From NCBI GenBank assembly GCA_964016885.1, contig OZ024752.1, positions 3,596,001 through 3,660,000 of the forward strand: 64,000 nt of DNA, in the 5' to 3' direction. The first letter of the stretch is position 1, and each line of letters begins with the position of its first letter. Made by a program: the position numbers and the translations under genes. Of the stretch, positions 1 through 64,000 are shown one piece after another. A model generated the notes under the pieces. It worked only from the letters and a program-made list of their open reading frames with translations, made no database searches and was not told the origin of the DNA. The stretch comes from Eledone cirrhosa (Eukaryota).

Positions 1-770
1 AGTCCAATCAACCTACCCCTCCCCATCCCCATTATTCTGCGACACTAGAGTCCTTGCCATTCCCACCTTTTTAAGTTTGTTTTCCCCTTTTTCTCTATAT
101 TTTCCTAATTTACATCCCATTGTTTCTTCTCAATCTAAATTTTCTTTTGTTTTTCTTTTTCTATTAAACTGTATTTACATGATATATTCCATAAATAAAT
201 AGAATATCTATAGGTACTTCTTATGAATTTTCAGTTAGGCAGCTTCAACAATTCCTAAGTATAATTTAACTAACAAGTATACGAACTAACGATGAAGCTT
301 TTAGATGAAGATGTTTACGCTATTTATACACGAGGGAAAATCATGACTTGCGCATATTCACTTCATTTCATAATAGGGAAGTTGACCCGGATTCTGTATC
401 TGTTCAGCTCATTATTTTCTTCAAAGAAAACAATGTTCATTGTTTTAAAATATTTAAAGTGATTAATTTGTGTTTTTCTCCAAAGGCATTAACAATAGGT
501 CAATGGCCTTGTGGTGATTAGTAATTGAAGAACTGTTGTTTTACTTTTTATATTTTCTTTAAATAGGAATCAAATATTGATTGTCAATTATCTTGTCGTT
601 TTTTGTCGGACAATATTTCCCAATGATTCATCAAATGCTTGTTCAGATGGATTGTGCTACTGCTGTTACTGATTGGTTATGTTGGTGGTTGTGTTGATGG
701 TATGAAACTTGATTGTTAGCCAACGAAATATTGGATATTCATTATTAATATTAATACTTTTAATATTATT

Positions 771-929
771 TTACGTTCTGAGCTCACATCCCACCGAGGT
801 CAGCTTTGCCTTTCATCGTTACAGGGTCGATAAAATAAAATACCAGTAATACACTGGGTTCGATTTAGTCGACTTTTGCATCCTCTACAAAATTGCTGAC
901 CTTGTGCCAAATGTACAAACAATATTATT
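771..929 (+). mobile_element. tRNA-derived SINE, 5'-truncated copy
   Basis: B-box-like GAGCTCACATCC followed by core GAGGTCAGCTTTGCCTTTCATCGTTACAGGGTCGATAAAATAAAATACCAG; the same core recurs many times in the window. Confidence 0.8.
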
Positions 930-1279
930 ATGGACTTCCGTGAGTTTTCTGCTTGTCTACGTGTGCGTGTAAGTTCCTATGTGTGTGTGTACAAAGAGAT
1001 GTGCTCGATAATTCTTTACCTGTGCTTTGCAACTTTTTCGCTCCCGTAAGTTATAATTCCCACCGTCTCCTTCCATTCCTCTTCTGTAACTATATTCCCC
1101 CTTAAAGCTTTCCTTTAACAATGCTAGTCATATTTGTCAATTTTCAGGCTGAGACATTTTTCTTCCCTCCCTCACACACACACACGCAAACACACACACA
1201 CACACACATCTATCTATCTAACTATATGTGCGTTATGGTCCACCTGATTACTTACCACACTTCCTTCGTTAACTATATA

Positions 1280-1343
<64 letters not shown>

Positions 1344-1522
1344 AAGGTTAAACAAGGTTCGATGAATAAATCAAGCTTTCTTACACGCACCCTCTGTATT
1401 ATATGTAAGTTTTTTCATGTATCAATCTTAAGGTATATAAATATTGAGTTTTGTCATATCTTACTCACTACCAAGACTGGAACTTAACCATCTACTATGT
1501 CAGGGTATGTCATGCATCATCT

Positions 1523-1589
1523 TATTTTATCTGATGAGGACGTACTGTTGAAGTTAGCTCAGTACCTCTGAAATATGTATAATAAAATA
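1523..1589 (+). ncRNA. Minimal type I hammerhead ribozyme, intact core
   Basis: Stem I TATTTTAT(1523-30)/ATAAAATA(1582-89); CTGATGA 1531-37; stem II GGAcGTACTG/CAGTACcTCT; GAAA 1570-73; near-palindromic TATGTA; UA 1580-81. Lies in a ~290 bp island between TA tracts. Confidence 0.85.
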
Positions 1590-1684
1590 TACTTGATCAC
1601 AATGAAGTTCTATTTTTGTTAATATTTTGAATGAATATATAAATATATATATTTATGTGAAATATTGTGGCTTTTTTTGGTTGT

Positions 1685-2097
1685 AACTTCTCTGTTTTTT
1701 AGCCTAGGAAGATATTTATATATATGCCTACGTATATAATTACATGCATATATGTATTTATTTTCTTTTATTAATTGAGTTCTTTACACGAGGAATTAAT
1801 ATTGGTTTTGAAATAACTAATTAACCCGCGTGTGTTTTATATTTTACTCTTAATAATTCGGCCGGAGAATTATATTCCCATTTGCCCTTTATAGCATAAC
1901 TTTCTGCATTTACTGCGGTTATGAGAAGCGGTTCTTATTCGGGTACAACTTCTGATGTAGCCTAAGAAAATATCTATATGCGTGTGTAATTTATACAAGC
2001 ATATATTTATTTTTTTATTTTCAATTGAGTTCTTAAACATGTTGGATTGATAATGTTTTCAAAAAAACTAATTAACCCGCGTGTATATTATTTTTTT
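1685..2097. repeat. Diverged tandem duplication (~260 bp period)
   Basis: AACTTCT..TAGCCTA.GAA.ATAT ... AATTGAGTTCTT ... AACTAATTAACCCGCGTGT occurs at ~1685-1845 and ~1948-2095. Confidence 0.7.
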
Positions 2098-2603
2098 CCT
2101 CATTTCGTGAGTTGTCTCCCCTTCCCGCTTCGTGTCGCTATGATACTTCCTCAGTCAAAAACTGCTGGAATTTCAAATTTGGCGGTCATTCGAGGTGGGA
2201 GAGAGTAAATTTACGGACATGATTTTTGACAGCGGTAAGAAATTATTTTCTTATGTCAATGTTTAATGGGCCTCCACTGATGATTTATAAGTGCCCACCT
2301 AAATATATTCTTACATGAATATATATTAGTCTTCTACATAAACTGGAAACATTCTCCCAAACTTGTAGAAAACTTATAATGAAACAATTGTTTGGAAAGA
2401 GAGATATACTTTAACTTTAATTATATCTCATAAAATAATACAACTGGTTTTTCCACATTATACATATTGTTAGCACCCCAAACACTTAATTTGTGTTTAT
2501 ATTTTAATATAACCTAATGTTTGTTGAGTGAGATGGTTACCAGTCAGAGTTTAGCTTTAAACTATTTCTGTTATTGTATTAAATATATTTATATATATAT
2601 ATA

Positions 2604-3449
2604 GTTTAATAAATATACAGAGAGCAAAAAAACAGAAACTAATGATATTAGTATTAGTTCCACGCTTGATAGTAAAAACCAAAGAAACAAAAACAATAAC
2701 AAAGAGTGCAGTACGAACAGTATTGGTATTAGATTCACGCTTGAGAGTGTATGTGTGTGTGTATGTATGGATAGTCCTGGCTTCTATTTCTAATTCTTTA
2801 TTATATATATATCATATTTGCAACAACACAGCTCGCCATTTTTCATTCATATATGCTTTCCCCTTCGCTGTGACCTGTCTTTTTCTCTTCCCATACTGCT
2901 ATCCTCTTTCTCTCTCCCCTTTCTCTCTCCTTCTCCCTCTTACTTTCACTCATCCTCTCCTCTGCTAGTCACCTTCTCGCGGCTAGCCTCTTCCTCACAC
3001 TTTCACTCACTCACTCTCTGCTACTCACCCTCGCTCTCACTTCCTCCATCGTCTCACACCGCACGAAATTCTGTCCTCGCTCACATTCGCACGGCCAAGA
3101 TGTGTCGTTTGTTTTCTCGTCTTATGTTCAAAATAAATCATTGACTTGATTTTCTCATATTTTCCTCTCTTTACGTTGCCTCACCATTCGTGTTAGTTTA
3201 CCTGTCTCTCTTTCTCCACCCAACTCTTTTTATCCCAATAACTTAATTTAGTTATTGTTCGCCCTAGCCGGAGGTATCTGGTCTGTAATGCGGAGAAATA
3301 CATATGACGGCTAGTAGACCACTGATGATGGATAGTCCTGGCTTCTATTTCTAATTGTTCATTATATATATATCACATTTGCAACAACACAGCTCGCTAT
3401 TTTTCATTTATAGCCCTCTTTGGATTTTAGTCTTCAAATTTATTATTAT

Positions 3450-3452
<3 letters not shown>
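2604..3452 (+). mobile_element. TA-flanked non-coding element with terminal direct repeat (pLTR/retrozyme-like)
   Basis: ~84 bp direct repeat ATGGATAGTCCTGGCTTCTATTTC...TTTTCATT at 2766-2850 and 3328-3411; CT-rich interior; 3' end shared with elements at 26118 and 34264; TA tracts on both sides. Confidence 0.55.
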
Positions 3453-3506
<54 letters not shown>

Positions 3507-3612
3507 TACAAATATGAATATTAATAACTGTGGAAAATTATTTTGCTGTAGAGTGCTTCCAATCTACTGTAAAACTCATTCTTTGATGTACTCATTGAAT
3601 CTTGTTTAACTC

Positions 3613-3670
<58 letters not shown>

Positions 3671-3710
3671 GATATTAAACAAATGGAAATTACATTTATA
3701 AAACCATATT

Positions 3711-3775
3711 TATTTCATTATATATATTTCAGGGATATCATATTAAAATATGGTATGCCTTCTTCAGACAAAATA
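3711..3775 (-). ncRNA. Minimal type I hammerhead ribozyme (left arm)
   Basis: Minus strand: TATTTTGT CTGAAGA AGGCATACCATATT-TT-AATATGATATCCCT GAAA TATATA TA ATGAAATA. Confidence 0.8.
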
Positions 3776-4150
3776 CAATATATAGACAGTTTTATAAATA
3801 AATTTGACATACCTTAGAGCTTACAACTTCCATTTAAAAAGTTGTTACGGTAGTGAAAATGTTAAGGACGGTTAGAAAAAAAGACGGAGAAAAAAGGAAA
3901 AAGAAAAAGAAGGAGAAAAGAAAAAGAAAAAGCGGATGGTGGTTTTCTCTTTACATACATTTCTTCATCTTCTTCACCTTCCGCTCTTTCTTTTTCTTTT
4001 CTCCTTCTTTTTCTTTTTCCTTTTTTCCTTTTTTCTCCGTTTTTTTTTTTCTAACCGTCCTTAACATTTTCACTACCGTAACAACTTTTTAAATGGAAGT
4101 TGTAAACTCTAAGGTATGTCAAATTTATTTATAAAACTGTCTATATATTG

Positions 4151-4215
4151 TATTTTCTCTGAAGAAGGCATACCATATTTTAATATGATATCCCTGAAAT
4201 ATATATAATGAAATA
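4151..4215 (+). ncRNA. Minimal type I hammerhead ribozyme (right arm)
   Basis: TATTTTCT CTGAAGA(4159-65) stem II, GAAA(4196-99) TATATA TA ATGAAATA; one stem I mismatch relative to the left-arm copy. Confidence 0.78.
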
Positions 4216-4340
4216 AATATGGTTTTATAAATGTAATTTCCATTTGTTTAATATCGTAAAATACTCCAAAACTGTTGAGTGCTTTTATATCAGTTATAAA
4301 ATATTTACTCGTTGTAACCCAACATTTTAAATAAAACTTT

Positions 4341-4404
<64 letters not shown>

Positions 4405-4639
4405 TATATGTATGTATGTATGTGTGTGTGTGTATATATATATACATATATGTGTGTGTGTATACAAAAAGAGAGCGAGTAAATATCGAAGGGAAATTGT
4501 GAAAGAAAGCTAGATGATAGAAAGATAGGATGGTCGTCACGCAGTCACGCGGCTCACACACTCACATACAAATACACACATACACACACACACATACAAA
4601 GACACACACACATACAAATACATATACACACACACATTC

Positions 4640-5229
4640 AAATACGCACCCACACTCACTGCGTACACACACACACATATACAAATACGCACACACAGTG
4701 ACCTGCGTACACACACAAACCCACACTCATTGCGTACACACACACACACTCACCTGCGTACACACACACACATACAAATACGCACACATACTCACATGTG
4801 TACACACACATACACACATACAATACGCGCGCACACTCACCTGCATACACACACGCACACACACACACATGCAAATCGCGCACACACTCACCTGCGTACA
4901 CACACACACACACACACACACAAATACAAATATGCGCACACACTCACCTGCGTACACACACACACATATAAATACAAATACGCACACATATTCACCTGCG
5001 TACACACACACACACACATACAAATACGCACACATACTCACCTGCGTACACACACATACATATAAATACAAATACGCACACATATTCACCTGCGTACACA
5101 CACACACACACACACATACAAATACGCACACATACTCACCTGCGTACACACACACACACACGCACACATACTCACCTGCGTACACACACACACATATAAA
5201 TACAAATACGCACACATACTTACCTGCGT

Positions 5230-5260
<31 letters not shown>

Positions 5261-5560
5261 TACTCACCTGCGTACACACACACACATATAAATACAAATA
5301 CGTACACATACTCACCTGCGTACACACACATACAAATAAGACACATACTCACCTGCGTACACACACATACAAATTCGCACACATACTCACCTGCGTACAC
5401 ACAAATACGCACACACACTCACCTGCGTACACACACACACATATAAATACAAATACGCACACATACTCACCTGCGTACCACACACACATACATACGCACA
5501 CATACTCACCTGCGTACACACACACACACACAAATACTCACCTGGGTATACACACACACA
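4640..5560. repeat. CA-rich minisatellite, ~40-48 bp unit containing CTCACCTGCGTA
   Basis: About 20 repeats of CTCACCTGCGTA(CA)nTACAAATACGCACACATA. Confidence 0.9.
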
Positions 5561-5648
5561 CACGAAGCTTACTTTATTAGATGTCTCAGTCTTCTAAAAA
5601 AATGAACAGGGAAATCTGCAACTACCACCGTATGAACTACAATCATAA

Positions 5649-5885
5649 GATTACTACTACTACTACTACTACTACTACTACCTCCGTTACCACCACCACA
5701 TCCACTATTACTACTACTACGACAACCACAGCCGCTGTTACTACTACTGCTACTATTACTACTACAGCCACAACCACTGTTACTACTACTACTACTACTA
5801 CCAATACTACCACTACTACTACTACAACCACTACTACTACTATTACTACTACAACCACAACCACTGTTACTACTACTACTACTAT

Positions 5886-5918
<33 letters not shown>

Positions 5919-6029
5919 CATTACTGCCGCCAATGCTACTACGATTACTACTACAACCACAACCACTGTTACCACTAATACTACTATTACTACCACTACT
6001 ACTACTACTACCACTACTACTACTACCGT

Positions 6030-6061
<32 letters not shown>

Positions 6062-6557
6062 TTATTTCTACTACAACCACAACCACTGTTACTACTACTA
6101 CCACTACTAATACTACTACTGCTACCACCACTACTACTACTACTACCACTACTACTACTACTATTTCTACTACAACCACAACCACTGTTAATACTACTAG
6201 TACCACTACTAATACTACTACTACTACCAACACTACTACTACTACTACCACTACTACTACCGCCACTACTACTACTACTACAATTTCTACTACAACCACA
6301 ACCACTGTTACTACTACTACTACCACTAATAATACTACTACTACTACTACCACCACTAATACTACTACCACTACTAATACTACTACTACTACTACTACCA
6401 CCACTAATACTACTACCACTACTACTACCGCCACTACTACTACTACTACTACAACCACAACCACTGTTACTACTACTACTACCACTAATAATATTACTAC
6501 TACTACCACCACTACTACTACTACCACTACTACTACCGCCACTACTACTACTACAAC
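5649..6557. repeat. (ACT)n/(ACC) trinucleotide expansion with higher-order unit
   Basis: ACT repeats punctuated by ACAACCACAACCACTGTT; explains the poly-T/L/V/S ORFs. Confidence 0.9.
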
Positions 6558-6804
6558 CAGACCAAGAAGAATATAACAGCATTCATCACTTTTTACACAA
6601 TAGCCCCCTGTCAAGCAATAGGGTGCTGACATTGTTCAACGATAAAAGGAACTGGTGAAGGGGCCTTTCTCGAAGTTAACAACTAATGACTGAAACGGTG
6701 CTGTTCAGATATAGATGTCTTTAAAGAATATCATGAATAGTTAGTAAAATAGAGCTGCTGCTGCTGGTATTGATGTTCTTTAAAGTCACCGTCACCACCA
6801 TCGT

Positions 6805-6895
6805 CTTCTTCTTCTTCTTCTTCTTCTTCTTCTTCTTCTTCTTCTTCTTCTTCTTCTTCTTCTTCTTCTTCTTCTTCTTCTTCTTCTTCTCCGCA

Positions 6896-6974
<79 letters not shown>
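6805..6974. repeat. (CTT)n followed by (TAC)n microsatellites
   Basis: Directly visible. Confidence 0.95.
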
Positions 6975-6975
<1 letters not shown>

Positions 6976-7797
6976 ATTTCGTTCTTTTTTTATTATGTAT
7001 TGTTATACATAACTGCTGTTGTTGTCAGTAAGGATTTTACTGACATGTCTCCATAACTATTAATGACTCAACATGACAGACTGTCTTAAAGTAACATGGC
7101 ATAACAGCTGTATACGTAGGGGATTGATGAAGTTGCTGATGTTGATTATGATGATGATGGTGATGATAAGCAGGTGGATGAGGGTGGTGACGACGACTGT
7201 GAAGTAGGAGAAGGAGGATAAATGAGGCTGATCTATAGATGCTTTTGTAACCATGAAATCTTATCTTGGCCTTTTAAAAATCATCTGAATAAATAGCCTT
7301 GTTAGCAAGTCTCTAGTATTATTTATGTCTACGTATATAGTATATGTAGGAATATGAGTGCGCCATTTCAGATATGAATACCCTGCCCTCTAGTCTAAGA
7401 AATGGCCTTTGCTGGCCTATGATTTTCTATTGAGATGGCACACAGACAGATGAAGAGTTAGGTTAGTTTACTATGGTAATTATTGTTGTCATAATCATCA
7501 TTGTTACCAGCATCTCAGGAAGTATTACATACTCTATAAAGAAGACAAATCTGTACAGCCTAGCCACCATAAGCTACTTCCTGCTAAAAGAAATTCTCGC
7601 TTTTACACGTGCTGTCATTCATATTCCTGACTCGCCATTACAGGAAATATCACATATGTATCTGCCAAAATTTAAAGTCACATGATATACATTCCCCCTT
7701 CAGAATAAATCAGTATGAAAGTTTTGAGAATATATCGAGAGTCTGCTATACGCCCGTTTCTCTAATAATCCAGGATTTGTATTGAGAAGAATTGGAC

Positions 7798-8001
7798 TAT
7801 TCAGACCTGCCAACCTCTAAAACCTCAAACGGGTTGTACTATGAAATAAAGTGCCCCAAAACTGGGGAGGGGGGGGGGGGAATGAGGAGATTTTACATAA
7901 TGAAAGCAATACCCATTTTCACAAAAGAAGACATCTCTCACCCTCCCCAAAAGCTATTGAAAATCTCCCCTTCGGACGGCGAGAGTTGACAGGTCTGAAT
8001 A
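7798..8001. mobile_element. MITE-like element with ~17 bp terminal inverted repeats
   Basis: TATTCAGACCTGCCAAC (7798) / GTTGACAGGTCTGAATA (ends 8001), one mismatch; no clear TSD. Confidence 0.55.
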
Positions 8002-9750
8002 TATCTTGTATTTTAAATAAAAGTGTCTACGTCAGTTTTGACGATAAGTGTTGAGGGGTTTGATACGTGTAAATAACTGAATAGTTTACAGACACGTGCA
8101 GTACTAACGGTATCACCATGCTAAATCAGTTTGACAAAGAGTGACAATATTGTGCCTTTTAATTACAGGAATAATCTATGTGATGGGCTTCTGCATAAAT
8201 TTCCCTCTCTCTAATTTCACTCACATGATTTGAATCAACTTGAATTTTTGGGGTAAAATACATTTTCACGGGATTCCTCGCAACATAGGATCTCTTGGCT
8301 ATAAAAAAACAAGAACTTCTTAACTTTAAGTCTATGATGCGATTTGTTTTGTTGAAAATTAAATGAATAGTTAGTATTTTCTTTAATATTACCTGAAATA
8401 ACAACCTTACTGATAAACTCATCCAAGCCTTCATAATTTCAAGTTTGGCTGCTTTGTATTTATTTAGTGGAATTAAAGAATTTCTAGTTTTTTTTATTTA
8501 GTATTTACTGAAATAACATACTGTGGGAATGTTCAAGTTAGAAAACAGTCCAGCACTTACTATTCCTTGAACCTGCAAAAATCTATCTCCTTCAACGATT
8601 ATCAGAACATTGTTCATACATGTGTAAAATTACTGTTGCTAAATTTACGTAAACCCTAGAATCCATCTATAAAAACATTAGTTATTTAATTGTAAAATAT
8701 GCACTCCCCAAATCTTTTCTCAATGATGCACTGTTTCCCACTCCCCTGTACATGTTCACTCTATTCCATTGTATACCTTATATTGTCTGGAATATGTTGT
8801 AATAAAAACATATATTTTTTTTATGTTTAAATTTCAAATATAACTCACATAATCTTATAGTTTATCGTGTTTATTTGAGTTTCGAGTCGAACACCATATA
8901 GCTGAAAAAAAAAAAAATCCATCCTTAAGTCACAAGCTCTTTTGTAGTATGTAAATATATTGGTTATCGGAGTGCACTATTCAATCTATCATTCATTTAA
9001 GGTTTGATTATAGTAAGATTCAGCTATTTCTGATAGATCAAATACTTTTTTTCAGACTCCCTTGTCTCAGAGATGAATATTAGACATTGTTTCACTCAGT
9101 ACCCTTTTCTTGAAAAAAGGAGCTAAAGTCCTTTGATCACTGTTCTATTTAGATATTACTTAGGGCTTAGCAACAATAACAAAAAGAGAAGAGAAATGAA
9201 ATGTCAGCAAGAATATAATGTTAGTTTGTCCTAACGCATTAACCGTTCAAGCCCTATTAATTCTGCTCTGATAATATGCAGGTCATTTGAATCCCATCTG
9301 TAAATTTGAGATTGAAACATCCCTTCCTTTCCCATTTTTCTCTACGTCTTTATCTCTGTATTATTTCCGCCTAACAACAGACACCCTAACAACATAACCC
9401 ACCAACCTATACCACATCACTCTAAAGTAATGGCATTTAGAAAATTTAGAAAGACGAACTAAGTCAACATGCAATGAAATCAGAATGTTCCATTTGGGCA
9501 ATAGAAAACAAATTGAATGATATATGCTAATTCGAGCATTCGTCTCTACCGACTGATTGTGTTTTCCAGGAGACAGACGAATAAATAGCGAATTCTTCAT
9601 CCTGCTTCTTGTCACTAATGTTGTTCTTTTTGTTGCTGTTGTTCTTTTTTCCTTCTTCTTTTTCTTCTTCTTATTATTATTCTTATTCTTCATCATCATC
9701 CTCTTCATCATCATCATCATCATCATCTTCTTCTTCTTCTTCTTCTTCTT

Positions 9751-9781
<31 letters not shown>

Positions 9782-10549
9782 TCCTCTTTTTTCATCCACT
9801 ACCCTCTTCTACTTCTACGACTACCCACCACCCATTTACCCAATGTTATTCCTTTCTACCGTTCTCTCTCCCTTTATTTATTAATTTATTTATTTATTAT
9901 TATTATTTTTTTAATAGTATTGTTTCCACTTTGAAGTTCCTTTCAATTGTGTAGTAACTATTAAGTCTCTTTTGCCGGAAGTTCCATTATAGCCATTCTC
10001 AGAGCCTGCCACGCCTTTGTCGTCTTTTTAAACTAAACTACATTTCTTTACCCATCAATTACGTACTCCGATTTCTACGCAGTAGAAATTTCCACTCTAG
10101 ATTTATGTTGTTGTTGTTGTTACTGTGGAGTCTTTGTTGTTTTCTCCATATTATGTTTTCATTCTTTCGCTACTTTCGCTATTTTGTGATTTTATTTTAT
10201 GAGATATTTTTTTTTATTATAATTTACTAATTTTATTCCGCTCATTCCTTTGCTATTGATTTCCTTCTTTCATTGTCTTCTTCTTTTTCTTCCTTTCTTC
10301 GTTTCCTTCTTCTTCTTCTTCTTCTTCTTCTTCTTCTTCTTCTTCTTCTTCTTCTTCTCATCCTCCCCCTCCTCCTTCTTCTTCTTCTTCTTCTTCTTCT
10401 TCTTCTTCTTCTTCTCATCCTCCTTCTTTTTCTTCTTCTTCTTCTTCTTTTTCATTGCCCTATACTCACCCATCCATCTTTTTATCTTCCTGCATTCCCT
10501 CTCATACTCTCTCCTCTTCATTATCTTCCTTTCTTCTTTTCATCTCATC

Positions 10550-10856
10550 ATGCCCACCTCCCTGCCTCAATCGTGCCATACACCCCCCCTCGTGCCTCAA
10601 TCCTGCCATGCCCCCCTCCCACACCTGCCTCAATCCTGTCATGACCCCCCTCTGCCTCAATCGTGCCATACCCCCCTCCCCTGCCTCAATCCTGCCATCA
10701 TCCCCACCCCCCTCTGCCTCAATCCTGCCATGACCCCCCCGCTCCTGCCTCAATCCTGCCATCATCCCCACCCCCCTCTGCCTCAATCGTTCCACCTGCC
10801 ACCCCCTAGCCTCAATCCGGTCATGACCCCCACCCCTCCTACCTCAATCCTGCTAT
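10550..10856. repeat. C-rich minisatellite (TGCCTCAATCCTGCCAT-Cn)
   Basis: About 10 units of ~30 bp. Confidence 0.9.
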
Positions 10857-11077
10857 GTCCACATCAACTTCATCAATTCATTATCCTACTCCAAAATACC
10901 TTGAAAACCATCATTGTCATCATCGTCGCTCACATTTTCTCTGTTATCATCACAATCGTCATCGTCATCGTCATTGTCGTCGTCGTCGTCGTCATCATCG
11001 TCTCCAAATCTTGTTTCATATATGTTGTTGTTGTTGTTGCTCTTCTTCTTCTTCTTCTTCTTCTCAATCCCACTCTG

Positions 11078-11300
11078 TCAACTTTGTATTTCATCCGTCA
11101 GGGGTCGATAAAATGAATTAAAGTACTGGGGCCGATGTAATCTCCCACCCCCGAAAAGTTGATTGCCTTGTGCCTGCATTGGAAAAGATCCGAGGTTAAC
11201 TTTGCCTTTCATCCTTACGGGGTCGTTAAAATAAAATACCAGTAATATATTGGGATACTTGCTGGCCTTGTGCCAAAAGTAGAAACAATTATTACTATTA
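11078..11300 (+). mobile_element. Two tandem partial SINE copies
   Basis: Core ACTTTG..TTTCATCC...GGGGTCG.TAAAAT twice; tail GCTGGCCTTGTGCCAAAAGTAGAAACAATTATTA. Confidence 0.8.
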
Positions 11301-11309
11301 GTAGTAGGA

Positions 11310-12237
11310 GTAGGAGTGCAACTGGCAGCAGAACGGGAGTGTTCCCAGTTCTGTGGACCGGGGCGTAGTGACGCTAAGGAAAGACGAGAACAAGAGGGAC
11401 ACATTAGACAATGTCAGGCCCATAACTCTGCTCAACACAGAGTTCAAGATTTTGGCCAAGGTGTTTGCGAAGAGGTTGGCGCTTGTCGTCGGGGATATGG
11501 TTGGGGAGGCGCAAACTTGCACAATCCCAACCAGGTCCATACACGACAACCTGCACCTGATGCGATACATCATAAAGAGGGTCGGGTCTAAACCTGGCTT
11601 CGGTGGAGCTCTGATCAATTTAGATCAATCGAAAGCATTCGATAGGGTCGACCATCGGGACCTGGAGGCTGTCCTCAAGGCGGCTGGCTTCCGCCCGTCT
11701 TCAGAAGCTGGATCGCTGCAATGCACAGCGGCACCTGCTCGGTGGTCAAAATTAATGGCCACCTCTCGAACCGTTTCAGGTCTCCCGATCGGTCCTCCTT
11801 TCTGTACGTATTGACTCTAGAGCCTTTACTGCGGAAGCTGTAGCTGTTGCAGGGCATCCCGCTCGAACCGGGACGCGGAAAGGCTGTGTCGGCTTATGCG
11901 GACGACATCACCGTGATGGTGTCGGACACCTCAGAAATCGAGGTGGTCGGCAACTTATTGGAGGAATATGAAAGGTTGACGGGAGCAAAACTTAACCCGG
12001 AAAAGTCGGTGGGCTTGCAACTCTGCACCTGGAGAGGCAAGTCCATGCCGTCCAACAGTGTCGTTAGGCGCTGGACGGACGGGTAAAGTTGCTCGGGGTT
12101 TGGTTCGGGCCAGACCTCCAGATGGATAAGAATTGGGACGAGCTCACGGGCAGGGTAGCCCGTCTTACCCAGAAATGGCCTGGGAGGAAGCTATCATTGA
12201 AAGGTCGGGCGGAGGTGGCGAACGCGTACATCGCGCC
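11310..12237 (+). mobile_element. Tx1/L1-clade LINE RT fragment, frameshifted
   Basis: [50 protein letters not shown] across frames; close paralogue of 29905-32250. Confidence 0.9.
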
Positions 12238-12447
12238 GATTTAAAGTAATAAAATAATAAACCATATTATTTTAAATTAGTATTTTTCAACCTAGCGAAC
12301 ATGGTCATTTACAATGTGAACACATGAATACTTGTATCGGTGTTCATCCCTCTCATATATTCATTTGTATTTCACGGCTCGGAAATATTCCCTTCCTTGA
12401 GCTATTTAATTGTAAAAGACTATTTTGAGTTTATAACTCAATATATG

Positions 12448-12492
<45 letters not shown>

Positions 12493-13604
12493 CAAGAAAG
12501 AAGAGTGACATGGTTTGCTATACAATAAGGGCTTTGTGAATAAAACCCTTATTGTCTCGGAGGAATTTGATTGGAACTGAAAGGTCAGAGATCCGGTATG
12601 ATCTGCAGTTGTTGCAGATTTGATTTCTAGATTGATTTGAAATATTATATCCAATAACACAAGCTCTTTACCAGTATTATCATTACAAGTGCTCTTAAAG
12701 ATATTGGACAAAATCATATCACCCCAGACATCAGCGTGAGTCAACGTGGCGTACGTGGGGAGTTAGCATTTCCGAAATATAATTATTAACATCGAGTACC
12801 GTTGTAGTTGTTGTAGAGACACTTCTAATTAAATACACATTCTGAATTATTGTACAGAGTATAAATAGATTATTAAACATGAACGGTTGTTCATGGTTCG
12901 AATGCTGTGGTGTATTCATTTGCCTTATCTGGGTTGATGTGCGGCTAAACAGCATAAGCTGTTATTTGTACTCTACCTCTTAAATATTTGACTGGTTATA
13001 GTTAATAGTAGAGATGATCTGTGCAAGAAGTGTCTATTTTTATTTTCAATATAATTCATGACAATATATAACTCTAACCTCCATCATCATCATTATCATA
13101 CCCCTTTACTCTTCCTCCACACCATCATCATCAACATCATCATCACCAACAGCATCCACAGCAGCAGTAGTCGTATCATTATAATCACCATCCTCATTGA
13201 CGGTGGTAGCAGTAGCTGCGGCACTACTATTGCACCCTACCATTCCCTATCTACTACCATTAACGCAACCATTAACATTCCCTTATCACCATTACAGCCA
13301 TTATTTTCAACATATACACCTTCTACTAAGCTCTCCGCTACAATACTTACCACCGCCTCCATTATTTCCCCCCGCTACTATCACCCGCATTATTCCCACT
13401 AGTAGTAACCTTACAAATATCCATACCACCATTAAAATCCTTACACATCATTATCATCATCATAAACTTTACCATTACCAGTAACACCCTCATTATCCAC
13501 TACTATTAACACATTGCGTTAACTCCACCACCACCACTACAACAACAACAACAACAATATCAAAACTATTAGCACCATCAGCACACTATCGTTATCATGT
13601 GTCA

Positions 13605-13692
13605 GTGAGGAGAGAGAGAGAGAGAGAGAGTGAGAGAGAGAGTGAGAAAGTGTGAGTAGGTATGAGACAGAGAGAGAGAGAGTGAGAGTATT

Positions 13693-13742
<50 letters not shown>

Positions 13743-13920
13743 GTATGAGAGAAAGAGAAAAAGAGAGTGAAAGTAGGTATGAGAGAGAGAGAGTGAGTGT
13801 GACAGTAGGCATGAGAGAGAGAGAGAAAGAGAGTGAAAAAAGTATGAGAGAGAGTGAGAGTAGGTATGAGAGAGGGGGGAGAAAGAGATAGAAAGAAGAG
13901 AGAGTAGGTATGTGAGAGTA
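13605..13920. repeat. (GA)n compound microsatellite with GTAGGTATGAGA interruptions
   Basis: Directly visible. Confidence 0.9.
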
Positions 13921-14414
13921 AAAGGTGAATTTAGAATATACAATTCAGAATATACAATTATTCCTCGGAGAAAAAAAAACAACAAATTAATTGGCTTGAA
14001 CTGTTTTAAAGGAGACACACTCATCACCCTAATGATGTCACTCTACCTTCTCCCCAACCATTTTTCAAGGAGACATTTTCTTCACAATAATGATACCGCC
14101 CTCCCCACAATTTTTACTTTACAAGAAACTACACTCATTATTGTTAAAATGATGACCCCTAATTTTAGTATATATGTAGATGGTTAAAATTCCATCAACT
14201 TGCCCGAGTAGGCGTTCGCTTTCCCAGTCCCACATTTTTTTTATGATATTTTATATTATTATATTTTTTTGTTTCTGTATTTTCATGCCGACTTCACCCC
14301 CTCGTTCCTTACAACAACCAGTCGTCCTACAGACGGTTCATGTTGACAAACCTCTTCACCATTATCAGGACCAGCCTCACCCCAGAACCCTAAAACAATG
14401 ATAGCTGTTAAAAT

Positions 14415-14596
14415 TAATTGTTTCTACATTTGGCACAAGGCCAGCAATTAACCCCAGTGTATTACTGGTACTTTATTTTATCGACCCCGTAAGGATGAAA
14501 GACAAAGTTAACCTCGGCGGTATTTGAACTCAGAATGGCAAGGGCCTAACTCTATGGGTCAAAGCATGGCGTCTGACCCGCTACAAATACTGCCAA
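14415..14596 (-). mobile_element. tRNA-derived SINE
   Basis: Reverse complement of core: TGGTACTTTATTTTATCGACCCCGTAAGGATGAAAGACAAAGTTAACCTCGGCGG; B box TTTGAACTC. Confidence 0.85.
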
Positions 14597-14959
14597 AAAT
14601 TAATGATTCACAACTACACTTAAGGTCTCCACTGCTTTTCTATTTGGTTTAGTACTGTAATATGCATTTAGCTAAAATATTTGGGGAGGGTCATATTGTG
14701 ATAATATTGCCAGAAATAACAATAGAACACACTGTTTGGTTGGTTTTTGCTTCTGTATCTTTTAGATCTCCAGAGTTAATTTACCTGGCAATCAACGTTT
14801 ATCGTTGATTGACCAACGTTTAAAAATACAGATATAAATACATATATATAGTCTTAAGTTCTTTCGTCATTCATATGTGACATCATCATTGGTACTATTA
14901 TCTTTCCTCCCGTTGTATTATAATGTCTATGCCATTTTTATTTTACTTATTTATTCATT

Positions 14960-15988
<1,029 letters not shown>

Positions 15989-16135
15989 TATTTTCCGTTG
16001 TGTTGTAATATAAATATTACACACAGTAGATTATCAGCTCACGTAGAGTTTGCTCGACGGTTCCAGTTGTAGTTCCAAAAGTAATCCGGAGAAAAATAGA
16101 AAGATTTGAATGGATACAGTTTAGTTGAAAGGAAT

Positions 16136-16252
16136 TTATTGACACGTGTTTCTATAACAGTTACATAACCTAAAACAGCTATCTACAAACTTTTAGTTAT
16201 GCAGACATTCAATATTTCAATGTTATTATTTACTGTCATTTCATCAGAATAA
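16136..16252 (-). ncRNA. Type I hammerhead ribozyme with long branched stem II (left arm)
   Basis: Mirror of 18270-18386: TCATCAG at 16241-47, GACACGTGTTTC at 16141-52. Confidence 0.75.
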
Positions 16253-16838
16253 TATTACTGAGGAGCTATTTAGTTTTTATAGAGAATATTAGGAGGGAGG
16301 GGTGAAGTTGTTAGAAGAATAGTTGAAGGAGTGGTTTTTCGATAGCAGTGAGAATTCTTGGTGGCAGTGAGTAATTAGATTCCCATCTGTTGTTTTGACA
16401 TTTTTTATAGAATATATTATTGGTTATTTTTCTAAATCTATAGAAGGATTAGAGATAGTGAAGATATGCGTGGTTGGTTTTGTGTTTGCACTTAATTAAC
16501 ATTCAGACTTAAATTTTTCTTTCAAGTGTACGTATCCTTTCACCCACGCATTCACACACAAATATATTTGCACACCTCTACAAAATACATATACACACAA
16601 TTCACATATTCATACTTACATATATATACACATGCATACACATATATATACACACATGTATTCATGTACATACATACGCGCTCATGTGTATACATTTTCA
16701 TACTCAACTTATCTTTATATACACACGTATAGACACACACATATATACATACATACTCTAGTCCATGTGTACACACATACACATACATACACATCCATAT
16801 ACACATATATACATACACATATATACATACATATATAC

Positions 16839-16877
<39 letters not shown>

Positions 16878-17643
16878 CATACATACACAAACATACATAT
16901 ACACATATATACATATATATACATATATAAGCACTTTAATACATGAATACACTTACATCTAACTATACACATCAAACATATATATATATTTACTTATTTA
17001 TATACATTTTCACATATATATACATACTTATGGACGTTTTTAGACACATTCATTATCGCATATTTGTACCTCTTCTCATCAGCATATCTTTTCATTATTA
17101 GTATGGTAATTTAAGGTTATTAATATATGTTGAGAAGAGATTGTTTTTATATTTTTCTAACTAGATTAAGGTTTATATAGTTGGGGGATGTCCCTCTTTT
17201 ATGTAATATTCGGCTTGTAGTGGGAAAAAAGGGTTTTAGTTCTGTGACGGCAGAACGAACATTATTCTGCCGTCACAGAACTAAAACCCTTTTTTCCCAC
17301 TACAAGCCGAATATTACATAAAAGAGGGACATCCCCCAACTATATAAACCTTAATCTAGTTAGAAAAATATAAAAACAATCTCTTCTCAACATATATTAA
17401 TAACCTTAAATTACCATACTAATAATGAAAAGATATGCTGATGAGAAGAGGTACAAATATGCGATAATGAATGTGTCTAAAAACGTCCATAAGTATGTAT
17501 ATATATGTGAAAATGTATATAAATAAGTAAATATATATATATGTTTGATGTGTATAGTTAGATGTAAGTGTATTCATGTATTAAAGTGCTTATATATATA
17601 TATATATGTATATGTGTGTATATGTATGTTTGTGTATGTATGC

Positions 17644-17683
<40 letters not shown>

Positions 17684-18269
17684 GTATATATGTATGTATA
17701 TATGTGTATGTATATATGTGTATATGGATGTGTATGTATGTGTATGTGTGTACACATGGACTAGAGTATGTATGTATATATGTGTGTGTCTATACGTGTG
17801 TATATAAAGATAAGTTGAGTATGAAAATGTATACACATGAGCGCGTATGTATGTACATGAATACATGTGTGTATATATATGTGTATGCATGTGTATATAT
17901 ATGTAAGTATGAATATGTGAATTGTGTGTATATGTATTTTGTAGAGGTGTGCAAATATATTTGTGTGTGAATGCGTGGGTGAAAGGATACGTACACTTGA
18001 AAGAAAAATTTAAGCCTGAATGTTAATTAAGTGCAAACACAAAACCAACCACGCATATCTTCACTATCTCTAATCCTTCTATAGATTTAGAAAAATAATC
18101 AATAATATATTCTATAAAAAATGTCAAAACAACAGATGGGAATCTAATTACTCACTGCCACCAAGAATTCTCACTGCTATCGAAAAACCACTCCTTCAAC
18201 TATTCTTCTAACAACTTCACCCCTCCCTCCTAATATTCTCTATAAAAACTAAATAGGTCCTCAGTAATA

Positions 18270-18386
18270 TTATTCTGATGAAATGACAGTAAATAATAAC
18301 ATTGAAATATTGAATGTCTGCATAACTAAAAGTTTGTAGATAGCTGTTTTAGGTTATGTAACTGTTATAGAAACACGTGTCAATAA
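18270..18386 (+). ncRNA. Type I hammerhead ribozyme with long branched stem II (right arm)
   Basis: TTATT CTGATGA(18275-81) aATGACAGT...ACTGTTATa GAAA(18370-73) CACGTG TC AATAA; GUC triplet, palindromic stem III, 88 nt stem II. Confidence 0.75.
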
Positions 18387-18417
18387 ATTCCTTTCAACTA
18401 AACTGTATCCATTCAAA

Positions 18418-19383
<966 letters not shown>

Positions 19384-20924
19384 CAGCAGTAGGTCCCGAT
19401 AGGTTCCCTGCTTGTGTCTTGAAGGCGTGTCAACACCAACTTGCTTCTCCTCTTGCCAATCTGTGGCGGAACTCACTGGATGCTGGATATGTGCCAGAAA
19501 ACCTTCTATCCCAGTCTGTTGTCCCAGTTTTCAAAAAGGGAAACAAATCCCTTGCCGTGAATTACCGTCCAATCTCACTCACCTCTCATATCATTAAGGT
19601 ATTTGAGCGAGTGGTGAGATCGCGAATGACCCACTTCCTTGAGAGTAACAATATGCTGAACTCCAACCAGCATGGATTCCGTAATGGAAGGGATTGCCTG
19701 ACGCAACTACTGCATCACTTTGATGACATTTTGAGAGCCTTGGGAGAGGGTTCCAACACTGATGTTATCTACCTTGATTTCAGCAAGGCCTTTGACAGGG
19801 TTGATCATAACATTCTACTGAGAAAGCTGTCCAATATTGGTGTCACTGGAAAGCTGCTGCAGTGGATCAAGAGCTTCCTGTCAAACAGAACCCAACATGT
19901 TGTAGTTGAGGGAGTCAAATCAAGCCCAGCCAAAGTCAGTAGTGGAGTCCCACAAGGCACTGTGTTGGGCCCACTTCTCTTCATCATCTATATTAATGAC
20001 ATCACTGACATCATCAAACACAGCAACATTAAAATTTTCGCTGATGATTCCAAGCTCCAAAAGGTCATCAATGGCGTGGATGACCGGATAAGCCTTCAGT
20101 CAGACCTATTGGCTGTTACCCAATGGGCAGAAAAGAACAACATGTTACTGAACGAAGACAAATTCGAACTGATCCACTTTGGAAAAGAGGATGCTCTGAA
20201 ACTCCCGTACTCCCTTCCCTCCGGGGAAACTCTCGTGGCATCTAACAACATCAGAGACTTGGGAGTAACCGTGGACAGCAACATAAGCTGGACCACGCAT
20301 ATAAGCAGCAAAGTTGACATGGCCCGCAGAATGTGTTCCTGGATCCTCAGAACCTTCCAGTCGAGAGATTCCCGCACCATTATCCTTCTCTTCTCTACTT
20401 TCGCCCGACCACACCTTGAATACTGTTGTCCACTGTGGTCTCCCCACACGAAACAAAGTATCATGAAACTTGAAGCTCCTCAAAGGGCAATCACGAAAAA
20501 GATAGATGGCATGTCAGACCTTGACTACTGGGGTCGATTGGAAAACCTGAAACTTTACTCACTCCAACGTCGCCGTGAGCGTTATATTATCTGCATGATG
20601 TGGAAAATGTTCCATCATCACTGCCCAAATGATGTTGGCATCGCCTTCAAGATACACCCAAGGCTTGGGCCCCGTGCTATCCGTCCCATTCAAAAATCTA
20701 AATCGCAACTCATAACAACAATACGGCACAATTATTTCACCTCAATCGGCCCTGCTCTCTTCAACATCACACCAGGACACGTCAAAACAGAAACTGACCA
20801 CACAAAATTCAAGAAGTCTTTGGACAAATTCCTCCAAGTAATCCCGGACAAACCACCCACACCCGGATATGTCTCCGCAAACAGTAATTCTCTTCTCGAA
20901 TGGGCCATGGTGCCCAAATCCTGA
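19384..20924 (+). CDS. Non-LTR reverse transcriptase (ORF2 C-terminal ~510 aa, no endonuclease, no true start)
   Basis: [77 protein letters not shown]; no stops or frameshifts. Confidence 0.92.
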
Positions 20925-21010
20925 ATTGAAAGACTTCGCCAGGTGGTGCTATTAAGTTAGACATGGCCTGGGCCAATACTGGCCAAAACATTTCAAAGTT
21001 ATTCAAAGTT
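19384..21010 (+). mobile_element. CR1-group LINE, 5'-truncated, inserted in (TA)n
   Basis: RT frame plus 86 bp 3' UTR ending in TTTCAAAGTTATTCAAAGTT; TA tracts on both sides. Confidence 0.9.
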
Positions 21011-21048
21011 ATATATATATATGTATATATACATGTACATATATATAT

Positions 21049-21144
<96 letters not shown>

Positions 21145-21145
21145 G

Positions 21146-21255
<110 letters not shown>

Positions 21256-21358
21256 TATATATCTAAGGCGGGTAAAATTCCCGAGATCCAGAGCGTGAAA
21301 TTAATAGACATTCGTTGTACTGTCTCTCTGTTTTGTCCCTGTTCAAAAAAATGTTTTC

Positions 21359-21417
<59 letters not shown>

Positions 21418-21422
<5 letters not shown>

Positions 21423-22045
21423 CAAGGTTTAGCAAATAGAGAAAAAGTTTTAAAATAAATGTTAAAAAGTCCGCTGTACCTGCCATAGAACCACATTGGT
21501 ATACGGTTGGATAATACTTGTGTCCCTGTGTGTATTTTTTACACGTACGAACACATACTTTATTTTTATTAATCTCCCCTAAGGTTGAGATAACATTTTG
21601 GTCGTTTGAACTGCTGTTATTTCTAGTGGCAGGACATTGATCTGTCCGCCTCTTGCTTTTGTCTTTACACACGGCACTAGACAAAATTGGTCATTTCCTC
21701 ATTCACTCTCATCCGGGAACAATTTTGTATGGCGCCAGTTTGTGATTTGAATTCGGAATTTTATATTCTCCTAGCGAGAAGAACCTTCTGACGAGAATCC
21801 CCTTCTCAATGATGGCCCGCCTGGATTATCCATTTATTTTGGGATTTGAAACCGCGCGGTAAGAGTACATATAGTAAGTACAGCGAACTTTTTAAAATTT
21901 ATTTTAAAACTTTTTCTCTATTTGCTAAACCTTGATTTTATATGTTCAGGCTCGTTAATGTATTAACCTGGCATAGAACCACATTGGCATACAGTTGAAT
22001 ACCTATGTCACTGTGTGTACTTTTTACACGTAGGAACACATACTT

Positions 22046-22048
<3 letters not shown>
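21418..22048 (+). mobile_element. Retrozyme/pLTR-like element: inverted tail + ~488 bp unit + partial direct repeat
   Basis: Inverted repeat 21418-21479/21878-21938; direct repeat 21479-21563/21967-22048; hammerhead at 21781; TA tracts on both sides. Confidence 0.8.
21781..21868 (+). ncRNA. Type I hammerhead ribozyme, intact core, weak stem I
   Basis: CTGACGA(21788-94) GAATCCC...GGGATTT GAAA(21848-51) CCGCGCGG TA. Confidence 0.7.
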
Positions 22049-22133
<85 letters not shown>

Positions 22134-22251
22134 GTAAGCTTGCAAGGTAAATGTGTCCGTAGGCCGTATGCCTGTTGAGCACTCGATGCTCGCGCAGAGC
22201 AGAGTATAATATCATAAAGATCGATGAAAACCGGAGACGATCTCATATACC

Positions 22252-22345
22252 AACATATCTGAAGAACTTTCGATTACAGAGTCAGATTCGATCTGTAATA
22301 GATCTTGCCTCGAGCTGATCGATAGAGCAACATATGTAATATGTT
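22252..22345 (+). ncRNA. Type I hammerhead-like motif, GCAA in place of GAAA
   Basis: AACATAT CTGAAGA(22259-65) 61 nt stem II with inner hairpin ATTACAGA/TCTGTAAT, GCAA(22327-30) CATATG TA ATATGTT, then AATAAA. Confidence 0.7.
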
Positions 22346-22374
22346 AATAAATATGATATGACGCAACACTAAAT

Positions 22375-22500
22375 CCTCAGAAGAGGAAGACCAAGGTTAA
22401 CATATGCTGATGCCCTAAGGACAGACACTGTCTCTTGGAGGACATGTCAGCGATAATGAGGGACAGAGACCTTTGGAGAGAACTCGTCCATGGATCTTGG
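22375..22500 (+). mobile_element. RTE-like LINE 3' coding remnant
   Basis: RRGRPRLTYADALRTDT...MRDRDLWRELVH resembles RTE ORF ends. Confidence 0.5.
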
Positions 22501-22539
22501 GAATGTTACCCGCCCTAGATATTTATATGTATGTCAATG

Positions 22540-22835
22540 AACGAGGTTAATACACGAATCGACCCATCTTTTCAAAGATCTGTTGTTCGCAACTGAGCAG
22601 AAAGAGTAGTGGTTGAAACTAAGAGCGCTTGAACTCCTTATTAATTTTGCCGAGAGATTTTCGGTCGCGTTCATAGCAGTGGGGACTTCTAGTATCCTTG
22701 GCCCACCGGCCACCTCCCTGCTCACCACTAACGGGACAGTGTTGGCTACACGCAGGTGTGAGCCTTGCGAGCTGGAATAGCTCTCCCAGCGCGTCTCCCT
22801 CGCCATCCACCGAGGAAACATTTTCTCTATTCTGT
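22540..22835 (+). mobile_element. CRE-clade (RLE) LINE C-terminal remnant
   Basis: FIAVGTSSILGPPATSLL...LSQRVSLAIHRGNIFSIL matches the QRISLAIQRGNA-type end. Confidence 0.65.
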
Positions 22836-24372
22836 CCGCCGGAGCCACGGGTCGGCCAGCCCGTATTCTCTCATTTGCCCACAATAGTGAGAGAATTAGA
22901 GAGCAGAAGAAACGGAGGCATTGACAGAGTTTGCTTCTTTGTGAGTCGCACCTGATGTGTATATAAGAAATAATGAGACCAAAAGTTTTATTTCGCTAAT
23001 CCCCCGTTTCGAGACTCGTAGACACGAATAAATACACATACAAAAATATTTTTTCTAAAAGACTCACAGGGTGCAAATAGCTACAAACAGAATCATCTGT
23101 GATAGTAATACAAATACATTCCCGTTGAAACTGAGGAGATGGTCAGTAACAGTGACTTAGAGAGAAAGGGAGCGCAAGGAGAGAGTGAGAGGGGGAGTTT
23201 TAAGTATTAAACTAAATCTAGATGAGGCAAACGTACAACGAAAAACATAAGAATAGAAATGGATTGATGGTTTGAAATATCTGACAGTTTACATTATTTG
23301 TTATTGTTGTTGTTGTTGTAGTGGAGGTGGTGGTGGTCGTAGTGATGGTAGTAGTGGTAGTGATGGTGGTGGTAGTAGTAGTAGTATCTGACAGTTTACT
23401 TTACTTGTTATTGTTGTTGTTAATGTTTTTGATAATGGTTCTTGTAGTAAGTGTTTGCTTGTGCTTTTACCATTAATTATTTAATTATTCGTTTATTTTT
23501 TTTTTTTTGTTGATATTTCTTTTGGGAGAGGGGGGGGGGGCATAGCATCATCATCATCATCATCATCATTTCCATCATTTCTATGAAACCATTATTATGC
23601 ATATTATTATCATTTTATTTTATTATTATTATATTTTATTTTTGTATTCATCCCCTTCCACTCACTTCTGCCTCATTCCTGGGTGATTCTGTGCATGTGA
23701 TTTTCTTCGTGCTATTATTTTTCGTAATGTCGTCCTTGTTTTGCCGTTTATGTTGTTGTTGTAGTCATTATTGTTGCTGCTGCTGCTGACGTAGCAGTTA
23801 TTTATGTGCGTCCCGTTCTTATTTTTTTGGTTCCTGTACTTTTCAAAATGTCTGCGTGGTTGATTGTACTGACGGAGGGCAGGTATATGTAGCTCTCTCA
23901 CTGCCTTCATATTTGTCAGTTATTTTGTTTCTATTTTTTTTAATTGATTTTACTTTTTGAAATCCATTCTTTGTTTTACTATTCTATATATATTTTTAAT
24001 CTAAATGTGATTTATATTTTTGTTTAGTTTAGTTTTCTAGGGGCTAAACTTTACAAGGTTGGTTGAAGAATTGTCACATAAAATTCCAAACCTACTCCCA
24101 CTACCCATTGCATTTACTGTCATCGTTTCAGTTACTTTCGATGATTATTAAGAAGAGAAAATTTAGGGGTGAAGTCAGACTACTGCAGAAAATAAAATGA
24201 ATTCCTTCAGAAAAACTGAACTGTGAAATAAAACATTAAGTGAATAAACGTAAAACACGCATTCTTAATCTGACCGAAAAAAAAAAGTCTCACACACTCA
24301 TACACAGAGACAGACAAACACAAACAAACATAGACACATACAAGCGTATATATGTATATATATAAATATACG

Positions 24373-24406
<34 letters not shown>

Positions 24407-24409
24407 TAC

Positions 24410-24457
<48 letters not shown>

Positions 24458-24644
24458 ATATATACATGTATATATATATATATATATATACATATACATG
24501 TATATATATACATGTATATGTATATATATATATATACACACACACACATATATATATATATACACACATATATGTATATATATATATCTATATGTATATA
24601 TATATGTATGTATATATATGTACGTATATATATATATATATAAA

Positions 24645-24697
<53 letters not shown>

Positions 24698-24845
24698 TGA
24701 GAGAAAGAGGGATACAGAGAGAGGGGTGGTTTAAAATGTTCAGGACACGCCATGTCATGACGGAGCCCCAGCTACGTCATCAGGCGTTAAGAGCTCATGG
24801 TTGAATGAATGGCACCCACACAAACTCTCTCTCACATATACACAC

Positions 24846-24885
<40 letters not shown>

Positions 24886-25384
24886 CGAGGGGGAGAGAGA
24901 GAGAGAGTGATTAATAGGGAGGTATTAGGTAGGTAGATATACATATAGATAGATAAATAGATAGATAGTTGGTTAGATAGATTGATAGATATTTAGATAG
25001 ACAGATAGATACATACATACATACATACATATACATACATACATATATACATACATACATAGACACATGCCGTTGTTTATCTGCTTGTTGTTTGTGCAGA
25101 TGTGTGCACATATATTGACGCATTCACAAATAATTAAAATCTTTGATTTATTTTTTCACTTTCTTATCTTTTATAGACATTATTTCCATGTCTTTTAGTT
25201 TCAATTTTCTTCTTCATTTCCTGCCTCTCATTCCACTACTTCGGATACATTTCTTTCCCCTTCATTCGTTTAAATGTTTGGCTTAATCATAAAACCATTC
25301 ATAAGAATCACTTGAAATACACTGGGAAAACACTGGAATTTAAATATTATTTTCAAATTCATGTTATATAGTATGTATGTAAGC

Positions 25385-25437
<53 letters not shown>

Positions 25438-25512
25438 AGTATGTGTGTGTGTGTATGTGTGTGTGAGTATGTGTGTGTATGTATGTTTGTGCGTGTGTTT
25501 GTATATACATTG

Positions 25513-25543
<31 letters not shown>

Positions 25544-25663
25544 TTATGTATATATATATATATATTTATGTATATATAGGGAGAGAGATGGAGGTCGCTG
25601 CAAGTTTCCTTATATATTCAGGTACACTCATACACACACACACACATGCACACACTCGCACAC

Positions 25664-25709
<46 letters not shown>

Positions 25710-26077
25710 TATGCATGCATATATGTGTTCGCGGGTGTGTGTGAGTTTATGTGTGGGCGCTTGTTTAGGTGATGGCTGCAATTTTATCTTCGAAATTCCA
25801 TTAGGTTATTTTTTATTATCATTTTATAAGCTTAGTCATATATTTATATTATAATTCATTTATTGATTTCAATTTCACATTTGAGAACATGACACAAGTC
25901 ACCAGAAAGGAGTTTAGCAGAACATGTTTAAACGGCCGTTTATTTATTCATGGCATCGCAATACATTTTCTTAAATATACATTGAATAAGTTAGACACAT
26001 TTTGACAAATCTCTTTTTCACCGTTGCTTCCATGTTACATATATTTATTTACACGTGTGTGAAAATTTGTGTGTATG

Positions 26078-26117
<40 letters not shown>

Positions 26118-26122
<5 letters not shown>

Positions 26123-26230
26123 TAAAATAACAAATTTTAATAAATATTTGCTCTACGGTTCTTATATATTTGACATATATTTGTCTTTATCGAGCCCTCT
26201 TTGGATTTTAGTGTTCAAATTTATTATTAT

Positions 26231-26233
<3 letters not shown>
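26118..26233 (+). mobile_element. ~120 bp TA-flanked mini-element
   Basis: Reverse complement of 34264-34388; end AGCCCTCTTTGGATTTTAGT.TTCAAATTTATTATTATTAC shared with 3412-3452. Confidence 0.75.
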
Positions 26234-26290
<57 letters not shown>

Positions 26291-26754
26291 TTAGTATATG
26301 TTGGTTGTTTACCCTCACCTCAGTATGCAGATTGGAGCACTCGACGAGGTACGAAGTTGGTTTGTTTACTCCCGAGTAATGTAAAATAATTAAGTCAAAT
26401 ATGTAAAATTTGGCTTCGTTTATTATAAATTATAGATTATAAATTATTGATTATAAATTATAGATTATAGATTATAAATTATAGATATACTGCTATATAT
26501 ATTTAGGTGACAGTCCGAATTGGTGTGGAAAAGACAGGTACACATGTTGTTGAAGTGTAATTTTACTCCATCAATACATCGATATGTCCAGCTCCTGGTT
26601 ATGTTGTTATTCCTCTGAGGAACTGGAATCATATATCTCTATATATATATTCATACTTAAATACCTACATATACACTCACACATATATATGCATATATAG
26701 GTATAAACACACATTTATACACATACATATATATATACATACACAAACACACGC

Positions 26755-26790
<36 letters not shown>

Positions 26791-27419
26791 GGGGGGGGCG
26801 GTATGTTTGCATGTAAACTGGAATGACTTTCTCCAAGAAAGATGTCTTAATTAAGACTAGGATTCTCTTGCTCCACACACATGCTCGCTTGATATGTGGC
26901 ACTTTTTGCGATGCATGGTATTGCTGGCCAGGACTAAAAAGCTGCCACGTTCTGGATGATCATGCTTAAGTATCAAGTGATAGCATTATACGAAATCGAG
27001 TTGCAGCCATCATCATCATGATCATCATGTATGTATACATGTATGTACATTTCTGCTTTTCATGTGTATCGCTTATGAACCATACCTTTGGAATAAAGTG
27101 ACGTAGATAAAATAATTATCTCACTTAAAAGTATGTCTTTGGTTTCATATAATCACATACATTCTTGAAGGTAGTGCTGTAGTATGGTTCCAGTCTCGTG
27201 ACTGAAACCAGTAAAAAACATAAAAGGAAAATGAGAGACTTTGAAGTTTCCCCGGGAAAATTGTGTATTCAACCTGTGAAATCGACCAAGAGGTGACACA
27301 CCTTAAGTCTCATTCTAATTGTTTCTTTCTCTTTTCTCACTTGGTGTTTCTTAAATGTATACGAAGAATACCTTTTACTGTTTCAGTTGATCTCTCTCTC
27401 TCTCTCTCTAATTATTTAC

Positions 27420-27478
<59 letters not shown>

Positions 27479-29371
27479 CCTAACTATCTACCTATCCATC
27501 TACCTAGCTAGCTGTATCTGTCCATGTTTCTCCTTGCTGCCCTCTGTCTCTTCCTTTGCCTATCTTTCAGTCTTTCCCTTTCCTCAAGTCAAGTCTCTCT
27601 ATCGACTCTGCATTTCCTTTGAATGATTATGTTTATCTGTATCTAAATAGTGACATCTCACTGTTGATTGTAACTCTCCCTTTTGTGCTGTGGTGGCCTA
27701 TCAAACAATGTCTCTCTCAGCTCTACTCTCAACCCAGTTTCTTCCGTGGTTCACTCCATATTTCTCTTATGTTATCCCCTTTCACTCTGATTTCTTTGGG
27801 CTGGGGTTAAGATGTGCAATACTTTTACATAGGGTGTTAACAAAAGTGTTACGCCTTTGAATTAAGGTGCACCAAAACAAATGTGAACAGTTATAAAATA
27901 TCTAATACTTGTTACCATTGAGGCCAACGTTTACCCTAAAGGATATTAAAACACACACATCATTATTATCTTCCCGGTCGTCTCTTTTGGTCACGCCTTT
28001 CGATGGCATCATTATCTATCTTCCATTTTTCCATTCTGACATATACACTCAAGATACAACATATTGTTTTATACAATAATCAAGAATGTGTTTAGAAAAC
28101 TATATGAACACCAGTACCTATTTTTATTCAACCCCTAAACTGAAATATCAATATTGACCTTAGCTGAATACTAATTTAAAACGAAAGGCTGCATAATCAA
28201 ATAGTATATTGCAATTTAACTGTCTCGTATTAGCATTTTTTTAAAAATAATTACTAGTTTTCTGTTCATTAACAGACGGATCTATTAATGGTTATCCTTG
28301 AATAAATATCACTATTACTTACGAGAATTATTCAGTTGTAATAAAAATTATCATATTTGTTTTACAATTACAAAATCTGAAAGCTCTATGATATCATTTC
28401 CTCAACTGAAAAGAAGGTGTGTTCCATATTCTTGTTTTGCCCTCGTCAAGCAGTGGGTGTAAATAACGGTTTAAAAAGAAAATATGATTCATTTTCAACT
28501 TACAATAGTGAAGGTTAATGGCTAAGAAAAATTCATCGAAAAGAAAGGAGAGTAAGATTTATTATTCTCCCTGTAAGGGATGATTTTCATATGGCAGAAG
28601 TTACATCTCTTAAAATGGATTCCATGTAAATCAGGGTTTCTCACAATTATGGAGTGGAGCTAAATATAATTTGACTGCATTAATACCGTTATGCTTGATC
28701 GTATCTTACCTTCCATAAAACTGACTTGAAATATTTATAGTATAATTTAAATGAAGTAGAAAGTCAGGCAAATCCCAAGACAACATTCATTCTTGCTCTA
28801 TTGATTTAGGAGTTTAACATCTTAAAATATCGTTACTAAATACTGAAACTGGTTTTAGTGATTATCACCTACAAACTAAAAAGAGAAACGAACAAGCTGT
28901 TATACAAGAATATCATCTTGAAAGAACTAATCACTGTCGGGTTACAGCCATACCAGAATGTCTGTAATTAGGGTCTAAACATCTGTCATTTGAACTGTAT
29001 TTATTTTATCTACACATTATATAATAGATTAGGGAGACGGAGTCACAAAGGAAATATAGACGAATTAGTTAATACTGCATTATTTTCAAAAAGGGATTTT
29101 CAAGCAAACTTTAATGTTATTTGGTAATCATGTTCGGCAATCGATATATTGATATATACATCGTCGAAATGACATCAATATTCTCGTTTTGTTTGATTGT
29201 CTAGTTGTTAGATTGTTAAGTTGATTTTCGTTCGTTGTCCCATTCTCAATTTAGAAAACAGAAATATTTTCTATTAATTCATTATCAGTTTCGATTTTAT
29301 AAATTATATAAACAGACTTAGATCCTCTAATACATCTGATACATACGGATTTTATGGTATGTATATATATA

Positions 29372-29569
29372 TAATATAGAAATGGCTTCTAAAGGACTAG
29401 AACTGTTTCAGCCGGGAGAAATCAACAGGGCTTCCTGATGATTTCGCCCGAATGTAACAGTTCTAGTTCGGTAGAAGCCTTTCTATATTAAACATTTATA
29501 CTCTATTTTGTATTCAGTACCTTACTTACTGTGGTTACCCCCGATTGAACCCGGGATAAACTTATAATT

Positions 29570-29570
<1 letters not shown>
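29372..29570. mobile_element. Old diverged fold-back palindrome of a hammerhead motif plus ~80 bp extension
   Basis: Arms 29372-29429/29434-29490; plus strand GGCTTC CTGATGA(29435-41)...GTAA CAGTTCTAGTTCGG TA GAAGCC; minus arm CTGTTGA...GAAA; homologous to 59525-59704. Confidence 0.75.
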
Positions 29571-29663
<93 letters not shown>

Positions 29664-29689
29664 AGTAACGAAAAATAAAATAATAATAA

Positions 29690-29884
29690 TAATAATTGTT
29701 TCTACTTTAGACCACCAGTTTGAAGGGGAGGGGAAAGTCGATTAAATCGACCCCAGCGCATGACTGGTGCTTTATTTAACGACCTCGGCAATGTTAACCT
29801 CGGTGGGATTTGAACTCAGACCGTAAAAAGCCGTAACGCTATGCTGCAAAGCATGGTGTCCGACGCTCTACCGAAACTGCCAAT
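29690..29884 (-). mobile_element. tRNA-derived SINE, near full length
   Basis: TTTGAACTC B box, ACTGCCAATCC head, AATAATTGTTTCTAC tail. Confidence 0.8.
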
Positions 29885-29904
29885 CCCCAACTCAATAATA
29901 ATAA

Positions 29905-32250
29905 AACTGATGATGATTTCATTTATTGACCACAAGGGCCGACATTTAAGGGACAATACAAAGACACGGACAGTGGCAATTGACAATACGCTCGAGTAAA
30001 AGTACACAGTAGCAAAACCAATTTAACAATGAAAATATAAAATAAACTATGTATAAACATAACAAAATAAATTCCCTAGGGGCGACTTAGGTACCGACCA
30101 ATCCTGAACGACCTGACGCCTTGAGGGCACTCCTCTCCTCCTCAAATTAACCAGCTCACAGGCACATGGTCAGAGTAGGCCCAATCACACGGGCCATTGT
30201 CGCCACATTCATCCGCCTTTTAAAAAATGTACTGGGGGTAGGGGTAAACTTCTCTCTCCACCGTCACCTTCCTTTCCAGGTGAAACTTGAAGAAGTTGAT
30301 GAGGGATTGACCGAAGAGAAACGTTTCTGTCTTCAGTCCTTTCAACCTGATCCACCTTATAACCTCTTTCGCAACTGCCAAGATACAGAAGAATATTACC
30401 TGCCCTTCCTGGCCAAAAGAAGGCGGCGGGACGATCTTCACTATGGATCCGTTCTACATGCGACGACAGCTGTTCGACATAACTCCACAAGTCAGTAATC
30501 CATGGACATTGGACGAGTACGTGGAGACTGTTTCGTCGTTCTGCGCGCATCTCGGGCAGGTCCGTCTGACACTACTTCCGTACTTGTAGAGTTTATCATG
30601 AACCGGCAGTGCCCCCATTAGCACTGTCAAGCGTGGGATTTCTGGAAGTTATCCGTCGTACCGGCTCGAATCTCCTCCGGAACAGACTGCTCATTCGACT
30701 TAGTCGACGCCCAGAGCCTCTCTGAGTGCTTCGTCGCACTCGCCTTCCAATAATCCTCTATAGAACTCGAGAGTAGAAGTCGCACTGACCGCATTGCCCG
30801 CTTGATAGAGGGCAGTGAGTGTCTGGCAACATTCAAGATGACAGTCACCCAGTCTCGGTCTCTTCTTGACCTAGGACTGCAGCTCAGTCAAAGAGAAGAG
30901 CTGCGGAAAGGCTCGGCTGACAAACGTCGACCACATCTGTTCAGGCAGAATATTTGGAGATGCCGCAGCCTCAGCGCATGTCTGCACCTATCGCGTGGAG
31001 AGTGCTGGCAGCAGATGGATCGCCTCACCAACGGAACCTGTCCCCTCCGCAATAATTTGAAAAGGAGCCGTTCCAATTTGGTGAGACGCAATCGGGGGCA
31101 AGGGACGACATTCAGGCGGTAGTAGATGACGGACGCGATGTACGCATTCTCCACGTCCGCCCCTTTTCAGTGATAGCTTCCTGGCAGCCTATTTCTGAGT
31201 AAGATTGGCTCCCCTGCTCGTTACCTCGTCCCAATTCTTATCCACCTGGAGGTCGGGTCCGAACCAAATTCCGAGCAACTTAAATCGTCCGTCTGTCCAG
31301 CGTCCAACGATGCTGTTGGATGGCATCGACTTGCCTCTCCAGGTGCCGAGCTGCAAGCCTATCGACTTTTCCCGGTTAAGATTCGCTCTCGTCAACCTTT
31401 CATATTCCTCCAATAAAGTGCAGACCACCTCGATTTCCGAGGTGTCTGACATCATCACGATGATATCGTCCGTATAAGCCGACAGAGCCTTTCCGCTTCC
31501 CGTTTCGATCAGGATATCCTGCAACATGCAACAGCTCCAGCTTCTGCAGTAAAGGCTCGAGAGTCAATACGTACAGAAGGGAAGAGCCAGCGCACCCTTG
31601 ACTCACCGATGGGGGGACCTGAAACAGTTCCGAGAGGTGGATATTAACTATGACCACCGAGCAAATGCCGCTGTTCATTGCAGCGATCCAGCTTCTGAAG
31701 ACGGGACCGAAGCTAGCTCCCTTGAGGACAGCCCGTATGTACCGATGGTCGACCCTATCGAATGCTTTCGATTTATCTAAATTGATCAGTGTCCCAGCGA
31801 AGCCAGGTTTACACCCTATCCTCTCTATGATGTATCGCTTGAGGTGGAGGTTGTCATGTATTGACCTGGTTGGGATTGCGCAAGTTTGCGCCTCCTCAAC
31901 CAAATCCTCGACGACAAGCGCCAACCTCTTTGCTAACACCTTGGCCAAAATCTTAAGCTTTGTGTTAAGAAGACTTATGGGCCTGAAGTTGTCTAATGTA
32001 TCCCTCTTGTTCTCGTCTTCCCTTATCAGCGTCACCACTCTCCTGCTCACAGAATTGGGAATACTCCTGTTCTGCTGCCAGTCGCAGTAGAGAACAAGTC
32101 TGACATATTTACGTAAAGCTCGTAGGGCAGACCATCTAAACAAGGGCATCCTGAATTTCGGCTGAAGTAATCGGCCTTTCAAATCGCTCAGCTTCGGCTG
32201 TCGAGAGGCGCGGCAAGCTGTCGAAGTAGGGACTGAAGTCCGCTACACTT
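29905..32250 (-). mobile_element. Tx1/L1-clade LINE, 5'-truncated and decayed, with 3' end
   Basis: [42 protein letters not shown]-terminal CPRC...HVLVQCP; minus-strand AATAAA at ~29921-26 followed by short ATC repeats. Confidence 0.9.
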
Positions 32251-32252
32251 TC

Positions 32253-33357
32253 TACCATCTCACTTGGAGCTTACTGTCCAGAGCCAACTCTTACACGGGA
32301 GGACGCCGTCCGTGTAACTTATGCTCGGAGGAAACATTACAAATGCTGTTTACGAAGGATCAACTCCTAAACAAAAAAGACGAACTGGTCACTGCATGCA
32401 AACACAGATTGCAGAAGACTTACTTCACCCTCAAACCCCCTAACGATCCGGGTGGGTAGACTAGCACTGAAACACCCCACTTACCGAATAAGATAGGGAG
32501 AACCCCTACTTAAATAGGTAGATGCACCTCTTTCCTTTTCCTCTATGTTTTCTCCTTCCTTTTGTCTCCTATCACTTCCTTCCACCACCGAATTACTTCC
32601 TCGTTCATTTCTTTGTGTTTTTTCCTCCTTCACCTACCCAGGGGCAGCCCATCGGACCTCTTTAGCCTCAGTACCCCCACCCCAGTAACTTACAGATAGC
32701 ATTCGCCGATTACGCTATACTAACTATTCATAGCAGCTGTGTTAGACCCCAGAGATGTGGTATTAATTTTCAATTCTAAATTTTCAATAATTCTCATCTA
32801 GCAACTCATTCTATAGCATTGGCCGAAATAGCAGCACCAACTAAATATAGCAGCTGTGTTAGACTCCTTAGTTTTATTTCACATCTAACTTTCCAATTTT
32901 ACATTCTGATACATCTTTCTCTCATTTTGTTATTATATTCTCTTTTGTTATATGTTTTCATTGCCCCCTAATCGCATTTGATTTACTATTTCTATAACGT
33001 CTCTCCTCTACTTTCTAAAGAAACCTTTTTTCGCCAACCTCCTCTGGCATACTTTCATACATATTCCTTAGAATTTGCAGTGTAGATTTCACCTTCTACA
33101 CTTGACCGGCTCTACCCAATCCCCTATCGTTCTACATGCAATTTCAGCCATCCCCACCCAGCACCCACTTCCATGATAGATTTTTCTGTGTCTGCTACAC
33201 ATTTTGATCAATCCTCTTGACAACTACAATCTTCCCATATAAGGAAGTCCCCCTTGAAATGTTCGGCTATTTATTTACCAGACTACAAAAACCCTTACTT
33301 TAGTCCAAAAATAGCCGTCGAAACGGCTTGAGCTGTGCCGTCGGGGTCATACTTTCT

Positions 33358-33360
<3 letters not shown>
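32253..33360 (+). mobile_element. Penelope-like element 3' remnant (GIY-YIG C-terminus + 3' UTR + decayed hammerhead)
   Basis: 32253-32459 reads YHLTWSLLSRANSYTGGRRPCNLCSEETLQMLFTKDQLLNKKDELVTACKHRLQKTYFTLKPPNDPGG*; ends in (TA)n. Not in the ORF track. Confidence 0.8.
33249..33346 (+). ncRNA. Decayed hammerhead-like motif
   Basis: CCCC [TTGAAAT] ..CGGCTATTT...AAATAGCCGTC GAAA(33320-23) CGGC-loop-GCCG TC GGGG; CUGANGA box degenerate. Confidence 0.5.
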
Positions 33361-33450
<90 letters not shown>

Positions 33451-33534
33451 ACACATTATGCATGTATATGATAATGCACATACTTAAATATGGAATGTTA
33501 CGCGATGGACACCCCCCCATACACACACACACAC

Positions 33535-33770
33535 GAATGGAGAAGGCGTTTCCCCGGAGGACGGCAAGGGAGACGCGCCTTGAAAAGCCACTCCAACTCG
33601 CAGGGTTCACACCTGCGGCTGGCCACCTCATCACCTATAGTGGTGAATAGGGAGGTAGGAAGCCCTAGGCCCGAGGACAGCAGAAGTCTCCACTGTGGGG
33701 TACAACCGCAAATCTGTCGGAGAGCTACCGAATATTTGAAAGGTGTCCCCTCCTCGGAACCAAGGTGAGT
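33535..33770 (-). mobile_element. CRE-clade LINE C-terminal remnant
   Basis: [16 protein letters not shown]; similar to 22540-22835. Confidence 0.65.
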
Positions 33771-33899
33771 ACTTTGTGCCCCGTTATCGACAAGAAAAAA
33801 AACAAAGTAGTACTTAAAACTAACTTAAAATTTCGAAACTTTCCTCTCGCAGACTTGTAACGGTTCACACATGTCCAATAGTTGTAATGGTAGTATGCG

Positions 33900-34205
33900 G
33901 CTCACCTTCCTATGGTCGGGAGCTCGATGTGCCATTGAGAAAGACACTCTAATTCACGTTGCTCCAATCCATTCAGCCGGCAAAAATATAGTTTTGCCTG
34001 TAAATCGAATGGCCAGCTTTGTCACATTCTGCGTCACGCTGAATCTCCCCGAGAATGTTAAGGGTACACGTGTCTCTGGAATGGTCAGCCCCATGCACCT
34101 TAACGTCACGAGCTGACTGTTCCGTTGTTCGTATTTACTGAAACATTCGTCTTCGTAACCAACGGAGTGCCAGTTTGACCTAGTACAATAATTACAAACC
34201 ATCAT
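33900..34205 (-). pseudogene. Possible decayed GIY-YIG endonuclease fragment
   Basis: Cys followed, after a frameshift, by VLGQTGTPLVTKTN, resembling YIGQT..L..R; weak. Confidence 0.3.
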
Positions 34206-34207
34206 TT

Positions 34208-34263
<56 letters not shown>

Positions 34264-34264
<1 letters not shown>

Positions 34265-34384
34265 GTAATAATAATAAATTTGAAGACTAAAATCCAAAGA
34301 GGGCTCGACAAGGATAAATATATATCAAATATATAAGAACCGTAGAGCAGCGATTCTTTGCTTAAACTTTAATCTGTTATTTTA

Positions 34385-34388
<4 letters not shown>
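34264..34388 (-). mobile_element. ~125 bp TA-flanked mini-element
   Basis: Inverted copy of 26118-26233; 34346-34385 identical to 63422-63461. Confidence 0.75.
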
Positions 34389-34470
<82 letters not shown>

Positions 34471-35261
34471 GTGCTTAGGAGAAACGCCTTAACTAAAATA
34501 AGCAATAAAAATGCAAAAAAATTACTCATTCCATGCACTAGTGTGAAATAAATAGTGCCACAAGCGTGAGCATTTTAAAGCATTGGTATCTATGTATAGC
34601 TGCATTCTAGAACATCTGGAAGTTATTACTAACAGCTAGCTTAACTGACGTAATGTACAATAAAGTGCCCGCAGTCAATTTGATTCATTAACTGATAATA
34701 GATACATCATCTGCTCTAAATACTTCCTTCTGCAAACCAAATAATATTTTATTATTTTACAAGTTTACCTCATTAGACTGCGGTCAGACTGGGTCACCGT
34801 CAAGGGTTTTATTCTATCTACACATTCCTGTATTTACTTCAGTGAGGTATTTTATCGATCGCTATTCTTCGACATTTGAAATTACTTTTGGACGAACAGA
34901 GAAGCAATAATACGTACCTGTTATGTTAGTATGCTCAAACACTTGTTCACACTCACATATACACATAAGAACGGGGTCAGTTGTCCAATTGTCATCTACA
35001 AAATTGCAATCTCAATATACTGGTCACACTGAGGTTAAATTTCAAATCACTTGCCTAAGGCCCGACACGCTGGTATCAAATGGGAGAGCTACGTAATTGA
35101 ACAACATACGGCAATATCTCACTATGTAATAGGTCTGCATTTTAATTATGCACTATAAGAATATCATATTTTAGCAAAACTTGCATAGATTTAGATAAAA
35201 CAACCGTGATTCACTAGACGTATAACTGTAACATTTTTTATTTATCATCGTCTGAATTAGA

Positions 35262-35383
35262 TATGCCTCCACTGAACATATGTCTGGGCTATATAAAACA
35301 GTACAGTATGCCTCCACTGAACATGTCTGGGTTATGCTATATAAAACAGTACAGAATGCCTCCACTAAACATATGTGTGGGCT
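35262..35383. repeat. ~2.5 copies of a ~46-49 bp tandem repeat
   Basis: ATGCCTCCACTGAACAT..GTCTGGG...ATATAAAACAGTACAG. Confidence 0.85.
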
Positions 35384-35844
35384 AGAGTGAATGACAAATA
35401 AAACGTCAGCCTCGCATGTTCTTGGAATAAACCTATTGAATCCATGTCAGTGGGAGTTTTGTAATGAGACAATAAAACCACCACTGGAAGTCTGCAGGAA
35501 CGAAAGATAAAAACAAAAATAATAAACATTTAACAAATTTACTATTCCTGATTGAACAGGTATAGAATTTCCACAAAAGAATTCTATATATTTTCTCGTG
35601 GAACCTATAGCCAATATGTTTGGAAAGGATCAATACCATCAACGGCTACCTAACATTTGGGTCCAATCAATTGTGATTATACCCAGTTTGCTTATCGATC
35701 TATATTGATTGGATGATGCTTGGGATTAATCTATATTGACAAACTAGTGTTCAACATCGATCTGTAAGTATTGCTATATTCTTCAATAAGGATTAATAAA
35801 ATTGGAAATTATATATAGGTGTCCCGTTCTCCCTTTCTCTCCCC

Positions 35845-35883
<39 letters not shown>

Positions 35884-35896
35884 CCTCTCTCTCTTT

Positions 35897-35958
<62 letters not shown>

Positions 35959-36371
35959 ATAAGAAAGAAAGTATATGTATTCTCATATTCCTGCGTACTT
36001 GTGTATGTATGTTTTTATACATTTGTGTGTTTTTTCCCTCTGTCGATTGCAGAACATACTGCGCAAAATAACACTGATTGTCCTTTTATTTGTAATTGTT
36101 TTTAGCATTTTTTTCTGTTTTATTTCCTTTATGGTACCATAGGTTCCAGAGATTTCTAATTTTGTGTCGATTCTTACAGAATGTTTTACAGTTGAATGCC
36201 TTTACAATCGCAAACAATTCGTCTGTAAGGGTAATTTATAGAAGATGTTGGTATTGCTGATGATTATAATGGCGGTGAAATTGTTGCTGGTAGCCGTTGT
36301 AATGTTGTTGTTGGTGTTGTTTTTGTTGCTAGAGTTGGTGAGTTGTATAATTAATTAAATTATACATATAT

Positions 36372-36532
36372 CACAGCCTGACCAAATGATTAAGAAGTTT
36401 GCTTCGAAATCATAATGCAACAAGTTCGCTCCCACTGCATGCCTTCATGTGCATGTATAATTTACCGTAGCTTCGGATAGAGCCAGACCTTTTGATTGAG
36501 ATTCGGTGGACGGAAACTGTTTGGATGCCCAT
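36372..36532 (+). mobile_element. Decayed second SINE family copy
   Basis: TTAAGAAGTTTGCTTC...CCCACTGC...GGTGGACGGAAACTG resembles an octopod SINE as recalled from memory. Confidence 0.45.
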
Positions 36533-37426
36533 CTGAAAGATTGCAACTGTAAATCAAGTGGTGCACCTTGCCACACATGCTGTCCGGATGACCCCTCCGA
36601 GAATTATGTTGAAGGCACACATGTGTGTGGAATGCTTAGGTGATAAGTTCGTTACTTACACAAGCAGGTTCATACGTTGGTCAAAAATCAGAACATCTAT
36701 CGTATAAACCATTAGTGACCCATTCATAGGCATCAGAGAGACTATCACACTACGATGGCCGACAAGGTTTCGTTTTTCTATCTTTAACCACAGAAAAATA
36801 AACCTATGGAATTTGTTGGCTCATGAAACATTCTTTAATATACATCATCGCTCTGATCATTCGATACGGTACCAAACCTCATTCGCTTGCCGAGTGGGGT
36901 GGACCTCATCAATTCGGACCAAAGAAACAATGTTTTCATTGGGCTTTCCATTGCTGATACTATCTACCGGTTGCAACTAGAAAGGGCAACGTAAAATAAA
37001 GTGTTTTGCTCAAGGACACAACGCATCACACGGTCCGATAATTGAACTCACGACCTCATTATTGCAAATCCAACTCACTACGCCATCACTAATAGATTCT
37101 TCTTTTCTTTCTTTTAATTTAGTTAGTAATCGTTATGATTTGAGAATTTCGTTATAGAGGGGGTGGGTGACAACACGATTCTAGAAAGAAAAAATGTTTA
37201 AAGAGAATAAATAATTAACTCTATATTTTTGTAATTTGATGAAATAAGAAACATTATACCATAAGAAACGGCCAAAACTGACATATTGATTTCGAAATTG
37301 TGAGACAAGCTGAATTAAGTAACAGCAACGTATGCTACACGTTCTCAGTTAAAAAATACACCGAGGTTAACTTTGACATTCATTCTTCTGAAAATATAAT
37401 ACCAGTCATTATTGTCAACTATAATT

Positions 37427-37630
37427 GCGGTGGGTTAACAGTATCGTTAGAACACCAGACAACATGCTTTATGGCAAAAGGTTACGGCATTTTACGATCT
37501 GAGTTCAAATCCTGCCGAGGTGTGTTTGTCTTTCATCCTTTCGGGGTTGATAATATAAAGTACCAGTAATGCACTGGCTTCTACTTTCCCCTCCCCTAAA
37601 ATTGCTGGCCTTTTGTCTAAAGTATTACTT
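37427..37630 (+). mobile_element. tRNA-derived SINE
   Basis: GAGTTCAAATCC B box, TTTCATCCTTTCGGGGTTGATAA..AAAGTACCAG core. Confidence 0.8.
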
Positions 37631-38499
37631 TCAATTATACTTCTGTCTCAAATTCGAGATATATTGTTGTCGTCGTTGTGGTTGTTATTTAACTTCAGTT
37701 CTGGTCTGGTTCAGCAAATCTATAAGTAAGAATTTGATTCATGGCGATGCTTATATGCAGGGTTTCACTATCGAGCGAAAATATGCCCGTAAATGACTAT
37801 GATTCGATGGATATTCGGCTGCAATTTCTAGCATGGAGAGCTATTAGTAAAAGGTTTTCTTCTTTCTTACTCAATACCGATTGGCCAGAGATAACATAAA
37901 AAATATGCTGTTCACAAACTCAAAGTGTCAAATTAAAAAGTAAAGACTATTGAGATTTTCCAATGTAGAGGCATTTCCCCAGGGTTTATAAATGAATTTA
38001 TCTTTGAATAAATACCATCCCCAAATAGGTTCACTAAGTAATTGGTATCAAGTATTAATTTGGTAATTTTTTTATATAAACACGTTTAAATGTATTCTGA
38101 TAGAGATAGAGAGACAGAGTGATATACATAAATAGATAAGACGAAACTATAGAAGGAGAGCCAGGGAAGATGTATGGCGGTGGGGAGGAAAACAATTTCT
38201 CTTTCAAATGAATGTTTATATTATTGAATATTTTAAAATATATTAATAGCTTAAAGATACAGCAATATCAAATATCACTCGAAGAAAATTCAACACATTC
38301 ACTTATTTTACTACAACGGTTTACACAACAATCATGGACGTAGAGATGATGAGTCATGTAAACAAAGGTGTTTACGTGTATACACACATACACACAAACA
38401 GATGCGTATATATTTATTCCATCGATACCTATCAGAATTCGTTCACCAGAAGAAGGGGGATGGGTGGGGGGGGGTGGGGGGGGTAAAAAAGCCAAACTC

Positions 38500-38830
38500 G
38501 CTCTTCAATTCAGTATCCATGGCAAGCCTGACCTATGGTCATAAACTTGGGTAACGACAGAAATACTTCGAGCGTGTATACAAGCCTCTGAAATAAGATT
38601 ACTCCGAAAGGGCTTTGGAGTAATGTTACTCGATAGAGTGCTTAGCTCGGAGATCAGAGGGTCGCTCCAGGTAGAGACGCTACGTTTCCAAATTGATAGA
38701 TCAAAGCTCCGACAAAATGGATATGTGGTTAGAATGTCTCAGTAAAGAATCGCTGGACAGATTTTAGGAACAGATCCTACCGGTAGGAGACCCAGTGGTA
38801 AACCCCTGCTAGATGATTGGATAACATTCA
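38500..38830 (+). mobile_element. RTE-clade LINE C-terminal remnant
   Basis: LTYGH...IQASEIRLLRKGFGVMLLDRVLSSEIR...GYVVRM...GRRPSGKP. Confidence 0.7.
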
Positions 38831-39554
38831 TAACAAGAAGGCGCTTGAAGACACTATTCCCACGACCCTCCCTGGCGATCGTCACCACGTATTGAGAGTG
38901 GAACCTATAGAAGGTTATGGAGATTCAACCAAGTACATCAGAACCCCCATCAAAACCGGATTTGTTACTCAGATCATCTAAAATGTATTACACAAGTGAG
39001 ATTTAGTGATGGCTGATAGTACTAACGGTCATCGTCAAACTCCAGACGACAAGTGTCAACAATCCCCTTGATGAAGTTGTTAAATCTTCGATCAGCAGAC
39101 ATATAAGTAGGAAATAATCGATCGACATCCTACTCACTATATATTTCTTTAGTAGTGATACCTTAAATTGGCTAAAACAGTTGAGAATATCCCCATCTCT
39201 TTACCAGACATAAACAGACATCTGGGAAGAGCGAAAACAAAAGCTGATTAGTGTAAAACATACGTGAGAAAAAACCGTTTTCTCTGTATATTATGAGACA
39301 ATTAATTATAAAGTGGTGAAAAACTGTTATGAATTAAACGATACAGATGAGGACAAAACAATAGAAAATGTTCTCCAAATATCTGTGTTGAAGGTAAACA
39401 GTTCTGACATTGGTTAAACGAGGCTGCCTGGATAAAATCAACTACGCAAACCAAACATGTGGAATAACTATGTAAGAATAAAGTACATAATTCTTCTTCT
39501 TCTTCTTCTTCTTCTTCTTGGAGGTAGCGATTTTCACTTTACACTTACCTCTCT

Positions 39555-39800
39555 TTTCGGTTGACTGAGTGCGCCAGCTCCATCAATTCTTGTATTTAAT
39601 TCCTCTTCTAGCTCCCCATCATTCGCGAAAACTGACACGAATCCCTATTTACATCTTTTAACATCTGAGACTGAATGCTATCCCCCTCAGAAGGCATGCC
39701 ACATTTTAGCGTTTTAATTCTTCTGTGATCTCAGCTTCCAAGAGATTAGTCTTTGTCTGTAATTGCACCTCGTACACAGGCTTGTCCAAACTGATATTAA
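39555..39800 (-). mobile_element. Highly decayed RTE-like fragment
   Basis: VFANDGELEEELNTRIDGA on the minus strand. Confidence 0.4.
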
Positions 39801-40339
39801 TGCCCTAACTACCCAGCTACAATTCGCAGATTACAGAACTATCTGTATTTAGACAAATATCACTTCTGACCCAAACAGGAGGGGGAAATATATAGCACTT
39901 ACTCTACACAACATTTGAAACACAAACTTATTACTTGAAATTAGACAAACCCCACAAACTTATGTGCTGCAAATCAATCCTCAGATAAGAAAATATTTCA
40001 CACATCTTAGAAACATCAAAGCAACTGGAACTTGTTTCAGTTGAAACACGCATATTTGAATTAAGTATAAGCAACATATAAAATATGTTGATACTAGACA
40101 GTTTCAACGTTCAAAAGGTTGTTCATTTTTTTTATACTGTACTAGCATAAAATCCGCCCCTGGGGCGGTTTTCTCCTAGCATATGTAGTGTGCATATTGG
40201 TATTATACGCAAATATATGTGCATCTAGGTATATGTAAAGTGAAAAGTAAATTGATATCTTCTTCTTGTTCGTCCACTTATTTCCGAGAGGGTCGTGGAG
40301 ACAGAGTCCTTCTGATAATCTCCTTCCAGCGAATCTGTC

Positions 40340-40893
40340 AGAAGCGAACATCTCTAACTGATCCAACTGGATCCCAAAGCGTGACCAGCCAAGCTCATGG
40401 ATGTTTTCGAACTATCTTGCTCAGGGTCTACCTCTGGATCTCTTGCCCGTTGGCTTTGCCTGTAAAATCTTCCTAGCGATTCTTTACTGAGACATTGTAA
40501 CCACATGCCCGTAGTATCGGAGTTGTGATCTCTCAGTTCAGAGAAGTGGTGGCTGTACCAGGAGTGACTCTTTGGTCTCTGAGCTATGCACTTTATCGAG
40601 GAATGTCACTCCAAATACCCTTCGGAGGAACCCCATTTCTGCCGCTTTTATTTACACTTGTATTCTTTTGGTCATTACCCAAGATGCATGATCCTCGGTA
40701 AGAGTTGGCAGGAATACCAGGAAGACAGCGCGTTTGGTTTTACACGTACCTCCTTCTTCTGAGCGTTGAGGCTGGCGCATTACTGTATCAGCTTTTGCTA
40801 TTCTTGCACTTAATTCAGTCTCCTGCCTTCCATCACTCATGAACACGGCCCAGAGATACTTGAACTTCTCTATCTGCTTCAGTAGAACTCCAT
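40340..40893 (-). mobile_element. RTE-clade LINE C-terminal remnant
   Basis: LKQIEKFKYLWAVFMSDGRQETELSARIAKA...LPTLT; later LRYYGHV and RPRGRP-like motifs. Confidence 0.75.
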
Positions 40894-40899
40894 TCACAC

Positions 40900-41330
40900 A
40901 CACATACGTCTCTAATTTAGGAACGCCGATAAACTCATGCGCGCGCACATACACACACTGTCCTATTACCACTTAAGAACTTTGGTCCGAGCAAACATCC
41001 CCTCAATTTTGGGACCGTCTGGGTTGTCCAGAATTGATGGAAAAATACTAGACGGTCTTACTCTAAGCGCTTGGTCAAGAGGCAGGTGCCTTATCTGGGA
41101 CATCGCACTTAGTAACTGTTTGGCTCCTTCCCAAATCCTGAATGCAGCGATAAGGGCGAGAGCTACAGCATCTGCAGCTAAACGGAGCAAAATCCTAAAA
41201 TACTGTGTTCTGTCAGTTAACTACATTCTCCAGCCTGTGGTGTTCGAGATGTTTGGTGGGAGTCGGGCAACTGACAGCGGGGTTCTTATTTTCACTGGCG
41301 GCTCGGCAAACAGAGGTAACTTTTACTGAG
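40900..41330 (+). mobile_element. CRE-clade LINE restriction-like endonuclease domain remnant
   Basis: PSGLSRIDGKILDGLTLSAWSRGRCLIWD...KILKY...PVVFEMFG matches EPxGLxRxDGKRPDGxT...WD. Confidence 0.75.
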
Positions 41331-41369
41331 TTATGACTTAGGATAGACGTAGCTACCAACCTCACTAGC

Positions 41370-42546
41370 GTATATTACTTAGACATAAATTTAGACATTC
41401 GCACATACACCTTCCATAAACTAAATGAAAAACTTAATTACATACACAAGGACACATGCCATCCTCCTACTGTTTTTAGAAACTTCGTAAATAATATCGG
41501 TACTAGAATCTCTAACGTCTCCTCTAATAAAGCAATATTTGAGAGAGTGGTACCCTACTACAATGCGGCGTTAACTAACATCAGCTTCTCGCAACCAATT
41601 ACTTACCACCCCACTAACACCAACAGCAATAAGAAAAGAAATCGTGCTAATAGGAAAACTATCTGGTTCTCTCCCATCTCTCCTCACTCACCGATAAAAC
41701 TAATGTAGGCAAAAGATGTTTAGCTGTCTCAGATAGACACTTTCCCATAGGTCACAAATACCGCTCCATCTTTAACAGATGCAGGGTGAAACTAGGATAC
41801 TCCTGCGCTAAGAATATGAAGGCCCACATCACCAACAGTCCTAAGAGCAGCACCACACCGGGATGCTCTTGCCGAAAGCCTGACGATTGTCCCATTCAAC
41901 AACAAATGTAACACATCCGCTGTCATTTACGAAGCTGTGCTCACATCCAACCGACCAAATCAACAACAAGAGGTTAAATCCTATGTAGGTATGACGGAGG
42001 GCCGGTTTAAGGAACGCTTCCTGATCCATCAGTAGACCTTTAGATACTCGGACAAACGATCGTCCACGAAAATCCGGAGCCACATATGGTCCCTCAAAGA
42101 CTCAGGCGTAGACTGTTCCATCCAATAGAAAGCTATCACTAAGTCCAAGCCATACGCAAAAGGAAATCCCTCCTGGGGACTGTGCATTGAAGAAAAGATC
42201 AATATCCTAAAAATTTTACGCAATTACGATTACCTAAATTCAAGAAATGAGCTTTTGTCACGTTCTCCACAGGTCTGGTAACACCTCTTGCATAACTACA
42301 AAGCTCCAGATTGAATAACTTCAACATTCTAATATTCTGATCAACTCGAACAATTTATTCCGGACAATCGCAATTATCTCCCATACATCATTCGACCGTG
42401 GGTTTCATCACCTAGGAGAAGTGACCGTGTCTGCGCATGCGTATTCATACGGTTATTTTTCCTTTTCCACTCAGACCAAGGTGAAGATCCGCTTAAGGTA
42501 AAACATTTGTTTACGGTATGGTGAACTAACTGTTGTGGAACTACTT
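41370..42546 (+). mobile_element. Penelope-like element remnant: RT C-terminus, linker, GIY-YIG endonuclease, 3' UTR
   Basis: YLDINLD..YIHKDTCHPP..RISNVSS..YNAAL; RKTIWF; DRHFP..IFNRCRVKLGYSC; CSCRKPDDCP; VIYEA..SYVGMTEGRFKERF; HIWSLK; LCIEEK; YLNSRNEL; stop 42312-14; several stops and frameshifts; ends in (TA)n. Confidence 0.88.
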
Positions 42547-42635
42547 ATATATATATATATGTGTGTGTGTATATATGTATATATATATGTGTGTGTGTAT
42601 ATATGTATATATATATATGTATATATGTATATATG

Positions 42636-42665
<30 letters not shown>

Positions 42666-42671
<6 letters not shown>

Positions 42672-43069
42672 TTGGTAAACGGAATAGAAAATGCTGACAA
42701 ATTGTTCACAGTTGAAAAATGGTTTAATTAGGAATAAAAGAGTATTAGTGATTGTATGGGTTAGTATTCAGTTGTGGTTTTAAGTTTTTAAGTTTTTACC
42801 GGTTGCGCATTTCTAAATGCTTTTCAAAAATAATTTTGAGATAGAGTGTCCGTGCTGTTTGCTCTGATCAGAGCAAACAGCACGGACACTCTATCTCAAA
42901 ATTATTTTTGAAAAGCATTTAGAAATGCGCAACCGGTAAAAACTTAAAAACTTAAAACCACAACTGAATACTAACCCATACAATCACTAATACTCTTTTA
43001 TTCCTAATTAAACCATTTTTCAACTGTGAACAATTTGTCAGCATTTTCTATTCCGTTTACCAATATATA
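42666..43069. mobile_element. Perfect spacerless 404 bp palindrome with decayed hammerhead-like motif in each arm
   Basis: Centre CTCTGA|TCAGAG at 42867/42868; no arm mismatch seen; TTT TTGAAAA GCATTT-AG-AAATGC GCAA CCGG TA AAAA at 42905-42942 and mirror 42793-42830; extension 43070-43102. Confidence 0.9.
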
Positions 43070-43098
43070 ATAACTTGTGTGTTACACCTCTATTCTTT

Positions 43099-43154
<56 letters not shown>

Positions 43155-43158
43155 TATA

Positions 43159-43189
<31 letters not shown>

Positions 43190-43362
43190 ATATATTTATA
43201 TATATATATACATATATATATATATACACATATATATATATATATACATATATATAGATATATAGTTATAAACATATATATATAGATATATAGATATAAA
43301 CATATATATATACATATATATATATACATACATATATACACATATACATATATATATACATA

Positions 43363-43394
<32 letters not shown>

Positions 43395-43399
<5 letters not shown>

Positions 43400-44078
43400 A
43401 AATCAAAAGATGGTTAAAAGAGTTCCATGTATTTTATTATGCGCATTTCAAAAACAAATACCATCATGGGATAATATTTGCGTTCTCATGGGATAAAATA
43501 GGGAGACATGATATGAAGCTTAAAAAACACTTGCTAGCAGTGAAGTGTTAAATCAACATATGAAAAATAAAATAAGATGGATATATGAGATTGGAAAAAA
43601 GGAAAGGAAGGGGGGAAGGAAAAGGTAAGGAAGAGGAATAAGAAGAAAGAATATAGATAGAAGAAAAATATTATAAGTAAAGGATGACGGATGAGGAGTA
43701 TAAGAAGGAAGGATGAGAGAGGAGCAAAAAATGAGTGAGAGAGAGAGATAACCTTTAATACTGAGAAACACTGTCTCACAGAGAAAAATAAAAAAAAAAC
43801 GTTGTAAGATAATACATAATTTTAAAAATTAAGAAATTAAAAGTTAATTAGGTTTATGAATGGTGATGTTTATAATTAAAGAAAAATGAATTAATAATAC
43901 TATTTATTTAAGGTTTATATATTGAAGGGTTTAATAAGATGTGCGAAAAGGAATTTATTAAAATGTATTATTAAAATAAAATATATTAAGAAGATAAGGT
44001 GAATGAAGATAAGGTTAAATGAATTATGAACTTAGAGGAATTAATTAGGGTCCAAATTTGTTTCTATGTATTGTAATA

Positions 44079-44080
<2 letters not shown>
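43395..44080 (-). mobile_element. Penelope-like 3' remnant (last codons + UTR + hammerhead)
   Basis: Minus strand PITIHRNKFGP* ending 44045, pyrimidine-rich UTR, hammerhead-like motif, then (TA)n. Confidence 0.6.
43430..43500 (-). ncRNA. Hammerhead-like motif with CCCAUGA core
   Basis: TATTTTAT CCCATGA GAACGCAAATATTATC-CCAT-GATGGTATTTGTTTTT GAAA TGCGCA TA ATAAAATA. Confidence 0.7.
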
Positions 44081-44108
<28 letters not shown>

Positions 44109-44111
<3 letters not shown>

Positions 44112-45075
44112 CTTAAACAACAGAATATAGAGCACTCCTTATCCTGGTCTATAATTTGCTCAGCCCAGCCATATAATGGCAGCTCTGGCGTTTGTAATTT
44201 GTGTATAGCTGAAACCTTTAATATTATTAGAGGCGGCCCCCTATTAATCAATAGGAGAGCGGACCTTTTCAGCAACTGCCAACATAGAACCCTGAAAACC
44301 CTCCGTAGGATTTTTGGAAAGTAACCTACCACTAACTCCTCCCTCTCTAACTTAGCCATAGAGTTCTCTCAATTAGCAAAAAAAAAAAAACAGACAATCA
44401 CATACTCAGGTAGTTAGACAGCGAAGATCGTTTGCGCACTTACAAACGGTACTCGGCGTGTTTCCACGAAGTTCTCACAGCTGAGTGCACATTAGAATAT
44501 CTAGTTAGTAAATAGTTAGAAAGATTACACACTCAGGTAAGACCGATTACGCGCATTCACCATTACTTTAGGATACCTTCACCACTGAATTCTCTCGGTT
44601 AGGATATAGCTAGGCGTATTACACACTCAGATAAGACTAATTATGCTATCTAAACATAACTCTAAACACAATACCCGGTTTCTTTAGACACTGAGTTCCC
44701 ACAGTTATTACTGGTCACGTTCCTATCGATTGAACACTACACAGACTAACTTCTTTCTTTCTAGATCATCGGCACACCACTCTCTTACTTCAAACTTCTC
44801 ATAATGTACTTGTCCACAACTCACGGGCTTCAACACCTTTTTTTATCCCTCTTAATCTCACCCTGATGAAAAATAAGAGCTCAAAACAATAGTCTCTTCA
44901 TACCCTATAGTAACCGAACAGATTCAACTCGCTGTGAACTCGACTTTGTAGTAATTTTTGCTGACTCAAACCATCGCTTGTTTCTTCTGATACCAGATTT
45001 TGTCGTATAACATTTTACAGGCATATTCTCTAAATTTATGACTCATTGCAATTTCTCTCTAGGTAAATAAATTGC
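44109..45075 (+). mobile_element. Penelope-like 3' remnant (GIY-YIG C-terminus + UTR)
   Basis: KLKQQNIEHSLSWSIICSAQPYNGSSGVCNLCIAETFNII...LINRRADLFSNCQHRTLKTL; UTR has repeated ACACTCAG(G)TA; 3' boundary approximate. Confidence 0.8.
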
Positions 45076-45415
45076 TCCTCCATTAAAATTCGACTTCTAT
45101 GATTACTACTATGATTAACCCAATGAAAAGAAAAACTACAATAATCAAACACGATAATAATGTGTTTAATTGTGTTATTAATATTCATATTATTAGTAAT
45201 GTTATCATTATTATTAGTATTATTATTATCATTATTAGCAATAATTGATTGTAGTGGGGTGGGCCTTGTTATTATTCATTTGTTTGTTTGTTTGTTTGCG
45301 TGTTTGCTCAATGTGGTTTGTTTTGTGAGCGAGAGTAACCATAATTATTCTGAGAAGGGATTTGGAAGTTGAAATTTGAAGAAGAAAGAAGAAGGAGAAA
45401 GAGGAGAAGAAGAAA

Positions 45416-45447
<32 letters not shown>

Positions 45448-46568
45448 GTAGCAGGAGAAGAAATAAGAGGAGGGGGAAAGGAGAGGGTAAATATAAAGAG
45501 AAAAATAAATAATCCGGAAAGTTTTAAATTTAAATTAGGTATCTCGTGTCACGTGTGACAAATACAAGTAAATAACACTAAAACCACAAAAATAAAACAT
45601 AAACATAATACCAAATGCTGAAGGAAGCATTTAAAATGCAAAAGGATGAAAAATGCTACAAAATCTCAAATTCACTTCTCACCCCCTCCTCCCAACTCAA
45701 CTAATTACTATTTAAGAATATCTTTGAAGGACATTTCCTACCCATGATTTCTAAAATTTAATTCTTCCGAGCTAGCTAATTATTTTCCTATTGGCTAATG
45801 GAAAAATTATAAAACTGAATTTATGAAGATAATGAGTGTGTCTGGTGTGTGTCTGGCTGGAGTTGCAAGAATCTGCAGCCAATTCATGTAATATATATGA
45901 CTAGAGAATAAGATTGGTTACTGGCTGAAAATAGCATGAAAAAAAATGGACTAATTAATACAAGTTTTCACACTCATGAATGAAAGCAATATAGTCTGTC
46001 CCCAAACAGTCGTATGTTTGTTGAGGAGTCTGGATAGTGGGGTAAGGATAGAAGTTATTTTCTGCGAACTAAAAATCAATTACTTTCCCCATCACCCCTT
46101 TAATGAAATAATAAACTCGGCTGGCCTGTTGGCTAATGTTTAATTAACTATCTTAAAAACTTGACATCAACTTAATGAACTATGAAGTGAGATTTAAATA
46201 TTATAGATACTGTAATATATTTCTCATGTGATTTAATGTTTCTTTTCATTTATTTTGTTTGTCCATGTAAGCTCTCAGTCAGATAGATGACACATAATCC
46301 TTTCTGATTCGGAGCTAGTTATTTTAAATTATTCATTTCATATTGCAATTTTTTAAAAGTGGCGTCATTGGTTACACGTTTCCAACAAACCAAACACAAG
46401 CGCAGTACATTTATTATAGCGAAAATGACAAGAGACTGTTTTGGGAACTCAGAGAGAGTGGCATTTTTATTTTATCGGTTTACGCGTTGATATTTACATT
46501 TTCCATCGCTATGCAACAGCCAAATTAATGAACACGCCCTAATTCACCTACATACACACGCACACACA

Positions 46569-46614
<46 letters not shown>

Positions 46615-46629
46615 TTAATGTGTATGTAT

Positions 46630-47728
46630 ATATGTATGTATGTATGTTATGTTGGGTCACTCTTGAGTGCTACTGGTAACATGTAACCCAGTACAAACTG
46701 TCGCATGGTCGGATCGTCGGCGACTAAACCGGCAACCCCACCAAGTTTACTTGGTGAGGAGGGTGATTTTTGACACCCTGCAGGACAAAAAACAAAACCT
46801 CACAAAGGGCGGAAGAACTCATAAGAGTCAACGGCCATCCAAAAGTGTGTAAATATGTATATACACATGTACAGCGCGGTTAAACCACTGGGAATGAAGG
46901 ACCCCTAGCCTTTGTCAGGGCATTCTTCTAGGAGAAGGCAACTCAGGAAACTGGGATAACTCCGATATAAAACCTGTGGCTCAGTAGTTACCGATGATGT
47001 TTATCTTTTCTTCTTTTCAGGTTATAGCTACTGTCACTCAGAGAGTGGGATTGGCTCAGTGCACAGTCTTTCCTCACTTTAAAAATATTTCTTCACGCAC
47101 AGGCATTGCATGATAGAATTAATTAATAATTATTAATAATGGTATATCGTGCAATGGCCATACTCGATAACAAGGGGGCAGCCATCATGTATGTATGTAC
47201 GTATGTATGTCAGGTCGTCCTTGAGCGCTACTGGTAACATGTAACCCAGTACAACCTGTTGCATGGTGGGTCATTTGCGATTAAACTGGCACCCCCGCCG
47301 AGCTTTCTTGCAGAGGAGGATGAAATGTGGACTCCCTGCGAGATGAAAAACAAAACTCGGCAAAAGGCGGATTAACTCAGTAGAATTAACGGCTATCCAA
47401 ATACTATGTACATTTGTGTGTATAGGGGTCGTCATCTCTTCATACTTATGTATATAGATTTAAATTTATTTTTTATATATTTGATGAATCCTCGGATGTC
47501 TGGTTACATACGTATACTTTTATACATACATTTTAATTCTTTCAACTTTAAATATTTTTACATACATACGTACGTATGTACGCAGTCTTTTCTCACTTTA
47601 AAACATATTTTCACGCACAGGCATGGCACGATAGAATTAATTAATAATTATTAATAATGGTATATCGTGCAATGGCCTTACTCGATAACGAGGTGGCAGC
47701 CATCATGTATGTTCGTACGTATGTATGT
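46630..47728. repeat. Diverged tandem duplication (~520-580 bp) of a LINE 5' UTR-like sequence
   Basis: 46662-46850 matches 47221-47400; 47063-47210 matches 47583-47728; TCTAGGAGAAGGCAACTC resembles RTE 5' regions. Confidence 0.65.
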
Positions 47729-47954
47729 AGCATTGCCTAAATCTATATAGCAATGTGCATAATAATTCGAACTGTGAGGCTTCTACTAGTTCACTCAACT
47801 AGCTAGAAATAGCAACAAAATAGTCATAGCATATGAGATAAAAAGAAGAAACATTCAAAAATACAATCTTTGTTTCACATGATCTCGTAAATTATGGCTG
47901 GAATATTGTTTCTCGCGCCTACTTTATCACGTCCGACGTCTGGGTAACCAACAG

Positions 47955-48085
47955 CTGAGTTCAAATCCCGCCGATGTTAGCTTTGCCTTTCATCCTTGGG
48001 GGCTTGATAAAATAAAGTACCAGTAATTCACTTGGGTTGATTTAATAGACTTTCCCCAAACATTGCTGGCTTTCTTCCTAAAGAT
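47955..48085 (+). mobile_element. SINE partial copy
   Basis: GAGTTCAAATCCCGCCGATGTTAGCTTTGCCTTTCATCC. Confidence 0.8.
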
Positions 48086-48134
48086 GAAACAATATTTACA
48101 AGATTTCACCAATCTTTGGCATCCCAAACAAAGA

Positions 48135-48300
48135 CATCCCAAATGAAGTCCCACCGTATAAAACAAAGACATCCGAATGAAGTCCCACCGTATAAAAGAA
48201 AGACATCCGAATGAAGTCCCACCGTATAAAACAAAGACATCCCAAATGAAGTCCCACCGTATAAAACAAAGACATCCCAAATGAAGTCCCACCGTATAAA
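48135..48300. repeat. Minisatellite, 5 x 34-35 bp
   Basis: CATCC(C/G)AATGAAGTCCCACCGTATAAAACAAAGA at 48135, 48170, 48204, 48238, 48273; no spacers. Confidence 0.95.
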
Positions 48301-48739
48301 TTCAGTAATGTCATACCGGAATCATTTAAACATAGATCAGCTCGAAACATGCTGACCTGGAGGTAAATAGCAATGGACACAACCATAATAAGGAAAGAAT
48401 TTCGATCATGTTTCTATATACAATAAGACTAAAGTGTGTATTAATTATTTTTCTATTCCTCAGAAAGAAGTGAGATGAAATATGGAATATATTCATTCTT
48501 TTCTGGATAAGAAGGGTTGAGTTCTGGGCTTGGGATTTGAGACACAGGTGGAGTGATCACAAGTAGACCTATATGGAGAGAGCATTCTGATAGCTAGTTC
48601 AGAGCAGATGTTGTAATATTAGTGTTGGAAGAGGAAGAGAAAAGAGCCCATCAGGTTGTCTGGGAGCTAGTTGTTTAAGTGTGTTGCTGAGTGTATATTT
48701 GTTATGAAGTCGAATGGGTATTAACTAAAGTGCCACAAA

Positions 48740-49315
48740 AATTGCTGGCCTTGTCTCAAATTATTAATATTATCATCATTATTAATCTTAACCTCGAGTT
48801 CAAATTCCGCCGAGGTTAAGCTTCACCTTTCATCCTTACGGGGTCAATAAAATAAAGTACCTGTAACACATTGGGGCTGATTTAATCGAATTTTCCTCCC
48901 CTCCAAAATCAGTGGGCTTGTGCCTAAATCAGAATGATTATTAAGGGCGGTGGATTGGCAGTAACAGTACAGCGTCAGGCACCATGTTTTGCAGCATAGA
49001 ATTATGGCCCTTTACGTTCTGAGTTTAAATCCCGGGAAGGTTAACTTTGTCTTTCATCCTTACGGGGTCGATAAAGTAAAGCACCAGTAATGTCCTGGGG
49101 TCGATTTAATCGACTTTCCCCTCCCCCCAATATTGCGGGTCCCTCAATATGCTTAGCAGCATGGAGTTACGGCGCTTTATGGCCTGGGCTCCAAACCCAC
49201 CGAGGTTAACTTTACTTTTCATCCTTACGGGGTCGATAAAATAAAGTACCAGTAATGCACTGGGATAATTGCTGGCCTTGTGCCAAAAGTAGAAACAATT
49301 ATTATTAGTAGTAGT
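48740..49315 (+). mobile_element. Head-to-tail cluster of 3-4 SINE copies
   Basis: Cores at ~48812, ~49038, ~49202; head GGCGGTGGATTGGCAG at 48946. Confidence 0.85.
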
Positions 49316-50999
49316 ATTCGTTGTAGTTGTTATTGTTGTAGTTAAGTAGAGATAAGACGCTAGCGGACGATTATCCACGTGCATAAATATGTAAAGAGAC
49401 ACATGAACAGATATAACTGAGTATATCTATGTTGATAAGTTATGACAACTATTCTGTTGTGGTAAGTAACCATTTAATCTTTCGTTAATATATATATGTA
49501 TGGGGGGGGGGTATGTTTGGGTGGTGTGTGTGAGTACATTCTTGATATTAAACATATTTTTAGTTTTGAAAATATTTTCCACTATGTTGCAGTTAACTGG
49601 AGGCTATGTACAGTAAAACAATATATATTCAATAGTGTCTTTGATTATAAATTGATTAAACTACATAAAAATATAATGAAATCAAAGAAAACAAAAAACT
49701 CATTCCCTGAAAATATCAGCAAATAAACGAATAAAACATATTGAAAACCTTCAAAAGAAGTCAATTTCTACCACTTATTGGCTTTACACTTCAGAAGAAA
49801 GGGCTAGACAAGTAGCGTTGAAGTGAAGCTGGAAATAGCTCTTCACCATTACTGACGTCGACAAATGGAACCAGCTCTTCAAGTACTAAAAGAAGAAAGT
49901 TTTTCACAGACACACATATATGTGTGTGTATGTATTGCGTGTATGTGTAAGGTATGTGTACGTGTGTGTATGTATTCATTTATTGTTATCGTTTTTTAGC
50001 ATTTCCTCTATATTTTCTTCTTTTCTTAACCAGCACACAATCACTCAATTGTTATTCAAGAGGATTTCAGATGAATAGAATCAGATTCACTCTAAAATAT
50101 TTTAAAGGACTTATGCTATCTGCCTGGAAGACATTTGTTGCAAAGTATTCAATATTTCAATACTTTATTAAATCCGAAGAGTTTTATCATTAAGACTCTT
50201 GTTTAGTTTGATATTGTGCGTATTTTCATTGACCTTGCCTCATGTATTTTTTGCGTTATTTTGTTTTAGTATTATTAACTGTAATGTTTAATGACAGTTC
50301 CACTATCCTGAAGTTTTAGTCGACTCCATAGAGAGCTAACAACAAACCAGTAATTTCTAATTATACCACTGGGTTAATTACCCTCTTTATCTAAACAGGA
50401 AAATAATGATTTTTAAACATTTACTTAATTCATTACTTTCAGTTTAATAAACGAAATAAATATTGAGTGATTTTCAATTAAATCATTCTCTCTCTCTCTC
50501 TCTCTGATATTAAAGCAGATGGGTAGCCTAGATAGATGTATGATTAAAATAATCAATTTCTCGGTCCTTTCCAATTGTAAATACATATAATGAGAAAGAG
50601 GCGAAAGTTTGTATATATGTATAAACTAATATTTTTGTTGTACTCAATAATGGTGAACTATCGACATATGTGAGTATATCATAATGATTTATTTAAAGTT
50701 ATGATGACTTTATCGTTGCTATTTAACTCAATCCCACTTGTGATCAAGCTCGTCTATATTCAAATAAATTCCAATTGGAACCATCTTTTATTTGTTTCTG
50801 ACATAATATAGCTATGTATACTTTAGCCAAATAACCTTTACTTTTAAAGTCATTAGAATATAATTTAAGGCTGTTGTTTCTAGGTGGTCGACCAATCACA
50901 TACAGACTTCCAGTTTTCCGCGATATGTAGTAATATATTATTTAATTTACAACTTTTGAGTAAATTTGTATATATATGTGGTTTTGTTCCCCATAAAAA

Positions 51000-53360
51000 T
51001 ACCAATGATCAAGGCGTTGCTATCCACAATTTTCAGTTATATACGAATACGTTACAAATTTGTTGGGGCTTTTCATGAATACATTACGGTATTGTTTGAG
51101 GTGCATTTAGCTGCGATTTCTACCAAATCAAGTTGAGCTTCCCACATGCGATCGGTTTATACTACATTGATGTAGAATCCTTTTGATAACATGTTTATCT
51201 ACGAGCATGAATTGTCTTATATTGAAACATTCAGGTAGAGCTTTTATAATTACGTTTACATAGTGCATTTCATGCTTGATACATTTTCTATTTTCTCTAA
51301 TATTAATGCTCATTCTTCAAGTAATAGGTAAAGTTTGGTATTTATTCTTAATCGCTATCATCTAATTCACCCGTTTGTACTCAAAGGTCATCTGTTTCTG
51401 CCTACACACTTCTAGATCCAATCTTACATTTGTATAATAATTACAATTTTGCTATTGTTGAACATCGGCTCAAATGAAATTTCAATCTCTGCTGTTTGCT
51501 CTCAGTCTCTTAAGTTTTAAAAATGTGTAACTGATTTAGCATGTTTCCTGCAATGTGCAATTACACATTGATGCATATAGGAATTCATATGACCACTCCA
51601 GTTATATTGCTACAACTAGGATTTGAAATAAAATGTAAAGTATATAGTAGTTCAGATTCTGCGAATATCCATTCGGTTAATTTTGTAACACATTATGTTC
51701 ATAAACAGATAGCTACTCGTTGTAAGTTTGTTTTCGTCATTCATCCAGAGTTCTACTGAATAATCTATCCTATTTTTAAAAAAACCTCCCAGGCGTCAGC
51801 AAACAATTATTTATCATGATATATTGCATCGAGAATCCAATGTGTAATTCCCCTTTCAATATTGTAGACTGCATAATATGAAAGGGAATTACCTGCTATT
51901 TCTAGGTCAATTAAACACATATTTACTTCTGCATTGTTCCGTAATAACAGCAATTTGTGGTAAACAGAGACTCATTGTAGTTCAGAAGGTGTACAGGCTA
52001 ACATTATTTGGGAGAAATCAAACGACAAAATAATTTTAATGGTTTTCAATAAAGCAAGGAAGATTATTTGTTTCCTTCGCAGAAAATAAACATTTTTTTT
52101 CACTCACTAACGATATATCTACTGATCGTGTTACCATAGAGTCAGAATCATTCTACTTATGGTTTTCCCAGAAATATTCGCATAGAAGTATCTACATTTG
52201 CTGTACAATTTCTGTGTAACGCCACATAGCTTCAAAATTGATCCTAAACATTTCTTCATTTCGTCTGTTGCACCACTGCATATGTACTGCTAAACACGCA
52301 AATGCGTTCTAAGGGAACAATGCAACCAGCTTTGAATATTTGTGTACCATTATAATGTGTTCCCGATCGTAATATATAGTTATGTGATTCTGTGTTCCAT
52401 TGCCAAGAAAGACACTAATTTCATGAATTACTATTCCTTTGAATCTCTTCCAAAATCTTACATATATTAAGAACATTTCCTATCTTCTTCGGTATTTCGC
52501 TTTCTTCAATAACAACTTTTATAGGATGCTTATACTCAGAAATGCCAGAAACTTACAATCTTTTCATACATACATGAGCACTCCCCGCATTTGCAAAATC
52601 AGTGCAACAAAGTTTGATGCTATGGACGACGCTTATTTTCAATCTCTTCTGTATGAAGATTCCAGCGAGACTGGTCTGTTTAAGCGCATGTTACTGTAGC
52701 TAAATAAAAATAATATTCCAAGAGTTTTTTGTAGCTCATAATACGGTTTTCCCTTTTTTTCATACAAGGCCTCACTTTTTAATTCTATTGATCTTAAATA
52801 CAATGGTGTCATTCACACTCAACCCGGATATATCAGGATATAAAGATACATTAGCCTCACGCAATGACATCCCGAAAACATATGTAAATGGATATATGAC
52901 AACCTTGTATTCTTAACAGCAAAAATACACAATGATATCACAAACAAAGAACAGCCTTGTACAAAAAACTTACCATGATTTGCACTACCCAATGAAAGCC
53001 TCAAAATGTGTATCAAAATGTTGCCTTGCACAATCAGTATTTATCGATCACATCACTGAACACGTCAAAAATAGTTCAGCACTGATGTCTTATTGGCAGT
53101 TTATAAAGATCAATTGTATCCGACATTACATTACTGTGGAAATATCAGGGTTTCTACCGATTTCGCACATGCAACATAAATTAAGAACTAAATTCAAAAA
53201 TAGCTTATTTGGTTAATTTTCAAAAAGTCATTCTACAACAGACCAAAACCGTTGGTGTATAATGCTTGTTGTGTCTCTCTACATATTCTACTTTCCGTAC
53301 AATAGCATTTCCTCCTTTAATATATAGACTACATACTACTTCAACCCAGGTGAACTTGTT
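51000..53360 (-). pseudogene. Possible very decayed hAT-type transposase
   Basis: Microsatellite-free block with faint W..YS..AYC..GF-like and downstream hAT-like traces; no continuous frame; boundaries uncertain. Confidence 0.2.
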
Positions 53361-53668
53361 CCACTCATCTTTCACATGATAAGATCATCAACTAAATGAT
53401 CATATATGTGTATATTGCCAATAGGTGAAAGCTGCTTCTTATGGCACAGCATGTAATTTTACTACCTCCTTTCACAGTTAGCCTGAAAGTATTTTCAGAT
53501 ACAAAATCTTAGCTGTTAAGCTGGTGAAATTATGATATTCAGTTACACACACATATGCATAATAGATTTAGATTTTATCTTAATTTCTAGAAACATTCGT
53601 CTTTTAAAAGAATATATATGCATGTATATATATATATATATATATATGCGCGCGTGAGTGTGTGTGTG

Positions 53669-53699
<31 letters not shown>

Positions 53700-54962
53700 A
53701 TGTTTGGTGGTGTATAATTTATTTTTACTTTTAATAATCAGTGTCTGAATTTCTGAGGATTTTTAAAATTCCTTCATCAAGCAAAACTAGCACTTTCTGA
53801 ACTAATACTATATTTACGATTTAAATGAAACTGATTTTTTTTTCTATTTTAGTTCCCATGACTGAAGGTAAAATATAACATTTGTAAATTTCTAATCTGT
53901 TATCTCTTGTGAATCTTTACGATTTCTTTTCAAAGATATTTCACTTCAAAATGGATGTGGTTCGTTCTCTTTCTCAAGAAACTGTGATCTTTGTTTTGTT
54001 TCTATTTATCTCAATTTACAATCGTTGCATTCTACGAATTCTCCTAGTTTAGAATGTGTAAATATTTCACAATACATGCATTCTAATGCAATGTCTTTAC
54101 ATATGATATTTATACACATCTAAGCTGTTCTCAAATATAAACGCTTAGCTATAAGAATTTATGAATATTTTTTTCATAAAAGGAATGTATGTATATCTAG
54201 TGGTCTTCCCGATATAGGTAAAATTATATGCAGTGAGAACTCTGAAATACTTATGCATCAGAATTAGTATGAATATATAAGCGCATATATATTCATAGAT
54301 TGAAATGATAGCTTCCAGCAAGATTTCAGAAACTTGTGTGATACACTATTTTTATGAATTATGTTTATATCTGATCAGAATTGTGAAGTAGTTAAATTCA
54401 TGGAAGTAAATAAGTAATTTTAGAACGCAACTGAATGAAAAGCATGATTTTAGATCATTCAACCTAAAGTATGTATAGGATATATGTATGGTGCAGATAT
54501 TTGAAGTTAGAAGTATATGATGGACATATAAGAGTAAGAATTATATGATGGACAGTATAAGAGAGACATTTGGTGAGTATGGATAGCAGCAATAGTATGC
54601 AGTTTGTAGTTCAAAGAAATAGAGGACAAATCTTGAGAAGCTAAGCTTCACAGTACCAGAAGGAGTATGGCTAAATAATGGAAATGGAAAAATATGTAAA
54701 TTATTTCAGAATGTCATGTAAGAAAATGATATAGAAACATATACATATGCACTTACACACACCAAACATGAAATTACAGATCAACATATGCAATATCACA
54801 AACACATATATACATACTACCATGTTAATCTAATTGATTCTGTCTACATTCTATTGAACGAAACTTGTTTCTATGTTAAACCGTCTCTCTCTATTAGTGA
54901 AAATGCATAATATAATGTTTTTTGATTTAAACACAAGGGTAACAAAAACTAGAAGAACATAC

Positions 54963-54993
<31 letters not shown>

Positions 54994-55996
54994 ATACAAG
55001 GACGGATTTGTTAAGCCTTCATTACATTTATTGATTGATGACGCGCGTTTCGCTATTGATCAGCTCAAGGTTCAATGTGTATCGATATATCTGTTTATAT
55101 GTACGTATATATCTATTAATATATCCATGTACGGATGAATGGACGACTAGATTAATGTATAGATATACATTAACAGCAGTATGCCAATACACATACTCTG
55201 ACATATTTGAAGTTACATAAATTGATATAATTCCTAGTAATACAATCTGAAAGCATTTTACGAGCGAGATAAGAAATGAGTTATCGACTGTATACAGTCG
55301 TGACTGATTTACCTCCCTTTCAAAATCCATAATGCCAACTCAACGTCACCCTCTGCTATTTATTACAAAGCTTCTTCGGCACCTATGATTTCCAAATACA
55401 CTGATGGCGTTTTAACCAGAAATATATATAGTTGGCTCGGAAATTTCTCCTGAGATAAATGAACACACGTTTTCTTGATTTCTATATATTCAAGATTCAT
55501 TTTTTCTTTATATTTATTTCATATCGACGTTCGTAAAGCCTCAACTAATGTCTAATTAGTTGTAGATCATTTCCAATGAATAAATACCGTGATTAGACGA
55601 GATAAATAGTGTTATATAAGGTTGATGTGTGTTTGTCTAGCTCTCACAACCATATACTTGTATACATACATGCAAACGCACACGCACATCCAAACACAAA
55701 CACTCACCCATATATGTATATGTATACCTGCATATAGATACTCCAACACACATAGACACACACGCACATACATGCACACACATACCTGCACACACACACA
55801 TATATATATATATAAAGCTAATATAAAATAGGAATCCATCATCCTTATGATAATTTCTTGTCTGTTCTGCTAGCTTAGCATGTCAGATTTGATATAAATA
55901 TAGATGTGTGTATGTTACATGTATCGCTATACACATTGAGCCTCTATCCCCAACACAGGCACATATACAGACACAGACACAGCCACAGACACACAC

Positions 55997-56085
<89 letters not shown>

Positions 56086-56092
56086 TACATAT

Positions 56093-56192
56093 ATAAGCAT
56101 ACGCACACATACCAACAAACGCACAAACATGTTCATACATTGATGCACATCACACACATGTGCTCGTGTATTACGCCTGACAGTCTATATAT

Positions 56193-56275
<83 letters not shown>

Positions 56276-56365
56276 CATACACACACATACCAACAAACAC
56301 ACAAACATGTTCATACATTGATGCACATCACACACATGTGCTCGTGTATTACGCCTGACAGTCTA
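56093..56365. repeat. Tandem duplication of ~94 bp unique sequence plus (CA)(TA) tract
   Basis: 56093-56186 matches 56271-56365. Confidence 0.85.
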
Positions 56366-57069
56366 GCTTGTAGATATAAATTGAAGCAGCTGGAGTTATT
56401 CAATTCAACCTCATTCATGTTTTCTCTTCAATGCATAAGATGTGTTAATCCCTCAAGATGAAATTTATAGCAAAGGAAAATTTACATTTAAATATATTTA
56501 AATATATTGATGTTAAACTTGGAGCCACAGCTAAATATATGTCTACAACACAGTAACTGAATTATGTACTTTTGAAAGTTAACAATTTTCACTTCCCGAT
56601 AAATAAATTAAAATCCATCTCTGAAAACAAGCCACAGTCTGGTATTGAGGTCTGAAAATATATATCAGGATTACATATTCTGTTTAGGAATTTACTTCTT
56701 AGAATCTATGTCCAGGATTAAGGATTCTTTGGAATTTGGTCTTATGGAATTCATATGAATGTTAGGACTTCCTTTAAAATCCGGATTTTGGAAATCCGTA
56801 GCCATGCTAGATCTTTTGTTGTTCAATTCAATTTCAAAGTAAGAGAAACATTCCTGGAATATGTCAAAACTTTATGGAATTATGGATCAGATTTCAGTGT
56901 ACTTTTCTACTTGAGATCTATAACCAATTAATCTAGATTGCTGTGTTTGATGCCTATCCTAAAGATGAAATGTTGATTCTGGTAAATGATATAAAATTCA
57001 AAACAACATACTTTGTAATAACAACATCTTTGCATAATAAATCCTATTTAGATGCATGGTCACAGACTG

Positions 57070-57103
<34 letters not shown>

Positions 57104-57602
57104 TGGTAGTAGTAGTAGTAGTTTTTGTTGTAGCATCAGCAGCAACTGTATTATTAGTAGTATTAGTTATAATAGACTTTGTAATAAAAATATCTTTGAA
57201 TAATAAATACTACCTAGATGCTTAGTCGCAGAGTAGTAGTAATAATAGTAGTGGTAGTAGTAGTAGCAGCAACAATAGTAGTAGTTGTTGTTTTTGCCCC
57301 AGATAAAACCTAATAAAGGAAATCTATGTTCACAGGACTTTAATCTATGACCAACTATGTAAATTTCAGACACAGGATTATATAGTTCTGCATGCATCAT
57401 ATGCCGTTCCTTTTCAAATATGGCGTTCCTTTTCAAATATGACTGATTTAATGGAGATTTGAGAAGACCAGATCAAAGGGCTTTCATTCATGACCATCCC
57501 ACTTTTTTCTGTGTAAGGGGAATTATATTCTTCGATGTGTATTTCCTATTTTACTATGACATGCATGTTTTATTTGAAATAGTTCTCTCCTATTATTATC
57601 AT

Positions 57603-57700
57603 TGACTTTGCCTTTCATCCTTACGGGGTCGATAACATAAAGTACCAGTAATGCACTGGGTAATTGCTGGCCTTGTGCCAATAGTAGAAACAATTATTAT
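57603..57700 (+). mobile_element. SINE 3' half
   Basis: ACTTTGCCTTTCATCCTTACGGGGTCGATAAC...GTAGAAACAATTATTA. Confidence 0.85.
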
Positions 57701-58062
57701 CATGTCTAAAGAATCGCTCAATATCTCATCTGATCACTAATTCAAACATCATTATTTCGAACCATTAATACAGCGTTATTTTAAGGGCTGTCTCTAGTTA
57801 TTTCACTTAGTCTATTTATGTCAGCCAGTCTTATTACACAAACACGCTGCACACACACGCTACACACACACACACAAACACCACACCACACATACACGCA
57901 CACACACGCACACGCACACACACGCACACACACACACACACACACGCACACACGCACGCACACACGCACACACACACACACACACACGCACACACGCACA
58001 CACGCACACACACGCACACACACGCACACACGCACGCACGCACGCACACACACCCACACACA

Positions 58063-58169
<107 letters not shown>

Positions 58170-58272
58170 ATATATATAATTATAAGTTTGAAGAACAGGC
58201 AGATAAATGTTTATCAATATTCCTCAAATTAGGTGAATTTTATCTGCCTGCTCTTCAAACTTCTAATTTTAT

Positions 58273-58495
58273 AAATTAGGTAGTAACATGTGCTTATGCC
58301 GTATTTGACTAAATAGAATTAGTCTGTTAGTTGGGATTGTTAAAAAACCCTCTGAATGGAAAAAAGGATGAGTATCGACGTACATAGGCTACGAACCGAC
58401 ATATTTGGTTTGCTGGACCAATGTGTATCCATTACACCAAAAAGTCACCCATGATTGTGTCAAATACGGCATAAACACATGTTACTACCTAATTT
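58273..58495. mobile_element. Element with 37 bp inverted termini, related to the 63546 palindrome
   Basis: AAATTAGGTAGTAACATGTGCTTATGCCGTATTTGAC / GTCAAATACGGCATAAACACATGTTACTACCTAATTT. Confidence 0.7.
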
Positions 58496-58579
58496 TCAAA
58501 TTCAGTAGCGGTTTCTAAACAAAGCCCTTTCTGTATCTCCCTATCTATATATATATTTTTAATATTCTGTATTTTTGTA

Positions 58580-58589
<10 letters not shown>

Positions 58590-58623
<34 letters not shown>

Positions 58624-58684
58624 ATATATGTATATATATATAGATATGTGAGTGTGTGTATAAATATAGATATGTGTGTGTGTG

Positions 58685-58746
<62 letters not shown>

Positions 58747-58766
58747 TATGTGTATATATACATATA

Positions 58767-58829
<63 letters not shown>

Positions 58830-58863
58830 GTGTGTATACATATATATGTGTGTATATATAAGT

Positions 58864-58922
<59 letters not shown>

Positions 58923-58942
58923 TATGTGTATATATACATATA

Positions 58943-59001
<59 letters not shown>

Positions 59002-59039
59002 GTGTGTATACATATATATGTGTGTATATATAAGTATAC

Positions 59040-59086
<47 letters not shown>

Positions 59087-59407
59087 CATAAATATATACA
59101 TATATATATACATATATGTATACATATATATACACACATATATATAATATATATATATACATATATGTATACATATATATACACATATATATATATATAC
59201 AGATATATATGTATACATATATATACACACATATATATAATATATATACATATATGTATACATATATATACACATATATATATATACAGATATATATGTA
59301 TACATATATATACACACATATATTTATACACATATATATATATACATATATATATATGTATACATATATAGATATATACATATATATACATATATAGATA
59401 TATACAT

Positions 59408-59446
<39 letters not shown>

Positions 59447-59450
59447 TATC

Positions 59451-59518
<68 letters not shown>
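58590..59518. repeat. Degenerate (TA)n expansion with internal higher-order repeats
   Basis: Directly visible. Confidence 0.95.
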
Positions 59519-59524
<6 letters not shown>

Positions 59525-59527
<3 letters not shown>

Positions 59528-59703
59528 TTTTTATTTTATAGAAGGAGCTTCTACAGGACTAGTACTGTTTCGTTCAGATTTCATCTGAACGAAACAGTAC
59601 TAGTCCTGTAGAAGCTCCTTCTATAAAATAAAAAAAATTTTACTCTGCCATGTATTGAGTACCTTACTTACTGTGGTTATCCCCGACTCAACCCGGGACC
59701 TAC

Positions 59704-59704
<1 letters not shown>
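59525..59704. mobile_element. Perfect 113 bp fold-back (3 nt loop) of a half hammerhead plus extension
   Basis: 59525-59579 / 59583-59637; arm reads GAAA CAGTACTAGTCCTG TA GAAGC; homologous to 29372-29570. Confidence 0.85.
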
Positions 59705-59760
<56 letters not shown>

Positions 59761-59857
59761 CTGCAGTATAAGTTTGGTTGAAATATCCAAGGGTACGACA
59801 ACTCAGTCCATAGGGCGAGTTCAGTGTAATTAGTTAGAACAGTGACATGTTCAGTAA

Positions 59858-59909
59858 TATAGACTGAATGAGTTGGCGTGACTAGCCCAACGAAACTTAA
59901 GTGCCTGTA
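59858..59909 (+). ncRNA. Hammerhead-like variant
   Basis: TATAGA CTGAATGA GTTGG...CCAAC GAAA CTTAAG TG CCTGTA; extra core base and UG instead of UH. Confidence 0.55.
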
Positions 59910-59917
59910 TACATATG

Positions 59918-59999
<82 letters not shown>

Positions 60000-60427
60000 C
60001 CTAGGGATATATGTATATATTTAGACATAGTCACAGATACATATATGAGTGTGGCTACCGTTCATGATGACTGAAGGAGAATTAATTAAGCAAATAATCA
60101 TTAATCAGAGCTATATTTAAAATTACAATTTTGAAGAATTATTAGATAAAATATATACAGTCTTTCGTCTCCCTAGTCCGTAGAAATCAACCACATAAAT
60201 CATTTAACGAGGTTATAAGTTTAAAATGTAACTATGAAGAAATAATAGACAAATGATACTGCGAGGCACAGCCAGATATCTTCCGCGGGGGATAGCCAGA
60301 TAAAATTTATCTAGCCATTCATTTTAGCCCGTAGAAAATTACTAGACAAATAATCAACTAAACGGAGTTAGGCATAAAATAGAAGTTAGAAGAAAAAATG
60401 CATATAAACTTCACCAAAATTCCTCTA

Positions 60428-60513
60428 GTCTCGACTGCAGGCAGTTTCGTTCTTTTTATGCGGATATATCCGATCCTGGAACTATCCACGAGGCTTGGAA
60501 CTTATTAAGAGAC
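60428..60513 (-). ncRNA. Decayed hammerhead motif
   Basis: GTCTC TTAATAA GTTC...GAAC GAAA CTGC-CT-GCAG TC GAGAC; core differs from CTGATGA by three transitions. Confidence 0.6.
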
Positions 60514-60574
60514 GCCTCGAGTCTGGACTAAAATTTCTACCGTGATCCCCGCCAGTTCTTCAAACTTGCAATTT

Positions 60575-60698
<124 letters not shown>

Positions 60699-60789
60699 GT
60701 AATTCCGTCGGAAAGTACCAGGAAAAAAGAGTGCTCTATGTAGGTTACAGAGCTTAATAGTTATGTAATAAACAACATAAGATAATTAA

Positions 60790-60848
60790 TTCATTTACCA
60801 GTGGTTTCTTGAAAGCAAACAAAATTTGCTTTCAGTCATCAGAATGAA
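60790..60848 (-). ncRNA. Minimal type I hammerhead ribozyme, intact core
   Basis: TTCATT CTGATGA cTGAAAGCAAA-TTTTG-TTTGCTTTCAa GAAA CCACTGG TA AATGAA. Confidence 0.85.
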
Positions 60849-61154
60849 GAAATCCTGGTGTATTTATTGGCGTTGGATTTTAAAAACAAAAATATAATCT
60901 ATATGAAAGTGAGGCTGGGAAAGGAAGAAGGAAAGGAGAAAGATTAAGTATAAAAGTAGATAAACACACACGCGCACACACATATACATACACACATATA
61001 TATACATATACATATATATATATACACACATATATATATACATATACATACACATATATATACACGTACAAATACATATACATATATGCACACATATATA
61101 TCCACATATCCATACATACACATACACACAAATACACAAACACACACACACATG

Positions 61155-61185
<31 letters not shown>

Positions 61186-61439
61186 GCATAATCATACATA
61201 TATACACACGTACATACACACACATACATACACACACATATATATATATATACATATCATCACTGACATCATCATCGTCATCATTACCATCATCATCATC
61301 ATCATCATCATAGTCGTTGTCGTCGCCATACTTTCCGTCGCCATCATCATCGTCACCATGATCAACGTCATCTTCACTATCACCACCGCCGTAGGATTGT
61401 GATTATTTTCTGTTTATATGGGAGTATCCTTGTAAGGAT

Positions 61440-62012
61440 ATCTACGTATGTATGTATTTATGTATGTATATATGTTTATGTAAGTATGTATTATGTATGT
61501 GTGTATGTCTGTATCATGTATGTATACATATATATGTTTATGTATGTATATATGTGTGTGTGTGCATGAATGTGTATATATATGTATGTATTTATGTGTG
61601 TATGAATGTGTTTATATATGTATGTATTAATGTGTGTATGTATGTGTGTATTATGTATTATTTATGTAAATATATGTATGTTGGTATATATGTACCTGTA
61701 TGTATGTACGTATATATGTATATGTATGTATGTATGTATTTATGTACGTATGTTTCTATGTATATATGTGTGTATATATGTATGAATGTATCTACGTATC
61801 TACGTATCTACGTATCTACGTATGTATGTACGTATGTATGTACGTATGTATGTACGTATGTATGTACGTACATATGTACGTATGTATGTACGTACATATG
61901 TACGTATGTATGTACGTACGTATGTATGTACGTATGTATGTATGTACGTACGTATGTACATATGTACGTATGTACATATGTATGTATGTATATATGTATG
62001 TATGTATGTATG
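61440..62012. repeat. (TATG)n/(TACG) compound microsatellite
   Basis: Directly visible. Confidence 0.9.
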
Positions 62013-62417
62013 CATCTTTCTCTATTTTCAACTGAAAGTTATATTCAGTATTTTCCTCAATCTTCTCTGTATTTAGATTCTTTGATATCAGTCGTATTTT
62101 AACAATTCTGAATAATTTATATGTGATGCAGCTGAACCATGATATGATAGCTAAATATTGTCTAGCTCAAGTAGAGAACGGAGTTGTTTATATCTACAAC
62201 AAATAGATCGTACCAATTAAATGGAGAGTGAAATTTGATTTTTTCTAAACAAAACTTTCTATCGAAAAGTTAGTGGAAAATTTATATTTCTTCATTTAAA
62301 GAAACTCTCCACTTCTCTTCTTATTCTATAGCTTGTTTCTCTTTCCCTTTACCGATGCACACATACACGCTGGCGCGTCACCACAAACAGAAGCAATAAA
62401 CACACATTCACACATAC

Positions 62418-62498
<81 letters not shown>

Positions 62499-62710
62499 TG
62501 AAAAACATGACATTAAGGAGTCACATGACTCTTTTTAGCCTCTTACTATATATTTATATATATATATATATAATATATATAGAGTATATGTGTAAATGAA
62601 GTAATTCCGTCGGAAAAGTCCAGGAAAAAATAGTGCTCTATGTAGATCACAGAGCTTAATAGTTATTCTAAAAACCTTTAATCCAATATTAATAAATACA
62701 CCAGGATTTT

Positions 62711-62768
62711 TTCATTCTGCTGATTGAAAGCAACATTTTTGGTTTTTAAGAAACCACTGGTAAATGGA
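62711..62768 (+). ncRNA. Decayed paralogue of the 60790 hammerhead
   Basis: TTCATT CTGCTGA TTGAAAGCAAC...GGTTTTTAA GAAA CCACTGG TA AATGGA. Confidence 0.7.
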
Positions 62769-62798
62769 ATAATTGCCTTATGTTGTTTATTACATAAC

Positions 62799-62843
<45 letters not shown>

Positions 62844-62954
62844 TATAAATATATATATATATAACAAAGAGGGTGTGGTAAGATATCAGGTAGAGTGAGT
62901 AATAGAAAAAGAGTCTGTGTGTGCGCGTGTGTGAACTAGAAAATATTAATAGAT

Positions 62955-63142
62955 CCGGTGGATTGGCAGTATCGGTGAAGGGTCAGACGCCATGTTTTCC
63001 ACCAAGAATTAGGTCCGTTTACAGTCTGAGTTCAAATCCCGCCGAGGTTAACTTTGCCTTTCATCCTTACGGGGTCGATAAAATAAAGTACCAGTAATGC
63101 ACTGGGTATTTGCTGGCTTGTGCTAAAGTAGAAACAATTATT
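62955..63142 (+). mobile_element. tRNA-derived SINE, near full length
   Basis: CCGGTGGATTGGCAG head, GAGTTCAAATCC B box, core, tail. Confidence 0.88.
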
Positions 63143-63346
63143 CTTAACTCTGAAGCCGAGAATCATTCGGTTTCCTAAATAAAATATTAGTCTACGACTA
63201 TATTTATACCTTTAACATGCTTTTGTCTTTGCGTGTAATTGTTCCCCCGCTCTACATAATGACGTATTATGTTCGCTTTCTTCCGTTCATTGCCAGGGAA
63301 CGTCTTCACGAACCAAAGTATCGTCTTCCTATTTTCCTTCGGTTGC

Positions 63347-63465
63347 AACGTTTTTCGAAATATTTACTTCTGCGTTCACAGATTGATTTTTTTAGTTTCA
63401 GAAGATTATCTTAAGGGTGAAAGCAGCGATTCTTTGCTTAAACTTTAATCTGTTATTTTAAAAAA

Positions 63466-63500
<35 letters not shown>

Positions 63501-63899
63501 AGTAAGTATGTTGTATGTTTTGAAACAGTGAGCAGGTTTTAAATCAGAAAATATATAGCTTTCACCGTATTTTTGACTAAAGGAATTTTAGCCTGATAAT
63601 GGGGTTTAGAACCCTCAGATAAATGGAAAAAGATGAGTATTGTACGTCAATACTCATTGTACGTCAATACTCATCTTTTTCCATTTATCTGAGGGCTATA
63701 AACCCCATTATCAGGCTAAAATTCCTTTAGTCAAAAATACGGTGAAAGCTATATATTTTCTAATTATATACATATATATATATTAAAATAACAGATTAAT
63801 GTTTAAGCAAAGAATCGCTACTTTCGCCCTTAACGGGATCTTCTGAAACTAAAAAAAAATCAATCTGTGAACGCAGAAGTAAATATTTCGAAAAATGTT
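63347..63899. mobile_element. Nested inverted repeats: outer arms 63347-63461/63783-63899, inner palindrome 63546-63761
   Basis: Direct reverse-complement comparison; TA tracts separate the inner and outer arms. Confidence 0.88.
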
Positions 63900-63916
63900 A
63901 CTCACTATATACATAT

Positions 63917-64000
63917 ACTAGCTGAGGTACCCAGCTTCGCCAAGGTTAACAAATGATAAGAGAAGACCGGCAGAAGAGAATACGTCTGTATTGAATGCAT
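63917..64000 (-). mobile_element. Possible Helitron-type 3' end
   Basis: Minus strand CCTTGG-CGAAG-CTGGG hairpin followed shortly by CTAG|T. Confidence 0.35.

Follow-up and report, generated by a model that had tools for sequence, protein, structure and literature searches.

The window analysed, a stretch of 64,000 nucleotides (64 kb) of Eledone cirrhosa DNA, is AT-rich, of animal type and contains many microsatellites; its repeats have a cephalopod-like look. Self-comparison of the whole window revealed an inverted repeat of 591 bases at 3668–4258, which bears out the hairpin locus of ~590 bp reported in the preliminary description; the end coordinate given there, 4343, includes an 85-base extension that is present on the right-arm side only and has no mirror on the left. 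In the gapped alignment of the two arms (3668–3941 versus 3975–4258), the 274 columns include 5 substitutions plus 10 gap bases, the longest stretches without a difference measure 101, 62 and 50 bp, and a spacer of 33 bases separates the arms. The arm differences are simple mismatches, none of them compensatory, and 2 of the 5 substitutions fall within the innermost 12 pairs. The locus is flanked by (TA)n on both sides, and a target-site duplication is not readable inside the TA run. The features are as follows (PLE, Penelope-like element).

3618–3669, no strand: (TA)n run adjoining the left arm, the likely insertion target
3668–3941, minus strand: left arm, a tailless copy of the 3' end of the element, inverted and 5'-truncated
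3711–3775, minus strand: putative type I hammerhead motif of the left arm (core 3767–3761, helix II 3760–3731, GAAA 3730–3727, palindromic helix III 3727–3720, predicted cut after A3719)
3942–3974, plus strand: unpaired spacer, pyrimidine-rich on the plus strand, probably a further 5' reach of the right-hand copy
3975–4258, plus strand: right arm, a 5'-truncated copy of the element's 3' end
4151–4215, plus strand: putative type I hammerhead motif of the right arm (core 4159–4165, helix II 4166–4195, GAAA 4196–4199, helix III 4199–4206, predicted cut after A4207)
4259–4343, plus strand: one-sided 85-base extension (the PLE 'tail'); some reads exit into (TA)n at 4258 and others continue
4345–4396, no strand: (TA)n run past the tail

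The focal unit consists of an inverted 5'-truncated copy joined head-to-head at the 5' end, its sense being set by the hammerhead. Frame and protein comparisons revealed no coding remnant in this unit, and self-comparison revealed no direct repeat of it within the 64-kb window.

Both arms carry the series CUGAAGA / 30-base helix II / GAAA / AUAUAUAU / A17, in which AUAUAUAU represents the palindromic helix III. The two motifs face outward, with cores starting at 3767 (minus strand) and 4159 (plus strand), 392 bases apart and each 51 bases inside its arm end. The core elements CUGANGA, GAAA and NUH are present in both arms, and the cut triplet is AUA. Helix II opens with an A-U pair followed by two G-C pairs and contains a CxC and a CxA mismatch in both arms. 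Helix I is formed by 8/8 pairs on the left, two of them G-U, and by 7/8 pairs on the right, the exception being a CxU mismatch at 4157, the second pair from the cut site. Thus, of the two outward-facing intact hammerheads claimed previously, the orientation and the core bases stand, whereas intactness beyond the core does not, given the helix II mismatches, the right helix I mismatch and the lack of a hammerhead match to Rfam at gathering score anywhere in the window. At E ≤ 10, Rfam returned 75 matches in 3400–4500, none of them a hammerhead and all below the gathering score; these matches, mostly to microRNA models on the low-complexity stem, were rejected as composition effects.

A strict type I descriptor found three sites in the window (the two arms and 1531) and a relaxed descriptor found eight; with either, 100 local shuffles gave 0.02 sites on average and never more than 1, a lenient control because both descriptors were written after the motifs had been seen. 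A covariance model was also built from 17 hammerheads in PLE loci of other organisms; in its alignment, 97% of the cells are paired and 10/12 pairs show changes on both sides, partly by construction, as the rows were picked with the descriptor. Among the 17 matches of this model in the window, the focal arms rank 8th and 12th (E 0.24 and 2.6), and the top sites are 60788–60850 (E 4e-7), 62709–62770 (E 7e-4) and 1523–1589 (E 0.011). Judged by their sequence, the predicted focal hammerheads are recognisable but divergent motifs.

As a positive control, we used 78 PLE loci from other organisms, fetched via relatives of a coding remnant at 41.3 kb in the window (see below). The relaxed descriptor identified 47 motifs in 38 of the 78 loci; all but one (46 of 47) lie on the sense strand, and most are no more than a few hundred bases away from an end of the reading frame. 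In this set, 39/46 motifs cut after A and 7/46 open helix II with G-C; the departures of the putative focal motif from the textbook form, namely, the cut after A and the opening of helix II, are common in control PLE motifs. Position 15.2 is U in the focal motifs, giving a U-A pair at 15.2-16.2, versus C in 44/46 control motifs. An inverted repeat of at least 30 bases is present in 12/78 control loci, and in the one locus examined (L025) a truncated PLE frame lies between inverted ends that are 93.5% alike and both contain a hammerhead core facing outward. The focal unit had no nucleotide match to the 78 control loci at E ≤ 0.01, four hammerhead units of the window showed no similarity to control PLE loci or proteins, and a search with the family-specific hammerhead pattern returned no locus from metagenome contigs and none from viral contigs. 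None of these three sets of sequences yielded the parent element.

Besides the focal unit, the window contains three sibling palindromes and a solo copy of the same type of hammerhead.

15985–18426, no strand: sibling insertion of another family; arms 16096–17255 and 17265–18426 differ by 7 substitutions over 1160 columns and enclose a spacer of 9 bases; a tail of 111 bases occurs on the left alone, and (TA)n flanks the unit at either end; hammerhead motifs at 16247 (minus) and 18275 (plus) face outward and have a GUC site and a helix III that is a perfect palindrome
42671–43103, no strand: sibling palindrome; 197-base identical arms (42671–43064, 394 bases), no spacer, ~39 extra bases on the right, (TA)n on both sides
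59525–59705, no strand: sibling mini-palindrome; 55-base identical arms (59525–59637), 3-base spacer, ~68 extra bases on the right, (TA)n on both sides
1523–1589, plus strand: solo hammerhead of the same type as the focal ones; GAAA, helix III and helix I near-identical, helix II different

The same layout is shared by 4 of the 6 candidate units measured: one arm lies at most 7 bases from (TA)n, and the other arm is followed by 39–111 extra bases and then by (TA)n. One of the six, 62598–62801, gave no clean arm alignment. The sequences of the three siblings, all within 64 kb, are unrelated to that of the focal unit. The idea that the focal palindrome is a special hairpin locus is not upheld by these data: its layout matches the standard shape of a Penelope-like insertion, with three more in the same window.

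The unit at 15985–18426 is a larger, cleaner example than the focal one, a 2.3-kb near-perfect palindrome with arms 99% alike and microsatellites within the arms; helix II of its hammerheads contains an 88-base insert carrying its own hairpin. No hammerhead motif was found by descriptor in 42671–43103, and this palindrome therefore possibly comes from a ribozyme-free PLE clade. The centre of 59525–59705 seems to cut through a hammerhead, so that each arm keeps an apparent 3' half only (GAAAC...GUC); its right side matches 29440–29556 at 78%, where the model indicates a fuller motif (29427–29481, E 0.03).

Several other sites in the window should also be mentioned. Two copies of a further hammerhead family, with the best model scores in the window, are located at 60696–60900 (minus strand) and 62598–62801; in the latter, a reversed tail directly precedes a short plus-strand copy, forming a minimal inverted unit, and the core has one changed base. 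Nested inverted repeats occupy 63347–63899 (outer arms 63347–63467 and 63777–63899, inner palindrome 63542–63765), with decayed, inward-facing hammerhead-like matches in the outer arms (E about 1). Two further type I descriptor sites lie on the plus strand at 2277 and 21788, the second with a 10-base palindromic helix III, between TA runs and with short inverted repeats nearby. A splice-donor-like motif (AGGTATGT / GGGTATGT) is found 25–45 bases upstream of the core in the focal arm (4110–4120) and in the 1531 copy (~1500–1510); introns near the ribozyme are known in PLE terminal repeats. Downstream of the hammerhead, the 8-base word GTTGTAAC occurs in the focal tail (4311–4318) and in the otherwise divergent 1531 copy (1680–1687), and it could be a marker of a conserved tail element.

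PLE coding sequence is represented in the window by a decayed remnant at 41316–42310. A HMMER search with the frame at 41337–41705 revealed 1,278 relatives, whereas a word-based protein search with the same frame found nothing. The relatives carry reverse-transcriptase, cysteine-linker and GIY-YIG-like motifs; the RWK, DKT and CxCX5C protein motifs occur in them and not in the focal unit, and fit the description of the Hydra clade in passages of PMC8557442. No Pfam family was recognised in the 10 long relatives scanned. The remnant appears to extend over 41316–42545, with an RT thumb, a cysteine linker and a GIY-YIG-like domain of Hydra-clade-like character, and to end at a TA run; two shorter endonuclease-end fragments are located at 44109–44285 and 32259–32405. 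No sequence link between the remnant at 41316–42310 and the focal unit was found.

The Pfam scan of 149 of the 300 filtered frames returned only three RVT_1 matches, at 11.3–12.1 kb and 31.2–31.6 kb, and recognised no host exon or gene in these frames. Remnants of non-LTR retrotransposon reverse transcriptases are located at 11314–12235, 19400–20924 (with a long, open frame ending at 20924) and 31134–32242; 11317–12235 and 31134–32086 are 84% alike and lie in opposite orientation. A short SINE-like dispersed repeat is present in many copies (770–930, 11190–11306, 14407–14596, 29686–29911, 37420–37622, 47951–49316, 57602–57711 and 62956–63155).

What would a transcript of the focal palindrome look like? 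The predicted fold of the full-length transcript reaches −414 kcal/mol for the plus strand and −426 kcal/mol for the minus strand, with the ribozyme bases paired to the opposite arm at a probability of 0.98. The geometry proposed in the preliminary description, in which a transcript from either strand buries the sense ribozyme in the stem, is thus borne out by fold prediction. For the right motif, a transcript start at 3668 gives helix II a predicted probability of 0.0, and a start at 3760 or later raises it to about 0.75–0.99. The active monomer fold takes a predicted ensemble share of 8e-5 (left) and 4e-6 (right), and helix III would contribute a gain of −3.2 kcal/mol only between two molecules, that is, in a dimer. 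There may be little cleavage for the hairpin to silence: in parts of PMC4209133, monomers of such ribozymes showed no activity in vitro and dimers showed weak activity. The hairpin predicted to trap the ribozyme in a transcript is most likely a by-product without a selected role.

This brings us to the possibility that the host keeps the palindrome as a selected hairpin-RNA locus, whose double-stranded RNA silences the PLE family via small RNAs or ADAR editing and whose antisense arm switches the ribozyme off. The predicted hairpin is indeed very stable and includes uninterrupted stretches of 101, 62 and 50 bp, and precedents come from other animals: according to passages of PMC5625713, ADAR acts readily on self-palindromic repeats and Penelope repeats undergo heavy editing in a lizard, and part of PMC3846280 reports antisense small RNAs from PLEs in a rotifer. 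We nevertheless consider such a locus very unlikely, since three like units of unrelated sequence within 64 kb point to a routine insertion product, the arm differences are simple mismatches rather than compensatory changes and no host exon or gene was recognised among the 149 of 300 filtered frames scanned with Pfam. Literature linking Penelope palindromes to hairpin siRNAs was not found by title or abstract, which does not imply its absence from print.

Sequencing reads provided a view of the family to which the focal unit belongs. Four of the 23 listed runs were used; runs X1–X4 may not be independent of the assembly, and runs X5–X20 (shares of 0.13 or less) were left out as evidence, X5 having given only 4 contigs. 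In X1, the summed contig depth rises from 4,120 (4038–4078) through 73,960 (4120–4160) to 1,234,100 (4202–4242), values that are depths and not copy numbers, and single contigs nearby have a depth of 5–20. The family depth is ~300-fold lower near the centre than at the ribozyme, a gradient expected from many 5'-truncated copies. This is a very high-copy, 3'-biased, dispersed family, represented by numerous variant contigs, in which most copies have the 3' end only. In X21, a RAD-seq run that may cover few loci, 6,006 reads exit into (TA)n at 4258 and ~9,800–10,100 continue into the tail; two end types therefore exist in the family.

The reads also bear on the origin of the arms. Letters that are rare in the family and common to both arms occur at five mirrored pairs of positions (4233/3693, 4236/3690, 4078/3848, 4079/3847 and 4081/3845). 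At 4233, the other letter accounts for 785,332 of 810,227 in X1 depth, and at its mirror 3693 for 325,291 of 336,833; the corresponding values are 752,949 of 798,802 at 4236 and 314,773 of 336,798 at 3690. Because these rare letters are common to both arms, they point to a single template for both. Position 4188 (the helix II CxA mismatch) and A4203 had been regarded as private mutations and were dropped as such, the other letter amounting to ~30% and ~36% in X1 and to >90% in X21.

A further question is whether the second arm could have been created by assembly, or by a long read folding back on itself and doubling one hammerhead-bearing repeat. The centre is spanned by no read or contig (it was skipped as a repeat in read mapping), the best runs contain less than half of the sampled words and the region is full of microsatellites. 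Even so, we regard such an artefact as extremely improbable: the arms differ at 5 positions and by 10 gap bases, a 33-base spacer lies at the junction, unique sequence resumes on both sides and the duplication ends at 4258, exactly where many family reads stop. The earlier argument that the arm differences oppose a read artefact holds, and the one-sided tail strengthens it. An equally remote prospect is that a fold-back DNA transposon or MITE, or else an inverted duplication that arose locally at a later time, by chance took in a hammerhead repeat: no hammerhead was found in the sibling palindrome at 42671–43103, and MITEs typically have long inverted arms at their termini and lie in TA-rich targets, but a ~300-fold drop in family depth from the ribozyme to the centre is unlike a unit moving whole, a one-sided tail has no place in a MITE and the arm stops exactly at one of the end points of the family.

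The focal locus consists of head-to-head copies of one hammerhead repeat end in (TA)n, and we conclude, with a probability of roughly 0.9, that it represents a single, dead, 5'-truncated insertion of a PLE or of a non-coding family moved by PLE enzymes. The feature is real and of ordinary origin, with no sign of function, and its kind is already known as a published signature of PLE insertion. The assignment to PLEs is made because the inverted 5'-truncated copy, the one-sided tail, the TA target and the near-end hammerhead match that signature. Passages of Craig et al. 2021 (PMC8557442) describe PLE insertions in which an inverted 5'-truncated copy adjoins the 5' end, the pseudo-LTR contains hammerheads, a tail of 30–40 bases often marks just one of the two ends and (TA)n is favoured as the target. 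The points against this reading are the weak model scores of the two arms (E 0.24 and 2.6), the U at position 15.2 and the tail of 85 bases versus the 30–40 quoted.

The focal locus can be compared with four known systems. Like the insertions of EN+ PLEs (Penelope/Poseidon, Neptune, Nematis and Hydra), it combines a head-to-head inverted copy, a one-sided tail, a near-3' hammerhead, a (TA)n target and strong 5' truncation; unlike them, it has no coding sequence, hence no clade name can be given, and its tail is longer. PLEs are reported in part of PMC13282606 to have been recently active in Octopus vulgaris. The metazoan PLE type I hammerheads described in sections of Cervera and de la Pena 2014 (PMC4209133) are minimal motifs with a palindromic helix III, showed no monomer cleavage and low dimer cleavage in vitro and form opposite-strand pairs 100–700 bp apart in Schistosoma mansoni. 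The focal motifs share with them the full core, a short palindromic helix III suited to dimers, a long helix II and the arrangement in opposite-strand pairs, and differ in a helix II that opens with A-U and has two mismatches, in the U-A pair at 15.2-16.2 and in being ribozymes predicted from sequence.

Animal non-LTR retrozymes, as far as passages of bioRxiv 10.64898/2026.07.22.740005 describe them (see also PMC7229834), are likewise non-coding and high-copy, carry a type I hammerhead and are thought to be mobilised by PLE enzymes. Their units are arranged head-to-tail with the ribozymes on one strand, whereas the focal copies are head-to-head with one ribozyme per strand. The preprint defines retrozymes by same-strand tandem units, and the candidacy of the focal locus as a non-LTR retrozyme was rejected, since its copies are inverted where at least two head-to-tail units on the same strand would be expected. 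Because of the head-to-head arrangement with one ribozyme per strand, the locus cannot release unit-length RNA. Finally, the self-palindromic repeats edited by ADAR, such as frog Harbinger, and the edited Penelope of a lizard (Porath et al. 2017, parts of PMC5625713) resemble the focal locus in that a single insertion would fold on itself into long double-stranded RNA; editing is known there, whereas the focal locus is known from its DNA.

How might such an insertion have formed? A PLE protein, comprising a reverse transcriptase and a GIY-YIG endonuclease, would have nicked the TA run, and reverse transcription would have proceeded from the tail end of the element (4343), stopping after ~400 bases. 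The mirror arm would have arisen in the same event and from the same template. The likeliest route is that the nascent DNA folded back close to the spacer and served as its own template up to the second end point of the family at 4258; alternatively, a second priming could have taken place from the other nicked strand at an inner start site. Head-to-head junctions are interpreted as self-priming in part of Arkhipova et al. 2013 (PMC3846280), and priming from a stem that was itself imperfect would fit the position of 2 of the 5 substitutions among the innermost 12 pairs. In passages of Frangieh et al. 2024 (PMC11167929), a PLE protein cuts both strands of AT-rich DNA and both are extended, two reverse-transcription start sites bound the tail, and insertion takes place without the need for ribozyme cleavage. 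A few later mutations, including the helix I mismatch of the right ribozyme, would have followed.

The PLE insertion reading also accounts for the orientation of the ribozymes: the hammerheads face outward because the 3' end of every copy does. If they act at all in the RNA of the parent element, they would do so as dimers formed between tandem repeats; the focal hammerheads cannot pair in one transcript because they lie on opposite strands.

The density of PLE stubs, four in 64 kb, admits a wider proposal, namely, that they are a major supply of near-perfect double-stranded RNA in host transcripts, like the inverted Alu pairs of primates, and that the mirror arm disarms the hammerhead, so that palindromic copies can persist in genes from which selection removes solo copies of the ribozyme; we hold this to be improbable. 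Taken singly, the focal locus matters little, as one more example of a PLE landing. Its young arms, defined spacer and two family end points do record how the inverted copy and the tail form, a process called unresolved in part of PMC8557442. If many such stubs are transcribed, they could feed editing or silencing with large amounts of double-stranded RNA, for which passages of PMC5625713 provide precedents in other animals.
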